Shown piece by piece: positions 1 through 60,188 of a DNA stretch of 60,188 bases. Source of the DNA: a virus. Its lineage: Duplodnaviria; Caudoviricetes. Within the stretch, counting starts at the first letter, position 1. Each line of letters starts with the position of its first letter. The translations under genes and the position numbers were made by a program. The notes under the pieces were generated by a model that was given only the letters and a program-made list of their open reading frames with translations, ran no database searches and was not told the DNA's origin. Location of the stretch: positions 1 to 60,188 of IMG/VR virus record IMGVR_UViG_3300025108_000004; one strand, written 5' to 3'.

Positions 1-4345
<4,345 letters not shown>

Positions 4346-4359
4346 ACGATACCCAGCCG

Positions 4360-4980
4360 TTATGTGTTACTAACAAATGTTACCGCAACCGATGCGGATG
4401 TAACAGCGGGGCGAGGTGAGGAAGCGGCACTTGCGCTAAGTGTAGCGTTTACATTATCCGTAGCCCAAAATATTTCCATATAATCGTTAGCGGAAAGCGC
4501 TAATGAACTGTTCCAATTGGCTATGTCTTTGTTACCAGACCCTGAAATAACGTATTCGTGTGCGCTGTTAATCTGTGCCGTGCCGTTTATTGCCAACCAA
4601 ATAGACACAGTTTTAGAGGAACTGTTTGTAGACTCAAGTTGCAGTGTTGTTTTTACGTGGTACACCCCATCGTTACTAACAGTAAGGCGAGAGTTACTTG
4701 CAACAGTAACTGCACTACTAGCGCGTGTCGTATTAAACGTAACTGCATAACCTGTATTGGGGTTTGCCGCTGTTTGGTCTACGGTGCTGTAAAAAACACC
4801 GTACGGAAAATGAAGAAACTTGCCACCGCCTTCAGTGCTGACTAAGTTATCAAACGCGTTTATAAGGCGTGTAAAGAACAGCCGCAGAACATTGCTGTTC
4901 TGGTCCATAAACGGGCGGTCGTAAGTCTCGGTTGCAAGAGGCAACGCTGGAGGAGCAGGACGCTCTAATTCGTTAGCCAT
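4360..4980 (-). CDS. Putative tail-associated protein with a C1q-like beta-sandwich C-terminus
   Basis: 206-aa ORF directly after the nozzle-like gene. VTFNT...[13 protein letters not shown]...NDYMEIFW resembles a C1q/TNF-like fold. Confidence 0.5.
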
Positions 4981-6848
4981 CAGCGCCTCCCGTCAGGGCG
5001 CATGTCCACTCGTGGTGAACCTAATTGCCATCGAACTCCAAGAGAATCTGATTCAACTTTGATAGACATCTGACGGCCACGCACGCGTGTGTTTACCTGC
5101 CCTGTAAACTTCTCAATAGGCACTGTAGCCGTACGTGTTACCGTACCAGAGTTGGACCCTCCCTCAGATGTAGGACTGTTGTAACCCGAACCAGAGTTAG
5201 CCAACGGCAACAGGCTCATAGTGGCATGGGGATCGTCCGTCGTAGAGCCATCAAATGTCATATCCGGCATCAAGCGCCAAATAAACGCAAACCGATCACC
5301 GTCGTCTATATCAAACTGCCCAGACGTGATGGACGCTGAAATCGGCACAGGGGTGCCTGTCTCGTTGTCGTCGGTGCCAAACTCGTGGTTGGTCAAGTTG
5401 TATGTGTATGAAGCCGCTAGTGGGTAGTCACGCAGTCCAGAATCAAGCCAAGCTGTACGCGCCATCGTGCCGTAGTACCACGTTTTTTCGAGGTAGTTGT
5501 AGACAACATATCGGTCAATTGTTTGGCTGTTTTGCGAACAGTAGAACCACCATATCTCGTGGAACGCTTCGTTTGTACCTGCAAATACTTGGTCGTACTG
5601 CAACTCGTTGAAGTCGTTAAATACAAACCGCCGAACGTCACAAGGTAGCGTTTGCGTACGTCCATCGTAGGAATAGAACTTGTCTTTGCCCATCCAATAG
5701 GCAACGCCACCAGAAAACCCAACCGCGTTTTGAGAGGCAATAGAGATATTGTCGCCTACCAACTGCACGCCCCAAACAATCGGAGCGCCTTGGTATTGAA
5801 GCGAATACACAGAAGAATCAGTCCAAACGAGCACCTCTTGGCGTGACTGTTTGGCCGTTACGATTTCTGTGCCTTTGGATAGTCGTAGGTCACCTGCTTG
5901 GTTTGTAGCCGCTGGCGTCCAATTTGCAGGGTCTTCTTGATCAGACCACCGAATCAGCATAGGGTCGAACGTTGCAGAGCCCAGCGAGTTTGAACCGAAA
6001 CAAAAGACAAACCGGCTAACGTCAGATACAAGAATAAAGTTTTGTTTGGTGGGTACATTCGACGCACCTGATAGCGTGTTTAGGTATACAGCCCGAGTCT
6101 CTACGCCGTTGGTTGCATCCCAGTAGAAGATATCACCACCTCGCGGTCCAAATATTAGGTCTTCACCAAAGTTGGACTGACTCCAAAGACGAATAGCTTC
6201 GGTAGAAATGCCACCTGTGCCCCATACACCGGCACCCCATGTACCACCGCCCCAACCGGAAAGAGGCACTTCGTAAGGCTCACCTGTACGTATCTGATAC
6301 GCACCAACCACTGAAGACCCGCCGTTACCTGTGTCGGACGCATTGGCTGTAGCTGTAGCTGTTATGGTGTAGGAGTTAGCGTCGAGTACAGTAACAACCT
6401 GATATTCGGCATTTAACACATTGGCAGTAATGTTACCACCTAGTGTTACTGCGCCACTAAACGTAACAAAGTCTCCTTCACGTGCACCGTGACCGGCATC
6501 AGTGATTGTCAGTGTGGCTGAACCGTTAGTAGCCGCAAAGGTCACAGCACCGGCGGCGGTGGTCTCTCGAATCGGCGTAATATCGTTGTAGCCGCCACCC
6601 TGCTCTAGATAGAACTTAAGGTGCGTACCTACGCCAATGAGGTTGATGCTCCCAAGGGTTATCCAGTTAGATAAAGAGCGACATACGCCCTGAAAGGTAG
6701 ACACGGAAATACGTTCCCACCCACCAATCTTCTCGGGATACCCTTGCCGAAACCGCACTTTGTCGCACTCGTACCAACCAGCTTCGTTGGTGTACCGTGT
6801 TACTTCACGATTGATTCCCGGCTTGAAAGCTAATTTTTTTAACGCCAT
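4980..6848 (-). CDS. Putative tail tubular/nozzle (DNA stabilisation) protein
   Basis: 622-aa beta-rich protein (IRWSDQED, VWTDSSVY, YWMGKDKFY). Size and position before the ejection-like genes match P22 gp10/T7 gp12-type proteins. Confidence 0.65.
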   Translation of the reverse strand: MALKKLAFKPGINREVTRYTNEAGWYECDKVRFRQGYPEKIGGWERISVSTFQGVCRSLSNWITLGSINLIGVGTHLKFYLEQGGGYNDITPIRETTAAGAVTFAATNGSATLTITDAGHGAREGDFVTFSGAVTLGGNITANVLNAEYQVVTVLDANSYTITATATANASDTGNGGSSVVGAYQIRTGEPYEVPLSGWGGGTWGAGVWGTGGISTEAIRLWSQSNFGEDLIFGPRGGDIFYWDATNGVETRAVYLNTLSGASNVPTKQNFILVSDVSRFVFCFGSNSLGSATFDPMLIRWSDQEDPANWTPAATNQAGDLRLSKGTEIVTAKQSRQEVLVWTDSSVYSLQYQGAPIVWGVQLVGDNISIASQNAVGFSGGVAYWMGKDKFYSYDGRTQTLPCDVRRFVFNDFNELQYDQVFAGTNEAFHEIWWFYCSQNSQTIDRYVVYNYLEKTWYYGTMARTAWLDSGLRDYPLAASYTYNLTNHEFGTDDNETGTPVPISASITSGQFDIDDGDRFAFIWRLMPDMTFDGSTTDDPHATMSLLPLANSGSGYNSPTSEGGSNSGTVTRTATVPIEKFTGQVNTRVRGRQMSIKVESDSLGVRWQLGSPRVDMRPDGRR

Positions 6849-6855
6849 ATCGCAC

Positions 6856-7065
6856 CTATAGAGTGTCGCCGAATACCGGTGGCAACGTGGTTACTTGTAT
6901 AGATACGCTCTCTTTTAAGTTAAGAGGTTGACCACAATCTGAACAAGTGTCGGCTTCTAACTCGGCTTCGTCAAGGTCGTAGCCACAATGTGCACAAACA
7001 ACTTCTACTGTGTGTGTTGGTTCGGTATTTCCATCTACGTCACGAGCTTCTACAGTATTACGCAT
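6856..7065 (-). CDS. Small zinc-ribbon protein
   Basis: CAHC...CSDC pair in 69 aa; overlaps the endolysin stop region. Confidence 0.65.
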   Translation of the reverse strand: MRNTVEARDVDGNTEPTHTVEVVCAHCGYDLDEAELEADTCSDCGQPLNLKESVSIQVTTLPPVFGDTL

Positions 7066-7489
7066 ACCCTTCTCCGTACCGACCTGTACGGATCATTTCA
7101 CAAACTTCGTCCGCACGTGATCCTACTTGTTTAGCCCAGCGTGAATCATAAAATTCGTCGGCGGCTTTCGGGTAATCTCCTGCTTCCATTGCCGCTAGAG
7201 CGTTCTTGAAACCCAGCAGGCGCGTCATACCTAGATTGAAACACAAGTTGATAATCGCGTCCTGACGTACCGAATCGAGGTCCACAAACCAAGGTAGTGC
7301 AATCAGCTCTTGCTTACATCTTTTGATGTCATTCTCAAGGAGGTAGTCGATCTCATCGTCAGACAAGCCAAGACCGCCGTTCTCGTCTATGTTTCTACCC
7401 ACGCCCACAGTGATCATATTTGCACTGCACTTATACGCATGAGTGCGAACACCTTCGTGCCGCTTTAATTGCTTTACCAGCTTATTCAT
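7058..7489 (-). CDS. Endolysin, T4-lysozyme-like (GH24)
   Basis: LKRHEG...YKCS...TVGVGRN catalytic region, NLCFNLG and SRWAKQVGSRA motifs. Confidence 0.9.
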   Translation of the reverse strand: MNKLVKQLKRHEGVRTHAYKCSANMITVGVGRNIDENGGLGLSDDEIDYLLENDIKRCKQELIALPWFVDLDSVRQDAIINLCFNLGMTRLLGFKNALAAMEAGDYPKAADEFYDSRWAKQVGSRADEVCEMIRTGRYGEGYA

Positions 7490-7492
7490 GCG

Positions 7493-7966
7493 CTATCCTT
7501 TATTCTGACTCGACCCAAAATAGAAGCTCACTACTGCGCTGACTAGGCCACCTAGGTAACCCATCACGAGATTCGTTAATTCCATAGAATTTTGTTCTGG
7601 TGGTAAGAGCGTAATTAGGCCAACGTACCCACAAAAGAAAAGCACCATGATTAAACCGATAACACGTGCAGTCCAATCTTTAGAAAAGTTTTTTCTGGCA
7701 TCCTGAGTATCAGCGGTTTCTAACGCAAAGACGTCTACTTCTAGTTCTTTCATGCGAACTTCAAAGTCTAATTCTGCTTTCTTAATTTCAGCTAACTGCT
7801 CTGGTGTTGCTTGCGCCAGTGCCTTTTCAATCTTGGCTGGAGCGGGGTCACAACCTAAAACATCCGCAAGCATCGATGCCGCCGCACCACCTACAGGGCC
7901 ACCCAGAGCGGCTCCAAGGGTGGGGGCAAGAGAGCCCACTAAACCTTTTACCTTATCGAAGTTCAT
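7493..7966 (-). CDS. Putative holin-like membrane protein
   Basis: Gly/Ala-rich N-terminus and two C-terminal hydrophobic helices ending VVSFYFGSS; adjacent to the endolysin. Confidence 0.65.
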   Translation of the reverse strand: MNFDKVKGLVGSLAPTLGAALGGPVGGAAASMLADVLGCDPAPAKIEKALAQATPEQLAEIKKAELDFEVRMKELEVDVFALETADTQDARKNFSKDWTARVIGLIMVLFFCGYVGLITLLPPEQNSMELTNLVMGYLGGLVSAVVSFYFGSSQNKG

Positions 7967-8172
7967 CCTAAATACTCCAGACCTTTTAGTAGGCTGACCA
8001 CGAGAACCGTGTTGCCCCAGATCATACGTTCGAGGCGCTTAAATTGTCCGCCGCCGTCATCAAGGCGTTTCTCAATTCGGTCGAGCCTATCGTCTATAGA
8101 CTTACGAAGCACCTCGCACTCAGCTTGGTGTATTTCAATTCTTTTTAATGCTTCTTGTGCTGTGTCCATCAA
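7963..8172 (-). CDS. Small coiled-coil protein with a hydrophobic C-terminus (lysis-cassette accessory)
   Basis: 69 aa with 4-bp overlaps to both neighbours. Confidence 0.55.
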   Translation of the reverse strand: MMDTAQEALKRIEIHQAECEVLRKSIDDRLDRIEKRLDDGGGQFKRLERMIWGNTVLVVSLLKGLEYLG

Positions 8173-8702
8173 TTACCACCTAGCGGGTTTGTTGCATCGA
8201 TGGCCGTCCATAAGTCATCCATGTCACGTTCATACCTAGAAATTCGATCATCTATTGTTGAAAGAGCGTCTAGTTTACCAGTTACGCGTAATTCTGTTTC
8301 AGATGACGTTTTCTCTACTGTACTGATACGATCACGTAAGTCCAGTAGCTCTTGCTGTGCATCCATAATTTGCACGAGGTTCGCGCCAAGTTCTGCTAGC
8401 TTACCTTGCAGATTTTCAACGTCTGCCGCAGTCATGGCTTGCTCCATATTCGACAGTTTCACGTCCATCGCCTGCAATCGAGTAGTATTTGATTCTCTAA
8501 GGTCATCAAAGCGTGTAGCCAAACCTTCTGCTTGCGTGGTAGCGGCAATAACCGCTTCGCTTTGCTCGTTAAGCTGAGAAAAGAACTGAGATGCCGCCCA
8601 GATTCCGCCCCCAATTGTTGAGCCAAAAGTGAACACAATAGCGATCCAAACGCCCTTAATAGACGTCCCGCCGACATTAACTTCTAAATCTTCAAGGGCC
8701 AC
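8169..8702 (-). CDS. Membrane-anchored coiled-coil protein
   Basis: N-terminal hydrophobic segment (VWIAIVFTFGSTIGGGIWAAS) followed by a heptad-like region. Confidence 0.65.
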   Translation of the reverse strand: MALEDLEVNVGGTSIKGVWIAIVFTFGSTIGGGIWAASQFFSQLNEQSEAVIAATTQAEGLATRFDDLRESNTTRLQAMDVKLSNMEQAMTAADVENLQGKLAELGANLVQIMDAQQELLDLRDRISTVEKTSSETELRVTGKLDALSTIDDRISRYERDMDDLWTAIDATNPLGGN

Positions 8703-9534
8703 CGCTCAAGCACTCCTCTTGATTTTCCGCGAAATAACAACCACCTTCCGGGCTCGTAGTCCAAAATTCCTGTGTCTCAGCACGTGTTAACACGTCTTCT
8801 GCGGCAACAAAGTAGTTACCTACTTGCAAACCTTGGATGGTACTACCGCCATCAAACGACACCCAAACGGCTTGTGTGTTTAAGTCAAAGAAAACAGACG
8901 CGGCCTCCTCAAAGGTTACGTTGTACTCTCTAGCCATATTATCTGCTTGATTCAGTAAGTTTTCATCGTTAGCAACTGCCATGTATGCGGCGGCTACCTG
9001 TATTGCTTGTTCAGTATTAGACAACGCATCGTTATACGCCTCTATCTCTTGATCTTGCAGGGTTACATCGTTAGCGCCCATAAACTCCTGAAGAGCCATA
9101 GCCTCTCGTTCATCCGGTGCAGACTGCGCGTCTTGCGCCATCTCGTTAACAGTCGCAACCATAATAATCTGCTGTGCCGCATCGACATAGGCGTCGATCA
9201 TTTCTGACACCTGATCCATAGCTTGGTCGGCTTGGTCTTGAAAGTATTGATCCGCATTGGGGTCGTAAGAGTAAGTAGCCGCTTGAACTGCGGCAACGGC
9301 TTGGTTGTAGGCGTCTTGTTGGCTCTTACTGATGTAACCGTTCTCGGCCATAGCTGGAGCGATGTAACCTTCTCCAGCGTAAGATTCACCTCCTGCAATC
9401 GTCTTGATGCCGTAAGCGAAGGTGTCACGAATGCTTTGAGAGGTGTCAACTAAATCGTCAATCTCGGTTGCGTTTAGTTGAACGGAAGCGCTCGCTAAGG
9501 CTACCACTATTAGACTCTTGCTCGCCGCTGTCAT
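8692..9534 (-). CDS. Putative exported acidic helical protein
   Basis: Signal-peptide-like N-terminus (KSLIVVALASASVQLNA); Q/A/D/E-rich; C-terminal Cys pair. Confidence 0.65.
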   Translation of the reverse strand: MTAASKSLIVVALASASVQLNATEIDDLVDTSQSIRDTFAYGIKTIAGGESYAGEGYIAPAMAENGYISKSQQDAYNQAVAAVQAATYSYDPNADQYFQDQADQAMDQVSEMIDAYVDAAQQIIMVATVNEMAQDAQSAPDEREAMALQEFMGANDVTLQDQEIEAYNDALSNTEQAIQVAAAYMAVANDENLLNQADNMAREYNVTFEEAASVFFDLNTQAVWVSFDGGSTIQGLQVGNYFVAAEDVLTRAETQEFWTTSPEGGCYFAENQEECLSGGP

Positions 9535-10165
9535 CGCCCCCTCCGGCTAAAAGCTCATCGTAAAAAGCCTTGTCCTCTTCATAGTCAGGAATCCACATAT
9601 CTGGATTCTGTTTGATCGCTAGTATGGCGGTTTTACCCACGAGTAATCTGCCAGACCGAATAATTGGGCATGGAGTTGCGCTCATAAACATGGCTCTCCA
9701 TACCTGAGCATTCTGGCACATCAAACTGACAGAGGCCACTTTCATGCCCATATTTGACAGGGTAATGGCGTTTAGACGGCGGTTACACTCAGGATCTTGT
9801 ACGTATTTACCAGACGATATACCTACAGAAACTAACTGTAAGCCACCTGATATCGACTTAAGACATGACTGTTGCCCTGTACTCATGAGAGAAGGTGCTA
9901 CAGCAGTATTTGCAGGCATAGAGCGACTACCCGCACCGTTATACGTTTTGCTGACGTTGTTGTTGTTTGAGTTCGACGTGTTTAGGTCGCCCTCAATATT
10001 AGTGTCATCTCCACCACCATCGAAATCCGGCTCGTACTCACCATCGTCCCTTACTGGAGCTGGGTCAACGTCGGGAACTGGATCGATGTTGGGGGTGTCC
10101 TGCCCGAAGGCAGAACTTGAGAGACTAATCAGCAGAGTCAGCAGACACTTCTTCGTAATCCTCAT
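9458..10165 (-). CDS. Putative exported Cys-containing protein
   Basis: Signal-peptide-like KKCLLTLLISLSSSAFG and four spaced Cys (QSC, PEC, LMC, TPCP). The start is uncertain (10165 or 10180). Confidence 0.65.
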   Translation of the reverse strand: MRITKKCLLTLLISLSSSAFGQDTPNIDPVPDVDPAPVRDDGEYEPDFDGGGDDTNIEGDLNTSNSNNNNVSKTYNGAGSRSMPANTAVAPSLMSTGQQSCLKSISGGLQLVSVGISSGKYVQDPECNRRLNAITLSNMGMKVASVSLMCQNAQVWRAMFMSATPCPIIRSGRLLVGKTAILAIKQNPDMWIPDYEEDKAFYDELLAGGGDDSGEQESNSGSLSERFRSTKRNRD

Positions 10166-10379
10166 CGGTGATCTCCTCACTTTGGTCCAGTGATTGAGCC
10201 AAAAGATTTACGAAGGCTTCTCTACCTACGGCCAATTGGTCCACGTTAAAACGCGCACTGGATAACTTGCGATCAAGATCGTTGATGTGGTTGACCATCG
10301 CTTGTTGTTGCGGGGTCATATCTTCAAGGATGTACTCTTTGTCGTTCACGGTGATTGGGGTCTTTTCATTTTTTCCCAT
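10125..10379 (-). CDS. Hypothetical protein
   Basis: 84-aa ORF with an AGGAG RBS upstream. Confidence 0.7.
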   Translation of the reverse strand: MGKNEKTPITVNDKEYILEDMTPQQQAMVNHINDLDRKLSSARFNVDQLAVGREAFVNLLAQSLDQSEEITDEDYEEVSADSAD

Positions 10380-10408
10380 CGTCGTTACTCCTAGTTGTGG
10401 TTAATTAA

Positions 10409-10735
10409 TTACCAAGGCGTGCCAGATGCCTCAGTTGGATTAATCTGAGCGTTGATATTGTCTTGCAGAGCCGCTTCTGTTGCGTCCTGATCAACACCAT
10501 TTGCCCAAATCCAGCCTTCTGCCTGCGACTCAGTTACATCATCATAGGGCGTGAAATCAGAACTAGAGGCATCGTAGGTCAAACCTACCGTGCCGTAGCT
10601 TGAAGCTGTGTAAGTCACAGCGTCGTCACCAGATCCTTCTGTTTGCTCCGCGTTACAACGCCAATGAACGATATTGATGCCGCCATCAGCAATAACGTGT
10701 TCTACGGTAGGGATGGTCCATGTGAATGTAGCCAT
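10409..10735 (-). CDS. Small acidic tail-fibre-associated protein
   Basis: 108 aa ending GTPW, AAGGAG RBS, downstream of the tail fibre gene. Confidence 0.6.
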   Translation of the reverse strand: MATFTWTIPTVEHVIADGGINIVHWRCNAEQTEGSGDDAVTYTASSYGTVGLTYDASSSDFTPYDDVTESQAEGWIWANGVDQDATEAALQDNINAQINPTEASGTPW

Positions 10736-10746
10736 TAGTTTTCTCC

Positions 10747-10971
10747 TTAGCTAAATACTGCGTTGCAGATAGCCTGCACGTTAGAGGGTTCAGATGACCA
10801 GTCGTCACCTGACTGAATTACATGACGGTGATACGACTGTGAAATTACAGCACCGTCCTCGAGTACACGAGTAGCAGTCCGTACTTGGACAACCTGAGTA
10901 GCGTTACCATCCTCATCTTGTCCTTGAACTACTTCAATTTTGTCTGCTGTTACGCTTTTAGTTAATGCCAT
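10747..10971 (-). CDS. Putative tail-fibre assembly chaperone
   Basis: 74 aa directly after the fibre gene (QVRTAT...SYHRHVI...VQAICNAV); AAGGAG RBS. Confidence 0.55.
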   Translation of the reverse strand: MALTKSVTADKIEVVQGQDEDGNATQVVQVRTATRVLEDGAVISQSYHRHVIQSGDDWSSEPSNVQAICNAVFS

Positions 10972-11014
10972 GGTCTTTCTCCTTTAGTCCGTCTCAAGAA
11001 TCCACTTGAGATAA

Positions 11015-14000
11015 TTAAGATACTTCGTATGTGCCAGAAATCATTAATCCCCTATTGCCTGTTCCTGCGTATGGTTTGCCATTCGTTGTATAATCATTAA
11101 TTGCAATTATGTTATTTGATCCATTATTAAAATAACCGCCATTAGATTCAATTAAATCTCCGTGCTTGAAAACTGCTGGCGTGTATCCAGTCGCTACGTT
11201 AAAAGGCAATCCTCCTATCTGAGCATCTCCTGAACCAACATTTGTAATATTAGCCACTATGTACGCCTGTACATGAACCGTTCGACCAACTTTTGTATAA
11301 GTGGCGCCATGTATAGTTAACGAAGAAGTTGTTGGGTTCGTTGTACTTGCTAAAAGCGTAGGAGTCCACGTCCCTTCTTCATAGTCATCCAGATTCTGTG
11401 CCGCCGCACCAGTGGTTCCGAACTGAACACCGCCTGACAGGTAAAGGTCTCTGAAGCGTCCACCTGAGCTTTGCCCTAAATCAATGGCGGCATCTCTTGG
11501 TGCTCCTGCGGAATCACAAGGTAGTATTCGACTAAAATCTCCCAAGAAACAAAAACCTGTGGAGTCATTAACCATGTACAGGCGTTCACCGCCGTTGCTA
11601 CTACCAATACTACCGACTTTTGTCGTCGTGTCCTTGTAAAACGCAACAATGTCCCCATCAGAGGTTAATCTATTAATCTCAACCCCAGCCGCACCATCAA
11701 CGACGAACTGTCCACCTCCATCAGGAGTTAAACGGCTACCTGCTGTGCTAAAAGAAGTACCAGTTTTTCCAACCAGCAAGTTGCCGCTAGAGTCCAGTGT
11801 CATTTGAGGTGAGTCACTTTCATAACCAGAACGACCCGCGGCAAAGTTCAGGTTTTGCGCCCCGTTAGTGGAAGTTGTCTTGCCCCACATCCCAACAAAG
11901 TGGTCTTCATTTCCATCAGTGTCGCTGTTGCCAATTAGAAAAGCACCGCATTTGTCACCGACAGCTACAGAGGAATCTTCTCTAAAAGCAATAATTTCTG
12001 AGCCTGTTGGGCTACTGCTTACAAGTTGCTTACCAAGTAAAACACCTGTCGGAACGCCAGTAATTCCGTGTAGCAAGTTGCCAGATGAGTCGATACGCAT
12101 GGCTTCAGACCAACTAATTGTTGCATCTGCTGTGCCTGATGCGGCATTTAAAAAACTAATTACCCCTGCTGACTGCGAAATAACGCTTGCTTCATCTGAT
12201 ACGATGTATTTCCACGCTCCGTCATAATAAGAATTAGCAGTTAAATACATTTCAGAGGTGCCGCCAGAATGACGACCAATTAACGCGGTGTTTCCAACTT
12301 GCAGTGCCCTATAAAGTTCTTGGTAAGACTCGGGTACAACGCCAATACCCACATTACCGCTAGCGTCGATGCGCATGCGTTCTGTGTCGTTAGTAGCAAA
12401 CCGCATATAGCTATCTGCACTATTCCAAATATCAGCACCAGAAGTTCCGCCTTTTTGATGCAAGTAAAGTCGGCTTGTTCCATCAGTTAGATTTAGAAGT
12501 GCGTTGCTACTTCCTTCTACCTGAACAACCGTTCTACCTGATGACGTTAAATCAATACTGCTAGTACCAATACCAACATTCCCTGATGAGTCGATAGCTA
12601 GGCGTGACTCAGTAGTAGACCCTACTAAAAAGTTTAGAGTGCCTGAAGAGCCACCAATACGTGCTATTTCAGAGTTGCTTTCCCATATTTGAATAGCGTT
12701 GTCTGTTGTACCGCCTTTGAACATGGCAGTACCGCTAGAGTCGATGCGCATGCGTTCTGTGGCGGCTGTTACAAATCTTAAGTAATCTGAATCATGAAAA
12801 TAATTTATCTGTCCTCTGTATGGGTCTGAACCAGTTGTCCCGTCTGCAAAATAAATATTCCCTCTATTGGCGGCTCCAGAGTAAATAGTCATTCCTTCAT
12901 CGCCTGAGCCAGAACCTACTACAAGATTTTCTGCTCCAGCTTGTAAAGAACTAGGCGAACTAGTCCCCAGACCTACCCGACCCGCTGAGTCGATGCGCAT
13001 GCGTTCTGAGCCGGCAATTTTAAAACGTAAATCAGCAGTAGTTCCTGCATTGCCTGAGCAATAACTTGTAATACTAGCCATGTTGCTATTTGGGTTTGTG
13101 CTATCTAATCCCACCCACTGCAATCCACCTAAGGGTTGATTTGCAACTAATGTTGTGTCTGTATTAACGATGTTAAAATATTTAGCACCAGCGGGGTCAA
13201 CATTTGTGCCTCCGAATCGTAACTCTATGTTGCCGTTTACTTGGAGTATACCCGCATCAACATTTGTTAAAGGGGCGCTTGATGACGGAGTTAAACCTAT
13301 CCCAACCCTGCCGCTAGAGTCGATGCGCATGCGTTCTGCGGCGGCTGTGCCAATAGCTAATGAATCAGAAGAGTGTACATAATCAAAGTACCCTCTGAAT
13401 CTTGCCGCACTTGCTCCATCTCCAAAATAGATAGACGAAGTTCCAGTAGTGCTGGCTCCAATTGTAATAATTGAGTTAGAGCCTGACCCTAATGTACCCA
13501 CTGAAAGGATATCTGTTGGACTGTCAGTGCCGATACCAACGTTTCCGCTAGAGTCGATAACCATTGTTTCTGTGCCGTTAGGCAAAAACGATAACCGTTG
13601 CCCTCTTGCGCCTATTAATGCACCACTTGCGGCACTGTTTTCAAATTCTATATATGAAAGTGCAGAGCCTGTGTTTTCAAATTTAGATGTAATTGCATCA
13701 CCAAAAGAACCTGAAACATGAAGTGCTTCTTCAGGACTGCTAGTGCCGATACCCAACGACTCCGCAGAAGCATCCCAATAAAACTTTGCGGTCGTACCCG
13801 TGTCCTCAAACAAAGACACGTCGCCGTTATTAGCAACACGTAAACGCGCTGTGTCTGAACTGCTTTCAGTAATATAAAAATCACCAGAGCCGTTATTATT
13901 GCTATCTATTCTAATAACTGCGTGATTATCACTATCTAGCAGTAAGCTATTAGTAAGAGTTGCGCTATTAGAAGTAGTCGCATCAATAGTGTCTAGTCTT

Positions 14001-15232
14001 GCGCCAACACCTGATGTGCTAGATTCAACAAAAATACCTGCTGTTCCTGCGTCACTCCCCGTAACAACAAGAGTCTCAGCACTAGCATCCCAGAACAACT
14101 TTGCAGTCGTGCCAGTGTCTTCGTAGAAGCTGATGTCGCCGCCACCGTCAACCTTAAGTCTGTTAACAGGAGTGGTTGTACCAGTAAGCATGTAAATACT
14201 ACGAGACGCACTGCTTCTTGCTTGAATAATTAAGTCAGTTGAAGCGTAATCAGGGTGACTACCTGACGTTGTGTAAATAGTCGCACTGCTTGAATTTGTA
14301 GGTGTTGCTGTAACTCCGCTTTCTAAATAGCCGTTAAAAGATGTTGCAGTAGCTGTGCCAGTTACGTCGATGCCTGTGGCGGTTGTGGCTAGACGAGCAG
14401 TATTGTCGTAGTAAGCAGTAACAGCACCGTCTTGGTCTGCGGCAATATAGTTTTCACCAGAAGCTGATTTAATACGAAGATTCGTAGCTTCAATGAATAA
14501 ATTACCAGTGCCGTTTTCTTCTATGTAACTTCCAGTACCGTTGTGATAAATCTGTAGGTCAGAGCCAGCACCGAAGATAGCCTTCGAGTTGTCAGCAAAG
14601 GTGATGTCGTCGCCTGACGAGACCGAGATGTCTGTGCCGCCTGTGGTATTACCGTTAGCCAGAACCTCAGAGAGTGTGTCAGAACCTGCGACTTGAGAAT
14701 CAACATACGCCTTGATCGACTGCTGGGTGGCGAGTGCTGTGGCGCTATCAGACGCCATGTTGTCTTCATCTTTGATACTTGAAACGGTAGCGCCGTCGCC
14801 ATTAAGTGTAAGGCTGTTAATGTTTGTGATGCCTTCTTCGACGTTTGTACCGTCACAAAAGACCACCATGTTCTTGCCATCAGGTACAGCGGCACCGGTA
14901 CCAGAAGCCGTTTTAACAGTAATCGTCTGGCCTGTACCGTTCTCAACGATATAAATCTTAGACGCCGCTGGGCAAACAACAGTGCCTGCACCGGTCAACG
15001 CTGTGCCAGTATCAGTCAAAGTAAGAATTGCCGCACGAGACTCAGAAGTCGTGCCATCGGCAGTGGTTAGTGTGTGAGAGTTAGCGGTCCATGTATTGAT
15101 GACTGCGCGGCCTGCGATGGCTTCTTCTACCATCGAAGTGATGTTGTCGTTTACAACATCGCCCCAAGTACCACTAAGCTCGCCTTGTACGGGAAGCGCT
15201 AGTTTAAGTATGCTGGTGTACTGTGTTGCCAT
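11015..15232 (-). CDS. Modular tail fibre / receptor-binding protein
   Basis: 1405 aa, G/S/T-rich, repeated ERMRIDSSGNVGIG modules, C-terminal LDDYEEGTWTP...YTKVGRTV domain typical of fibre tips. Confidence 0.85.
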   Translation of the reverse strand: MATQYTSILKLALPVQGELSGTWGDVVNDNITSMVEEAIAGRAVINTWTANSHTLTTADGTTSESRAAILTLTDTGTALTGAGTVVCPAASKIYIVENGTGQTITVKTASGTGAAVPDGKNMVVFCDGTNVEEGITNINSLTLNGDGATVSSIKDEDNMASDSATALATQQSIKAYVDSQVAGSDTLSEVLANGNTTGGTDISVSSGDDITFADNSKAIFGAGSDLQIYHNGTGSYIEENGTGNLFIEATNLRIKSASGENYIAADQDGAVTAYYDNTARLATTATGIDVTGTATATSFNGYLESGVTATPTNSSSATIYTTSGSHPDYASTDLIIQARSSASRSIYMLTGTTTPVNRLKVDGGGDISFYEDTGTTAKLFWDASAETLVVTGSDAGTAGIFVESSTSGVGARLDTIDATTSNSATLTNSLLLDSDNHAVIRIDSNNNGSGDFYITESSSDTARLRVANNGDVSLFEDTGTTAKFYWDASAESLGIGTSSPEEALHVSGSFGDAITSKFENTGSALSYIEFENSAASGALIGARGQRLSFLPNGTETMVIDSSGNVGIGTDSPTDILSVGTLGSGSNSIITIGASTTGTSSIYFGDGASAARFRGYFDYVHSSDSLAIGTAAAERMRIDSSGRVGIGLTPSSSAPLTNVDAGILQVNGNIELRFGGTNVDPAGAKYFNIVNTDTTLVANQPLGGLQWVGLDSTNPNSNMASITSYCSGNAGTTADLRFKIAGSERMRIDSAGRVGLGTSSPSSLQAGAENLVVGSGSGDEGMTIYSGAANRGNIYFADGTTGSDPYRGQINYFHDSDYLRFVTAATERMRIDSSGTAMFKGGTTDNAIQIWESNSEIARIGGSSGTLNFLVGSTTESRLAIDSSGNVGIGTSSIDLTSSGRTVVQVEGSSNALLNLTDGTSRLYLHQKGGTSGADIWNSADSYMRFATNDTERMRIDASGNVGIGVVPESYQELYRALQVGNTALIGRHSGGTSEMYLTANSYYDGAWKYIVSDEASVISQSAGVISFLNAASGTADATISWSEAMRIDSSGNLLHGITGVPTGVLLGKQLVSSSPTGSEIIAFREDSSVAVGDKCGAFLIGNSDTDGNEDHFVGMWGKTTSTNGAQNLNFAAGRSGYESDSPQMTLDSSGNLLVGKTGTSFSTAGSRLTPDGGGQFVVDGAAGVEINRLTSDGDIVAFYKDTTTKVGSIGSSNGGERLYMVNDSTGFCFLGDFSRILPCDSAGAPRDAAIDLGQSSGGRFRDLYLSGGVQFGTTGAAAQNLDDYEEGTWTPTLLASTTNPTTSSLTIHGATYTKVGRTVHVQAYIVANITNVGSGDAQIGGLPFNVATGYTPAVFKHGDLIESNGGYFNNGSNNIIAINDYTTNGKPYAGTGNRGLMISGTYEVS
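12365..13338. repeat. Four exact dispersed 20-bp repeats GTCGATGCGCATGCGTTCTG within the tail fibre gene
   Basis: Copies at 12365, 12740, 12989 and 13319; each encodes ERMRID on the minus strand. Confidence 0.9.
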
Positions 15233-15242
15233 TCTCTTGTCC

Positions 15243-16415
15243 TCAAGCGGCTATATCGTCCCAATTTGGCGTCTGGTCTGTATCCAGATTACCCCAAGAA
15301 GGACTCTGCGTATCTGTAATGTTCTGCCAATTTGGGGTTTGGCCTGATGATATGTTACCCCAAGTTGGCGTTTGTCCGTCAGAAATCGCTTGCCAGTCTG
15401 GTGTCTGATCTGTAGGTATTTCACCCCAGATGAACACGTTTCCGACTGCACCCGAGGCTTCTACGCCTGTTGGGAGTGCAGTTGCTCCAGCAGTAACAGT
15501 TACTGTACCTAAACTTACGGTACTTTCAACTCCTGTTACTTCTACATCAACAACAACACCTACGCTAACAGTTCCGATTGCGCCGGTCGCTTCGAGACCT
15601 GACGGAGTTGCAATGGCGTCACCTGTTACAGCGACAGTGCCGATAGCCGTGGTAGCTTCTTCTCCTGTGACGCTTACATTAGCGCCAGCAACAACAGCGA
15701 CCGTACCAAGAGCGCCAGTAGCTTCTAATCCCGTTGGGAATACATTTGCTGTTCCAGTAACAACAACAGCCCCAAGGCCAGTGGTAGCTTCAAGACCTGA
15801 TGGAGAGACAATGGCGTCACCTGTAGCAACAACCGTACCAAGCGCCGTCGTACCTGCAACGCCAGTAACTGTGAGGTTTGCATCGCCTGAAACGCTGACG
15901 GTGCCTATCGCACCTGTAGATTCAACACCGGTTGAAGATACGTTCGCACCACCTGTGACGGTGACAGAACCAAGAGCTGTGGTAGCTTCTTCTCCTGTGA
16001 CACTGACATTTGCGTCAGCGGCGACAACGACTGTACCAAGCGCAGACGTAGCAGAAAGACCCGTAACGCTGACATTTGCATCAGCGATAACGGTGACAGA
16101 ACCTAAAGCGGAAGTACCGGCGACACCGGTAACGCCGACATTAGCGTCGGCAACAACAAGAACGTTTCCTATACCACCAGTGGCTTCAAGTCCTGATGGT
16201 TGGACTGTAGCCGCACCAGTAACGGTAACATTACCAAGTGCGCTAGTAGCTTCTAATCCAGTAACACTTACATCGGCATCAGCGGCGACAACAACAGTGC
16301 CAACTGCGCCGGTAGCTCCTACTCCATCGACGTTTACAATGGTGAGATCTGTACCCCAAGAGCCTTGGCCCCAAGCGGTAGAACCCCACCCTGTATACGT
16401 GACAGAGGAGGGCAT
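15243..16415 (-). CDS. Repetitive V/T/G/A-rich virion structural protein
   Basis: ~19-aa repeats (ADANVSVTGxEATxALGxV), N-terminal WGxxxWG motif and C-terminal 11-aa QTPxW repeats. Confidence 0.7.
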   Translation of the reverse strand: MPSSVTYTGWGSTAWGQGSWGTDLTIVNVDGVGATGAVGTVVVAADADVSVTGLEATSALGNVTVTGAATVQPSGLEATGGIGNVLVVADANVGVTGVAGTSALGSVTVIADANVSVTGLSATSALGTVVVAADANVSVTGEEATTALGSVTVTGGANVSSTGVESTGAIGTVSVSGDANLTVTGVAGTTALGTVVATGDAIVSPSGLEATTGLGAVVVTGTANVFPTGLEATGALGTVAVVAGANVSVTGEEATTAIGTVAVTGDAIATPSGLEATGAIGTVSVGVVVDVEVTGVESTVSLGTVTVTAGATALPTGVEASGAVGNVFIWGEIPTDQTPDWQAISDGQTPTWGNISSGQTPNWQNITDTQSPSWGNLDTDQTPNWDDIAA

Positions 16416-16843
16416 TACGCTATCCGAATAATGGCGTTACTCGCGTCGGCTGTAGGGAACTGAATCTGAAAGTCGCCAGCGGTAGACGTTTTGTCGGCAC
16501 CAAAATCAAGGACAGCAACAGCAGGATCGCCACCACCCGACTTGTAAATCAATGCTCCTCGCGCGGTGATTGTTGCGGTAGACCACGTTGTATCTGCAAA
16601 GTCTAGGAACGCTGTAGTCCCAGACGTCGTGGGAGCCACAACAGTTAACGTGTTACCACCTGCTGTATACCCAGTTCCTGAAACTTCGTTCGTTGTTGAG
16701 TACGCCGTTGTAGACGCCCCGAGTGTTGCAGACGAAGTAAACAACGCGATTTTGAACGTTGCTGACGTGTCTGAACTAAAATCCATCTCGCCATCAAGAA
16801 GCGCTTTCTTGAATGACGTGCACATTGCTTGAGTAATTGCCAT
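16415..16843 (-). CDS. Conserved virion structural protein
   Basis: 142 aa (FKIALFTSSA...NEVSGTGYTAGG...TITARGALIY...VAVLDFG) in the tail module. Confidence 0.65.
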   Translation of the reverse strand: MAITQAMCTSFKKALLDGEMDFSSDTSATFKIALFTSSATLGASTTAYSTTNEVSGTGYTAGGNTLTVVAPTTSGTTAFLDFADTTWSTATITARGALIYKSGGGDPAVAVLDFGADKTSTAGDFQIQFPTADASNAIIRIA

Positions 16844-16853
16844 CTTTTATCCC

Positions 16854-17483
16854 CTAAGTTACAGGTATCTGAGGTTGTCCTGAACGATAAGTATCGCCGC
16901 GAAGTTTACCATCGCCAAGGTTTTTGAGTAACTTCAACGACTGTACGTACATGCGCTCGTACATCTGCACGAGGTCTGGCTCACCTTTCATAAAACGCAA
17001 GGCTTCTACCAACGCTCCGTTCAAGAGCGCAGAATCAAACTCTTCGCCTAACCACGTAGTACCCGCCGTTACTATTGACTCAGGGTAATACCCGTAGTGA
17101 AGCTCCATTGTATACCCGCTATCAGGAGTTGGTCCCACAATAAAGCTATCATCATCAAAGTTAGCGTAGTGTTTAGGTAATCCTGTAGTAGTCTGTACTG
17201 GATACGCTTCACGAATAAAATTCACATCCTTGTTTAACAAGAAATGATAATTACCGCTACCGTCTACAACCGCTAAACTATAGGTATACAGATAATCAGC
17301 GGGGGTAGCTAGGTATTTATTACTCGCTGTAAGCGTCCCCGTAACGTTCTTACGAAGCGCGGGGATTTGAACAGTGTTATAAATTTTCTGTTCAGCCTGT
17401 TCCGTGAACATAGCGAGCTGATCATCAGTGAACGTGTTTTCAGTGATGTCCTCAATGTTAGTTTTCAGCTCGGTATAGTTCAT
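16854..17483 (-). CDS. Putative head-tail adaptor protein
   Basis: 209 aa (MNYTELK...IVGPTPDSGYTMELHY...ALLNGALVEA) resembling podoviral adaptors. Confidence 0.6.
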   Translation of the reverse strand: MNYTELKTNIEDITENTFTDDQLAMFTEQAEQKIYNTVQIPALRKNVTGTLTASNKYLATPADYLYTYSLAVVDGSGNYHFLLNKDVNFIREAYPVQTTTGLPKHYANFDDDSFIVGPTPDSGYTMELHYGYYPESIVTAGTTWLGEEFDSALLNGALVEALRFMKGEPDLVQMYERMYVQSLKLLKNLGDGKLRGDTYRSGQPQIPVT

Positions 17484-17486
17484 GAT

Positions 17487-17603
17487 TTACGCCATAGGAC
17501 CGCGTGCATAAAGTCCTTTTGTAGCCGCGCCAGTGCCTCGAACCTTCACTTTTCGATTCTTTTGGCTAGGCTTTTTAGTAGCTTTTGGTGCTTTCTTACG
17601 CAT
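17487..17603 (-). CDS. 38-aa Lys/Arg-rich protein not in the ORF track
   Basis: Manual translation MRKKAPKATKKPSQKNRKVKVRGTGAATKGLYARGPMA*. GGAG RBS at 17612-17615; fills the gap between two genes. Confidence 0.75.
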   Translation of the reverse strand: MRKKAPKATKKPSQKNRKVKVRGTGAATKGLYARGPMA

Positions 17604-17614
17604 GATAATTACTC

Positions 17615-17926
17615 CTACGAAATCTGAACTGTAGCTTGCCCTATAAATCCAGTACCGACAACCGGCTTGACTGGCTCTATTAACGCTCTGCTAGCCGCAT
17701 ACTGATTGGAATCAGGACGTGGATCACGTAGCGCTTGTGGGTCATTAACAGGAAACTCTCCCAGCTTTAGCTGAGGGTGATCCCCATCCCAACATTCAGG
17801 ACATGATTTAATGTTTGTATCACGTCCTTTCTTGTAAACATTACGTAGCTCACGCAGTTTGTACGTAAAACCACATACATCGCATACGCCGAGCGCTTTC
17901 TGACTTGACGCAAATCGATTGCCCAT
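17615..17926 (-). CDS. Zinc-binding hypothetical protein
   Basis: CDVC...CPEC and HPQL...DPQALRDPRPD. Confidence 0.7.
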   Translation of the reverse strand: MGNRFASSQKALGVCDVCGFTYKLRELRNVYKKGRDTNIKSCPECWDGDHPQLKLGEFPVNDPQALRDPRPDSNQYAASRALIEPVKPVVGTGFIGQATVQIS

Positions 17927-17927
17927 C

Positions 17928-18614
17928 TCAGATCCTCATAGCGCGAGGGACAAAACGAGCTGGTGTTTTCTCTCTATCTTCGCCCGCCGCCAATGCGAAC
18001 TGCTCTTCATATACTTGTTTTAACATAGGTAAGCGTTCAGCAAGCTCTGGCACTTTCATAGCGATGTGGTATGCAAGACCTGCAACAAGACATGGGAAAA
18101 AGCGGAAGTTCATGTCTGAAGTCTCGGAACCAGCGCCCGCATCTTGGACGCGGCGTAGCCTCCAATAACGAAAGGTGTAGTCGTTTGTATCTGGCACAGG
18201 CCAAACGTTGATCTTAGGGTTGTCACGTAGGCGTTCTATCCACACTTGAATAGGTCTACCACGCGATAACTTGTTTGGGATAGACGCGTAGGTACTTACG
18301 CTAATACGACTTATCGTAAGGTCAGATTGTGTTGATTGGTTGCCTGCACCGGTACGTATGACCTGCTCAAGAAGGTCAATGGTGTCTGCTGGTAAATCGT
18401 ACTCAGACGTACCAGCAACGAGGCTTACAGTGCCTTCGTCAATTGTCCACAAGTTGATCCCACGATTCTGCCACTCAATGGTCATCAGGTTCATGGACCG
18501 ACGTGCAGTACGCAAATCGTATCCAGATCGCATTTCACGGCCAGCACGTTCCCACGCTTCTTCAGCGATCTCCGTGAAGTCCATGTTGAATGCTGTAGTA
18601 CCTGAAGTTGCCAT
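17928..18614 (-). CDS. Putative head-tail adaptor (tail tubular A-like)
   Basis: 228 aa (IAEEAWERAG...ARRSMNLM...WQNRGINLW...VWPVPD...LVAGLAY); position after the capsid module. Confidence 0.6.
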   Translation of the reverse strand: MATSGTTAFNMDFTEIAEEAWERAGREMRSGYDLRTARRSMNLMTIEWQNRGINLWTIDEGTVSLVAGTSEYDLPADTIDLLEQVIRTGAGNQSTQSDLTISRISVSTYASIPNKLSRGRPIQVWIERLRDNPKINVWPVPDTNDYTFRYWRLRRVQDAGAGSETSDMNFRFFPCLVAGLAYHIAMKVPELAERLPMLKQVYEEQFALAAGEDREKTPARFVPRAMRI

Positions 18615-18835
18615 TACTTTTTACTCGCAGATTTCTTCTTGGCTGGAGCTTTTTTCTTAGCTACAGGCTTCTTTTCAACGGGTTTTTTAACGCCCATTGC
18701 TTCTAGTTTAGCCTCTGCCTGCTCTTTAGTCATTAGGTCGTATACAACAGTATCGTACGTACCGTCTGCGTTTTTAGTGCCTACCTGATAGACCGGCTCT
18801 CCCGTAGAAAACCTTCCGTTTTGGAACACTTCCAT
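18614..18835 (-). CDS. Small protein with a Lys-rich histone-H1-like tail
   Basis: Ends KKPVEKKPVAKKKAPAKKKSASKK; AAGGAG RBS. Confidence 0.7.
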   Translation of the reverse strand: MEVFQNGRFSTGEPVYQVGTKNADGTYDTVVYDLMTKEQAEAKLEAMGVKKPVEKKPVAKKKAPAKKKSASKK

Positions 18836-18846
18836 TGTTTCTCTCC

Positions 18847-19176
18847 TTACGTATACAACGTCTTTTTACGTCTGCTGTCCATAACAGCACCGCAACCACG
18901 AGCTATGGAACGCTTACCACGAGCAAGCCCACCTTCGCGAAATTTTACTTCCGCTTGCTTGGTGTTTTTGACCACAGTCTTGCCTTTCTTACCTTCACGC
19001 TTCTTCTTTTTAGCTGTCGAAGAACGTTCAGACTTAGATAGGCTTTGCGCCTTACTCCTAGGCAAGCACCGGTCAGGGTTCTTTTTGTCTTTAGAGGTGC
19101 CGCACTCGCCTTTGATTTCGCCATCGGTACCGATACGAACCCACTCTTGATCTCGCCACTTCTTCAAATCACCCAT
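18847..19176 (-). CDS. Small basic hypothetical protein
   Basis: 109 aa, Lys-rich; carries FREGG and RGCGA motifs. Confidence 0.75.
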   Translation of the reverse strand: MGDLKKWRDQEWVRIGTDGEIKGECGTSKDKKNPDRCLPRSKAQSLSKSERSSTAKKKKREGKKGKTVVKNTKQAEVKFREGGLARGKRSIARGCGAVMDSRRKKTLYT

Positions 19177-19343
19177 TACTTCTTCGCCTTTTTGCCTTTG
19201 GCACCCTTAGCATAGTTAGGGTCTTTGCAGTATTTAGACGCCGCCATGTTCGCGTAAGCAGACGGGTACGTGTCAAAGGTGCGCTTTGCCCACGCCTTAC
19301 CCTTGGCACATATTTTCCCGCCTGACTTATAGTAACGACGCAT
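19176..19343 (-). CDS. Small basic protein with a YPSAYAN motif
   Basis: Likely start MRRYYKSGG at 19343, immediately after the upstream stop. Confidence 0.7.
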   Translation of the reverse strand: MRRYYKSGGKICAKGKAWAKRTFDTYPSAYANMAASKYCKDPNYAKGAKGKKAKK

Positions 19344-19344
19344 G

Positions 19345-19629
19345 TTATCGCATCTTACAAGGTCGTGTGCCTTTACGCGCAATACCTGCACCGCGAACCT
19401 TGCCACCCTTAGCGTAACCTTTCTTCGCCATGCCGCCGTTTTTCATAGCTTTACGAGGTGCCGCTGGACCAGTTCCCGTAACAGCATCCATAGCTTTACC
19501 ACGCTTCTTTTTCTTACCCATGTCTCCCGAACCTTTACCGTCCATAGCAAACTCAGGAACCATTTTCCCGTCTGGCCCTTTTGTCATAGGCATTCCGCCC
19601 TTCTTATAACCTTTCTTCATCATTTTCAT
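19345..19629 (-). CDS. Small Lys/Met/Gly-rich protein
   Basis: GGAGGGAG RBS at 19636-19643; YKKGG, MKNGG, YAKGG and RGAGIARKG motifs. Confidence 0.75.
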   Translation of the reverse strand: MKMMKKGYKKGGMPMTKGPDGKMVPEFAMDGKGSGDMGKKKKRGKAMDAVTGTGPAAPRKAMKNGGMAKKGYAKGGKVRGAGIARKGTRPCKMR

Positions 19630-20308
19630 TGTCATCTCCCTCCGCATAGAGATTGTCAAAAACTTGGTTTACATCCAATGTGTAGTCTAAGTCAGACTTA
19701 CTGTAGTGAATATGTTGTGAGGGTAAGAAATCAGGAGCGCCTTCTCCCATCTCAAACCACGCGGGATGCGACACTCGCACCCTGTTATTAGGTAACGCTA
19801 CGATGTTTCCGGTCCACTTCCCTGCGTCTAACAACTCAAGCACGTGCGCTTGTTTGTGTTGTGCTGGGTCATCAGCGATCTCAGAATCGGTGTAGTCCAC
19901 CGTGAAGTAATATTTAGCTGGGTAGAACTTACCGTCAATCTTTGCCATCCAAGGGCAGGGAGTGCATCTGTCTAGCACGTACACGCTATGCGTACGAGAC
20001 GCACAATCCCACGGTTGAGCCGCCCATACGGGCATAGGGTCAGGCCACTCTTCTAGGGGTGTATCTCCTACAAGCGCCGTAATAGGCATACGTGCCCACA
20101 TAGCTCCGCCATGAACGTTAGGTTCATCGGTATCGTCTGTCTCACAGCCAGTAAAAATGACCTGAAACGACAGGCATCGATTAGGTATGGTAGTTACGGC
20201 GATCACCATAGCGTGCAAAAACTCACCATGATATGCCATGTGGTTGTGCGTATATTCCCTACGAACCCAGCATTTAAAATGCGGTATGTTTGACTGAAGG
20301 AACGCCAT
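19604..20308 (-). CDS. Conserved phage protein of unknown function (His/Cys/Trp-rich)
   Basis: Long ORF; ATG at 20308 overlaps the upstream TGA. Confidence 0.75.
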   Translation of the reverse strand: MAFLQSNIPHFKCWVRREYTHNHMAYHGEFLHAMVIAVTTIPNRCLSFQVIFTGCETDDTDEPNVHGGAMWARMPITALVGDTPLEEWPDPMPVWAAQPWDCASRTHSVYVLDRCTPCPWMAKIDGKFYPAKYYFTVDYTDSEIADDPAQHKQAHVLELLDAGKWTGNIVALPNNRVRVSHPAWFEMGEGAPDFLPSQHIHYSKSDLDYTLDVNQVFDNLYAEGDDNENDEERL

Positions 20309-20619
20309 CAGCAGTTCCACTTCCGCAAACTTTTGTTAATGCGGCTGTTAGGATCATTCGCTGTCTTTGCGCTAGTGTTGCGCTTCTTCATACCCTTCAT
20401 ACGGGCACAGAAAGACTTACGCCGTTTAGCGGCCTTAGAACCTTTCTTTAACTTGCTAGGCTTGGTCGTTACCGCAGTCTTCAGCTTACTGCCGGGGTTT
20501 TCCCGGCGGTAGCTTGCAACTCCTTCCTTGTTAAGCCCGCCCGACTCGCTCTTACCTTCCTTGCGCGTCCACGCAGGGCTTTTCTTAACCGAGCCGCCTT
20601 TCTTGTAGTAAGCCCGCAT
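20308..20619 (-). CDS. Small basic protein (RRKSFCARM motif)
   Basis: 103 aa, very Lys/Arg-rich; starts MRAYYKKGG. Confidence 0.75.
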   Translation of the reverse strand: MRAYYKKGGSVKKSPAWTRKEGKSESGGLNKEGVASYRRENPGSKLKTAVTTKPSKLKKGSKAAKRRKSFCARMKGMKKRNTSAKTANDPNSRINKSLRKWNC

Positions 20620-20624
20620 AGTAT

Positions 20625-20900
20625 TTACCCATAGAACACTGTCATAGCAGTAATGTTAGTGAATGCACTTACATACACGTCTGACTGGCACCGAATACCG
20701 TCGTCAGGAATGTTGACGGAGTGAGAGTCAGAAGCAACAAAGTCTAGGTCTAATACAGTGCTTCCACCGTTACCATCGGTGATAGTAAGGCGGGGGCTTC
20801 CTGTAGTGCTCAAAACTTGCACTTGGCGAATGCGTGCAGGCCCAACACCTAGAGATCCTGTGCCCGTTACGCGTTTAGACTGAACATCTGATCTAGGCAT
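20625..20900 (-). CDS. Small beta-rich putative virion protein
   Basis: 91 aa; AAGGAG RBS. Confidence 0.65.
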   Translation of the reverse strand: MPRSDVQSKRVTGTGSLGVGPARIRQVQVLSTTGSPRLTITDGNGGSTVLDLDFVASDSHSVNIPDDGIRCQSDVYVSAFTNITAMTVFYG

Positions 20901-20910
20901 TGTTCACTCC

Positions 20911-21126
20911 TTATCCAGCGGATACAGTCAGAACGCCTGAGTTGCTATACAGTTGACCTGCAACAGAAGGATCAGCGGTTGGTAAGTCTTTGAAGATGAT
21001 GACGCTGTTCGTGCCGTCGTGAGTAATAGAAATGTTCTCAGTGACGGTGCCAGTGTTATCAGCTTTAGTAATGTCCTTAAAGCCATTCTCCGAACGGACT
21101 GGACCTTGGAAAGTAGTATTAGCCAT
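20911..21126 (-). CDS. Small putative head fibre/decoration protein
   Basis: MANTTFQGPVRSENGF...LPTADPSVAGQLYSNSGVLTVSAG; first gene after the capsid gene. Confidence 0.55.
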   Translation of the reverse strand: MANTTFQGPVRSENGFKDITKADNTGTVTENISITHDGTNSVIIFKDLPTADPSVAGQLYSNSGVLTVSAG

Positions 21127-21128
21127 GT

Positions 21129-21180
21129 GAATCTCCTGTCTCGGCTAGTGTCAGTTACGGGATGTAACTGTCAGGGATTC
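21129..21180 (-). promoter_or_regulatory. Structured leader that can sequester the Shine-Dalgarno of the 71-aa gene
   Basis: Outer stem GAAUCCCUG/CAGGAGAUUC (one bulged A) encloses the inner hairpin CAGUUAC-AUCCC-GUAACUG. Confidence 0.5.
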
Positions 21181-21196
21181 ATTTTTTATAACACAC

Positions 21197-21224
21197 AAAA
21201 AGAAAGGGGGCAATAAATGCCCCC
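21197..21224 (-). terminator. Intrinsic terminator after the major capsid gene
   Basis: GGGGGCA-TTTAT-TGCCCCC stem followed by TTTCTTTTT on the minus strand. Confidence 0.8.
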
Positions 21225-21233
21225 TCTTAGTCA

Positions 21234-22142
21234 TTAAGCTCCGGGCGAACCGAAAATGCCTAATGGGTCTGACACGCCGAACGAGTAACGCTCACGAGCC
21301 TTGTAGCGGCTGTTGCCAGTATCAAAGTCAGCATCCATAGATGTAGACATTGGTGTACGGACAAAGTGCTTAAGACCGTTAGGAACGTCAGTCATCAAGA
21401 ACCAAGCGTCAGTATCAGTCAGGTAATGGTTAACAGTGTAACCCTCTGGGATAGAACCGTTATTGCGAATCGCATTAAGGTCGTTATCCGCAGTACCCAC
21501 GCGACCTTCTGTTTCGAGCAAACGAGTTGCAACGAACTGAAGAGCAGGTGGAATTACCAGCTTCTTAGGCTTGGCGGCGATGAGAAGACCACGCTCGTCT
21601 GTCCAACCAGCGATCTGGATAACGGCGGCTTCCAAAGAAGTCTCGTTAAGATCAGCCGCAACAGTTGGCTCATTCGAGTTGCTACCACCGCTAACCAGTG
21701 GGTGATCGGTAGTGCAAAGTGCCTTACCGTCGCCGTAGGTCACACCAGTGTCAAACGCACTATTCAAGATAGTAGCGGCCTTGACCTGCTTGGTGTACGC
21801 CATAGCACGTGCGAGAGCCTTCGTATAACGAGCAGACAGTGAGTCATACAGGTTATCTTCGATAGCTTCCTCAGTGATTGAGAAGCCCATCGCGATGGTC
21901 TCGTGTGTATAGCGAGCAGTCCACGCTTCCTGAGCATTGTCATACTCAATTGCGGCACCTTCGTTTTTAACAGGTGCGGCTGAGAAGCCTGAGAGCTTGG
22001 TCTCTTCCTCAAACGAGCGATCTGAGGTTTCAGTTTCAAAGATTTCGGCGTGCTCTTCGCCGTATTTTGCGTACTCCATACCAAACAAAGCGTTCAGTCC
22101 GGGAAGGAGTTCCTTTAGTAGCTGGGCGCGTGAAATAGCCAT
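21234..22142 (-). CDS. Major capsid protein
   Basis: 302 aa (MAISRAQLLKELLPGLNALFG...ITEEAIEDNLY...RYKARERYSFG); follows the scaffold and is followed by a terminator. Confidence 0.88.
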   Translation of the reverse strand: MAISRAQLLKELLPGLNALFGMEYAKYGEEHAEIFETETSDRSFEEETKLSGFSAAPVKNEGAAIEYDNAQEAWTARYTHETIAMGFSITEEAIEDNLYDSLSARYTKALARAMAYTKQVKAATILNSAFDTGVTYGDGKALCTTDHPLVSGGSNSNEPTVAADLNETSLEAAVIQIAGWTDERGLLIAAKPKKLVIPPALQFVATRLLETEGRVGTADNDLNAIRNNGSIPEGYTVNHYLTDTDAWFLMTDVPNGLKHFVRTPMSTSMDADFDTGNSRYKARERYSFGVSDPLGIFGSPGA

Positions 22143-22155
22143 TGCTCAAATCTCC

Positions 22156-22749
22156 TTATACGCCAGTCGTGTTGTCGTACTGGTGACCTGCGTTCCACTT
22201 AACGTAAGCCTCAGTAAAACCACCCGAGCTGTTTTTAGTTTCCCCAACCAAACCGACAATGCGGAAAGGGAGGGTGTTAGTTGTAGCACTTGTGTCAGAA
22301 ATCGCGCAACGAGAGTTGCCTGAAGTCGAATCACCAGTGTTGTCTACACCTGCGACGTTAGCACCGATATCAGTCTGTGCAAGGTCACCGATAGTTGTAC
22401 CCGAAGATACGACAGCGGCCTTGAACAAAACGTCAGTTGCATCAACAACATATGCTTCGATGTCAGATGCAACAGTGCTAGCGGGGTATGACTGTCGGAA
22501 CACCTTATAACCGAGGTTAGGATCGGTGTATGTACAGCCAAGGAAAACACCCACAGGTGTCATGGCGGCGTCAAACGTATCACGCTCGACAGTGCCTCCG
22601 GTAACGAGCTTCACAGCATCCCCATAAAAAATCGCTGTGTTATAGCCACTTGCAATCTTGAAGTGACGAGTAACACCTACGAAAGGAGAGCCGCTCAACA
22701 GTTTTACCGGAACAAGTCCATAAGGACCACTTACAGTAGGATAAGCCAT
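22156..22749 (-). CDS. Putative capsid decoration/cement protein
   Basis: 197 aa, beta-rich, immediately upstream of the capsid gene. Confidence 0.55.
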   Translation of the reverse strand: MAYPTVSGPYGLVPVKLLSGSPFVGVTRHFKIASGYNTAIFYGDAVKLVTGGTVERDTFDAAMTPVGVFLGCTYTDPNLGYKVFRQSYPASTVASDIEAYVVDATDVLFKAAVVSSGTTIGDLAQTDIGANVAGVDNTGDSTSGNSRCAISDTSATTNTLPFRIVGLVGETKNSSGGFTEAYVKWNAGHQYDNTTGV

Positions 22750-22763
22750 TTTAAGCTCCTATA

Positions 22764-23216
22764 TTAAGTTCCGTTACCAAAAGTGACCTTCGTCTTTCTC
22801 TCATGGAAGAGAGGCATACGAGGATCGTTCTCTCGCATGAGGTTGTTGTCTACAGATTCCATCTGGGAACGTGTCTGCTGTTTGTAGTAGTCAGTACGTT
22901 CTTCGATGAGTTCGACCGGAGCTTTGCACAGTAACAAACCACCAATCACAACGTTGTCTTTGAACCTATCGTTCTCAATGGTGACCAACGTAATTTCTGG
23001 ATGATCTGAAGCCTTTACTGGCTCCCAACCTTCACGCAGTTTGGAAGAAACATTTGTGGCGTCAGTCGTACCTTGCGAACTGACTCTTATCCAGCGGAAT
23101 TCATACCCCGGCTCGGGATTAGGTGAGGGTAGTACCTCGGGGCGCGTCCAAGCCTTTTTGCGGGTCGTCTTTTCACGAGATTTAAGCTCTCGGTCTATAC
23201 GATTCTCAGCCATCAT
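22764..23216 (-). CDS. Conserved head-module hypothetical protein
   Basis: 150 aa (FRWIR...KLREGWEPV...GGLLLCK). Confidence 0.7.
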   Translation of the reverse strand: MMAENRIDRELKSREKTTRKKAWTRPEVLPSPNPEPGYEFRWIRVSSQGTTDATNVSSKLREGWEPVKASDHPEITLVTIENDRFKDNVVIGGLLLCKAPVELIEERTDYYKQQTRSQMESVDNNLMRENDPRMPLFHERKTKVTFGNGT

Positions 23217-24223
23217 TGTTTCCTCATATCTAATGCAACCTGTTTGGCGTACTGTTCTGGGGTAAGACCCAAGCGTTTTGCCAACGTTAACTGTGTTTGC
23301 GTGAGCCTAATTTTCTTAGGCGCTGTGCTCCGCGTAGCGGGGGCAACCACATTGTTGGATCTTCGTCTTACCTCCGGTTCATCCTCGAAGTTCTCGGGGA
23401 ATACCTCTCGCATACGAGTATTAATTCGCTCGTAGTAATCGTCAGTTTGAGGGTCTACACCCTCTTTGACAAGCCTATTATGCAACCCTAGGGCGAAACT
23501 TGTCATTTCTTCATCTTCATTAAACCACGGATTCTCTTTTTGCCAAGTCCGTGTCTTTTCGTCAATTTGGATAGGCTGTGGAGCAGATTCCTGCTCAGGA
23601 CTATCAACGGGTAGCGTATACTCTTCTTGAGGCAGTTTAAACTCTTCGAGCTTATCAGCCTTGATCTTTGCTGTTGACAACCTATCCTGCGCCGCCAAAA
23701 CCTTGTCAGAGTCACCCGCATCGTACGCACGTTTGTAAGCGCGTTTAGCGGCATTGATCTCTGCTTCAGCCGACTTCTTGGCGTTCTCAAGCAGAGCCGT
23801 CTGACTCTTGTGTTCGCTATCCTTGAGCTTCTTGTTCTCTTCAACAAGGCGTTGAGATAACCGTTCTAGCTCTTCACGTTCTCTAAGCGCCTTCTCTTTC
23901 TCTCGACGCTCATCATGATATCCCTTGCTAAAGTGTTGAATACGTCGCCGAACTTTCTCGGAGTAATCCTCCAGTTCTTCTTCCGTAACATCTTCGGGCG
24001 GGTCTGAAGGTTTTCGGTTGCGGTCGGCCTTCGGCGTATCGTCAACCACCTCAATCTCAAATCCGTCATCAGAAGAATCCGCCTCGCTTGGAGCCGGTGC
24101 TTCAGGTTTTTTACCTTTAGTATCAATGGTCTCTGCACTTGAACCCTCGACCTCGATAGTTAAATTTTTCTCGCTCCCGTTTTCATCATGCGGAAACTCG
24201 AACTCTACTTTCTGAAAAGGCAT
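23213..24223 (-). CDS. Putative capsid scaffolding protein
   Basis: Acidic N-terminus, coiled coil, NPWF motif and C-terminal AKRLGLTPEQYAK; lies between portal and capsid. Confidence 0.7.
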   Translation of the reverse strand: MPFQKVEFEFPHDENGSEKNLTIEVEGSSAETIDTKGKKPEAPAPSEADSSDDGFEIEVVDDTPKADRNRKPSDPPEDVTEEELEDYSEKVRRRIQHFSKGYHDERREKEKALREREELERLSQRLVEENKKLKDSEHKSQTALLENAKKSAEAEINAAKRAYKRAYDAGDSDKVLAAQDRLSTAKIKADKLEEFKLPQEEYTLPVDSPEQESAPQPIQIDEKTRTWQKENPWFNEDEEMTSFALGLHNRLVKEGVDPQTDDYYERINTRMREVFPENFEDEPEVRRRSNNVVAPATRSTAPKKIRLTQTQLTLAKRLGLTPEQYAKQVALDMRKQ

Positions 24224-24233
24224 TGTCTATCTC

Positions 24234-24638
24234 CTATACTGCCATGATCCCACGGGGATCAGGAATTACGGCTTCAATAGAGTCATCGTTCATCAAACGA
24301 AACTCTTTGCCATTGACCGTGAACCGTGTGCCGGTGTTCATACGAAACATCACGTAGTCACCTTCCTTACACCACGGACCTTCAGGGAACCGTTCTTTAT
24401 CCCCATAAGCACCTTCACCCATGTCTATGACAACACCCATAATCGACAGGATGTACTCCTTTTGTTTGGAGTTGGTGGTCTTGAGAAGGCCCCCGTCGTA
24501 GAACTCTTCTACTTCAGGTAGCGCGATAAGTAAGCGGTATCCAGCAGGTTTTGGGAGTTGTTGTTCCCAGTCAACATCGGAGATTTCTTTCTTTGGAGCA
24601 TCAGGCAATTTTAGCGGCTGAGTGTTAGTCATCATCAT
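24234..24638 (-). CDS. groES: Co-chaperonin GroES-like protein
   Basis: KPAGYRLLI...GVVIDMG...CKEGDYVMF...GKEFRLMNDDSIEAVI matches the Cpn10 pattern. Confidence 0.8.
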   Translation of the reverse strand: MMMTNTQPLKLPDAPKKEISDVDWEQQLPKPAGYRLLIALPEVEEFYDGGLLKTTNSKQKEYILSIMGVVIDMGEGAYGDKERFPEGPWCKEGDYVMFRMNTGTRFTVNGKEFRLMNDDSIEAVIPDPRGIMAV

Positions 24639-24822
24639 TGTCCATAAAGTTACGCGAGAGGTCTTCTATGATTAATTTTGCGGACTCCAGACCCCGAATA
24701 AGTCCAACAACTTCTCTGTAGCTGGCGTAATCTTGTGGGACACCCCCCGCTACGAAAGTATGTGCAGACGAGACTTGCTCGTCGATTTTATCTGTAAGCA
24801 CGTCAAAGACGGTTTTAGGCAT
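24625..24822 (-). CDS. Hypothetical protein
   Basis: 65 aa between portal and GroES (DYASYREVVGLIRGL). Confidence 0.7.
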   Translation of the reverse strand: MPKTVFDVLTDKIDEQVSSAHTFVAGGVPQDYASYREVVGLIRGLESAKLIIEDLSRNFMDNDDD

Positions 24823-24830
24823 TACTCACC

Positions 24831-27245
24831 TCATTTTGGTTGATCCGATAATTTCGCTAATTCAAGATCGAGCCGCGCGGCATCTTGTTGCGCGTCCATC
24901 TGAAGTTCTTGTTGGTCCAGTTTGAGTTTCTCTGCATCCAACATGGCGTCCATCTGATCCTTCTGCATTTTGCGTTGCAGTTCAGCTTGTTTGAGCTGAG
25001 AATCTTGCTGGTCTTTCGCGGCCTTGCGCTGGACTTCCTGCGCTCTGAGTTGCAAATCAGCCTGCTTCTGTTGCATGACAGGATCTTTGGCTTGTTGTTG
25101 AGCTTGCTGTGCGGCGGCTTTCTGCTTGTTACCTTGCATGAGCTGTGCACCTGCATCAGCTACGAGGCGCGACAACTCCACCTCGATCTGCTCTGGTAGC
25201 TCTTCGCCGGGTGGTGGGAGCGGTGCCCCCAACTTCTCTTCGATATCTTGGCGATACTTGAACCCAAGGTGTTCCGCGATGTGCGCTTGTAGAGACGCCA
25301 TGATTCGCTTGGCTTGAGGGTTTTGTCCGATCATAGCCGCAATCGAGGGATCCTGCATAAAGGATGTATGCGCCGCGATGTGAGCTTGATGGTCTTGGTA
25401 GATAAACGCACGTAGGGGTTTGCCCGTTAGTGCGTCCATATTTTCGCTGACCGGATCGGTCGGTTTTGCGTCGTCCTTTGTGGGGACCAGCTTGTCGGCG
25501 TTTTTGACGCCTAGTACCTCAATCATCTGCCTGTGTAGCTGTGGCAGATCGTAGATCTGAGGCGCGGCTTGTGCCATCTGCAATACCGCTTGGTACTGTA
25601 CGACTCGCTGGGCCATAGTGGATGAGTTCGGGTCGCTGACGGGGATCACATCCACCATCGCATAATCCATCTGACGCGCGCTCACCTCACCACGGATCGG
25701 CTCATAGCCGTACTCCTGCGAGGCGTACTCCGCCATGATCTCCTTGAGCATCTTGAACTCTTGCTTCATGGCGTAGTGGACACGTGCCTGTACTGCCGCC
25801 ATTGGCTTGAGAGTTCGCTCTAGGAGCGCGAGGGTTGTGCCTACAGGCGCATTAGCCGACATGTCAGAGATGTTCATGTCAGAGATAGCACCCAGACGAC
25901 GCCCTTCGTTCGTAATCTGATTCAGAAGCGCAAGCAGTGTCTGGCTTGGCTCCTTGTAGGGAAGTGGCATGATGTTGTCGCGGATAGAGCCGCTGGGTAC
26001 ATCAACGTCCTTAAACTCACCGGGTTCTATCGGTGTGTCATCACCCTTGATTCGTAGGCCACGAGACTTGAGTCCACCGGGCAGGTTAGACAGCGTACCA
26101 GCGTCCACCAACTGCCGTATGAGCGACGTTCCCGCCTTGGCGTATCCCCCGATAATGTGGATCAATCCAAGGCCGTAGAAGCCAAATCCGGGGACGTAAA
26201 CGTAGTGTACGAAGTGCTGACGCTTGAGCTGTAGCGGGTCTATCTCGTTCCAGTTTCTGCGTATCGCTAGGATCTCACCGCTACCACGCTCGATAGTCAC
26301 CACGTATGGCTTGGCGATGTCGTCCTCTGAGTCATCCAGACCTTCGATGACCATATCCACGTGCACTTCATACAACGCATAGCGGTTGTCATCTGTGAGT
26401 GAGAACCCACCTTCTTCTGCCTTACGCTCCTCAATATCAGAGTGGTAGGGCTGTGGCTCGTTCAGCTCGATGTCACGATAGAACCCAGCCGCCTGTAGCT
26501 TACGCAACTCGTTCTTAGTCTTACGCATAACATGCGTTACACGCTCCGCAGTCTCGATGTGACTTGCGCCGTAAGGCACGATAACGTCTTCTGCGGGGAT
26601 ATAGATAGCCGCCTGACGTCCCATATTAGGGTCGTAGTAAACCTTCTTAAACGCCGAACCAGAGAGTCCTAGGCTATATAAGAGTCGCTCGTGCTCAGGT
26701 CTGTACTCGACCATACGCTCCGTCAACTCGTAGTTCATGTCCGCTTTAACGCGTTGAGCGGCCTCTTCTTTCTCTTTAGACTCTTCCCCCAGAATCTTAA
26801 CTTTTACAGGACCGGCGGCAGGAAACGTTTCTGACATGGTTTCGGCTTGAAACCGGATAGCCGCTTCCGCCAAGACTGTAGAATAGACGCCACACGCGCC
26901 TTCCCACGGGTCAGTACGCTCTTCGTACTTAAAGCCCAGCACATCCAGACCCTTTACAAAGGTGTCAGCCCACTCTTTACGGCCGTCAATGTCTGACTCA
27001 ATCAGGCCAGTCAGCTCACTCGATATCTCTTGTAGATGTGATTCGTCCAGTACCTCGGCAAGGTTGATGTCAAACGCCATCATGTCCTCGATACCCGCAT
27101 CAGGGATCAAGGTGATCTCCATCGACCCGTCGTCGAGGATGACCGCTTCAGGGTCAATGATCTCAATTTCTAGTTCAGACCCTTCCTGTTCAGCGATCTC
27201 ATCCATGCCTTCTGGCGCAGAGTACATTCCTTTTTCTATAGCCAT
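24831..27245 (-). CDS. Portal protein
   Basis: 804 aa after TerL. GSAFKKVYYD, GFYGLGL and a Q-rich C-terminal coiled coil resemble P22-type barrel portals. Confidence 0.85.
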   Translation of the reverse strand: MAIEKGMYSAPEGMDEIAEQEGSELEIEIIDPEAVILDDGSMEITLIPDAGIEDMMAFDINLAEVLDESHLQEISSELTGLIESDIDGRKEWADTFVKGLDVLGFKYEERTDPWEGACGVYSTVLAEAAIRFQAETMSETFPAAGPVKVKILGEESKEKEEAAQRVKADMNYELTERMVEYRPEHERLLYSLGLSGSAFKKVYYDPNMGRQAAIYIPAEDVIVPYGASHIETAERVTHVMRKTKNELRKLQAAGFYRDIELNEPQPYHSDIEERKAEEGGFSLTDDNRYALYEVHVDMVIEGLDDSEDDIAKPYVVTIERGSGEILAIRRNWNEIDPLQLKRQHFVHYVYVPGFGFYGLGLIHIIGGYAKAGTSLIRQLVDAGTLSNLPGGLKSRGLRIKGDDTPIEPGEFKDVDVPSGSIRDNIMPLPYKEPSQTLLALLNQITNEGRRLGAISDMNISDMSANAPVGTTLALLERTLKPMAAVQARVHYAMKQEFKMLKEIMAEYASQEYGYEPIRGEVSARQMDYAMVDVIPVSDPNSSTMAQRVVQYQAVLQMAQAAPQIYDLPQLHRQMIEVLGVKNADKLVPTKDDAKPTDPVSENMDALTGKPLRAFIYQDHQAHIAAHTSFMQDPSIAAMIGQNPQAKRIMASLQAHIAEHLGFKYRQDIEEKLGAPLPPPGEELPEQIEVELSRLVADAGAQLMQGNKQKAAAQQAQQQAKDPVMQQKQADLQLRAQEVQRKAAKDQQDSQLKQAELQRKMQKDQMDAMLDAEKLKLDQQELQMDAQQDAARLDLELAKLSDQPK

Positions 27246-27256
27246 GTCCTAGCCTC

Positions 27257-28810
27257 TTAATAATACCCGCCACTTCGACGTTTAAAGTACCGTGGTTCAT
27301 CTGGTTCGTCTGTGGGCAAGCGGATAAATCCTCCCTGCCTGAATCGCATCAGGGCCATCACCGTTGAGTCCACGAGGTCATCATGGCTCATAAACGGAAA
27401 TCCAGCAATTTCTTCTACCACTTCTTCCGCCCACCGCGTCGGTGGTACCCACACTAACTCTGACGCCACAATGTCCGCAACAGAGTTCAACCGTGCCATC
27501 TTATCACCTGAGCCACGGTGCGGTGTGTATTCTGACACAGGCAGGCCCATCCGTCGCATCTCTTGATACAGCGCCGTACCAGCAGACTTCTTCTCCACAA
27601 TAAACGCATCGGGGTCCCAGTCCTGATACTCCTCCATCGCCATCTGTTTCAGCTCAGGAAACTCCATCCGCTTCTTAATACTGTTCAGCAGGATGACGTT
27701 ATAGGCGCTAGTCTCCTCGTTGAGGAACACCCCCCACGTCGTCAGTGCGGTGTAATCGGCACGGTTATGGGTCTCTGCCGCCGCGTCCAGCGACATAATG
27801 ATGTACTCACACGGGGGCGGATTGTCCTGTTCCCACATGTTCCACCACTCACGTTTGACGATTGACGCCTCTTCTGCGGTGGGTTGTTGCTGATACTGCG
27901 CGTTCCACTGGAACGTCGGCATAGATGCCTTGGTACGCAGGAGCGCCTCAAGGTCAAAGAACTCAGGCCACAGGGGTTTCTCGACGTACTTCTTCGTCTT
28001 CTTGTTCTGGACCTCTAGGATCGCAGGGAACTCCACCACCTCGTACTGGTCAGCACGCGCATTCTTAGACATGTCGTTTGTCACACGCCCTGTCAGATCG
28101 TCCATGTGCCAGCGTGTCTGGATAATGGCTACCCGTCCACCGGGCATCAAACGGGTTCTAGCACCGAAGGTAAACCACTCGTATGCCTTCTCGAATACCT
28201 CGAAGTTGCCATTGATGACGTCTTGCTCAGAGTGAGGGTCATCGACCAGAAGTAAATCGGCACCGCGACCAGCAAGAGCACTACCAATACCACACGCGTA
28301 GTATTCGCCGCCGACGTTCGTGTTCCATCTACCTGCTGACTTACTATCCTGTGCGAGTGACGTGGTAGGAAATACACTTTTATACTGATCCGTAGCAATT
28401 AGGTTACGTACTTTTCGGCCAAAATCCACGGCCAGATCCGTGGTGTGGGACACCATCATGACCTTTTTATTGGGATTTCGACCCAAAAACCACGCTGGGT
28501 AGAAGATAGAAACAAGCTGAGATTTGCCGTGGCGAGGGGGTATATTGACGCAAACACGGTCTTTATCGCCCGATTCAATCGCCATCAGCATGTCTGCCAG
28601 TATCCGGTGATGCTTACCTACGATGAACTCAGGCATCATAAGCTGGCAAAACGCGATCAGATCGTTGTATGCGGCCTTATTCTCCTTCCTCGCGGACAAT
28701 TCACCCGTGATTTTCTCTATTTCAGCGATCTCGTCGGCGGAAAACGCCTCCAGATTGTCTAATAGCGTCTGTATGTCCTCGTCTGAGAAGTCCAACGCTG
28801 GTTCAGCCAT
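27257..28810 (-). CDS. terL: Terminase large subunit
   Basis: Walker A PPRHGKS, Walker B LLLVDDP, QTRWH coupling motif, nuclease HDDLVDS. Confidence 0.95.
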   Translation of the reverse strand: MAEPALDFSDEDIQTLLDNLEAFSADEIAEIEKITGELSARKENKAAYNDLIAFCQLMMPEFIVGKHHRILADMLMAIESGDKDRVCVNIPPRHGKSQLVSIFYPAWFLGRNPNKKVMMVSHTTDLAVDFGRKVRNLIATDQYKSVFPTTSLAQDSKSAGRWNTNVGGEYYACGIGSALAGRGADLLLVDDPHSEQDVINGNFEVFEKAYEWFTFGARTRLMPGGRVAIIQTRWHMDDLTGRVTNDMSKNARADQYEVVEFPAILEVQNKKTKKYVEKPLWPEFFDLEALLRTKASMPTFQWNAQYQQQPTAEEASIVKREWWNMWEQDNPPPCEYIIMSLDAAAETHNRADYTALTTWGVFLNEETSAYNVILLNSIKKRMEFPELKQMAMEEYQDWDPDAFIVEKKSAGTALYQEMRRMGLPVSEYTPHRGSGDKMARLNSVADIVASELVWVPPTRWAEEVVEEIAGFPFMSHDDLVDSTVMALMRFRQGGFIRLPTDEPDEPRYFKRRSGGYY

Positions 28811-29396
28811 CCGTTAACCCCAATTCTTCGTCCACATCAATGGAATCACCGTCAATAATGACCGCATCTTCGGCTTCTTCGTCGGGTTTTATGATTTTTT
28901 CTAGCTTTGCACGCAGGCTCTCGCGCAATTCGTCCGTTGTTTTGTGGGTTATGGTGACTTCAGCCTTCTCTGTGAACAGACCTACGTCCGAAATCTTACC
29001 CAACAGCTCCAATGCACGGATTCTGACGCGTGGGTCAGGGTTCTCAGTCTCTTCAATTAGCTTATTGGTCACCAGATGACGCACTTGGGTGGCACTTTCA
29101 ACCACTGAATGGCCGAACTGGGTCAATATTCCGTGTGTTGCCATCAATGCGGCAGGGGGTAACGACGATGCACGCTTGGCACTCACCTTTTTAGACGTCT
29201 TGTCGGGGTCATCTGCGTAGGCCAAAGTCAATTTGGCGGCAATATCGTTGTCTTCTGCGGTCGGTTCCACCTCTAGCCCGTGTTCAGAGAGCATAGCGGC
29301 GGTGTTACTCGCGGCTTCTACGCGAGTCCGAAGATCAAGATTAGGAGCTTTCTCTGAAATCGCTACACCGACTTCAGGTTCGATCTCTAGAGACAT
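28803..29396 (-). CDS. Putative terminase small subunit
   Basis: 197 aa overlapping the TerL start; RIRALELLGK helix. Confidence 0.6.
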   Translation of the reverse strand: MSLEIEPEVGVAISEKAPNLDLRTRVEAASNTAAMLSEHGLEVEPTAEDNDIAAKLTLAYADDPDKTSKKVSAKRASSLPPAALMATHGILTQFGHSVVESATQVRHLVTNKLIEETENPDPRVRIRALELLGKISDVGLFTEKAEVTITHKTTDELRESLRAKLEKIIKPDEEAEDAVIIDGDSIDVDEELGLTDG

Positions 29397-29530
29397 ACTG
29401 TTTCCGCAGGTTTGTTAACCGTTGGTGGCAATTTATACCAAACTCAAAATTTTTACGCAAAAAATTTTTGCTACGCCGATTTTAAAAGAGACGGGGGGTG
29501 TTCCCTATATAGAGGGGGTGGGGGAGCTCC

Positions 29531-29589
29531 AACTCAAAAACGGGTAAAGCCCGAACTCAAAAATGGGTAAAGCCCGAACTCAAAAATGG
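29531..29589. repeat. 23-bp tandem repeat (2.5 copies) in the divergent intergenic region
   Basis: AACTCAAAAAYGGGTAAAGCCCG at 29531 and 29554, partial at 29577. Confidence 0.9.
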
Positions 29590-29857
29590 ACTCTAAGTTT
29601 GTGGAAATTAGTAATATATAGGTGATACAGAGTCACGAGCTGACGTCGGGGTCATAGGGGGGCGGTACCCCATCGGATATCACGATTTGCTACGCGTACT
29701 AACATAACACCATAAAAATAAACCGCGCGTTGCTATATCCCTTGATTTGTTATCACATGATACGGTTTAATGGCTCTGCCTTCAGGGGAAACCCTATCGG
29801 CGCAATCGGTAGTCCGCGGACTACCACATTCTTTTAATCACTTAGGGAAACAGTGAT

Positions 29858-30499
29858 ATGAACGATTCAATCGTAACCCGCTCGTTAAATTCAGAATTGA
29901 GCACTCTGATCACCAAATCTACTGCGGCTGATTTACGCAGTGAGGAACAGCGTTTCGCACTGCTGTGCAGTATGAAAGACGCCGGTTTCGAGTTTGCTAT
30001 TAACGTGAAAGCGTACGACCCCGAGGCCAACCCGCTCGGTGCTACTAAACCCGAACGTGAATTCCTACGGGATGCGGTGATAAAGGGTTTACCGAAACAC
30101 GCGCAAGAAATCCTCGCACTAGGTAAAGCGGGGATGAAGAGAAAGACGGACTGCGCTTCCGTAAAGAAATCGGAATTGACTACTGGCAATTGGGTTTACT
30201 GGAATAAACAACCCGCCTCACGGCTTAGTAAAATCGCGGCCAAATTGGACTCAGTTGTATGGTCCGATGAATTGCCAGTGTTCAAGAATGGTGAGGCAGT
30301 CGAAGATGAGTTCACATCTGGGTGGGTATATGAAAAAGACCTACCCAATAGCGGTGATGCTCAGACTCCTAAAACCTCTAGGACAAAAATTCTAGAGGCG
30401 CTCGCTAAAGCGGTAGCGATCTGCGAGAAGGATGAAACGCCCGACTACGATGCCACTAGCATCAAAAAGGCCATCAACGCAGTGATCAAATCACTCTAA
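29858..30499 (+). CDS. Hypothetical protein, first gene of the rightward arm
   Basis: 213-aa ORF preceded by a palindrome and AGGGA, followed by a terminator. Confidence 0.8.
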   Translation: MNDSIVTRSLNSELSTLITKSTAADLRSEEQRFALLCSMKDAGFEFAINVKAYDPEANPLGATKPEREFLRDAVIKGLPKHAQEILALGKAGMKRKTDCASVKKSELTTGNWVYWNKQPASRLSKIAAKLDSVVWSDELPVFKNGEAVEDEFTSGWVYEKDLPNSGDAQTPKTSRTKILEALAKAVAICEKDETPDYDATSIKKAINAVIKSL

Positions 30500-30505
30500 C
30501 CCATC

Positions 30506-30530
30506 GGGCCCTTCGGGGCCCTTTCTTTTT
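30506..30530 (+). terminator. Intrinsic terminator
   Basis: GGGCCC-TTCG-GGGCCC then TTTCTTTTT. Confidence 0.9.
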
Positions 30531-30543
30531 GAGGTAACACGTT

Positions 30544-30711
30544 ATGTCTATATTGATGGTTCTCTTAATTATATTCGCGGCAGTGTCTGTTCTATCCACC
30601 ATGATGGCACTGCTAAATTTTATGTGGGTCACCGCTCTGATATCGGCAGTGCTCAGTGTATCCCTATTGACCGGTATCGACTCACTGGCCCGCTACATAA
30701 ATGCACGTTAA
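30544..30711 (+). CDS. 55-aa two-helix membrane protein not in the ORF track
   Basis: Manual translation MSILMVLLIIFAAVSVLSTMMALLNFMWVTALISAVLSVSLLTGIDSLARYINAR*; GAGG RBS at 30531. Confidence 0.65.
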   Translation: MSILMVLLIIFAAVSVLSTMMALLNFMWVTALISAVLSVSLLTGIDSLARYINAR

Positions 30712-30715
30712 CACC

Positions 30716-30737
30716 AACCCGCTTCGGCGGGTTTTTT
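30716..30737 (+). terminator. Intrinsic terminator
   Basis: AACCCGC-TTCG-GCGGGTT with a T run. Confidence 0.9.
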
Positions 30738-30749
30738 GTGCCCGTCGTT

Positions 30750-30930
30750 TGATACCAGTTATATCCGTTGCGCCGAGCCTCATCGCGTTGCGCCTTGTGA
30801 TGCCAGTTAATGATGTCGCGCCGAGCCTCACGTGTTATCACGTATGCGTGACGTGGGCCCGGGTCCGGGGTAAATGGTAGTCCGTGGACTACCAAGTTGA
30901 GACCAGTTATAGATGTCGCGCCGAGCCTCA
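30750..30930. repeat. Three imperfect 33-bp direct repeats TGAnnCCAGTTA...GCGCCGAGCCTCA
   Basis: Copies at 30750-30782, 30798-30830 and 30898-30930. Confidence 0.9.
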
Positions 30931-30984
30931 CCCTGACGTGTTGCCACGTATAGGCACGTGGTAGCACGTCATGACACAAAAACA

Positions 30985-31373
30985 TAATGTTCGTTTTTTC
31001 TTTTGTAATGTTCGCGGTAATGTTCGTAATGTTCGGCTAATGTTCGCTTTTTTTAGAGCATGTGCGAACATTATATTTTCGTGGCAAATGATGAGCGCGA
31101 ACGCGCAAGGTTGCCAATTCTTGCCTATCAAAACTTTACATATCTTATCAATCTATCAATCTATCTATAATGTTCGTTTTTTAGAAAATTACACGCTTCT
31201 GTAAACGTAACACTAATTCTATTGTTCGTTTTCCAGTCGTTCGAGAGAACTCTCTCAGGGTAGCTCTTATCTCCGTCAAAAAGCGAACATTAGAACATTA
31301 CTTGTAAATCAAAAACTTACGCCATTTCAAAAACGAACATTACAAGAACAATACACAATACAACAGAACATTA
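30985..31373. repeat. Iteron-like array of TAATGTTCG / CGAACATTA nonamers in an AT-rich region (candidate origin)
   Basis: Direct copies at 30985, 31006, 31018, 31027, 31038 and 31168; inverted copies at 31065, 31284 and 31334; variants at 31220, 31292, 31345 and 31365. The origin function is inferred. Confidence 0.75.
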
Positions 31374-31399
31374 CACTTCTACCCACGTTTTGTAATAAC

Positions 31400-31428
31400 T
31401 TGACATCATCTGTCACTTATGAGATAAT
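31400..31428 (+). promoter_or_regulatory. Sigma70-type promoter for the early operon
   Basis: TTGACA-17 bp-GATAAT with a TGn extended -10. Confidence 0.8.
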
Positions 31429-31559
31429 AATACAACTGGGGGGTCGTACGTGTGTTTCCCACGCCTGTACATGTTTACACGCGTCACGCTACGGCCTCCC
31501 AGTTCTAACCACGGTAGTCCACGGACTACCAACTACAACAGTGTTCGAGGAGAACGACT

Positions 31560-32495
31560 ATGTTACACAATGATTCAGTAGTCCACGGACTACCTACTAA
31601 CGAAACAGCACCAGCTATCAGTGCACCATCGACACCTTCGATTGCATCCTCTGCAATGCTAGTAGAGGTCAGCTTCTCTACGTGGACAGGGCGCAAGCTC
31701 GACAAGCGTGCATCGACTGACGTGACACGGACCAACGGTGCTGACTCCGGTATCGCTAACGTGCACAAGAAACTGCTAGGCAACTGTGACGAGTTAACAG
31801 CCGTTCAAAAGTTCGCGGCTAACGCACGTAACATTCACTACTCGATGACCATGCCGTGGTCTGATACAGGTATGCGCCTACTACCTACCGCCATGTATGC
31901 CAAATACCACAGCGCGATGACCGACTTCCAAAACGAGTTCGAGCGTTTGGCCCAAGTATTCATCAGCGCGTACGAGTGGGAGATCAGCCAAGCCCAAGCA
32001 CGTTTGGGTGCGTTGTTCAGCCGTGACGACTATCCCTCTGCCGATTCCATCGCATCTAAGTTCGGGTTTCGTATTAACTACTTACCGCTACCTGACGCGG
32101 GGGACTTTCGTGTTGACGTGGGCAACGACGCGCGTGATCAGTTGGTTGACCACTACAACGCGCAGTACAGCGGGTTCTTGGAGCGGGCCATGTCTGACGT
32201 GTGGCACCGTGTGTACGACTCACTCACTAAGATGTCAGAGCGTCTCGACTACGGTGACCACGAGAAGAAAAAGATATTTCGTGACTCGCTCGTGGACAAC
32301 GTGCTCGACATGGTGGATCTGCTCGACGTGTGCAACGTGACCGGTGACTCTCAGATGTCAGCTATGCGGCTACAGCTTGAGGATGCGCTTCGTGGGGTGA
32401 CACCGGACGCACTACGTGATGACGCGTTTCTACGTGCTGAGACTAAGCGCGCTGTGGACAGTGCCATCAAGTCTCTACCATCACTCGATATCTAA
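31560..32495 (+). CDS. DUF3150-like protein
   Basis: 311 aa (WTGRKLDK...HKKLLG...PWSDTGMRLLP...YPSADSIASKF); usual neighbour of MoxR/vWA genes in mobile elements. Family call is from recall. Confidence 0.6.
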   Translation: MLHNDSVVHGLPTNETAPAISAPSTPSIASSAMLVEVSFSTWTGRKLDKRASTDVTRTNGADSGIANVHKKLLGNCDELTAVQKFAANARNIHYSMTMPWSDTGMRLLPTAMYAKYHSAMTDFQNEFERLAQVFISAYEWEISQAQARLGALFSRDDYPSADSIASKFGFRINYLPLPDAGDFRVDVGNDARDQLVDHYNAQYSGFLERAMSDVWHRVYDSLTKMSERLDYGDHEKKKIFRDSLVDNVLDMVDLLDVCNVTGDSQMSAMRLQLEDALRGVTPDALRDDAFLRAETKRAVDSAIKSLPSLDI

Positions 32496-32549
32496 TAAAC
32501 AAACACACTACTAAAACGGTAGTCCGTGGACTACCAACGGAGAATGACA

Positions 32550-33638
32550 ATGAACGCACAAAATATGTATGCACTAAACCTAAGCCAAGTTGCCACTGCT
32601 ATTCAGCATGGCGGTACCGATCGAACGATTCTTGTACAGGGTCACATGGGTACAGGTAAGTCGTCACTACTTAACACGTTATCAGACACACTACCGAACC
32701 ACGTACCGTGTTACTTCGACTGTACCACCAAGGATCTGGGCGACATCATGATCCCCAAGATGGCGACACTCGACGACGCCGATTTCGTCAAATTTGCTAC
32801 CAATGAGGAGCTGGGTCTGCACCACGGCAAGCCGATCATCCTGATGATTGACGAGTACGGCAAGGCTAACCCCGCAGTTAAGAACGCGTTACTACGTGTG
32901 ATGTTGGAGCGCAAGGTCGGCGGCTACGAGCTACACCCTGACTCGATTGTGTTTGCCACGACTAACCTCGGGGCCGAGGGTGTCGGTGACTTGTTACCAC
33001 CACACGCACGCAACCGCATCACAGTGGTGACGCTACGTAAATCCAGCAACGTCGAGTGGATCGAGTGGGGCATCAACAACAACATCGACCCGACTGTACT
33101 CGGCTGGTGTAAGGACAACCCGCAGTTGTTCGCTGGGTTCGAGGATGTCAAAGACCCTGACGACAACCCGTACATCTACCACCCACGGGCGCAACGTGCG
33201 GCGTTTGTTACACCTCGCTCGCTCGAAGCCACATCCGATTGGCTCAAGCAACGTCACCTATTCGATGATCAGACCCTGACAAGTTTACTCATGGGTACTA
33301 TCGGTGACCGTGGTGCGATGGACCTGATGGCGTTTGTGAAGCTGGCCGATCAGCTACCCTCGCTCCAATCCATCAAGGATGACCCGCTAGGTGCCAAGGT
33401 CCCTGACAGTGCGGCGGCTGTGTGTATGGTTGTTTACAGGTCATTGGCTACGATGTCGGCTGACTGGGTTGACCAGTGGATGACATACCTCGACCGACTC
33501 GACGCTAGCGCACAAGGTTTGTTCGGTGGACAGGTGACGCGTGACACATACGCACACCGCAAGATCATCATGACTAATCGCAAGTTCACCGACTGGGCGA
33601 TGGCTAACAACCACATGTTCGCGGCGGACAAGAAGTAG
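32550..33638 (+). CDS. MoxR-like AAA+ ATPase
   Basis: Walker A GHMGTGKS, Walker B ILMIDE, sensor ATTN, RNR arginine finger, TPRS sensor II. Start set by the GGAGA RBS at 32539. Confidence 0.85.
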   Translation: MNAQNMYALNLSQVATAIQHGGTDRTILVQGHMGTGKSSLLNTLSDTLPNHVPCYFDCTTKDLGDIMIPKMATLDDADFVKFATNEELGLHHGKPIILMIDEYGKANPAVKNALLRVMLERKVGGYELHPDSIVFATTNLGAEGVGDLLPPHARNRITVVTLRKSSNVEWIEWGINNNIDPTVLGWCKDNPQLFAGFEDVKDPDDNPYIYHPRAQRAAFVTPRSLEATSDWLKQRHLFDDQTLTSLLMGTIGDRGAMDLMAFVKLADQLPSLQSIKDDPLGAKVPDSAAAVCMVVYRSLATMSADWVDQWMTYLDRLDASAQGLFGGQVTRDTYAHRKIIMTNRKFTDWAMANNHMFAADKK

Positions 33639-33665
33639 TCCACGGACTACCACAAGGAGAACGAC

Positions 33666-34892
33666 ATGCTATCTATTGGTAAACAACTGACAGTCGAGCA
33701 ACGTGTGAGCAAGGCTGTTTACGATATCGTCAACAACCCCAAGTATGTGGCGTTGGCTGGTGTGATCATGATCGGTGAGCGTACGGTGTCTGACACAGTG
33801 CCCACCGCATGTACCAACGGACGCGATGAAACCTACGGACGTGCGTTTGTTGACTCACTCAACGATGCGGAGCTTCGATTCTTGATACTGCACGAGGTGT
33901 ACCACAAGTTGTACAAACACCTCACCACGTGGGAGTGGATGTACAAGAAGGACGCACAGCTTGCCAACGTCGCGTGTGACCATGTGATCAACATCAAGAT
34001 CAGTGACGACAACACTGACGGGTTCGCTGTCATGCCATCCCAAGGGTGTCGCGACTACGAGTACCGTGGTTGGGACGAGGCACGCGTGTTCAAACATCTA
34101 TGTGATAACGACTCATCAGATGATCAAAACGCGGACGGTTCAGGTGCCAATACCAACGTTGCCACTGGAGTCAATACGCATGGAGGGTTCGACGAGCACG
34201 ACTGGGAGGGTGCACAAGAGTTGACCGACGACGACAAGCGCGAGCTTGCACGTGACATCGACGAGGCCATACGTCAGGGTGCGATGGTTGCTGGCAAGAT
34301 TGGCGACGGCTCAGAGCGTGATCGGTTCGGTGACTTGCTCGAAGCACAGATCAATTGGCGTGAGGTATTGCGCGAGTTCATCAACACAACGTGCGCGGGC
34401 AGTGACTATAGTACATGGTCCCGTCCTAACAGGCGCTACGTATCATCGGGGTATTACATGCCAAGCGGTATCAACGACCAAGTGGGTGAGCTAGTCATAG
34501 CCATTGACACGTCAGGGTCTATTGGACAACGTGAGTTGACACTCTTCATGAGTGAGATACACCAAATCTGTCAATCGCTCTCGCCTGAACGCGTACGTGT
34601 TTTGTACTGGGACTCTCGGGTTCGTGGTAACGAGACATACGATATGCACGAGCTTGACGATCTACCCAAGGCGACTAAGCCTATCGGCGGTGGTGGTACC
34701 AATGTCGAGTGTGTCCCCAACTACATGCGTGATGAGAGTATCAAGCCCCAAGCGTGTGTGGTGTTGACCGATGGGTACGTCTGGGGATCATGGGGTCAAT
34801 GGGACTGCCCCGTGTTATGGTGTATCCTCGACAACAAAACAGCAAAGCCTGACACAGGTAAGCACGTAAACATACAATCTGGAGACCTATAA
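33666..34892 (+). CDS. HExxH metallopeptidase-like + vWA domain protein (DUF2201-type)
   Basis: TACTNG, HEVYH, MIDAS motif IDTSGS, GGGGTN, LTDG. Confidence 0.85.
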   Translation: MLSIGKQLTVEQRVSKAVYDIVNNPKYVALAGVIMIGERTVSDTVPTACTNGRDETYGRAFVDSLNDAELRFLILHEVYHKLYKHLTTWEWMYKKDAQLANVACDHVINIKISDDNTDGFAVMPSQGCRDYEYRGWDEARVFKHLCDNDSSDDQNADGSGANTNVATGVNTHGGFDEHDWEGAQELTDDDKRELARDIDEAIRQGAMVAGKIGDGSERDRFGDLLEAQINWREVLREFINTTCAGSDYSTWSRPNRRYVSSGYYMPSGINDQVGELVIAIDTSGSIGQRELTLFMSEIHQICQSLSPERVRVLYWDSRVRGNETYDMHELDDLPKATKPIGGGGTNVECVPNYMRDESIKPQACVVLTDGYVWGSWGQWDCPVLWCILDNKTAKPDTGKHVNIQSGDL

Positions 34893-35041
34893 TGGACAGT
34901 AGAGTTGATATCGTTTATGTAATCCAACGCCTCAACCGTATATTGGAGAACAGGGTGGGTATGGCGGACGCTTTGGATGAGTTTCGTGATGAGTTACTCC
35001 ACAATTTGACAGTGCACCCTACAACCAACGAGGAACAATAG
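34892..35041 (+). CDS. 49-aa hypothetical protein not in the ORF track
   Basis: ATG overlaps the upstream TAA; GGAG RBS; MDSRVDIVYVIQRLNRILE... Confidence 0.55.
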   Translation: MDSRVDIVYVIQRLNRILENRVGMADALDEFRDELLHNLTVHPTTNEEQ

Positions 35042-35043
35042 AT

Positions 35044-35208
35044 ATGGAATACGCATTCGCAACTGCAATCATCGATAAGATCGTGAGGGACCACTGCAAC
35101 GCGCTACTCGTGCGGGGCGAGCTGAATCACGACGAGCTAACACCCGAGACCGCCAAGCGTGAGGTCGAGGTAATCAAAAACGCGTACGACAAAGTACGCA
35201 ACGGATAA
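35044..35208 (+). CDS. 54-aa hypothetical protein not in the ORF track
   Basis: GAGGA RBS; MEYAFATAIIDKIVRDHC...; the stop abuts a palindrome. Confidence 0.6.
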   Translation: MEYAFATAIIDKIVRDHCNALLVRGELNHDELTPETAKREVEVIKNAYDKVRNG

Positions 35209-35246
35209 CGGTAGTCCACGGACTACCAAATAACGAGGAGAGAACA

Positions 35247-36170
35247 ATGAGCTTTAAATGGGTATCAGCACAACAGTGTAGGGATCAAGCGGCGGAGTCA
35301 TGGAAGTTCGATGGGCTTGGTGATGAGGATGACCGTGCTATGTTCCGACAGTTCACGCAGGATGTAGGTGGCGCATTATGTTCACGTGATTCAGGTATCA
35401 CGTTTGTGCAACGCACCAGAACGTCTTCATGGGTGCTACGTGACGACTGTCCTTGGGCTATCGGGTGGATTGGATACAGCGACATCCGTGATTCGCAGGT
35501 AGGTGGTTGGAAGCCGACATACAACGTGCACTCGTGGGCTATCACTAACGACAAGTACAGCAGTGGTAACAGCAACCGCCACACCAAGTCATCCACCAAC
35601 ATCGGCACAGCGATCAAGAATGCTAAGACATACTTGCGCCGACCTTCGCCGATTATGTTGGCTGGCGTGAAACGTGGTGTGTTGGAGAAAGGTATTCGGG
35701 AGGAGTTCGACAAGGTACGCAAGGGTGCAAACGAGACGGCAACTAAGGTGGTGGATATCGTGACAAGTATGTATGGCAACGTTAGGCAGAATAACAAGCG
35801 ACTATTCAAGGAGCTCAAGCACTTGCTCGACATGGGGCACGAGTTCTTAGATCCACAGTTCGGGTCAGATGTTCGCGCTATGGTGCACGCTGATCAGGTG
35901 ATGGGTGAGTCAGCCGTCGAGAACATTCCGTTCTACTGTGTGATGACATACGAGTCGCGTGGTAAGAATGTGTTCGATGTGGTCAAAGGTACGCAGGTCA
36001 ACCCGTACAGTGCCGAGATCAACGAGCAGTACAACAGGTTCACCGAGGATATGTTGCCCGAGGAGATCACACGTAAACTTGCTGTACTGCAAATGCTAGA
36101 CAGCGAAGACTTCGTGGACGGTGTGGGTGTCAGTGTGGGTGGTGGTATCTACTATGTCCTCGCCGATTGA
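35247..36170 (+). CDS. Hypothetical protein
   Basis: 307-aa ORF with a GAGGAG RBS after a palindrome. Confidence 0.8.
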   Translation: MSFKWVSAQQCRDQAAESWKFDGLGDEDDRAMFRQFTQDVGGALCSRDSGITFVQRTRTSSWVLRDDCPWAIGWIGYSDIRDSQVGGWKPTYNVHSWAITNDKYSSGNSNRHTKSSTNIGTAIKNAKTYLRRPSPIMLAGVKRGVLEKGIREEFDKVRKGANETATKVVDIVTSMYGNVRQNNKRLFKELKHLLDMGHEFLDPQFGSDVRAMVHADQVMGESAVENIPFYCVMTYESRGKNVFDVVKGTQVNPYSAEINEQYNRFTEDMLPEEITRKLAVLQMLDSEDFVDGVGVSVGGGIYYVLAD

Positions 36171-36456
36171 AGGTTCAGTTGTTGAAGAAGTTTATCACAT
36201 AGTTGATAACACGTTACCACCAGATGATAACATCTACCGCGTCGTGGTATACCCTAATACAAAAAGTGTCTTAGTCTCGTGTTTTGGTATGGAAGGTGTT
36301 GACGTGGCAGTGGAGGGAGCATACGATTCGGTGGACGAGTTACCTAAATGGATACAGCGCAAGCTGGCGGTACTCACTATGCTCAAGGTAGACGACAGTC
36401 TACTCGATACAGGTAGGCGCATAGATGAGGATACCTTCTGGGTGTATCGGTCTTAG
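36154..36456 (+). CDS. Hypothetical protein sharing a C-terminal motif with the preceding gene
   Basis: LPKWIQRKLAVLTML versus LPEEITRKLAVLQML. Confidence 0.7.
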   Translation: MSSPIEGSVVEEVYHIVDNTLPPDDNIYRVVVYPNTKSVLVSCFGMEGVDVAVEGAYDSVDELPKWIQRKLAVLTMLKVDDSLLDTGRRIDEDTFWVYRS

Positions 36457-36471
36457 TAGTGTGAGACGTTC

Positions 36472-36495
36472 GGGGAGCTTCGGCTCCCCTTTTTT
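36472..36495 (+). terminator. Intrinsic terminator ending the early operon
   Basis: GGGGAGC-TTCG-GCTCCCC then TTTTTT. Confidence 0.9.
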
Positions 36496-36538
36496 GTGTC
36501 CGTAAAATGGTAGTCCGTGGACTACCAAGGAGAGAATC

Positions 36539-36841
36539 ATGGCGATGACGCCCGAAGCAAAAGTGAAGAAGAAGGTAGTGGCACACCTGAAGACGTTAGG
36601 AGCTTATTACTTTTATCCGGTTACCGGGGGATACGGTAAGAGCGGTGTCCCTGACATCATTGGATGTTACAAAGGGTTGTTCTTTGGCATCGAATGTAAA
36701 GCAGGAAAAAATACGCCTACCCCATTGCAAGAAAAGAATCTGAATGATATAAAACTAAACCACGGCATAGCGTTAGTCATAAATGAAACCAACATCGACG
36801 ATGTGCTGAGTGTCTTGGAGGAGAGGACAAATGGAATTTAA
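36539..36841 (+). CDS. VRR-NUC family nuclease (putative resolvase)
   Basis: E.KVK...SGVPDII...FFGIECKAG...TPLQ PD-(D/E)xK signature. Confidence 0.85.
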   Translation: MAMTPEAKVKKKVVAHLKTLGAYYFYPVTGGYGKSGVPDIIGCYKGLFFGIECKAGKNTPTPLQEKNLNDIKLNHGIALVINETNIDDVLSVLEERTNGI

Positions 36842-37070
36842 TAAGTTTCCACCAGAGGCATACGCCGAGAATGGTTGGGTCATTGCGGGCGACGATCGTT
36901 ACCGACTGCGTCCTGACGGGCTGACGTTTGAAGCGTTCACACCTGATGGATTCTTTGTGTATGGCCTGACCGATGCCGACGATGAGTCGATCGGGTTGCT
37001 GGCGCAAGCGAGTGAACAGGATGCCTACCACCCTGAGCTTGACGCAGACCTCGACCCCACCAGATTGTGA
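36831..37070 (+). CDS. Small acidic hypothetical protein
   Basis: GGAG/GAGGA RBS before the ATG at 36831. Confidence 0.6.
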   Translation: MEFNKFPPEAYAENGWVIAGDDRYRLRPDGLTFEAFTPDGFFVYGLTDADDESIGLLAQASEQDAYHPELDADLDPTRL

Positions 37071-37141
37071 CAACTGGTATCAATGTAGCGCCGGACCTTG
37101 CCGGTCGCGTATAGCTTTTTTAAAAACAAAGGAGAACAGCA

Positions 37142-37420
37142 ATGACCAAAGCAAAGATGATTCGTGCTTATTTAAAGCAAGACCCCGACGCAAGCCCAAA
37201 CACAGTTTCAAAGATGGTCGGTGTTTCGTATGGCTACGCATACAAGATTGTCAAAGAGGAGCAAGCGAAGCGGGCAACTGCTGAAGCTATAACTAAACAC
37301 GTCGAAGAAACAACCGCCTCGTCAAAACCAAAACGCACCACAAGAAAACTGCGGGTGTGTTGGAAAAGACTCGTAAAGAAGTTTATGCGTCTTACAGGTC
37401 TTTACACGGAGACCAAGTAA
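37142..37420 (+). CDS. Putative helix-turn-helix DNA-binding protein
   Basis: SPNTVSKMVGVSYGYAYKIV fits an HTH pattern; AAGGAG RBS. Confidence 0.55.
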   Translation: MTKAKMIRAYLKQDPDASPNTVSKMVGVSYGYAYKIVKEEQAKRATAEAITKHVEETTASSKPKRTTRKLRVCWKRLVKKFMRLTGLYTETK

Positions 37421-39249
37421 TGAACCTGATCACTCTCGATTTCGAGACGTACTACGATAGAGACTTTTCTCTGTCAAAGATGACGACCGAAGAATACATT
37501 CGTGCCCCGCGATTTGAAGTCATTGGTGTGGGTGTAAAGGTTAACAATGGAAGCACTGAATGGGCGAGTGGCACACATGAGGATATTAAGCGATACCTAC
37601 ACACCTTCGATTGGGCGGATAGTATGTTACTCGCTCATAACACTATGTTTGATGGCGCTATTCTTTCTTGGCTTTTTGATGTTCATCCTCGGGTTTACGC
37701 TGACACTCTTTGTATCGCCCGTGCTTTACATGGGGTTGATGCTGGCGGAAGTCTCAAGGCGTTATCTGAACGATATCAGATCGGCGTTAAGGGGACCGAG
37801 GTTCTAAACGCATTAGGTAAACGCCGTGCCGATTTCACCGCACAAGAGCTTTCGCAGTACGGTGACTACTGTATTAACGACGTCGAGCTGACCTACAAAC
37901 TCTTTAACATCTTTATGCGCAAAGGGTTCCCCAAGCAGGAGCTACAGTTAATTGACTGCACGCTACGTATGTTTGTTGAACCAGTGTTGGATCTGGACAT
38001 CGGCCTTCTCGAACAGCACCTCGAAGATACCAAGGAGCAGAAGGATCAGCTACTTGAGTCGGCGGGAGTGTCTAAAGAAGATCTCATGTCTAACCCGAAG
38101 TTTGCCGAAGTTCTTGAGGGGCTAGGTGTGAAGCCGCCCATGAAGATCAGTGCAACCACAGGTAAAGAAACTTATGCGTTCGCTAAATCTGATGAAGACT
38201 TCAAGGCGTTGTCTGACCACGAGGACGCACGTGTCCAAGCAGTGGTAGCCGCGAGGCTAGGTAACAAAAGTACCTTGGAAGAGACGCGCACGCAGAGGTT
38301 CATCGATATAGGTAAACGTGGCACGTTGCCCGTACCCGTACGTTATTACGCCGCACACACCGGACGCTGGGGTGGTGATGACAAGATCAATATGCAGAAC
38401 CTACCTAGTCGTGGGCCAAACGGTAAGAAGTTAAAGAAAAGTATCTTAGCTCCCGAAGGTTTTACCCTCATTGATGCGGATAGTGCACAGATCGAGGCAC
38501 GAGTGCTGGCATGGCTGGCAGAGCAGGACGATCTCACAGCGGCATTTGATGCAGGAGAAGACGTTTACGTAAAGATGGCTTCGCGGATTTATGGTTGCGA
38601 CGAAGCGGACGTGACAAAAGATCAACGGTTTGTAGGTAAGACCACCATCCTCGGTGCGGGCTACGGTATGGGCGCAGTCAAGTTCCAAGCACAGCTAAAG
38701 AACTTTGGGTTTGAAGTGGAGCTTGATGAGGCTCGTCGCATCATAAACATTTATCGCGAGTCCAACTGGAAGATCAACCACTTGTGGCGCAACTGTCAGA
38801 ACATGATTCGTTACATGACCAACGGTGACACTATGCAGGTAGGTAAGGCTGGTGTGTTGGAAGTGTTGGGATCGGAACGTGCTGTCAGATTACCGTCAGG
38901 GTTGTTGCTACGGTATAACGACTTATCAGCAGAACAAACCGAGAACGGGTTGGAGTACAGCTACAAGACCCGTCGAGGCCGAACTCGAATTTACGGCGGT
39001 AAGGCTACAGAGAACCTGTGCCAAGCAGTAGCGCGTTGCATAATTGGTGAGCAGATGCTACAAATTAGCAAGAGATACCGCGTTGTGTTAACAGTTCACG
39101 ATTCGATTGTGGCCTGTGTACGTGACGAAGAGGTGGACGAAGCACAAGCGTACATCGAAGATTGTATGCGCCAAGTCCCAACATGGGCGGCAGGTTTACC
39201 TATCGACTGCGAGAGTGGTACAGGTAGGTCGTATGGAGATTGTGAGTGA
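37420..39249 (+). CDS. polA: Family A DNA polymerase with 3'-5' exonuclease
   Basis: Exo I LDFET, motif A DSAQIEAR, motif B RFVGKTTILGAGYG, motif C VHDS. Confidence 0.95.
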   Translation: MNLITLDFETYYDRDFSLSKMTTEEYIRAPRFEVIGVGVKVNNGSTEWASGTHEDIKRYLHTFDWADSMLLAHNTMFDGAILSWLFDVHPRVYADTLCIARALHGVDAGGSLKALSERYQIGVKGTEVLNALGKRRADFTAQELSQYGDYCINDVELTYKLFNIFMRKGFPKQELQLIDCTLRMFVEPVLDLDIGLLEQHLEDTKEQKDQLLESAGVSKEDLMSNPKFAEVLEGLGVKPPMKISATTGKETYAFAKSDEDFKALSDHEDARVQAVVAARLGNKSTLEETRTQRFIDIGKRGTLPVPVRYYAAHTGRWGGDDKINMQNLPSRGPNGKKLKKSILAPEGFTLIDADSAQIEARVLAWLAEQDDLTAAFDAGEDVYVKMASRIYGCDEADVTKDQRFVGKTTILGAGYGMGAVKFQAQLKNFGFEVELDEARRIINIYRESNWKINHLWRNCQNMIRYMTNGDTMQVGKAGVLEVLGSERAVRLPSGLLLRYNDLSAEQTENGLEYSYKTRRGRTRIYGGKATENLCQAVARCIIGEQMLQISKRYRVVLTVHDSIVACVRDEEVDEAQAYIEDCMRQVPTWAAGLPIDCESGTGRSYGDCE

Positions 39250-39917
39250 GTATAGCGCCGTGGTCGTTTAGCAAGGCGAAAGCCTTTGAGCAGTGCCCTA
39301 AACAGTTCTATCACGAGAAGATTCTCCAAGAGTATCCGTTCGTCGAGACTGAAGCTATTCGCTACGGCAATGCGTTTCATACAGCCGCTGAGGAATACAT
39401 CCGAGACGGTACTCCGCTCCCTAAAATGTTCGACTACGCGCAAGCTATGCTCGACTCACTCAACACCAAGAAAGGCGCGAAGCTGTGTGAAGAGAAGCTG
39501 GGTGTAACTGAGAACTTGTTACCGTGTAGCTTCTACGACAAAGAAGTGTGGTACCGAGGTATTGCTGACCTATTGATTATCAACGAAGAAGACGGGTTGG
39601 CATGGGTAATTGATTACAAGACAGGTAAGAGTGCGAAGTACGCTGACAAGGGACAGCTAGAGTTGATGGCGCTGTTGGTGTTCGCACACTACCCAAAGAT
39701 TACGCACGTACGTGCTGGGTTGTTGTTCGTCGTGAGTAATGACCTAGTAAAAGATAGCTACGCCGATTCCGATGCGGGTATGCTGTGGACTAAGTGGACA
39801 AATATCTACTCGATTATGCAGATGGCTGAGAAACGTAACGTGTGGAATGCCCGACCGAGTGGGTTATGTAAGCGCCACTGTCCAGTAACAGTATGTGTAC
39901 ACAACGGGAGTAACTAA
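39246..39917 (+). CDS. PD-(D/E)xK (Cas4/RecB-like) exonuclease
   Basis: SFS...CP, GIADL, IDYKTGK, QL and a C-terminal CxxxCxxxxC cluster. Confidence 0.85.
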   Translation: MSIAPWSFSKAKAFEQCPKQFYHEKILQEYPFVETEAIRYGNAFHTAAEEYIRDGTPLPKMFDYAQAMLDSLNTKKGAKLCEEKLGVTENLLPCSFYDKEVWYRGIADLLIINEEDGLAWVIDYKTGKSAKYADKGQLELMALLVFAHYPKITHVRAGLLFVVSNDLVKDSYADSDAGMLWTKWTNIYSIMQMAEKRNVWNARPSGLCKRHCPVTVCVHNGSN

Positions 39918-40192
39918 TGGCACGTAACTACAAGAAAGAGTACAGGCTACAGCAGGCACGTGGCGAACACGAAGATCGTATGGAGCGTCAACGCGCCCGT
40001 CGTAAGATGGATAAGACAGGTAAAGATGCTAACAACAACGGTAAGGCTGATAAGCGCGAGGGTAAAGATGTAGCGCACAAGAAGCCGCTGTCACGTGGTG
40101 GGTCTAACAAGGACGGTGTGTCTGTACAAAGCCGAAGCCGCAACCGTGCAGATGGTGGTCGTTTGAGCCGTGGGCCACGGAGAAACAAGTAA
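39917..40192 (+). CDS. HNH-like small endonuclease
   Basis: DVAHKKPLSRGGSN...SRNR. Confidence 0.7.
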   Translation: MARNYKKEYRLQQARGEHEDRMERQRARRKMDKTGKDANNNGKADKREGKDVAHKKPLSRGGSNKDGVSVQSRSRNRADGGRLSRGPRRNK

Positions 40193-40512
40193 TGGCATTT
40201 CCTTTGGTTGTATGGGAGAGGACAAGGCTTCTCCTGATATCAGGTTATCGAGAGGACGAGGTGGCGTCTAACCTCGCTCTTGAGTTCGCTGATAACCTTG
40301 ATGAGTTCCAACTAGAAGACCTACCCATGTTGGTACGGTCTGCAAATAGACAAATACAAATGATTAAAAGAAAAAATCACACGCCAGTAAAAGAGCGTCG
40401 TGTATATGGAGAACCCCGTGCAAGTGTTAAAGAACAAGGCTCTATTGCTACGATTACGAAACCCAAACAAAGTGACGACGGTGCTACCGAAAAGTCAGGA
40501 ACTTTCGGGTAA
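40192..40512 (+). CDS. Hypothetical protein
   Basis: ATG overlaps the upstream stop; 3' end overlaps the helicase gene. Confidence 0.5.
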   Translation: MAFPLVVWERTRLLLISGYREDEVASNLALEFADNLDEFQLEDLPMLVRSANRQIQMIKRKNHTPVKERRVYGEPRASVKEQGSIATITKPKQSDDGATEKSGTFG

Positions 40513-41953
40513 CCAAGTTGTTGTTAACTGGGGAGTAGACGAAGCACACACCCTAAAGAATCTAAATATTAACGTGCCCTCACCTATTGAAGGACGTTAC
40601 GACTGGCCCGGCCAGTACAAGCCGTACGACCACCAGAAAGATACAGCCGCTTTCCTCACTATGAATCGGAGAGCTTTCTGCTTCAACGAGCAGGGCACAG
40701 GCAAAACTGCCTCGGCTATCTGGGCATCAGACTTCTTGATGAAGCAAAAGCAAATACAACGGGTACTTATAATATGTCCGCTATCCATCATGGATAGTGC
40801 ATGGCGTAATGACTTGTTTAGTTTTGCTATGCACCGAACTGTGTCAGTTGCCTACGGCAGTAAGCAGAAACGTAAGAAGATCATTAACGAAGGGTCTGAC
40901 TACGTTGTCATTAACTATGACGGTGTAGAGATCGTACTTGATGAGATCATGAACGGTGGGTTTGACTGCATCATCATTGATGAAGCGACACACTATAAGA
41001 ACCCACAGACTAAACGATGGAAGACGCTGTTCAAGCTACTGAATGACAAGACGTGGCTCTGGATGATGACAGGTACACCCGCCGCGCAGTCGCCCCTCGA
41101 TGCTTACGGGCTAGCCAAGATGGTAAACCCCACAGGTGTGCCGCGTTTCTTTAGTTCTTTCCGTGACATGGTGATGCACAAGGTCACGCAGTTTAAGTGG
41201 ATGCCTAAAGAGAGCGCTACGCAAACAGTGTACGAAGCACTGCAACCCGCCATACGATTCACTAAAGAAGAGTGTCTGGATCTGCCGGAAATGGTGTACA
41301 CCAAGCGCGAGGTGGAACTGACGCGCCAGCAGAACAAATACTACAACGACCTCAAACAGAGACTTGTTATACAGGCCGCAGGTGAAGAGATCACCGCCGC
41401 TAATGCCGCCATCATCATGAGTAAGCTCTTACAGATCGCATCCGGCGCAGTCTACACCGATGATGGAGAGGCACTAGAGTTTGATATCAAGCACCGATAC
41501 AAGGTACTGCGAGAAGTTATTGATGAGAGCAGTAAGAAGGTGCTGGTGTTTGTGCCGTTCAAGCACGCTATAGACATTCTGACTAACAAACTACGAGCGG
41601 ACGGCATAACGACTGAAGTCATACGTGGTGACGTGTCAGCGCCAAACAGAACAGCTATCTTCAAACAGTTTCAAGAACAAGACGATCCACGCGTTCTTGT
41701 TATCCAGCCGCAGTCAGCGGCGCACGGTGTCACCCTAACAGCCGCAAACACTGTGGTGTGGTGGGGACCAACCAGCTCCCTCGAAACTTACGCACAGGCC
41801 AACGCTCGCGTGCATCGATCAGGGCAAGACCACAAATGTACTGTCGTACAGTTGCAAGGATCGCCCGTAGAAAAGCGTGTTTACTCACTACTAGATAGTA
41901 GAATAGACGTACACACAAAAATGATCGATTTATACAAAGAACTGCTTGACTAG
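40418..41953 (+). CDS. SNF2-like superfamily 2 helicase
   Basis: EQGTGKT, IIDEAT, MTGTP, HGVTL, QANARVHRSGQ. Probable GTG start at 40418 after GGAGA (track start 40400). Confidence 0.9.
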   Translation: MQVLKNKALLLRLRNPNKVTTVLPKSQELSGNQVVVNWGVDEAHTLKNLNINVPSPIEGRYDWPGQYKPYDHQKDTAAFLTMNRRAFCFNEQGTGKTASAIWASDFLMKQKQIQRVLIICPLSIMDSAWRNDLFSFAMHRTVSVAYGSKQKRKKIINEGSDYVVINYDGVEIVLDEIMNGGFDCIIIDEATHYKNPQTKRWKTLFKLLNDKTWLWMMTGTPAAQSPLDAYGLAKMVNPTGVPRFFSSFRDMVMHKVTQFKWMPKESATQTVYEALQPAIRFTKEECLDLPEMVYTKREVELTRQQNKYYNDLKQRLVIQAAGEEITAANAAIIMSKLLQIASGAVYTDDGEALEFDIKHRYKVLREVIDESSKKVLVFVPFKHAIDILTNKLRADGITTEVIRGDVSAPNRTAIFKQFQEQDDPRVLVIQPQSAAHGVTLTAANTVVWWGPTSSLETYAQANARVHRSGQDHKCTVVQLQGSPVEKRVYSLLDSRIDVHTKMIDLYKELLD

Positions 41954-41974
41954 CTCATAACGTGTAAGTAAAGT
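41946..41974 (+). promoter_or_regulatory. Sigma70-like promoter upstream of the second replication block
   Basis: TTGACT-17 bp-TAAAGT. Confidence 0.55.
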
Positions 41975-42014
41975 GAAAAACCCGACACTTGTGTCGTGTG
42001 CGAAGGAGACTCAA

Positions 42015-42416
42015 ATGAGTGAAGAAGCAGGGTTGGCTGAGAAGCTAACACGCGTTTACCTAAAGATCCGCGACGAGAAAGCCAAGCTATCTGCGGAGTA
42101 TAAAGAGAAGGAGTCCAGCCTTAACCAACAAATGGATAAGGTGAAGACCGCCCTACTCGATTACTGCAAAGATCATGGTCTCGAAAGCGTCAAAACTTCT
42201 GAAGGACTCTTTTACCGTTCGGTAAAGACAAGGTACTGGACCAGCGACTGGGAGCAAATGCACAAGTTTGTGCTTGAGCATGAAGTTCCTGAGTTTATGG
42301 AAAAGCGCCTTAACCAAGCCAACGTGAAAGCGTTCCTCGAAGAGAACCCCGACATCGTACCTAAAGGTCTCAATGTCGATTCTGAATACACCATAGCAGT
42401 GAGGAAAAAATCATGA
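42015..42416 (+). CDS. Conserved coiled-coil replication-module protein
   Basis: AAGGAG RBS before the ATG at 42015. Confidence 0.7.
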   Translation: MSEEAGLAEKLTRVYLKIRDEKAKLSAEYKEKESSLNQQMDKVKTALLDYCKDHGLESVKTSEGLFYRSVKTRYWTSDWEQMHKFVLEHEVPEFMEKRLNQANVKAFLEENPDIVPKGLNVDSEYTIAVRKKS

Positions 42417-42730
42417 ACGGTCCGTTTGTGCCAATTGAAGATCTGTCCAAGCACTTCTCTGTATCTGTATCTACGATCAGAGGCTGGGTGCGTAAGGGAC
42501 ACATTCCCAAGAACACCTACATAAAAGTAGGTAACACCTATCGGTTTTCTATTGCCGATGTATCTGAAGCCCTGACTCAACAGCACAACGATGTTGTTTC
42601 GTTTAACGAAGCACTGGGTGTTGATGTAGCTCAGATTACGGTTGATGGTCTAGAAGCTCAAGCAGAGGTTGATAAGTCTGATGAGCATTGGGCTGACATG
42701 TTTACCGCTCCTATTGACGATGATGTCTGA
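42413..42730 (+). CDS. Excisionase/MerR-like HTH DNA-binding protein
   Basis: IEDLSKHFSVSVSTIRGWVRKGHIP...IKVGNTYRF. Confidence 0.8.
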   Translation: MNGPFVPIEDLSKHFSVSVSTIRGWVRKGHIPKNTYIKVGNTYRFSIADVSEALTQQHNDVVSFNEALGVDVAQITVDGLEAQAEVDKSDEHWADMFTAPIDDDV

Positions 42731-43401
42731 TGGACCGGATTAGCCTAAGTGGAGGAGTGTTTCGCATCATCGAGGGTGGGAGACAGGTATCTACGGTAGA
42801 AGACACAATAAAATTTGTTGTGGTAAACGCCGCTAAGGTATCTCGTTCTTACTACGCCGGTGCATTCGATCCCAACACCCCATCACCACCTACGTGCTGG
42901 TCGGCGGATACAAACCAGCCATCGCCTGATGTGCCTGTGCATAACAGACAAGCATCTCGGTGTATGGATTGCCCCCAGAACATTAAGGGGTCAGGACAAG
43001 CTGGTGGACGTGCGTGTCGATTCGCACAGCGTTTAGCGGTTGTTTTAGAGGACGACCTGAGCAAGGTGTACCAACTACAACTACCAGCAACATCGGTATT
43101 TGGTAGAGCAGTAGAAGGTAAGATGCCAATGCAAGCCTATGCACAACATCTTTCTTCTCACAGCACACCTGTTATTTCTGTGACAACACGTTGTTCGTTT
43201 GATCAGGATAGCCCCGTGCCCAAGCTAGTCTTTCAAGCCTTCCGTGCCCTCAATGAAGAGGAGCTAGATCTCGTTGTCTCGTTAGCACAAAGCAATGAGG
43301 CCAACGAAGCGATTTCATTAAACCCGCCCCAACAAGGGCAACCCTTTGCAGAGGTAAGCGGTTTTGTTTACTCACCTGCGAATGCAAACCAAGGAGACTG
43401 A
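42730..43401 (+). CDS. Cys-containing replication-module protein
   Basis: PTCWS...CMDCPQN...ACRF; precedes the SSB gene. Confidence 0.7.
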   Translation: MDRISLSGGVFRIIEGGRQVSTVEDTIKFVVVNAAKVSRSYYAGAFDPNTPSPPTCWSADTNQPSPDVPVHNRQASRCMDCPQNIKGSGQAGGRACRFAQRLAVVLEDDLSKVYQLQLPATSVFGRAVEGKMPMQAYAQHLSSHSTPVISVTTRCSFDQDSPVPKLVFQAFRALNEEELDLVVSLAQSNEANEAISLNPPQQGQPFAEVSGFVYSPANANQGD

Positions 43402-43402
43402 T

Positions 43403-44107
43403 ATGTCAACTGAGCAACATGTAATACCCAACGCGGTCGCAATCTACCCAAAGATTGATCGCCCCTACCGTTTTGATAACACCGAAAATAGATCGGTGCC
43501 ATGCGATGCATTGGATGACGGTGCCGAATACACCCTACAGTTCAAGACTGATGAGGACACAGCACGTTCGCTATACGCTTACATGAAAGCGCTATACAAC
43601 GAGCGTAAGAAGTCTAACTGGCCTGATATCAAGAACCCGTTCAAGAAAACGGACGATGGTATGTTCCAGTACAAGGCCAGCCTCAAGGGTGCGTACAACG
43701 GTGAGAAGACCAACAAGCCAGCACAGTACGATGCCAAGACGCAGAAGTTACCTGATGACTTCCAGTTAACAAGTGACAGCGTAATTAATATTGCTGTTGT
43801 TGGAGTTCCCTATAGCGCATCGATGGGTGCAGGGGTATCTTTAAGACTGCGCGGTGTGCAGGTAATAAAACTAGCAGAACGCCAATCTGTATCACCGTTT
43901 AGTGCTGTGGATGGTTTCGATGTAAGCGAGTCAAATCCGTTTGCACAAAGTGCTCCAGCACCGAAGGCTGATGACTTGGACGGGTTTGATGAACCTGCTC
44001 CAGCGGAACCCGCCATCGAGGAGCCAACCAAAGTTGTAAAGAAATCTGCTCCAGCACCCGCAGAGAATGAAGACCTCAGTGCAATTATCGACAACTGGGA
44101 CGACTAA
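43403..44107 (+). CDS. Single-stranded DNA-binding protein (T7 gp2.5-like)
   Basis: GVSLRLRGVQVIKL strand and an acidic tail ending DNWDD; AAGGAG RBS. Confidence 0.7.
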   Translation: MSTEQHVIPNAVAIYPKIDRPYRFDNTENRSVPCDALDDGAEYTLQFKTDEDTARSLYAYMKALYNERKKSNWPDIKNPFKKTDDGMFQYKASLKGAYNGEKTNKPAQYDAKTQKLPDDFQLTSDSVINIAVVGVPYSASMGAGVSLRLRGVQVIKLAERQSVSPFSAVDGFDVSESNPFAQSAPAPKADDLDGFDEPAPAEPAIEEPTKVVKKSAPAPAENEDLSAIIDNWDD

Positions 44108-44196
44108 GTTACTCGTCACAATGGTAATTGAACCGCGTTACGGCAGGGCGGGGGACAAACGTCTCTGCCGTAACGTTGCAAGCAATGGGTGGGTAC

Positions 44197-47028
44197 ATGG
44201 AAACGAAAACATTTTTAGAGAGGGTACTTAGTAGCGAGGGGCACTATTGCATATTTGCGGCAAAATCGGCGGACGAGCGTAAGACACAAAAATTCTATAG
44301 CTCTATCGACGATGTTGTGGAAGCCGCAACGCAGTTTGACCAGCAGGGGTACGACGTATACTACGGGCTAGCAACGTTTCACGAAGCTAACTCCCGTAAA
44401 GTTGATAATGTAAAACATCTCCAGTCGTTCTTCCTCGACCTCGATTGTGGCCCGACAAAAGACTTTGCTTCGCAAGAAGAAGCAATCAAAGCGCTACGTA
44501 AGTTTTGTAGTGCCAACCAACTACCAACACCGACGATGGTTAACTCGGGGCGTGGCGTGCACGTCTATTGGTTTCTATCGGAACCGGTGTGCTATGAGGA
44601 TTGGTTTCCCGTAGCAGAAAGACTGAAGCGCTTGTGTGCAAAACAGAACTTCTTAGCTGACCCTGCGGTAACCGCTGATGGTGCACGCGTGTTAAGAGTT
44701 CCTGACACACATAACTACAAGACTAATCCTCCGTCGGACGTAGGCTTTTTTGGCTTAGGTGAGCGATTTGAGATTGTCGTTTTTGACACATTCTCCGAAT
44801 TGCTTGGCGGAGAAATGATACCAGTTCCGACTAAACACATACCCAAAGAGTTGAGCCAAACAATGCACAACCTGATGGGTAACCAAGAAAATGTGTTTAA
44901 AGATATCTTGGTGAAGACTCAACGTGGTGATGGCTGTGAGCAGTTGTACAACATCATCCGGCACCAAGAAGAAACAAGCGAACCTCTTTGGCGAGCGGGG
45001 TTATCTATCGCTAAGTTCTGTACGGATAGTGATAAGGCGATGCACATCATCTCCAAAAACCATCCCGAATACACGCCAGAAGATACTCAGGATAAGCTCA
45101 GGCAAATCAAAGGTCCGTACACGTGTGCGAAGTTTGATGAGTTCAACCCTGACGTTTGTCCTAACTGTCCACAGTGGGGGCAGATAAAATCGCCGATTGT
45201 GTTGGGTAAGCGGCTTAAGGAAGCTGAGGTGACCGACGAAGGTGTTTACGTCGAAGCCCCGGCACTCGAACTTCCTAACCAACCCAAAACGACTTATGAG
45301 ATACCTAAGTTTCCTCCGCCCTACGTACGAGGCGTTAACGGCGGTGTCTATGTAAGGACGACTAACGAAGAAGGTGACACAGAAGAGAAGCGGCTGTACC
45401 ACAACGATCTGTATGTCGTGAAGCGGGTGCACGATCCTGAAGTAGGCGAAGCCATAGTGATGCGTCTACATCTACCGATGGATGGGGTGCGTGAGTTCAC
45501 ACTACCTATGAGTGCCGTCACATCTACAGAAGAGTTCCGTAAGGCGCTATCTTCTAGGGGCGTCACCGTAAAAAAGATGGATGAGTTAATGACCTACACA
45601 TTGCATTGGGTGGATGAGTTACAAGCCACCAGTACAGCAGATCAAGCGCACCGTCAGTTTGGCTGGGCAAACGATGAGATGGACGCGTTTATCTTGGGTA
45701 ACCAGAAAGTTACTGCCACTAGCGTTGAGTTCAACCCGCCCTCTAACCAGACAGTCGGGCTGTTCCCAGCGTTTGAAGCTAAAGGAAGTTATCAGGAGTG
45801 GCGTGACAACCTAGAACTGTGGAACAACGAGAGGTTTGTACTGCAACAATTCGCTATCGGTATGGGATTCGGCAGTCCATTGATGGAGTTTATGAACACC
45901 AACTGCGGCACAGTCTCGTTCTATAACAAAGACTCAGGTGTAGGTAAGACGGCCTTGTTGTTAGCCGCGTCCGGTATCTGGGGTGACCCCGAACAGCTCG
46001 TGTTGCAGAAGGACGATACCTATAACTTCAAGATGAACCGTGCAGAGTTAATGCACAGCCTACCTACCGGCATCGACGAGATCACCAACATGTCTCCGAA
46101 GCAGATGTCAGAACTTGTTTACCAAGGCACTAGTGGGCAACAGCGTGGCCGCATGTCACAAAGCTCGAACGTCGAGCGGTATCGTGGCGACAGGTGGAGT
46201 CTCTTGATGATGTACACCGCCAACACCAGCGTTGTGGAGCGTATCAGCATGGCGAAAGCTATGCCGAAAGCAGAGGCCCAGCGGGTACTGGAGTGTCGTG
46301 TAGAGCGTATGTTCGACTCGGTGCAGGATAAAGAAGTTACTGACGCCTTCGAGAACGGCCTGTTAAATAACTACGGGCACGCGGGTATCATATACGTGCA
46401 GTACATAATGCGAAACGTAGACGCCTGTAGACAGCTCGTGCTGGACGTCCAGAAGCGCGTAGATAAGTTAGCTGAGTTGACCTCGGAGAACCGCTTCTGG
46501 TCAGCAACTATAGCCGCCACCATATCCGGCTTACTCATAGCTAAGAAGGCTGGGCTACATGACTTTGACGTGCAGAAAGTCTTTAACTGGGCAGTGACTG
46601 ATCTCGTTACGCAGAACAAGCGCAACATGACAGAGATGGGTGGCAGTGTGTATGACGTGCTGGATGACTTCTTCAGCGAGAACATTAGCTACATCTTGCA
46701 GATAAAGAGCACGGCAGATAACAGAGGTACACACGATAACGGGTTAGACCAGCATGTAATACCTGAACAGGTGGCACGTGGACGTCTCATTGCTCGGTAC
46801 GAAACAGACACTAAGATGTTTTATGTTAAGCCGAAACCGTTGAAGGAGTGGTGTGGTGAGTTGCAGATTAACTACGCCCACCTAGTCAGTGAGATCATGA
46901 CTAAGTGCAACGGTAAGCGTAAGAAGGTACGCCTGACAAAGGGCACAAACCTTCAGCTCCCCGCATCAGATGTGATTGCCATGAAGTTTGACATGGAACC
47001 TGACGATGAAAATCTTGAGGACATATGA
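44197..47028 (+). CDS. Primase (RepB-like AEP) fused to a DUF927 helicase-like domain
   Basis: FFLDLDCG, VNSGRGVHVYW, RVLRVP, zinc motif TC...CPNC, Walker A SGVGKT, IDE. Confidence 0.85.
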   Translation: METKTFLERVLSSEGHYCIFAAKSADERKTQKFYSSIDDVVEAATQFDQQGYDVYYGLATFHEANSRKVDNVKHLQSFFLDLDCGPTKDFASQEEAIKALRKFCSANQLPTPTMVNSGRGVHVYWFLSEPVCYEDWFPVAERLKRLCAKQNFLADPAVTADGARVLRVPDTHNYKTNPPSDVGFFGLGERFEIVVFDTFSELLGGEMIPVPTKHIPKELSQTMHNLMGNQENVFKDILVKTQRGDGCEQLYNIIRHQEETSEPLWRAGLSIAKFCTDSDKAMHIISKNHPEYTPEDTQDKLRQIKGPYTCAKFDEFNPDVCPNCPQWGQIKSPIVLGKRLKEAEVTDEGVYVEAPALELPNQPKTTYEIPKFPPPYVRGVNGGVYVRTTNEEGDTEEKRLYHNDLYVVKRVHDPEVGEAIVMRLHLPMDGVREFTLPMSAVTSTEEFRKALSSRGVTVKKMDELMTYTLHWVDELQATSTADQAHRQFGWANDEMDAFILGNQKVTATSVEFNPPSNQTVGLFPAFEAKGSYQEWRDNLELWNNERFVLQQFAIGMGFGSPLMEFMNTNCGTVSFYNKDSGVGKTALLLAASGIWGDPEQLVLQKDDTYNFKMNRAELMHSLPTGIDEITNMSPKQMSELVYQGTSGQQRGRMSQSSNVERYRGDRWSLLMMYTANTSVVERISMAKAMPKAEAQRVLECRVERMFDSVQDKEVTDAFENGLLNNYGHAGIIYVQYIMRNVDACRQLVLDVQKRVDKLAELTSENRFWSATIAATISGLLIAKKAGLHDFDVQKVFNWAVTDLVTQNKRNMTEMGGSVYDVLDDFFSENISYILQIKSTADNRGTHDNGLDQHVIPEQVARGRLIARYETDTKMFYVKPKPLKEWCGELQINYAHLVSEIMTKCNGKRKKVRLTKGTNLQLPASDVIAMKFDMEPDDENLEDI

Positions 47029-47227
47029 GATCGCACCTGACGGGGTGCGTATAACAATCAACTGGGACAACATGCACATTGGCACGTCAATATTTGTGCC
47101 TTCTATCAACACAGAAGCGGCTACTCAAGAAGTTATGAAGATCTGCACCGAAAAAGGGTGGGAAGTAGAGAGTCGTTTACGCATCGAAGGAGGGTGTCTA
47201 GGGGTACGATTTTGGCGTAAAATGTGA
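47006..47227 (+). CDS. Small hypothetical protein, last gene of the rightward arm
   Basis: INWDNMHIGTSIFVP...LGVRFWR; overlaps the primase stop. Confidence 0.7.
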   Translation: MKILRTYEIAPDGVRITINWDNMHIGTSIFVPSINTEAATQEVMKICTEKGWEVESRLRIEGGCLGVRFWRKM

Positions 47228-47237
47228 TAGCGTGTTT

Positions 47238-47350
47238 ACGACAGTTAGTGTTTGTGTACCCCTTACGCTTCTGTCGTTCTCCTCGCCCTACTTGACGGCT
47301 TCGAAAAGTATGTGGCTTTACCCCCTTTGGTCCCCCGAAGGGGGTTTTTT
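47238..47350 (+). ncRNA. Candidate small RNA with a segment antisense to early-gene RBSs
   Basis: 5' stem ACGACAG/CTGTCGT; 47272-47285 is complementary to three early-gene RBSs; ends in a terminator. Expression is unverified. Confidence 0.45.
47332..47350 (+). terminator. Terminator at the convergence of the two arms
   Basis: CCCCC-GAA-GGGGG then TTTTTT; the loop reads TTCG on the opposite strand. Confidence 0.8.
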
Positions 47351-50300
47351 AATCTGGCAACCCAATAAAACCATTACGCTCTGCTTCGAGTTGAGCGCTC
47401 ATTACATCACGCATGTTGGGAGATAAAGCCACACCGTTGTGCATTTGCGAAGATGTTTTCATGTGTTGCCGCATAGAGCGTTTAATTGAATCTGGCGTTA
47501 TCTTAAAGCTAGGATGGTTGCGGTTGTGCTCCCTTATCTTTTGCTTGATATCTATTAAGGTAGAAAAGTCACCCTGCCGGTGCGCTAGATAATACTGCTT
47601 ACGTAGCTTAGACATTTTACGAGACAGCGCGTTATCGATTCGTTTAATGCGCTGGTTATCTTCTTGAATCCGCGTGTACTCTGACGGTGCAAATCCAAAG
47701 AACTGCCCTACCATCTCACCGCCAGTAATATCATCGTAGATAGCATCACCACGTCGAGAGTAGACACCTCCATCTTCTTGGTAGCGATCTAACACTTTGT
47801 ACGCATTAGAAATGCCCACTGGTAGTATACTCTCCAACCCGCGTTGGAATTCACCTTCAAGGATATCGTCTTTTCCTCGCATCACTCGTTTAAATACGCT
47901 CCATGCGGGACCACCTGCGTAGTACATGAACGTTTCTTCTAACGATGGATCATTATTGTATCGATTAGTCTGTAGTAGCAGACCTGTTAGGCGAATACGA
48001 GAAGCAACATCTATACCTACTCCAGCTTCACTAAGTGCCTCATTAACCGCACCTTTGTACCAACCTTCACCTACATAGTTACGTACTTTTGTGTTGAAGT
48101 CGTCGTCTTCATCAGACGCGAATAAATCGTGCGCCAACTGGATTGCTCCGTACAAAGGTACACCATGAATACCCGAGAAAAATACTGAAGAGCCAAGTAA
48201 CCCAAAGGCTTGGTTACGCGCAATTTTTATACGTTGCTTTATTTCTGCATCAGGTACGCCTTGTTCTTTTAGTATGTTGTTGTATACCCCGAATGCAGTA
48301 GCACCTACGTTAAACATCGTAGTGTACATACGCATACCGTACGTTTTATACATGCCAGCAACGCGCCCTATGTTTGCTCTCACTACAGGGGGCGCTGTTT
48401 CTAGTGTAGATCCACCATTAAGCTGGTGCGTTTCTCTGAAAGCGTTTTCTATAAGTGTATCGGCATCAACACGTTTACCTGTTTTTGCCGCCTCTTGTTT
48501 AGCTAAGTCATAACTCATCAACATAGAAACTTGTCTGTTGAATCGTTCAGCTTGGTTAAACATCATGGCGGATATAGCGGTACCCGTATCTAAGCCAGAC
48601 AACAATTTTGCTCCCATCGTGTCGTTACGTTGAGCACGAGCACCTTCTAGCAAGCCGATTGCATCTGCAATAAAAGATCTATTTAAATGCCCACGTTCTG
48701 ACGCACGCTTTACTAGCGGCGCGAACTCCTTTAATTCTTTTATGTGGTCTGGTGTTAGATCTAAGTCTTCTCGCACAACAAAATCATCGCCTACACGTTT
48801 GTAGTACGCGTCTATGCCGTATGCGGGAGAAAACTTATCCGCCAAATCAGTGGCTTTCTCAGCAAAATACTTCCCTGATAACTTAGAAAAGTCCATTGTT
48901 TCGGGGCGGTGATTACGGGCACTCATAACAATACGCATGGCACGGTACATAGCCTGTAACGTAGGCCTTACGCCATACTTAGCCATCATCATTGGCATGA
49001 CAACCATAGGAATCTGCGCGGTCTGCACAATGGCCGAAGCTGTGTTAAAACCAATAGTGCCAACAAATGCTAGCTGGTTAGCAACACGCACGAACCCTTC
49101 GATTTCTTTATATTTAGCACCTGACATGGCGAACTTAATTCGCCCTTGCAAGTCGTCAATTGACTGAGTAAGTTTCCATTCTTCTCTCGGGTCAAATTTT
49201 TCAAGCTCTGTCCTACCTACTTTGTCTAGATCAGACAGGACATTCTGCATAATGCCTGAGAATTTAAGTTTTTCTACCTGATTACCTAAGTCAAATCCCT
49301 TGGTTTTGATGGCGTAGAGGGCATCGCTTTCGTGCCCTGCCGTATTCTTACGTGATTGTAGTGAACGTGCTAATGACGACTCTGGTAGAGTGCTAACCAC
49401 CATTCGTAAGAAGGCTTCTTGTACGTCTTCGTTTACGTTTTTACCCGCCATCATCTTTAAAGTTTGATTGACGAACGACGTTGAAGGCGCTTCTTTGGCG
49501 TAGTTAACAAATGACTCGTTATCAGAAGAACGCACCAACTCCATGTCGGGGTTACTTTCTATCTCACGAAGTTGTGCCAACCAGTCGCTTCGGTTTTGGT
49601 GCATCTCAAATACAAAATTGTCCTGTCCTTTAGGCGTCTTGCCCGGCTTGTAACGGAAACCTATCTTGTATTTACCTTCACGAATCAGTGGGAAGTAAAC
49701 ATCCATCCCCTTTTTATCGAATAGTTTCTTTTCGAACTCGGTCTTTAATTTAGCAATGGTTTCTGTATCGCCATCAGCCATAGTCTCAATACGACTAAAT
49801 ATAACTTCTTTTAATTCGCTGAACTGCTTACGATAAAACGCCTGCATGTCTTTGTAGACTTTATGTCCTTTAGGATCTAGTTGACCTAACTCTTTCCAGC
49901 GTTTTTGGTTTTCTTGCCAAATTTCCCACAAGTTGTTTCCATCATCATCAGGCTCACCTTTGTACTTCTTCTCTGCCTCTGCACGGGTCAATGTCGGGTC
50001 TACTTGGAAGATGGTAGCGCCGTACTCACGACTATAGATGATGTCATTAAATAGTTTCGTAGCTTCAGGAGTTGCGTTGTCAAACCATCGTTCTATAGGC
50101 TTGATTGCCTCACGTGTAGAATCAATCCTTCGTGCTGTAGACCCTCGCATCTCCTCCATCGCAACAAGTGTTTTTTGTGCTACTGCACCTAGCTTTGCGT
50201 TAGTGGCTCTTGCCGCATCTACAAACCCGCTCATATCTAAAAACTTTAGAGGGATGCTTCCGTACTCTTTACCTAAACCAGCTACTGTATCTACAAACGA

Positions 50301-53300
50301 CTGCCCAAACTCTTCACGACCTTCTTTGGTGAGTGGTTTCCCAACAGTTTTTTGTATGCGCCCTAGTACACGCATGTCATCCTGCACACCGTCATGAGTG
50401 CTTTCCATAGCAAGTATGTTTGCATCTCGGAACTCAGGTGCAGGAGCAATGATCTCGTTAATTAGCGCGTCAACCTTAGTCATAGCGGAGTCTACGCTCT
50501 TTGCATCTCGACCAATCAAACGTCGTAGGAAGTTACCCACGCTGTTTAAGAACCGTTGTAACGCGTTAATGTTTGATCCGTCAGGATTGATACTCGCAAG
50601 TTCTGCACGGAATTGCCGATTAGACTGCGCTTCTGCCACAAACTCGTCGAGGTTCTTGGTGCCATACGCTGTACCAAGCATGTCCTTAACGTCGTTGTAA
50701 AGCGTGTTAAGTTGTTTGGTTAGTGGGTGCGAAGGTTTAGCTAACGTTGCCGAAGTCAATGCGTGGCCGACCTCGTGCAGTAACGTGTGTTGTCTAATTC
50801 CGTTAGCTGTGTTCAAGCGAATCGTGTTGGTCTTAGGGTCAAACGAACCCGCAAGGCTGTCCTTGGCAGTAGATGAGAATAGCTCGACTTTCGTATCGCC
50901 AATGTTTTCGGCAAAGGCACGGGCAAAACGTGCAACATCTTTATCGGGCGAAGCCGCTACAATTCGCAGTGCTCCTGCAATGTCTCCATCGTTCAATGCG
51001 GCAACGGCGGCGGGGTGAATTTCCATACCCAATACAACGTCTCTTGTACGAAGTTCGTAGGGCATGTCCTCGTTAAACTCATCGATAGCGGCCATAAGGC
51101 GCTTGGCACGTCTACGCTCGGCGGGAGTCATAAACGGATCATCTTGCGCGTATGTTTCTAGTTCTGCTTTTGCACGCGCTCTCTGCGTACTAGCAAGTTT
51201 TTTCGCTTCGTCTGCTTCACGTTGTTTGACAACTATATCTTCGCCAGCACGCTTTGCAGTAAGTCGGATATCCTGCATCTCAAGCTGTGCACGACGTTTT
51301 TTCATCCACAGTTGTGTGTTTTTACTTAGATTTTTTTCTGCCCATGCAACGACACGACCTGCGGGAGATCTTCCATCAGGACTTTTCGCATCGATCGTAG
51401 CACCTGTGTTCGCAAAAAACTTTTTGTCTGCTTCGGATCGACCTGTCTGCTCTTTGTCTATTGAAGTATCAACAACCAAGTCGTAAATAGCGGCGTCTAG
51501 TCCGTCAATGATACGTTCACGTCGTCCCAAGTAAGCCTCAATCGCCTTGTCTTCTACATTGTTTTTAGTGCCTACTTTTAGTTTATTGGCGACTATCTTG
51601 TTGTCGTTATCAGTTACAGGATCTGCATCATCTGAAATTGTGTTGGTGTTCGACGACGAATACCGTTTGAACGTAGATTCGTCTTTGAGATCTTTTTTCA
51701 ATGATTCGAGACGTGCACGAACCTCGGGATCATCACCCAACTTAGCTCTTTTAGGCGCTTCTTTCTTAGGCGTTGATTTAGCCTTTACTTTCTTTTTCTG
51801 TTCTGCCGGGGCCGCAGTAGTCTTAGCTTTCTGAGTAACTTGTTTACCTGTGGTAGCTTTCTCCCCCGGTTTAGTACCCGTAGGAGTTTCTAGTGTAGGT
51901 TGTTCAGCAACCGCTCCTCGTACAGGCTCTCCAACGCCTCTTCCAGTGTCTGCCACTCCTGTTCCTTCAGGTGCGATAGCGCCGGTGGTATCTGGCTGTG
52001 CAGGAGGTACTGCTCGCTCTGCCCCCACATCTGGTACAGCAGTTGGAATGCTAGCTCCACTTGGAACTTGCTGAGGTTCTGCAACTCCTGCATCTGGAAC
52101 TCCTGTCTTAGGTACTCTAGGGCCGGTCTTCGCAAATAAATCGGTTTGTTTTTCGGATGTTCCATCTAATAATCGTGCCACATTTGCACGGGCTTGTTCA
52201 CTAACCTTTTTACTCTTAGTTAAATTACGTAACCGTCGTTGTGTTTCAGGCTTGTTAACATCTTTATCAACCAAGACAGACTGCATACTCGGAGCTATAC
52301 CCAGCGTATCTAACCGTTCTTTTGTAAGTACGTCCGCTTGCGGTGCAGGTTCTTGTGTCTTAAGTGCAGGTTCTTTGAAAGGCTCACGAGTACGGCGCGG
52401 AATACCACCACGCGGTCCTATTAAAGGTTGTTCTATCTGCTTCCGTTCGGCTCGGGGTTCTTCAAGCCGCATCTCTTGTTGTTCTGGAGCAGGTGTTGGC
52501 TTAGGCATAAGCCGCTCTGATTCAGGCGTTACTTTCTGACGCTTGATTGTAGGCACTTCAGAAGAAACTTCTTGCACGCTACCATCGGGCATACGTACTT
52601 CAGTCGTACCTTTCACTCTACGACGCCCAAACATGTCACGCTGTACTTCAGTATCTTGCTCAAAACCGGGCAGTACAGGTTGCTCTTCTATTTGGTCGTC
52701 ACGTAAACCTAGTCTTCTTGCCGCTCTTCTATCTTGGCGCTCTTTACGATCTACTTTTGCTTGTTCAGTTTGTCGTTCAGCGGTAAACGCGTCGATCTGT
52801 TCGTCTTGCGCTCGTACCCTTGCGCGTTCTTCTGGCGACATATCAGCGGTTAGTCTTTCGTCGAGTAACTCAGTAGGTACCCGAGCAGAGCCTCTACGCT
52901 CCCTATCTAAAATAGCTTCTTGTCTTTTTTGTTGTTCTTGCTGTACAGCGGCTTCACGTGCTTCACGTTCTTTACGCCTAGCTTCTTCTACTATCTGCGC
53001 CGGAACTTCCTGCACACTGCCATCAGGCATACGCACTTGCACTAATTCGTCAGGGCGAGCGGGTGCGGGCAAGCCTAATAACTGCTGTTCTTCTACAATT
53101 TCTTCTTCGGTTGCAGGTGATTCTTCAGTTGCCGGTGCACCACGAGATTTACCTCGTGTAAACAACTCAACAATACCTTGCAGGATTGCACCTGATCCTG
53201 CGCCGATTGCACCCTCTTCAAGGACACCTGCGTCTATAAGCTCGCGCTCAACGTTATAACCACGCTCGTTAAGGTTCTGAAGAATACCTGCGGCGGCTTC

Positions 53301-54077
53301 TTGTATACCTTCTCCGACTCCTGTCCTTCCGGTCCTACCCAAAGCTGTTTTTGGCTCTTGAAAAAGCCTACGTATGGTACTTACGTTTTCCTTAACTTCT
53401 TCTCCGCCTTTGGCGAATAACTCACCAATTTTAGGTAGGCGTCTGAATATTCGAGTAAGAGGAACTACTTCTAAAGATCCTATGGCGGCACCGCGTAGAG
53501 TAGCTGTACCACGTTCTTCTTCAGTGGCACCAGCGGCACGAGCACGTTCACTCGCTTCACCAGCACCAGCACCGATACCTAACGCGGCGGCACCACCAAG
53601 ACCGAGTGCACCAGCAACTGGAGCCGAAACCGGTGCGGCGGCGGCAAGTAGTGCAGGGGCGGCAATACCAGCAATCGAGCCAAGGCCAGACGCTAGCTTA
53701 TACGAGATAGAATCGGGGTCACCCCCTTCAGGTCGAACGCCACTTGCGAAGTCTTGAATTCTCTTACGTGCGGCGAGTTCTTCCTCTTCCTCAAGAAGAG
53801 AAGCGGCACCGAGTGCGGCTAGTTCACCTGTACCTACAGCACCTGCACCAAGGCCAGCCCCAATGTTTTCTAGGAGGCCGGGTTTGCTATACCTAAAGTT
53901 AGAGGCACCTTTTAGGGATTCTAAATACCTACGTCGTACATCTTCAGAACTTGTTTTCTCAGATCGTTGTGTTCCACCTGCTTGCCTGAGCGCCGTTTCA
54001 AGTATCTGAATATCTTCAGTGTCACCGTCACGCCGAGCAATTTCATACGCACGTTGTAGTTGTTCTATAGTTGCCAT
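47349..54077 (-). CDS. Large internal virion/ejection protein with a zincin-like HExxH domain and PLxRxG-type C-terminal region
   Basis: 2242 aa; Gly/Ala hydrophobic N-terminal segments; AGSFDP...IRL...TLLHEVGH...EFVAE; YFPLIREGKY. Confidence 0.75.
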   Translation of the reverse strand: MATIEQLQRAYEIARRDGDTEDIQILETALRQAGGTQRSEKTSSEDVRRRYLESLKGASNFRYSKPGLLENIGAGLGAGAVGTGELAALGAASLLEEEEELAARKRIQDFASGVRPEGGDPDSISYKLASGLGSIAGIAAPALLAAAAPVSAPVAGALGLGGAAALGIGAGAGEASERARAAGATEEERGTATLRGAAIGSLEVVPLTRIFRRLPKIGELFAKGGEEVKENVSTIRRLFQEPKTALGRTGRTGVGEGIQEAAAGILQNLNERGYNVERELIDAGVLEEGAIGAGSGAILQGIVELFTRGKSRGAPATEESPATEEEIVEEQQLLGLPAPARPDELVQVRMPDGSVQEVPAQIVEEARRKEREAREAAVQQEQQKRQEAILDRERRGSARVPTELLDERLTADMSPEERARVRAQDEQIDAFTAERQTEQAKVDRKERQDRRAARRLGLRDDQIEEQPVLPGFEQDTEVQRDMFGRRRVKGTTEVRMPDGSVQEVSSEVPTIKRQKVTPESERLMPKPTPAPEQQEMRLEEPRAERKQIEQPLIGPRGGIPRRTREPFKEPALKTQEPAPQADVLTKERLDTLGIAPSMQSVLVDKDVNKPETQRRLRNLTKSKKVSEQARANVARLLDGTSEKQTDLFAKTGPRVPKTGVPDAGVAEPQQVPSGASIPTAVPDVGAERAVPPAQPDTTGAIAPEGTGVADTGRGVGEPVRGAVAEQPTLETPTGTKPGEKATTGKQVTQKAKTTAAPAEQKKKVKAKSTPKKEAPKRAKLGDDPEVRARLESLKKDLKDESTFKRYSSSNTNTISDDADPVTDNDNKIVANKLKVGTKNNVEDKAIEAYLGRRERIIDGLDAAIYDLVVDTSIDKEQTGRSEADKKFFANTGATIDAKSPDGRSPAGRVVAWAEKNLSKNTQLWMKKRRAQLEMQDIRLTAKRAGEDIVVKQREADEAKKLASTQRARAKAELETYAQDDPFMTPAERRRAKRLMAAIDEFNEDMPYELRTRDVVLGMEIHPAAVAALNDGDIAGALRIVAASPDKDVARFARAFAENIGDTKVELFSSTAKDSLAGSFDPKTNTIRLNTANGIRQHTLLHEVGHALTSATLAKPSHPLTKQLNTLYNDVKDMLGTAYGTKNLDEFVAEAQSNRQFRAELASINPDGSNINALQRFLNSVGNFLRRLIGRDAKSVDSAMTKVDALINEIIAPAPEFRDANILAMESTHDGVQDDMRVLGRIQKTVGKPLTKEGREEFGQSFVDTVAGLGKEYGSIPLKFLDMSGFVDAARATNAKLGAVAQKTLVAMEEMRGSTARRIDSTREAIKPIERWFDNATPEATKLFNDIIYSREYGATIFQVDPTLTRAEAEKKYKGEPDDDGNNLWEIWQENQKRWKELGQLDPKGHKVYKDMQAFYRKQFSELKEVIFSRIETMADGDTETIAKLKTEFEKKLFDKKGMDVYFPLIREGKYKIGFRYKPGKTPKGQDNFVFEMHQNRSDWLAQLREIESNPDMELVRSSDNESFVNYAKEAPSTSFVNQTLKMMAGKNVNEDVQEAFLRMVVSTLPESSLARSLQSRKNTAGHESDALYAIKTKGFDLGNQVEKLKFSGIMQNVLSDLDKVGRTELEKFDPREEWKLTQSIDDLQGRIKFAMSGAKYKEIEGFVRVANQLAFVGTIGFNTASAIVQTAQIPMVVMPMMMAKYGVRPTLQAMYRAMRIVMSARNHRPETMDFSKLSGKYFAEKATDLADKFSPAYGIDAYYKRVGDDFVVREDLDLTPDHIKELKEFAPLVKRASERGHLNRSFIADAIGLLEGARAQRNDTMGAKLLSGLDTGTAISAMMFNQAERFNRQVSMLMSYDLAKQEAAKTGKRVDADTLIENAFRETHQLNGGSTLETAPPVVRANIGRVAGMYKTYGMRMYTTMFNVGATAFGVYNNILKEQGVPDAEIKQRIKIARNQAFGLLGSSVFFSGIHGVPLYGAIQLAHDLFASDEDDDFNTKVRNYVGEGWYKGAVNEALSEAGVGIDVASRIRLTGLLLQTNRYNNDPSLEETFMYYAGGPAWSVFKRVMRGKDDILEGEFQRGLESILPVGISNAYKVLDRYQEDGGVYSRRGDAIYDDITGGEMVGQFFGFAPSEYTRIQEDNQRIKRIDNALSRKMSKLRKQYYLAHRQGDFSTLIDIKQKIREHNRNHPSFKITPDSIKRSMRQHMKTSSQMHNGVALSPNMRDVMSAQLEAERNGFIGLPD

Positions 54078-54089
54078 AATGCGTGCTCG

Positions 54090-56396
54090 TTATGGGTTAT
54101 AAGGTTGTAAGTATTCGGGCGTTCCTTTTCGTAGTTGTCTTTGCACCGCGTCATTTACTTGTTGTCCGCTTGTACCTGAACTTACACCTAACGTAGATTG
54201 TATTTGAGAACCTAACTGGTTGATTGTATTTGTTAAACTCTGGCGTAGGTCGTACATTCTAGGATGCGCTATGATAAATTCCTGTCTAACACGCTCAATC
54301 TCTACCACACGACGCTCACGTAAACTTTTCAATCTGTCTTGGTCGGGGTTAGATCTTTTTAATTCTTGAGCTATTTCTTTATCTATCCTTCCAACTCCCG
54401 GATCAGCTTGTATCGCTTCGGCTTGCAGGGTGTTAAATTGCTCTGACACCGCTTCTAGGTCGTCACGTGCGTCGTTTTGTACATCCCTTAACACGTCACC
54501 ACGATCAATACGTGCCTGTATTCTGTTTTGTGCTTGCTCTGCAAGGAGTTCAATTTCTGATATTTTTCGCTCGTAATTAGCGATATTAACCGACATCTTG
54601 TTAGTAGCATCGGTTCTACGAGCGGCGAGTTCTGCTTCATCGTATTGCGATAACGTCTGCATTGCGTTGTTGATGATGTTGGCTTGGCGTGTTGTCGCTG
54701 TATCACCTCTAGCCTGAGCCGATTGAATAAGTGTAGTGTTGGCGTTCTGTATTTCTGCAACCATCTCGTTGCGTTTGATCTGCCGTGCACGAACACCACG
54801 TTCTTGAGCACGTCCTAAGTTCATAGAAGCCGCGCCAGCGCCAGCTAATGTAGAACTACCACGACCTGCGGCACCCAGTAAGAACGCTTTCAAACGATCA
54901 CGTCGGAACTTATCAGGATCAGTCTGAGCTCTATCAATATCCTCAAGCGCCTTCAAACCTGCTCGTCGTTCTGCGTCTTTAGCTTTGATACCCAACTGTT
55001 CATACGCCGTATCATAGGCTTTTTTACCCACTTCTTCAGGCGACTTCAGCGATTCTGGATCCATACCAAAACGTTTTAGGCGCTCTATACCTACAACGTC
55101 TGTACCGGTTCTATCTACAGGTGTGTACTCGACCGGATCTACTTCCTTAAGAGCAGTTTCGAGGTCAAATCCTTGTGGTTTAGCGGGTGCCGTATCACCT
55201 CCGCTTGGCGCACCGCCTGTACCTGCTGGTACATTCTGTTGGCCTCTAAATATAAGCGGTGTATCACTTGGCACATCTTTCGGTTCGGGTTTAGGTTGAT
55301 CTGCTACTGCCGCGATGCCTTCGGCACGAGGTGGCTGTACTTGAGACGTACCAGTAGTTCCTTTCGTAACTGCCGTAATGCCTTGAGGCGACTTACCAGA
55401 GCCAAATTGCCCTTCTAGTGACGTCATTCCGGGGCCATACTCGTCGTACATGCTCATCTCATTTTGAGACAACGGAGTACCTGCAAGGTATTTTTCTCTG
55501 ATCTTATCTAATGAACCTTGCCGCATGTATTCAAGCATACTGGGCGCTGTTTCTGCCGCAGGTAAAACTACAAGACTGCCATCAGGGTTTAATTGGCGTC
55601 TAACTCCATCTACTTCTGTAAACTTAGGTGCGACTTTTTTAGCAGTAGTCTTATCTTCTTTGGGGCGGCGCGTTTCTGTCGGTCCTAATAATTGAGAGTA
55701 ATCAGTTACATCTATTTTGGCACCGGGGCTTACAGGCTCTGCTTCTTTAGAACTAGGTTTATCTATCGCCTGTACAGGTTGTGCTCGTTCTCGCTGTCCC
55801 GTAACAACGACCTCTTCCATTGGTCCGGCAGGTGCTGTTGCTAGCCTTTTACTACGAACTTGTTGAATAATTTGATCAGCGGCTTGCGGAAGTAGCCCAA
55901 GTTTTTTTACTTCTTCTCTGATTTGTTCATCAGTAAGATTTTGATCTATAAGGTATTGAATCTGTTCTTCTTGTGTTCTTGGAGGTTTGACTAAATTACC
56001 TTCTTGGAAAGCAACAATACCACCTGCCTGCATACGTTGAGGCTGTTGAGGACGTTGTCCTTGTTGAGGCATCAAAGCGCCTAGACCTTGCGGTGCAGGG
56101 CGACGTTGCGCCATCTGCTGTCGATTCTTTGCTGTTTGGAGTACACCACCAAGCTGTTGAGCTACATCCTGTGCTGTACGACCAAATACCTCTTGCTCAC
56201 GCTGTTGCTTGATCGTGGCAGGGTTAGTCTGCATAGCCATCGCAATGTTTCTGCGCTCTTCATCCATACCCTTTTTAATTTTTTGTAGAGCAAGCAGGTC
56301 TACAAGGTCTTTCGACATTGAATACTTTTTTTGTAACGCTTGAGGATTACTGCTGTAGGCATTAACGCGCGAGTTAATTTCTCTATCGATAGACAC
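54090..56396 (-). CDS. Putative internal virion/ejection protein
   Basis: 768 aa, helical and Q-rich; MQAGGIVAFQEG motif; GTG start abuts the upstream stop. Confidence 0.65.
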   Translation of the reverse strand: MSIDREINSRVNAYSSNPQALQKKYSMSKDLVDLLALQKIKKGMDEERRNIAMAMQTNPATIKQQREQEVFGRTAQDVAQQLGGVLQTAKNRQQMAQRRPAPQGLGALMPQQGQRPQQPQRMQAGGIVAFQEGNLVKPPRTQEEQIQYLIDQNLTDEQIREEVKKLGLLPQAADQIIQQVRSKRLATAPAGPMEEVVVTGQRERAQPVQAIDKPSSKEAEPVSPGAKIDVTDYSQLLGPTETRRPKEDKTTAKKVAPKFTEVDGVRRQLNPDGSLVVLPAAETAPSMLEYMRQGSLDKIREKYLAGTPLSQNEMSMYDEYGPGMTSLEGQFGSGKSPQGITAVTKGTTGTSQVQPPRAEGIAAVADQPKPEPKDVPSDTPLIFRGQQNVPAGTGGAPSGGDTAPAKPQGFDLETALKEVDPVEYTPVDRTGTDVVGIERLKRFGMDPESLKSPEEVGKKAYDTAYEQLGIKAKDAERRAGLKALEDIDRAQTDPDKFRRDRLKAFLLGAAGRGSSTLAGAGAASMNLGRAQERGVRARQIKRNEMVAEIQNANTTLIQSAQARGDTATTRQANIINNAMQTLSQYDEAELAARRTDATNKMSVNIANYERKISEIELLAEQAQNRIQARIDRGDVLRDVQNDARDDLEAVSEQFNTLQAEAIQADPGVGRIDKEIAQELKRSNPDQDRLKSLRERRVVEIERVRQEFIIAHPRMYDLRQSLTNTINQLGSQIQSTLGVSSGTSGQQVNDAVQRQLRKGTPEYLQPYNP

Positions 56397-57242
56397 TTAT
56401 TCGCCCTCTTTCTTTTCTTCGCCGCCAAAACCTAACAATTCTAAAAACTCTAATATGCCGCCTGCACCACCCATGAGATTACTCGCAGTGCTAGGTTGAG
56501 CATAGGAAATTTGTTGAGCTTCGAGCGGCAAACCCTGAAGAAGCGACTGCATGTACTGCACCTGCTTGTATGGGAAGTCTCGCTCTTCTTCAAACTGCAA
56601 GCGATCAGCCATAACGCCTTCTTGTTCGATGGCACGTTGAATATCTCCACCACGCTGTTGTGCGGCAAGCGCCTCAAGACCGTATCGATTTGCGTACTCT
56701 TGTGCTTGCTGACCTGCCCGCTGTTCGATATTAAACTGATCTCGCCCGCGCTCGAATGCGTCAGCATAGGCTTTACCTGTAGCCCCGGTCATTTTATCGA
56801 GCATAGCGCGTGTTAACTCAGTATCAGCCAACTGTTGCCTAGAACCTCCAAATGCACCCGCACGAGTAAGTTTACCCGCCTGCGCTTGACGTGAAATATC
56901 AGTTTGTCGGCGTAGTTCGTCTAATTGTGGGTTAAGTACGCCCTGAATATAGGGGTTAATGTACTGGTCCATGGTGCCTTGGTCCGTAAACGAACCGGGC
57001 GTGAACGCACCCATCGTGTCGGGAGCCGCTAGGCCAGCAAGTCCTTGAAAGGCTTGTTGTTGTAGCCCAGACTCACCTGCTGTAAGTGGTCCTTCGTAGG
57101 CATAATAAGGTTGATCTGCCAGTGCCGCACCGCGACCAAGCATGTCGGTGACGTAAGGACCGGCGTACTGCGCTAAAGCATCAGAACTACCTGTCATTTG
57201 CCCTACCATAGGGTCGTCAATATTGATATCGCCTTCAGCCAT
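56397..57242 (-). CDS. Putative DNA-transfer (ejection) protein
   Basis: 281 aa, Q/A/G-rich (YINPYIQGV...AGAFGGSRQ...PYKQVQYMQSLLQGLP). Confidence 0.65.
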   Translation of the reverse strand: MAEGDINIDDPMVGQMTGSSDALAQYAGPYVTDMLGRGAALADQPYYAYEGPLTAGESGLQQQAFQGLAGLAAPDTMGAFTPGSFTDQGTMDQYINPYIQGVLNPQLDELRRQTDISRQAQAGKLTRAGAFGGSRQQLADTELTRAMLDKMTGATGKAYADAFERGRDQFNIEQRAGQQAQEYANRYGLEALAAQQRGGDIQRAIEQEGVMADRLQFEEERDFPYKQVQYMQSLLQGLPLEAQQISYAQPSTASNLMGGAGGILEFLELLGFGGEEKKEGE

Positions 57243-57250
57243 GTGTCACC

Positions 57251-58231
57251 TCACGCGGGGAGCATGTTACGGGCGGCTATTTCTTTGCCCTGTTCTTTGT
57301 TACCTGTACGCTCTTTGCGTACACGCGCCATCATCTGTTCTAGGACTTTCGCTCCTGCATCGGAGTTGCCGTTTCCTAAGTGACTGACAACATCCGCAGG
57401 GATAACAAACTCGCCGTCACTAAGTGCCGCAGGTTGCTTGCCATCAATAGTAGCAGGTACCTTGTCTGCCATGCCATCGGTATTGCCGTTTAAATACGTG
57501 CCTTTTTTGAGTGCAGTAATGCCGCCACGTGCGTATGAACCATCCTGACCGGGCGGAAGTTGACCTACTGGATCATCTGTTGGTTCTGGTTCTGGCTCTG
57601 GTTGCGGGGGTGTGTAGTTGTTCGTAGGCATTGGTCCAGCCATCAACGGTAAAGCACCGCTACGTTTTGCACGCTCTTCTCTAGCAAGATTACTTAGATT
57701 ACGACGCAACAAGTCAGAAGACTGTTGATCTTGGCGCGTTCGAGCGGCGGCTATACCTGTACTATCTATGGCCTTATCTTCTCCCATATCTCTCCCAGTA
57801 GACGCGTACTCGATATCAGTAAAGTAACGACGTCCACCACTTCCGGGGCGACGATTAGGATCATACATTAACGGCAATACACGTCCTGTACTTCCTACGT
57901 CTCCTGCCGGTGTACCCATTGGCCTAACTGTCTGGTTAATTTGTTCTATACCGGTAGCAACGGGCACTTGCCTACGCATCGCTTGGTATTCGGGGATACC
58001 TCCTGCGTAACCAGTCTGCGGTATTTTTGGATCCATGAGGCCGGATTGATTGAGTGCATAGCTACCTAGCAATGAAGCTATCCCACGACCACTATCAGTG
58101 TCGGTGAAGTAATCTAAAAGATTACCAAGAAACCCTCGGTCACCGCCTGCCATGTCGAGGATGTCGTCCATATCGATGATGTCATCGTCATCCCCAAACA
58201 TACTGTCAAAAAAGTCGGAAAAAAGGCCCAT
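57251..58231 (-). CDS. Putative internal virion protein
   Basis: C-terminal YARGG...DGMADKVPA...LSDGEFVIPADVV domain. Confidence 0.65.
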   Translation of the reverse strand: MGLFSDFFDSMFGDDDDIIDMDDILDMAGGDRGFLGNLLDYFTDTDSGRGIASLLGSYALNQSGLMDPKIPQTGYAGGIPEYQAMRRQVPVATGIEQINQTVRPMGTPAGDVGSTGRVLPLMYDPNRRPGSGGRRYFTDIEYASTGRDMGEDKAIDSTGIAAARTRQDQQSSDLLRRNLSNLAREERAKRSGALPLMAGPMPTNNYTPPQPEPEPEPTDDPVGQLPPGQDGSYARGGITALKKGTYLNGNTDGMADKVPATIDGKQPAALSDGEFVIPADVVSHLGNGNSDAGAKVLEQMMARVRKERTGNKEQGKEIAARNMLPA

Positions 58232-60188
58232 TAATCATCTCCAATTAGTCGTAACAACTTATCAGTTGTATCCTCAACTTGTCCACCTTCTGCGTACCCT
58301 TGAGCAATATCTGACAGGATATTAATTGTCTCATCAATTAGGTCAGTATCTAAGTCTATAAGACCACCTTCCTCGAACTGCCTTTCACCAAAAGGAGACA
58401 AGAACTGTGCTTCCTGCTCAGGGTTTGCAAAGATACTTGCAAAATCGTACAGGTAATCGATATCGGCAAGGTTGCCAGTAGGCTTTATATCTACTCGTTG
58501 TAACCCTATTTGAGGGCCAAATCCGAAGCCTCTGCCATCTCCATCTCCATCTCCGTCACCATCTCCATCTCCATCTCCGTCACCGTCACCGTCGCCATCT
58601 CCGTCGCCGTCTCCAGTGCCAGTCCCATCACCATCATCCCCGTCGCCACCAGAACCGTCACCGCCAGTATCACCAACGCCATCACCATCAGTACCATCTC
58701 CATCTCCAGCACCTCCATCGCCAACACCGGTTCCATCTCCGTCGTCACCAACATCATCGCCAGTACCATCGCCAGTACCATCGCCAGTGTCGTCGCCGTC
58801 TCCAGTACCATCTCCAGTACCATCTCCAGCACCGTCATCCGCATCGTCTACAGGATCTGTGTCATCTACAGGATCTGTGTCATCTACTGGATCTGTATCG
58901 TCTACTGGATCTGTATCGTCTACTGGATCTGTATCGTCTACTGGATCTGTGTCATCTACAGGATCTGTGTCATCTACAGGATCTGTGTCATCTACAGGAT
59001 CTGTGTCATCTACAGGATCTGTGTCATCTACAGGATCTGTATCGTCTACTGGATCTGTATCGTCTACTGGATCTGTATCGTCTACTGGATCTGTATCGTC
59101 TACTGGATCTGTATCGTCTACTGGATCTGTATCGTCTACTGGATCTGTATCGTCTACTGGATCAACCGGAGGTTCTGGTTCAGGTTCTACCGGAGGTTCT
59201 GGTTCAGGTTCTACCGGAGGTTCTGGTTCAGGTTCTACCGGAGGTTCTGGTTCAGGTTCTACCGGAGGTTCTGGTTCAGGTTCTACCGGAGGTTCTGGTG
59301 CAGGCTCTTCTCTGAAGGGATCTTCAGATTCAATATCTGCTTCATAGGCATCGACAATTTCGCCCGTTTCAATGTTACGCACCTGCCATATTGGTAGATA
59401 CCCACCCAGCATACGGAACGCGACTACTTCCCACTCAGGATTTAGCTCTTCAAAAAGCTCTTCCCTAGTAGGTGGTGCTGGCTCAGGTTCTGGCTCAGGC
59501 GGAGGTTCAGGCACCTCTTCCTCTTCGTCGTCCTCATCCGGCTCAGGCTCAGGCTCAGGTTCTGGCTCTGGCTCGGGTTCGGGCGGAGGCTCTTCCTCTT
59601 CCTCATCATCTTCATCCGGCTCTGGCTCTGGTTCTGGTTCTGGCTCAGGCGGAGGTTCTTCCTCTTCGTCGTCCTCATCAGGTTCAGGTTCAGGTTCTGG
59701 CTCTGGTTCTGGTTCTGGCTCAGACTCTTCCTCATCATCTTCATCCGGCTCTGGCTCTGGTTCTGGTTCTGGCTCAGGCTCAGGCTCAGGTTCAGGCTCA
59801 GGCTCAGGTTCTGGCTCAGGTTCAGGTTCTGGCTCAGGCTCTGGTTCAGGCTCAGGTTCTGGCTCGGGTTCTGGTTCAGGTTCAGGTTCTGGCTCAGGCT
59901 CAGGTTCTGGCTCAGGCTCTGGTTCAGGCTCAGGTTCAGGCTCAGGTTCTGGTTCAGGTTCTGGCTCAGGTTCAGGTTCTGGTTCAGGTTCTGGTTCTGG
60001 TTCTGGTTCAGGTTCGGGTTCTGGCTCAGGTTCGGGTTCTGGCTCAGGTTGTGGCTGAGGTTCAGGTTCGGGTTCTGGCTCAGGTTGTGGCTGAGGTTCA
60101 GGTTCGGGTTCTGGCTCAGGTTGTGGCTGAGGTTCAGGTTCGGGTTCTGGCTCAGGTTGTGGCTGAGGTTCAGGTTCGGGTTCTGGCT
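58231..60188 (-). CDS. 3' part of the giant low-complexity protein, entering from the right edge
   Basis: The frame of track ORF 58231..59514 stays open to 60188 reading (PE)n; [14 protein letters not shown] and GD repeats; C-terminus carries FEEGG and YAEGG. Confidence 0.85.
58840..59300. repeat. Coding tandem repeats: ~18 x 18 bp (PVDDTD) and ~6 x 24 bp (PEPPVEPE)
   Basis: Read directly; two alternating synonymous 18-bp variants. Confidence 0.95.
59480..60188. repeat. Pro-Glu hexamer tract ending in 4.25 copies of the 36-bp unit
   Basis: GGTTCA/GGCTCA/GGTTCT/GGCTCT hexamers; 36-bp units from 60036. Confidence 0.95.

Follow-up and report, generated by a model that had tools for sequence, protein, structure and literature searches.

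The gap at positions 47228-47348 of the window (the whole stretch of 60,188 nt analysed; these 60 kb are a complete phage genome) probably encodes a member of a new family of phage small RNAs that would repress the translation of early genes. On the sequence evidence, it is an even call whether the gap encodes such an RNA, on the plus strand and about 110 nt in length (47240-47350). We infer its transcription, its pairing with mRNAs in vivo and the direction of the regulation, i.e. repression, from the sequence, conservation, structure, strand and complementarity statistics.

Locus, anatomy and conservation

The gap separates two convergent ORFs, a small one on the plus strand (46988..47227), located 3' of the primase gene, and one on the minus strand (47349..54077) that encodes 2242 aa. 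An AEP-primase/DUF927 gene and its small partner ORF directly precede the gap, and the element closes the replication arm, with the start regions of the DUF3150-MoxR-vWA module lying 13-16 kb upstream of it. The features of the putative RNA and of its best predicted targets are collected in Table 1. All the sequences named in an earlier sequence-only reading of this DNA were found where it had placed them, including the 14-mer TGTCGTTCTCCTCG (47272-47285, plus strand), which it had proposed as antisense to the ribosome binding sites (RBSs) of the module. The 5' stem described in that reading is conserved, but its extent had to be corrected, since, with the putative start at G47240, GACAG pairs with CTGTC instead of ACGACAG with CTGTCGT; GUUCUCCUC is left unpaired. 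A C-rich loop (CCCC, 47259-62) is present in the interior of this stem-loop, SL1.

Table 1. Coordinates of the candidate RNA features and of the predicted target sites in the window.
Feature	Position	Strand	Remarks
DUF3150-like gene start (ATG 31560)	31546..31562	+	13 nt complementary; rank 2/71, -11.0 kcal/mol after opening costs
MoxR-like AAA ATPase start (ATG 32550)	32539..32552	+	11 nt, one G:U; rank 5/71
DUF2201/VWA-like gene start (ATG 33666)	33655..33668	+	12 nt to A of AUG; rank 1/71, -11.2 kcal/mol
307-aa gene start (ATG 35247), CGAGGAGA	35234..35249	+	rank 3/71, -10.3 kcal/mol; SL1 stays closed
Extended -10-like element TGaTAGCGT	47225..47233	+	TGA is the stop of the small ORF 46988..47227
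Putative transcription start G	47240	+	7 nt past the -10 hexamer; predicted
5' stem-loop SL1	47240..47275	+	GACAG (47240-44) : CUGUC (47271-75), MFE fold
Single-stranded seed GUUCUCCUC	47276..47284	+	core UUCUCC 47277-82; unpaired in MFE and centroid folds
Middle hairpin	47285..47316	+	fold; closest relatives only
Intrinsic terminator	47320..47350	+	11-bp stem, U6; called at 47320-47346, + strand only

These features recur together in 29 of 30 gaps downstream of primase genes, in 10/10 complete genomes and, within IMG/VR, in at least 116 stretches. In order, TGnTAnnnT covers the stop codon and is separated by six bases from a G, after which come a 5' stem-loop, a single-stranded (U/A)UCUCC and a plus-strand terminator. 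Nine of 38 primase loci, in which the contig ended before the gap, were left out of the gap set. The (A/T)TCTCC motif is present in 29/30 gaps, and the exception, relative L023, lacks the element. Although the 30 gaps were collected without requiring TAnnnT, this hexamer directly follows the stop codon in 28 of them (the remaining two have TATACT 3 nt later), and the same arrangement was observed in 5/5 further genomes. This agrees with the extended -10 that the sequence-only reading had proposed at 47225-47233. Because a consensus scan of the gap region returned no -35/-10 pair, the -35 region being poor, the promoter is given here as a prediction. The three inner bases of TAnnnT vary freely. 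The distance from hexamer to stem is constant at 6 nt, and these six bases are variable. A G occupies the putative start position in 84/90 unique RNAs, 64 of which had been chosen by a pattern that fixes this G. With the composite pattern, 59/59 unique rows were located after the end of the small ORF.

The ten complete genomes, whose primases are 48-94% identical, carry one copy each at the expected site; a covariance model (R1) recovered the same 10 sites with E values from 3e-10 to 0.037. All ten keep both the module and the element, in accordance with the association proposed earlier. A second R1 match in genome G005 (L142) was rejected as a tandemly duplicated terminator. The terminator claimed in the sequence-only reading was found in the window on the plus strand only, in 10/10 complete genomes and, as a G-run plus T-run after the motif, in 74/77 matches of a pattern that did not demand one. 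Its U tract and the stop codon of the convergent gene (2242 aa) overlap and, by layout, the terminator is common to the candidate sRNA and the upstream mRNA. Two attributes of trans-acting sRNAs are present in the element, a U-tailed intrinsic terminator on the strand of the RNA and a conserved, accessible seed. The middle hairpin is more variable: L009/L020, L003/L010 and L004 have lost or replaced it and distant relatives lack it. The predicted RNA lengths across the family range from 57 to 111 nt. A relative of 45% identity, whose contig belongs to a Ca. Methylopumilus MAG, keeps the terminator, TATACT and, within a hairpin loop, AUUCUCC. Comparison thus supports the conservation of the element, as a putative discrete plus-strand small RNA, far beyond close relatives.

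No known family was found at the gap. The only match in the whole window at the gathering threshold of Rfam 15 was Mu-gpT-DE (21124-21176), and the best hit to 47150-47420 with E up to 10 was anti-hemB, with 19.2 bits against 49.5 required and mainly on the terminator. Distant blastn searches of GenBank phages with 46500-48000 and 31200-34900 gave no match. Protein searches returned only remote cultured relatives, namely Pseudomonas phage Rollin (29% primase identity) and the Rhizobium RHph_TM phages; R1 found nothing in the primase regions of these phages, and the gap of the Rhizobium phages contains a plain terminator. The primase had no match in GTDB genomes. Alignment of the ATPase pointed to two MAG contigs, one of Alphaproteobacteria and one of Ca. 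Methylopumilus, binning being no proof of host; a weak R1 match (E = 0.0185) on another contig of the Ca. Methylopumilus MAG was discarded, as it lies away from the phage locus. Five RNA-labelled runs were available, all as assembled contigs, which carry no information on ends, strand or level. In four of them (X1, X2, X4 and X5), relatives are represented by contig fragments that fall on the primase gene and the giant gene. No piece spans 47154-47301 in X4 and X5, and a single piece crosses it in X1, where the RNA label is a guess. None of the data obtained supports the idea, put forward in the sequence-only reading, that the RNA is made later than the module.

Predicted targets and possible co-variation with the seed

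Targets in the window were ranked by windowed, accessibility-corrected pairing against 71 start regions; an earlier accessibility calculation on full-length duplexes was discarded because the duplexes were unrealistically long. Gene starts were taken from a crude home-made ORF caller, biased to starts preceded by a Shine-Dalgarno (SD) sequence. The reverse complement of TGTCGTTCTCCTCG matches 31546-31558 (13/13), 33655-33666 (12/12, to the A of ATG) and 32539-32549 (11 nt with one G:U), exactly as first reported. The expectation that the three module genes would rank at the top was borne out in part: they took ranks 1, 2 and 5 of 71, but not the first three, the 35247 gene being third. This 307-aa gene, with a hairpin upstream (35211-35226), is a predicted target beyond those named by the sequence-only reading. 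Of the 20 best-scoring translation initiation regions (TIRs) of the window, 18 were predicted to pair preferentially with the seed. Since SL1 contributes 3-4 of the paired bases and its opening costs 7.2 kcal/mol, the margin of the module over the next gene is below 1 kcal/mol.

GGAGAACGACA with at most one mismatch occurs four times in the window against 1.06 expected, a count reached in 3/100 shuffles and weak when taken alone. When TTCTCC was fixed and the flanks were randomized (2000 trials), a 13-nt match arose in 0.1% of the trials, matches of 10 nt or more to two TIRs arose in 1.5%, and the top-3 sum of 33 was reached in 0/2000. The three RBSs of the module represent one hairpin-plus-RBS cassette, so these matches are not three independent events. 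The UCUCC seed could pair with nearly any SD, including those of late and host genes.

Across the ten complete genomes, the orthologues ranked 1, 2, 19, 4, 25, 6, 1, 7, 16 and 2 (DUF3150), 6, 45, 7, 34, 21, 9, 5, 2, 18 and 70 (MoxR), and 3, 54, 2, 22, 3, 15, 6, 3, 59 and 40 (vWA). The restriction of the regulation to this single module, as originally put forward, is not supported: the SNF2 helicase gene and the gene downstream of it rank as high or higher across genomes, and the MoxR and vWA genes fall to the 45th and 54th positions in G001 and to the 70th and 40th in G013. The five best of 36 orthologue groups were w59, SNF2 helicase, DUF3150, vWA and MoxR, all encoded on the early arm. The conserved set of predicted targets is wider than the module and comprises the SNF2 helicase, its neighbour and DUF3150-MoxR-vWA. 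Genes preceded by a hairpin, which is phage-specific, fill 31/100 top-ten slots against 71/674 genes outside the top ten (p = 4e-7). Pairing energies of plus and minus genes differed significantly in only 5/10 genomes, the window not among them (p = 0.83), so the early arm as a whole is not the target class. The long match is not conserved either, since G011, with 94% primase identity, keeps 8-9 nt versus 13 nt.

For the co-variation with early RBSs raised in the sequence-only reading, a signal of moderate size was obtained. The cognate seed ranks first in 7/10 genomes (5th of 10 in G011 and 6th in G005). With 33 unique seeds, the cognate mean was 8.22 versus 7.38 (permutation p = 2e-4, kinship ignored), and 9/33 cognate seeds ranked first. 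The median cognate rank was 9, and in several lineages the match is limited to 5-6 nt, which amounts to generic SD pairing. RNAs of the GUUUCUCC type accompany RBSs of the GGAGAAAC type (14/31 vs 20/156, Fisher p = 1e-4, phylogeny ignored). The signal is positive and suggests, only moderately, that the seed flanks co-vary with the RBS spacers of the same phage.

This signal bears on two other explanations. According to the first, which we regard as unlikely, the element acts in cis as the 3' UTR of the replication operon; SL1 and the terminator would stabilise the mRNA, and the CU-rich stretch would pair locally with the GGAGAAC that the terminal Trp-Arg-Thr codons of the small ORF form, or play another local role. 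The shared terminator and the position directly after the small ORF fit this explanation, as does a GGAGAA-type complement about 50-60 nt upstream of the motif; the last codons of the small ORF hold GGAGAA in 42/86 unique contexts and GGAGA or GGAGG in 19 more, and an independent transcript of the element is only predicted. However, 25/86 contexts, that of the window (TGGCGT) included, have no complement and yet keep the motif, and a cis role leaves unexplained why TAnnnT is invariant, why the stem always follows at a distance of 6 nt and why the seed flanks co-vary with RBS spacers located kilobases away.

Alternatively, the sRNA may be real and act mainly on host mRNAs or on the translation apparatus, as a general anti-SD RNA or a mimic of the 16S 3' end, the matches to the early RBSs of the phage being a by-product. 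Its core UCUCC pairs with any GGAGA SD, a further CUCC or CCCC stretch is present within SL1 in 42/90 unique RNAs (some lineages have CCACCUCC), and the matches to phage TIRs do not exceed 5-6 nt in several lineages. We consider this distinctly improbable, because cognate seeds fit the TIRs of their own phage better than other seeds do, the U2/U3 seed variant follows the RBS variant of the phage, and the flanks in the window are above random expectation.

Fold, strand and coding potential

The window element gave a fold z of -5.46 on the plus strand versus -1.97 on the minus strand. In 23/26 homology-derived sequences the z of SL1 was below -2, and stability was greater on the plus strand than on the minus strand (Wilcoxon p = 5e-5). 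When 23 sequences were aligned with plain MAFFT, RNAalifold recovered the terminator alone and showed no covariation; SL1 was missed because its 3' arm was misaligned, and hence the pairs were counted on alignment A1, in which 64/90 rows had been picked by a pattern fixing GACAG/CTGTC/TTCTCC. In A1, compensatory GC>AU changes in SL1 were found in five rows and every one-sided change yields G:U. With the structure set by hand, 93.5% of the cells were paired, versus 84.6% in shuffled and 48-60% in slid controls. The stem of G012 is wholly different (GCUGGCC/GGCCAGC). At least 5/6 positions of the seed motif are unpaired in the MFE folds of 69/90 unique RNAs, and a 7-nt indel within SL1 counts against coding.

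These asymmetries argue against a function of the element as DNA, for instance as a replication origin or as a loading site for primase or helicase, which the adjoining AEP-primase/DUF927 gene and partner ORF and the position between convergent transcription units might suggest. Such a role is very improbable, given that G:U pairs occur on the plus strand only, that the U-tract terminator and the constant distance of the -10 speak for an RNA, and that no iterons or AT-rich tract are visible. Least probable of all is that the motif belongs to a small gene on the minus strand, as its RBS or as the relic of one, or that the match is due to chance: the motif does read GGAGAA on that strand, with an ATG at RBS distance in 15/87 unique elements, and the simple motif count is not striking, but the minus strand folds worse, 47/87 elements have no start codon after GGAG (none of ATG, GTG or TTG lies within 3-12 nt in the window, as stated in the sequence-only reading), the ORFs of the others are 1-80 codons long and their frame is not conserved, and chance is ruled out by the degree of conservation.

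Proposed mechanism and comparison with known systems

In the preferred reading, that of a trans-acting phage sRNA, a host-type RNA polymerase would start at the extended -10 overlapping the stop codon of the upstream small ORF, or else the RNA may be cut out of the 3' UTR of the operon. Its 5' end would be a protective stem-loop and its 3' end would lie at the intrinsic terminator, leaving exposed a CU-rich single-stranded seed made up of (G)UUCUCC and its flanks and, in many cases, a further C-rich loop. The seed would pair with the SD, spacer and AUG region of early and replication-arm mRNAs of the phage itself, which carry an extended RBS (GGAGAAC...), often with a phage-specific hairpin upstream; pairing would block 30S binding and possibly trigger decay. 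The best predicted sites in the window phage are those of the vWA, DUF3150, 35247 and MoxR genes. The putative family would occupy the 3' end of the replication arm in a group of uncultured aquatic phages.

Firmicutes sRNAs of the RsaE/RoxS type expose C/U-rich loops or linkers that pair with the G-rich SDs of several mRNAs, and end at an intrinsic terminator. The gap element has the same combination of C/U-rich anti-SD seed and terminator, but those RNAs are bacterial, chromosomal and control metabolic regulons, whereas the regulon proposed here consists of the early genes of the phage; no sequence or structure match of this type to the gap element was found in Rfam. The 3'-UTR sRNAs of the DapZ/MicL type have a promoter that extends over the last part of the preceding coding sequence, and a terminator in common with the mRNA. 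The element resembles them in its predicted -10 over the upstream stop and, by layout, in its shared terminator; they are known from enterobacterial chromosomes, whereas the gap element is phage-encoded and known from sequence alone. Rfam contains a C4 family as well and, provided that the library used holds it, c4 was not among the matches reaching threshold in the window.

The c4 antisense RNA of phages P1/P7 (immI) is described, in the available parts of two sources, as a phage sRNA that binds around the RBS of a phage mRNA and blocks its translation, with the complementary bases thought to sit in loops (PMC12197685, PMC8198154). To the extent covered by those parts, the likeness lies in a phage-encoded RNA complementary to the RBS region of a phage mRNA, as predicted for the gap element. 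However, c4 is located upstream in the operon of a single target (icd-ant) and serves lysogeny control, whereas the gap element is placed at the far end of the arm, with several unlinked predicted targets; it is thus not upstream of, and co-transcribed with, a single target operon as c4-type RNAs of P1/P7 are. No lysogeny genes were found in the annotated parts of the window phage.

T4 RegA is, according to the available part of its description, a translational repressor from the replication cluster that competes with the ribosome at the TIRs of about 30 early and middle mRNAs (PMC3014915). On that account, a regulator encoded in the replication cluster and acting at many start regions of its own phage follows the same logic as proposed here, but RegA is a 122-aa protein with A+U-rich sites and the gap element a proposed base-pairing RNA, so the two would be analogous, not homologous. 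Tentatively, and as a somewhat doubtful extension, the family may be the RNA counterpart of RegA, widespread in uncultured marine and freshwater phages, with a seed co-evolving with a phage-private extended RBS address (GGAGAAC/GGAGAAAC plus spacer plus AUG) that is common to hairpin-preceded early and replication genes; the RBS extension would then be selected for the sRNA and not for 16S rRNA. With such a common address, one RNA of 70-110 nt could silence a whole temporal class.

The phage sRNAs known so far are few, come mostly from temperate coliphages and prophages, and act mostly on host genes or on one phage gene, as far as the available part of a review covers them (PMC12197685); in the accessible parts of the phage sRNA literature, nothing like the gap element was found. 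Natural seed and RBS variants exist within the family, which makes compensatory-mutation tests straightforward. If the proposal is true, these phages would achieve by means of an RNA the early-to-late translational switch for which T4 relies on proteins, their unusually uniform, extended RBS would be accounted for, and a well-defined, abundant family (at least 116 contigs) would join the catalogue of viral non-coding RNAs.

The gap after the replication arm in the window and its relatives

The window corresponds to a whole virus record in IMG/VR, 60,188 bp long and complete, with direct repeats at its termini. The sequences quoted in the sequence-only reading were all found where it had placed them, and the gap that it singled out (47228-47348) does lie between convergent genes, with a terminator called on the plus strand only. 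The gene names used there were backed in outline by Pfam.

Features of the window that bear on the candidate small RNA
Feature	Position	Strand	Remarks
Structural genes	~0-29 kb	-	
Mu-gpT-DE RNA	21124-21176	-	Rfam, 69.3 bits (gathering 49); adjoins head-gene block
Early/replication arm	29.8-47.2 kb	+	
Palindrome copies	29809-29824, 30877-30892, 31514-31529, 31578-31593, 32519-32534, 33635-33650, 35211-35226, 36510-36525		
DUF3150-like gene	31560..32495	+	Sub-threshold Pfam DUF3150 match, 22.1 vs 24.9 bits
MoxR-like gene	32550..33638	+	AAA_5-type ATPase (Pfam)
vWA gene	33666..34892	+	DUF2201_N plus VWA-like DUF2201 domain (Pfam)
Primase gene	44128..47028	+	AEP-primase/DUF927 protein (Pfam)
79-aa small ORF	46988..47227	+	No family; after primase, gap next
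SL1 (5' stem-loop)	47240-47275	+	Fold of window RNA
Nine unpaired bases, GUUCUCCUC	47276-47284	+	Fold of window RNA
Middle hairpin	Between unpaired bases and terminator	+	Found only in close relatives
Terminator	47320-47346	+	Last of four fold parts
Second minus-strand block, first gene (2242 aa)	47349..54077	-	C-terminal 400-780 residues match ends of giant-protein PHROG families (2900-4647 positions), one labelled DarB-like antirestriction

Conservation was examined through the primase, a search that demanded none of the element's features. Among the 38 IMG/VR loci obtained (46-100% identity), nine ended before the gap and were dropped; the remaining 29 and the window gave 30 gaps. In 29 of these, (A/T)TCTCC lay downstream of a 5' stem-loop and upstream of a terminator. 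The exception, locus L023 (8356-8560, primase 58% identical), lacks the element, and the 3' end of its giant gene lies ~60 nt after the small ORF. TAnnnT came immediately after the small ORF's stop codon in 28 of the 30 gaps, with TATACT 3 nt further on in the other two; TG stands one base 5' of the hexamer (full string TGnTAnnnT), and the interval from the hexamer to the first stem base, usually G, is exactly six bases, none of them conserved. Ten complete genomes were searched: the window and its relatives G001-G006 and G011-G013, whose primases are 48-94% identical. Each carries exactly one element, at the expected site, and the DUF3150, ATPase and VWA genes are likewise present in all ten. 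One of them, G005, has a ~60-nt stretch with a terminator-like hairpin duplicated in tandem (L142, 12314-12440).

A composite pattern (TGATAnnnT, 6 nt, GACAG, loop, CTGTC, up to 8 nt, TTCTCC) matched at least 116 IMG/VR stretches. Of these matches 77 were examined; their 59 unique rows all follow the Trp-Arg end of the small ORF, and a terminator, absent from the pattern's demands, lies 3' of the motif in 74 of the 77. The covariance model R1, built from 90 unique sequences, recovered the ten expected sites (E from 3e-10 to 0.037); it gave no match in Pseudomonas phage Rollin or Rhizobium phage RHph_TM3_14A, both of them remote relatives known in culture. No DNA-level match to the window segments searched was found in GenBank phages, and no Rfam family matched the element. 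The AAA ATPase (32550-33638, +) is strongly conserved in IMG/VR (336 stretches, the best 80 of 336 at 72-100% identity); its remote relatives in cultured phages (21-27% identity) belong mostly to presumed N4-like phages of 70-80 kb, with hosts in Pseudomonas, Achromobacter, Erwinia and Vibrio.

Among the contigs binned in a Ca. Methylopumilus MAG (G016), one of 55 kb is phage-like (C13, loci L281/L285). It encodes a primase and an ATPase 45% and 57% identical to those of the window, together with a diverged element in which TATACT follows the stop, AUUCUCC occupies a hairpin loop and a terminator is retained. This is at most a possible hint at a host. Another contig of the same MAG gave a weak R1 match (L282, C11, 26019-26135, -; E = 0.0185). 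There a hairpin that displays CUUCCCUCCCUG in its loop precedes a terminator, and the whole might be a bacterial C-rich sRNA.

The main rival reading, in which the element acts in cis as a 3' UTR, also concerns the small ORF: of 86 contexts, 42 have GGAGAA within its last codons, but 25, the window among them, have no complement there.

Structure and strand of the RNA

The region is non-coding, as judged by a 7-nt indel between close relatives and by the minus strand, where a start codon 3-12 nt past GGAG is missing from 47 of 87 unique elements and the others have ORFs of 1-80 codons. The window RNA (47240-47350) folds at -40.6 kcal/mol (z = -5.46, against -1.97 for the reverse complement). 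In 26 unique sequences derived by homology, the SL1 segment had z < -2 in 23 and was more stable on the plus strand (mean -9.5 vs -6.5 kcal/mol; Wilcoxon 5e-5). Pairing was counted on the 90-sequence alignment A1 using a structure named by the analyst: 93.5% of cells pair, as against 84.6% with shuffled partners (observed value reached in 0/500) and 48-60% with slid partners. SL1 showed GC>AU compensation in five rows, and all one-sided changes yield G:U, which would read as C:A mismatches on the opposite strand. Since 64 of the 90 rows were picked by a pattern fixing GACAG/CTGTC, the informative variation is that of the homology-derived rows (GACAA/UUGUC in L004, GACUG/CAGUC in L015, GGCAG/CUGUC in L013, GCUGGCC/GGCCAGC in G012). 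Plain RNAalifold recovered the terminator alone.

The 90 unique RNAs measure 57-111 nt (median 72) and begin with G in 84 cases; 87 open with a stem that closes ahead of the motif, and in 69 of the 90 at least five of the motif's six bases are unpaired. Extra CUCC/CCCC occurs within SL1 in 42, and CCACCUCC in some lineages.

Complementarity to start regions and predicted targets

A simple motif count in the window was unimpressive (4 matches vs 1.06 expected; 4 reached in 3/100 shuffles). When the generic anti-SD core TTCTCC was held fixed and its flanks randomised (2000 trials, 71 start regions from our own, crude ORF caller), a 13-nt match to any start region arose in 0.1% of trials and the observed top-3 match sum of 33 in none. 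The three module RBSs are not independent: the palindrome GTAGTCC(A/G)(C/T)GGACTAC stands ahead of each. Eight such sites lie between 29.8 and 36.5 kb (16 matches over both strands, against 0.44 expected), most of them 14-34 nt upstream of early-gene start codons. Relatives have GTTAG-x-CTAAC hairpins at the equivalent position, often with a 7-bp stem and 3-nt loop, whose outer arms are conserved and whose centre is phage-specific. Palindromes and hairpins alike might function as operators, as processing sites or as promoters specific to the phage.

The seed, the single-stranded CU-rich stretch between SL1 and the terminator, varies among lineages, and RBS spacers change in step: GUCGUUCUCC faces GGAGAACGAC in the window and G001, GUCGUUUCUCC faces GGAGAAACGAC at five or more genes in G006, CUUCGUUCUCC faces GGAGAACGAAG in G013, and CAUGUUCUCC faces GGAGAACAUG in G003/G004. 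The cognate seed gave the longest top-5 matches in seven of ten genomes, ranking second in G013, fifth in G011 and sixth in G005. With 33 unique seeds, each having at least 7.5 kb of upstream sequence, cognate matches averaged 8.22 nt vs 7.38 (permutation p 2e-4); nine cognates ranked first and 14 first or second (median rank 9). Start regions of the GGAGAAAC type accompanied 14/31 GUUUCUCC-type RNAs vs 20/156 GUUCUCC-type RNAs (Fisher 1e-4), both tests ignoring phylogeny and using crude gene calls. The co-variation signal, which lies in the seed flanks, appears genuine but moderate. The long match itself shrank from 13 nt to 8-9 nt in G011, whose primase is 94% identical to the window's. Several lineages retain only a generic 5-6-nt SD complement. 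Less probably, the element is a generic anti-SD RNA acting on host targets.

Targets were scored by a home-made, RNAup-like method (duplex energy of 8-16-nt sRNA windows plus the opening energies of both partners). Among the 71 window start regions (median -3.8, sd 3.5), vWA ranked first (-11.2), DUF3150 second (-11.0), the gene at 35247 third (-10.3) and MoxR fifth (-9.0); fourth place fell to a primase site whose pairing partner is the SL1 loop. The prediction that the three module genes would rank top held roughly, by a small margin. The seed was used by 18 of the 20 best sites; the extra pairs of the module genes fall in SL1, at an opening cost of 7.2 kcal/mol.

Own seeds were also scored against own start regions across genomes (36 orthologue groups present in at least six). 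The best geometric-mean ranks, all of plus-strand genes, went to w59 (the gene that follows the SNF2 helicase), the helicase itself (48, 6, 4, 1, 2, 3, 2, 5, 15 and 4 over the ten genomes), DUF3150, vWA and MoxR. MoxR/vWA ranked 45/54 in G001 and 70/40 in G013. A restriction of targets to the DUF3150-MoxR-vWA module is not supported. Of the 100 top-10 slots, 31 were filled by genes that a perfect hairpin precedes; among the 674 lower-ranked genes there were 71 of this kind (Fisher 4e-7), which makes 'hairpin + extended RBS' genes, rather than one module, the likely target class.

A candidate plus-strand small RNA

The most economical reading is that the gap encodes a plus-strand sRNA. The analysis shows its sequence, conservation, structure, strand and complementarity; its transcription, pairing in cells, repressive effect and timing are inferred. 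Such an RNA would resemble C-rich anti-SD sRNAs and 3'-UTR sRNAs with internal promoters. No description of the family was found in Rfam or in the literature listings searched. The closest known mechanism is that of c4, an RNA of P1/P7 that blocks the RBS of ant (PMC12197685, PMC8198154). The closest known logic is that of T4 RegA, whose gene belongs to the replication cluster and which competes against ribosomes for ~30 start regions (PMC3014915). The candidate sRNA would arise either by transcription from an extended -10 promoter of its own or by cleavage at the operon's 3' end; the CU-rich seed that it exposes would base-pair with SD, spacer and AUG in a set of early and replication mRNAs of the same phage, and this pairing would hinder translation initiation.
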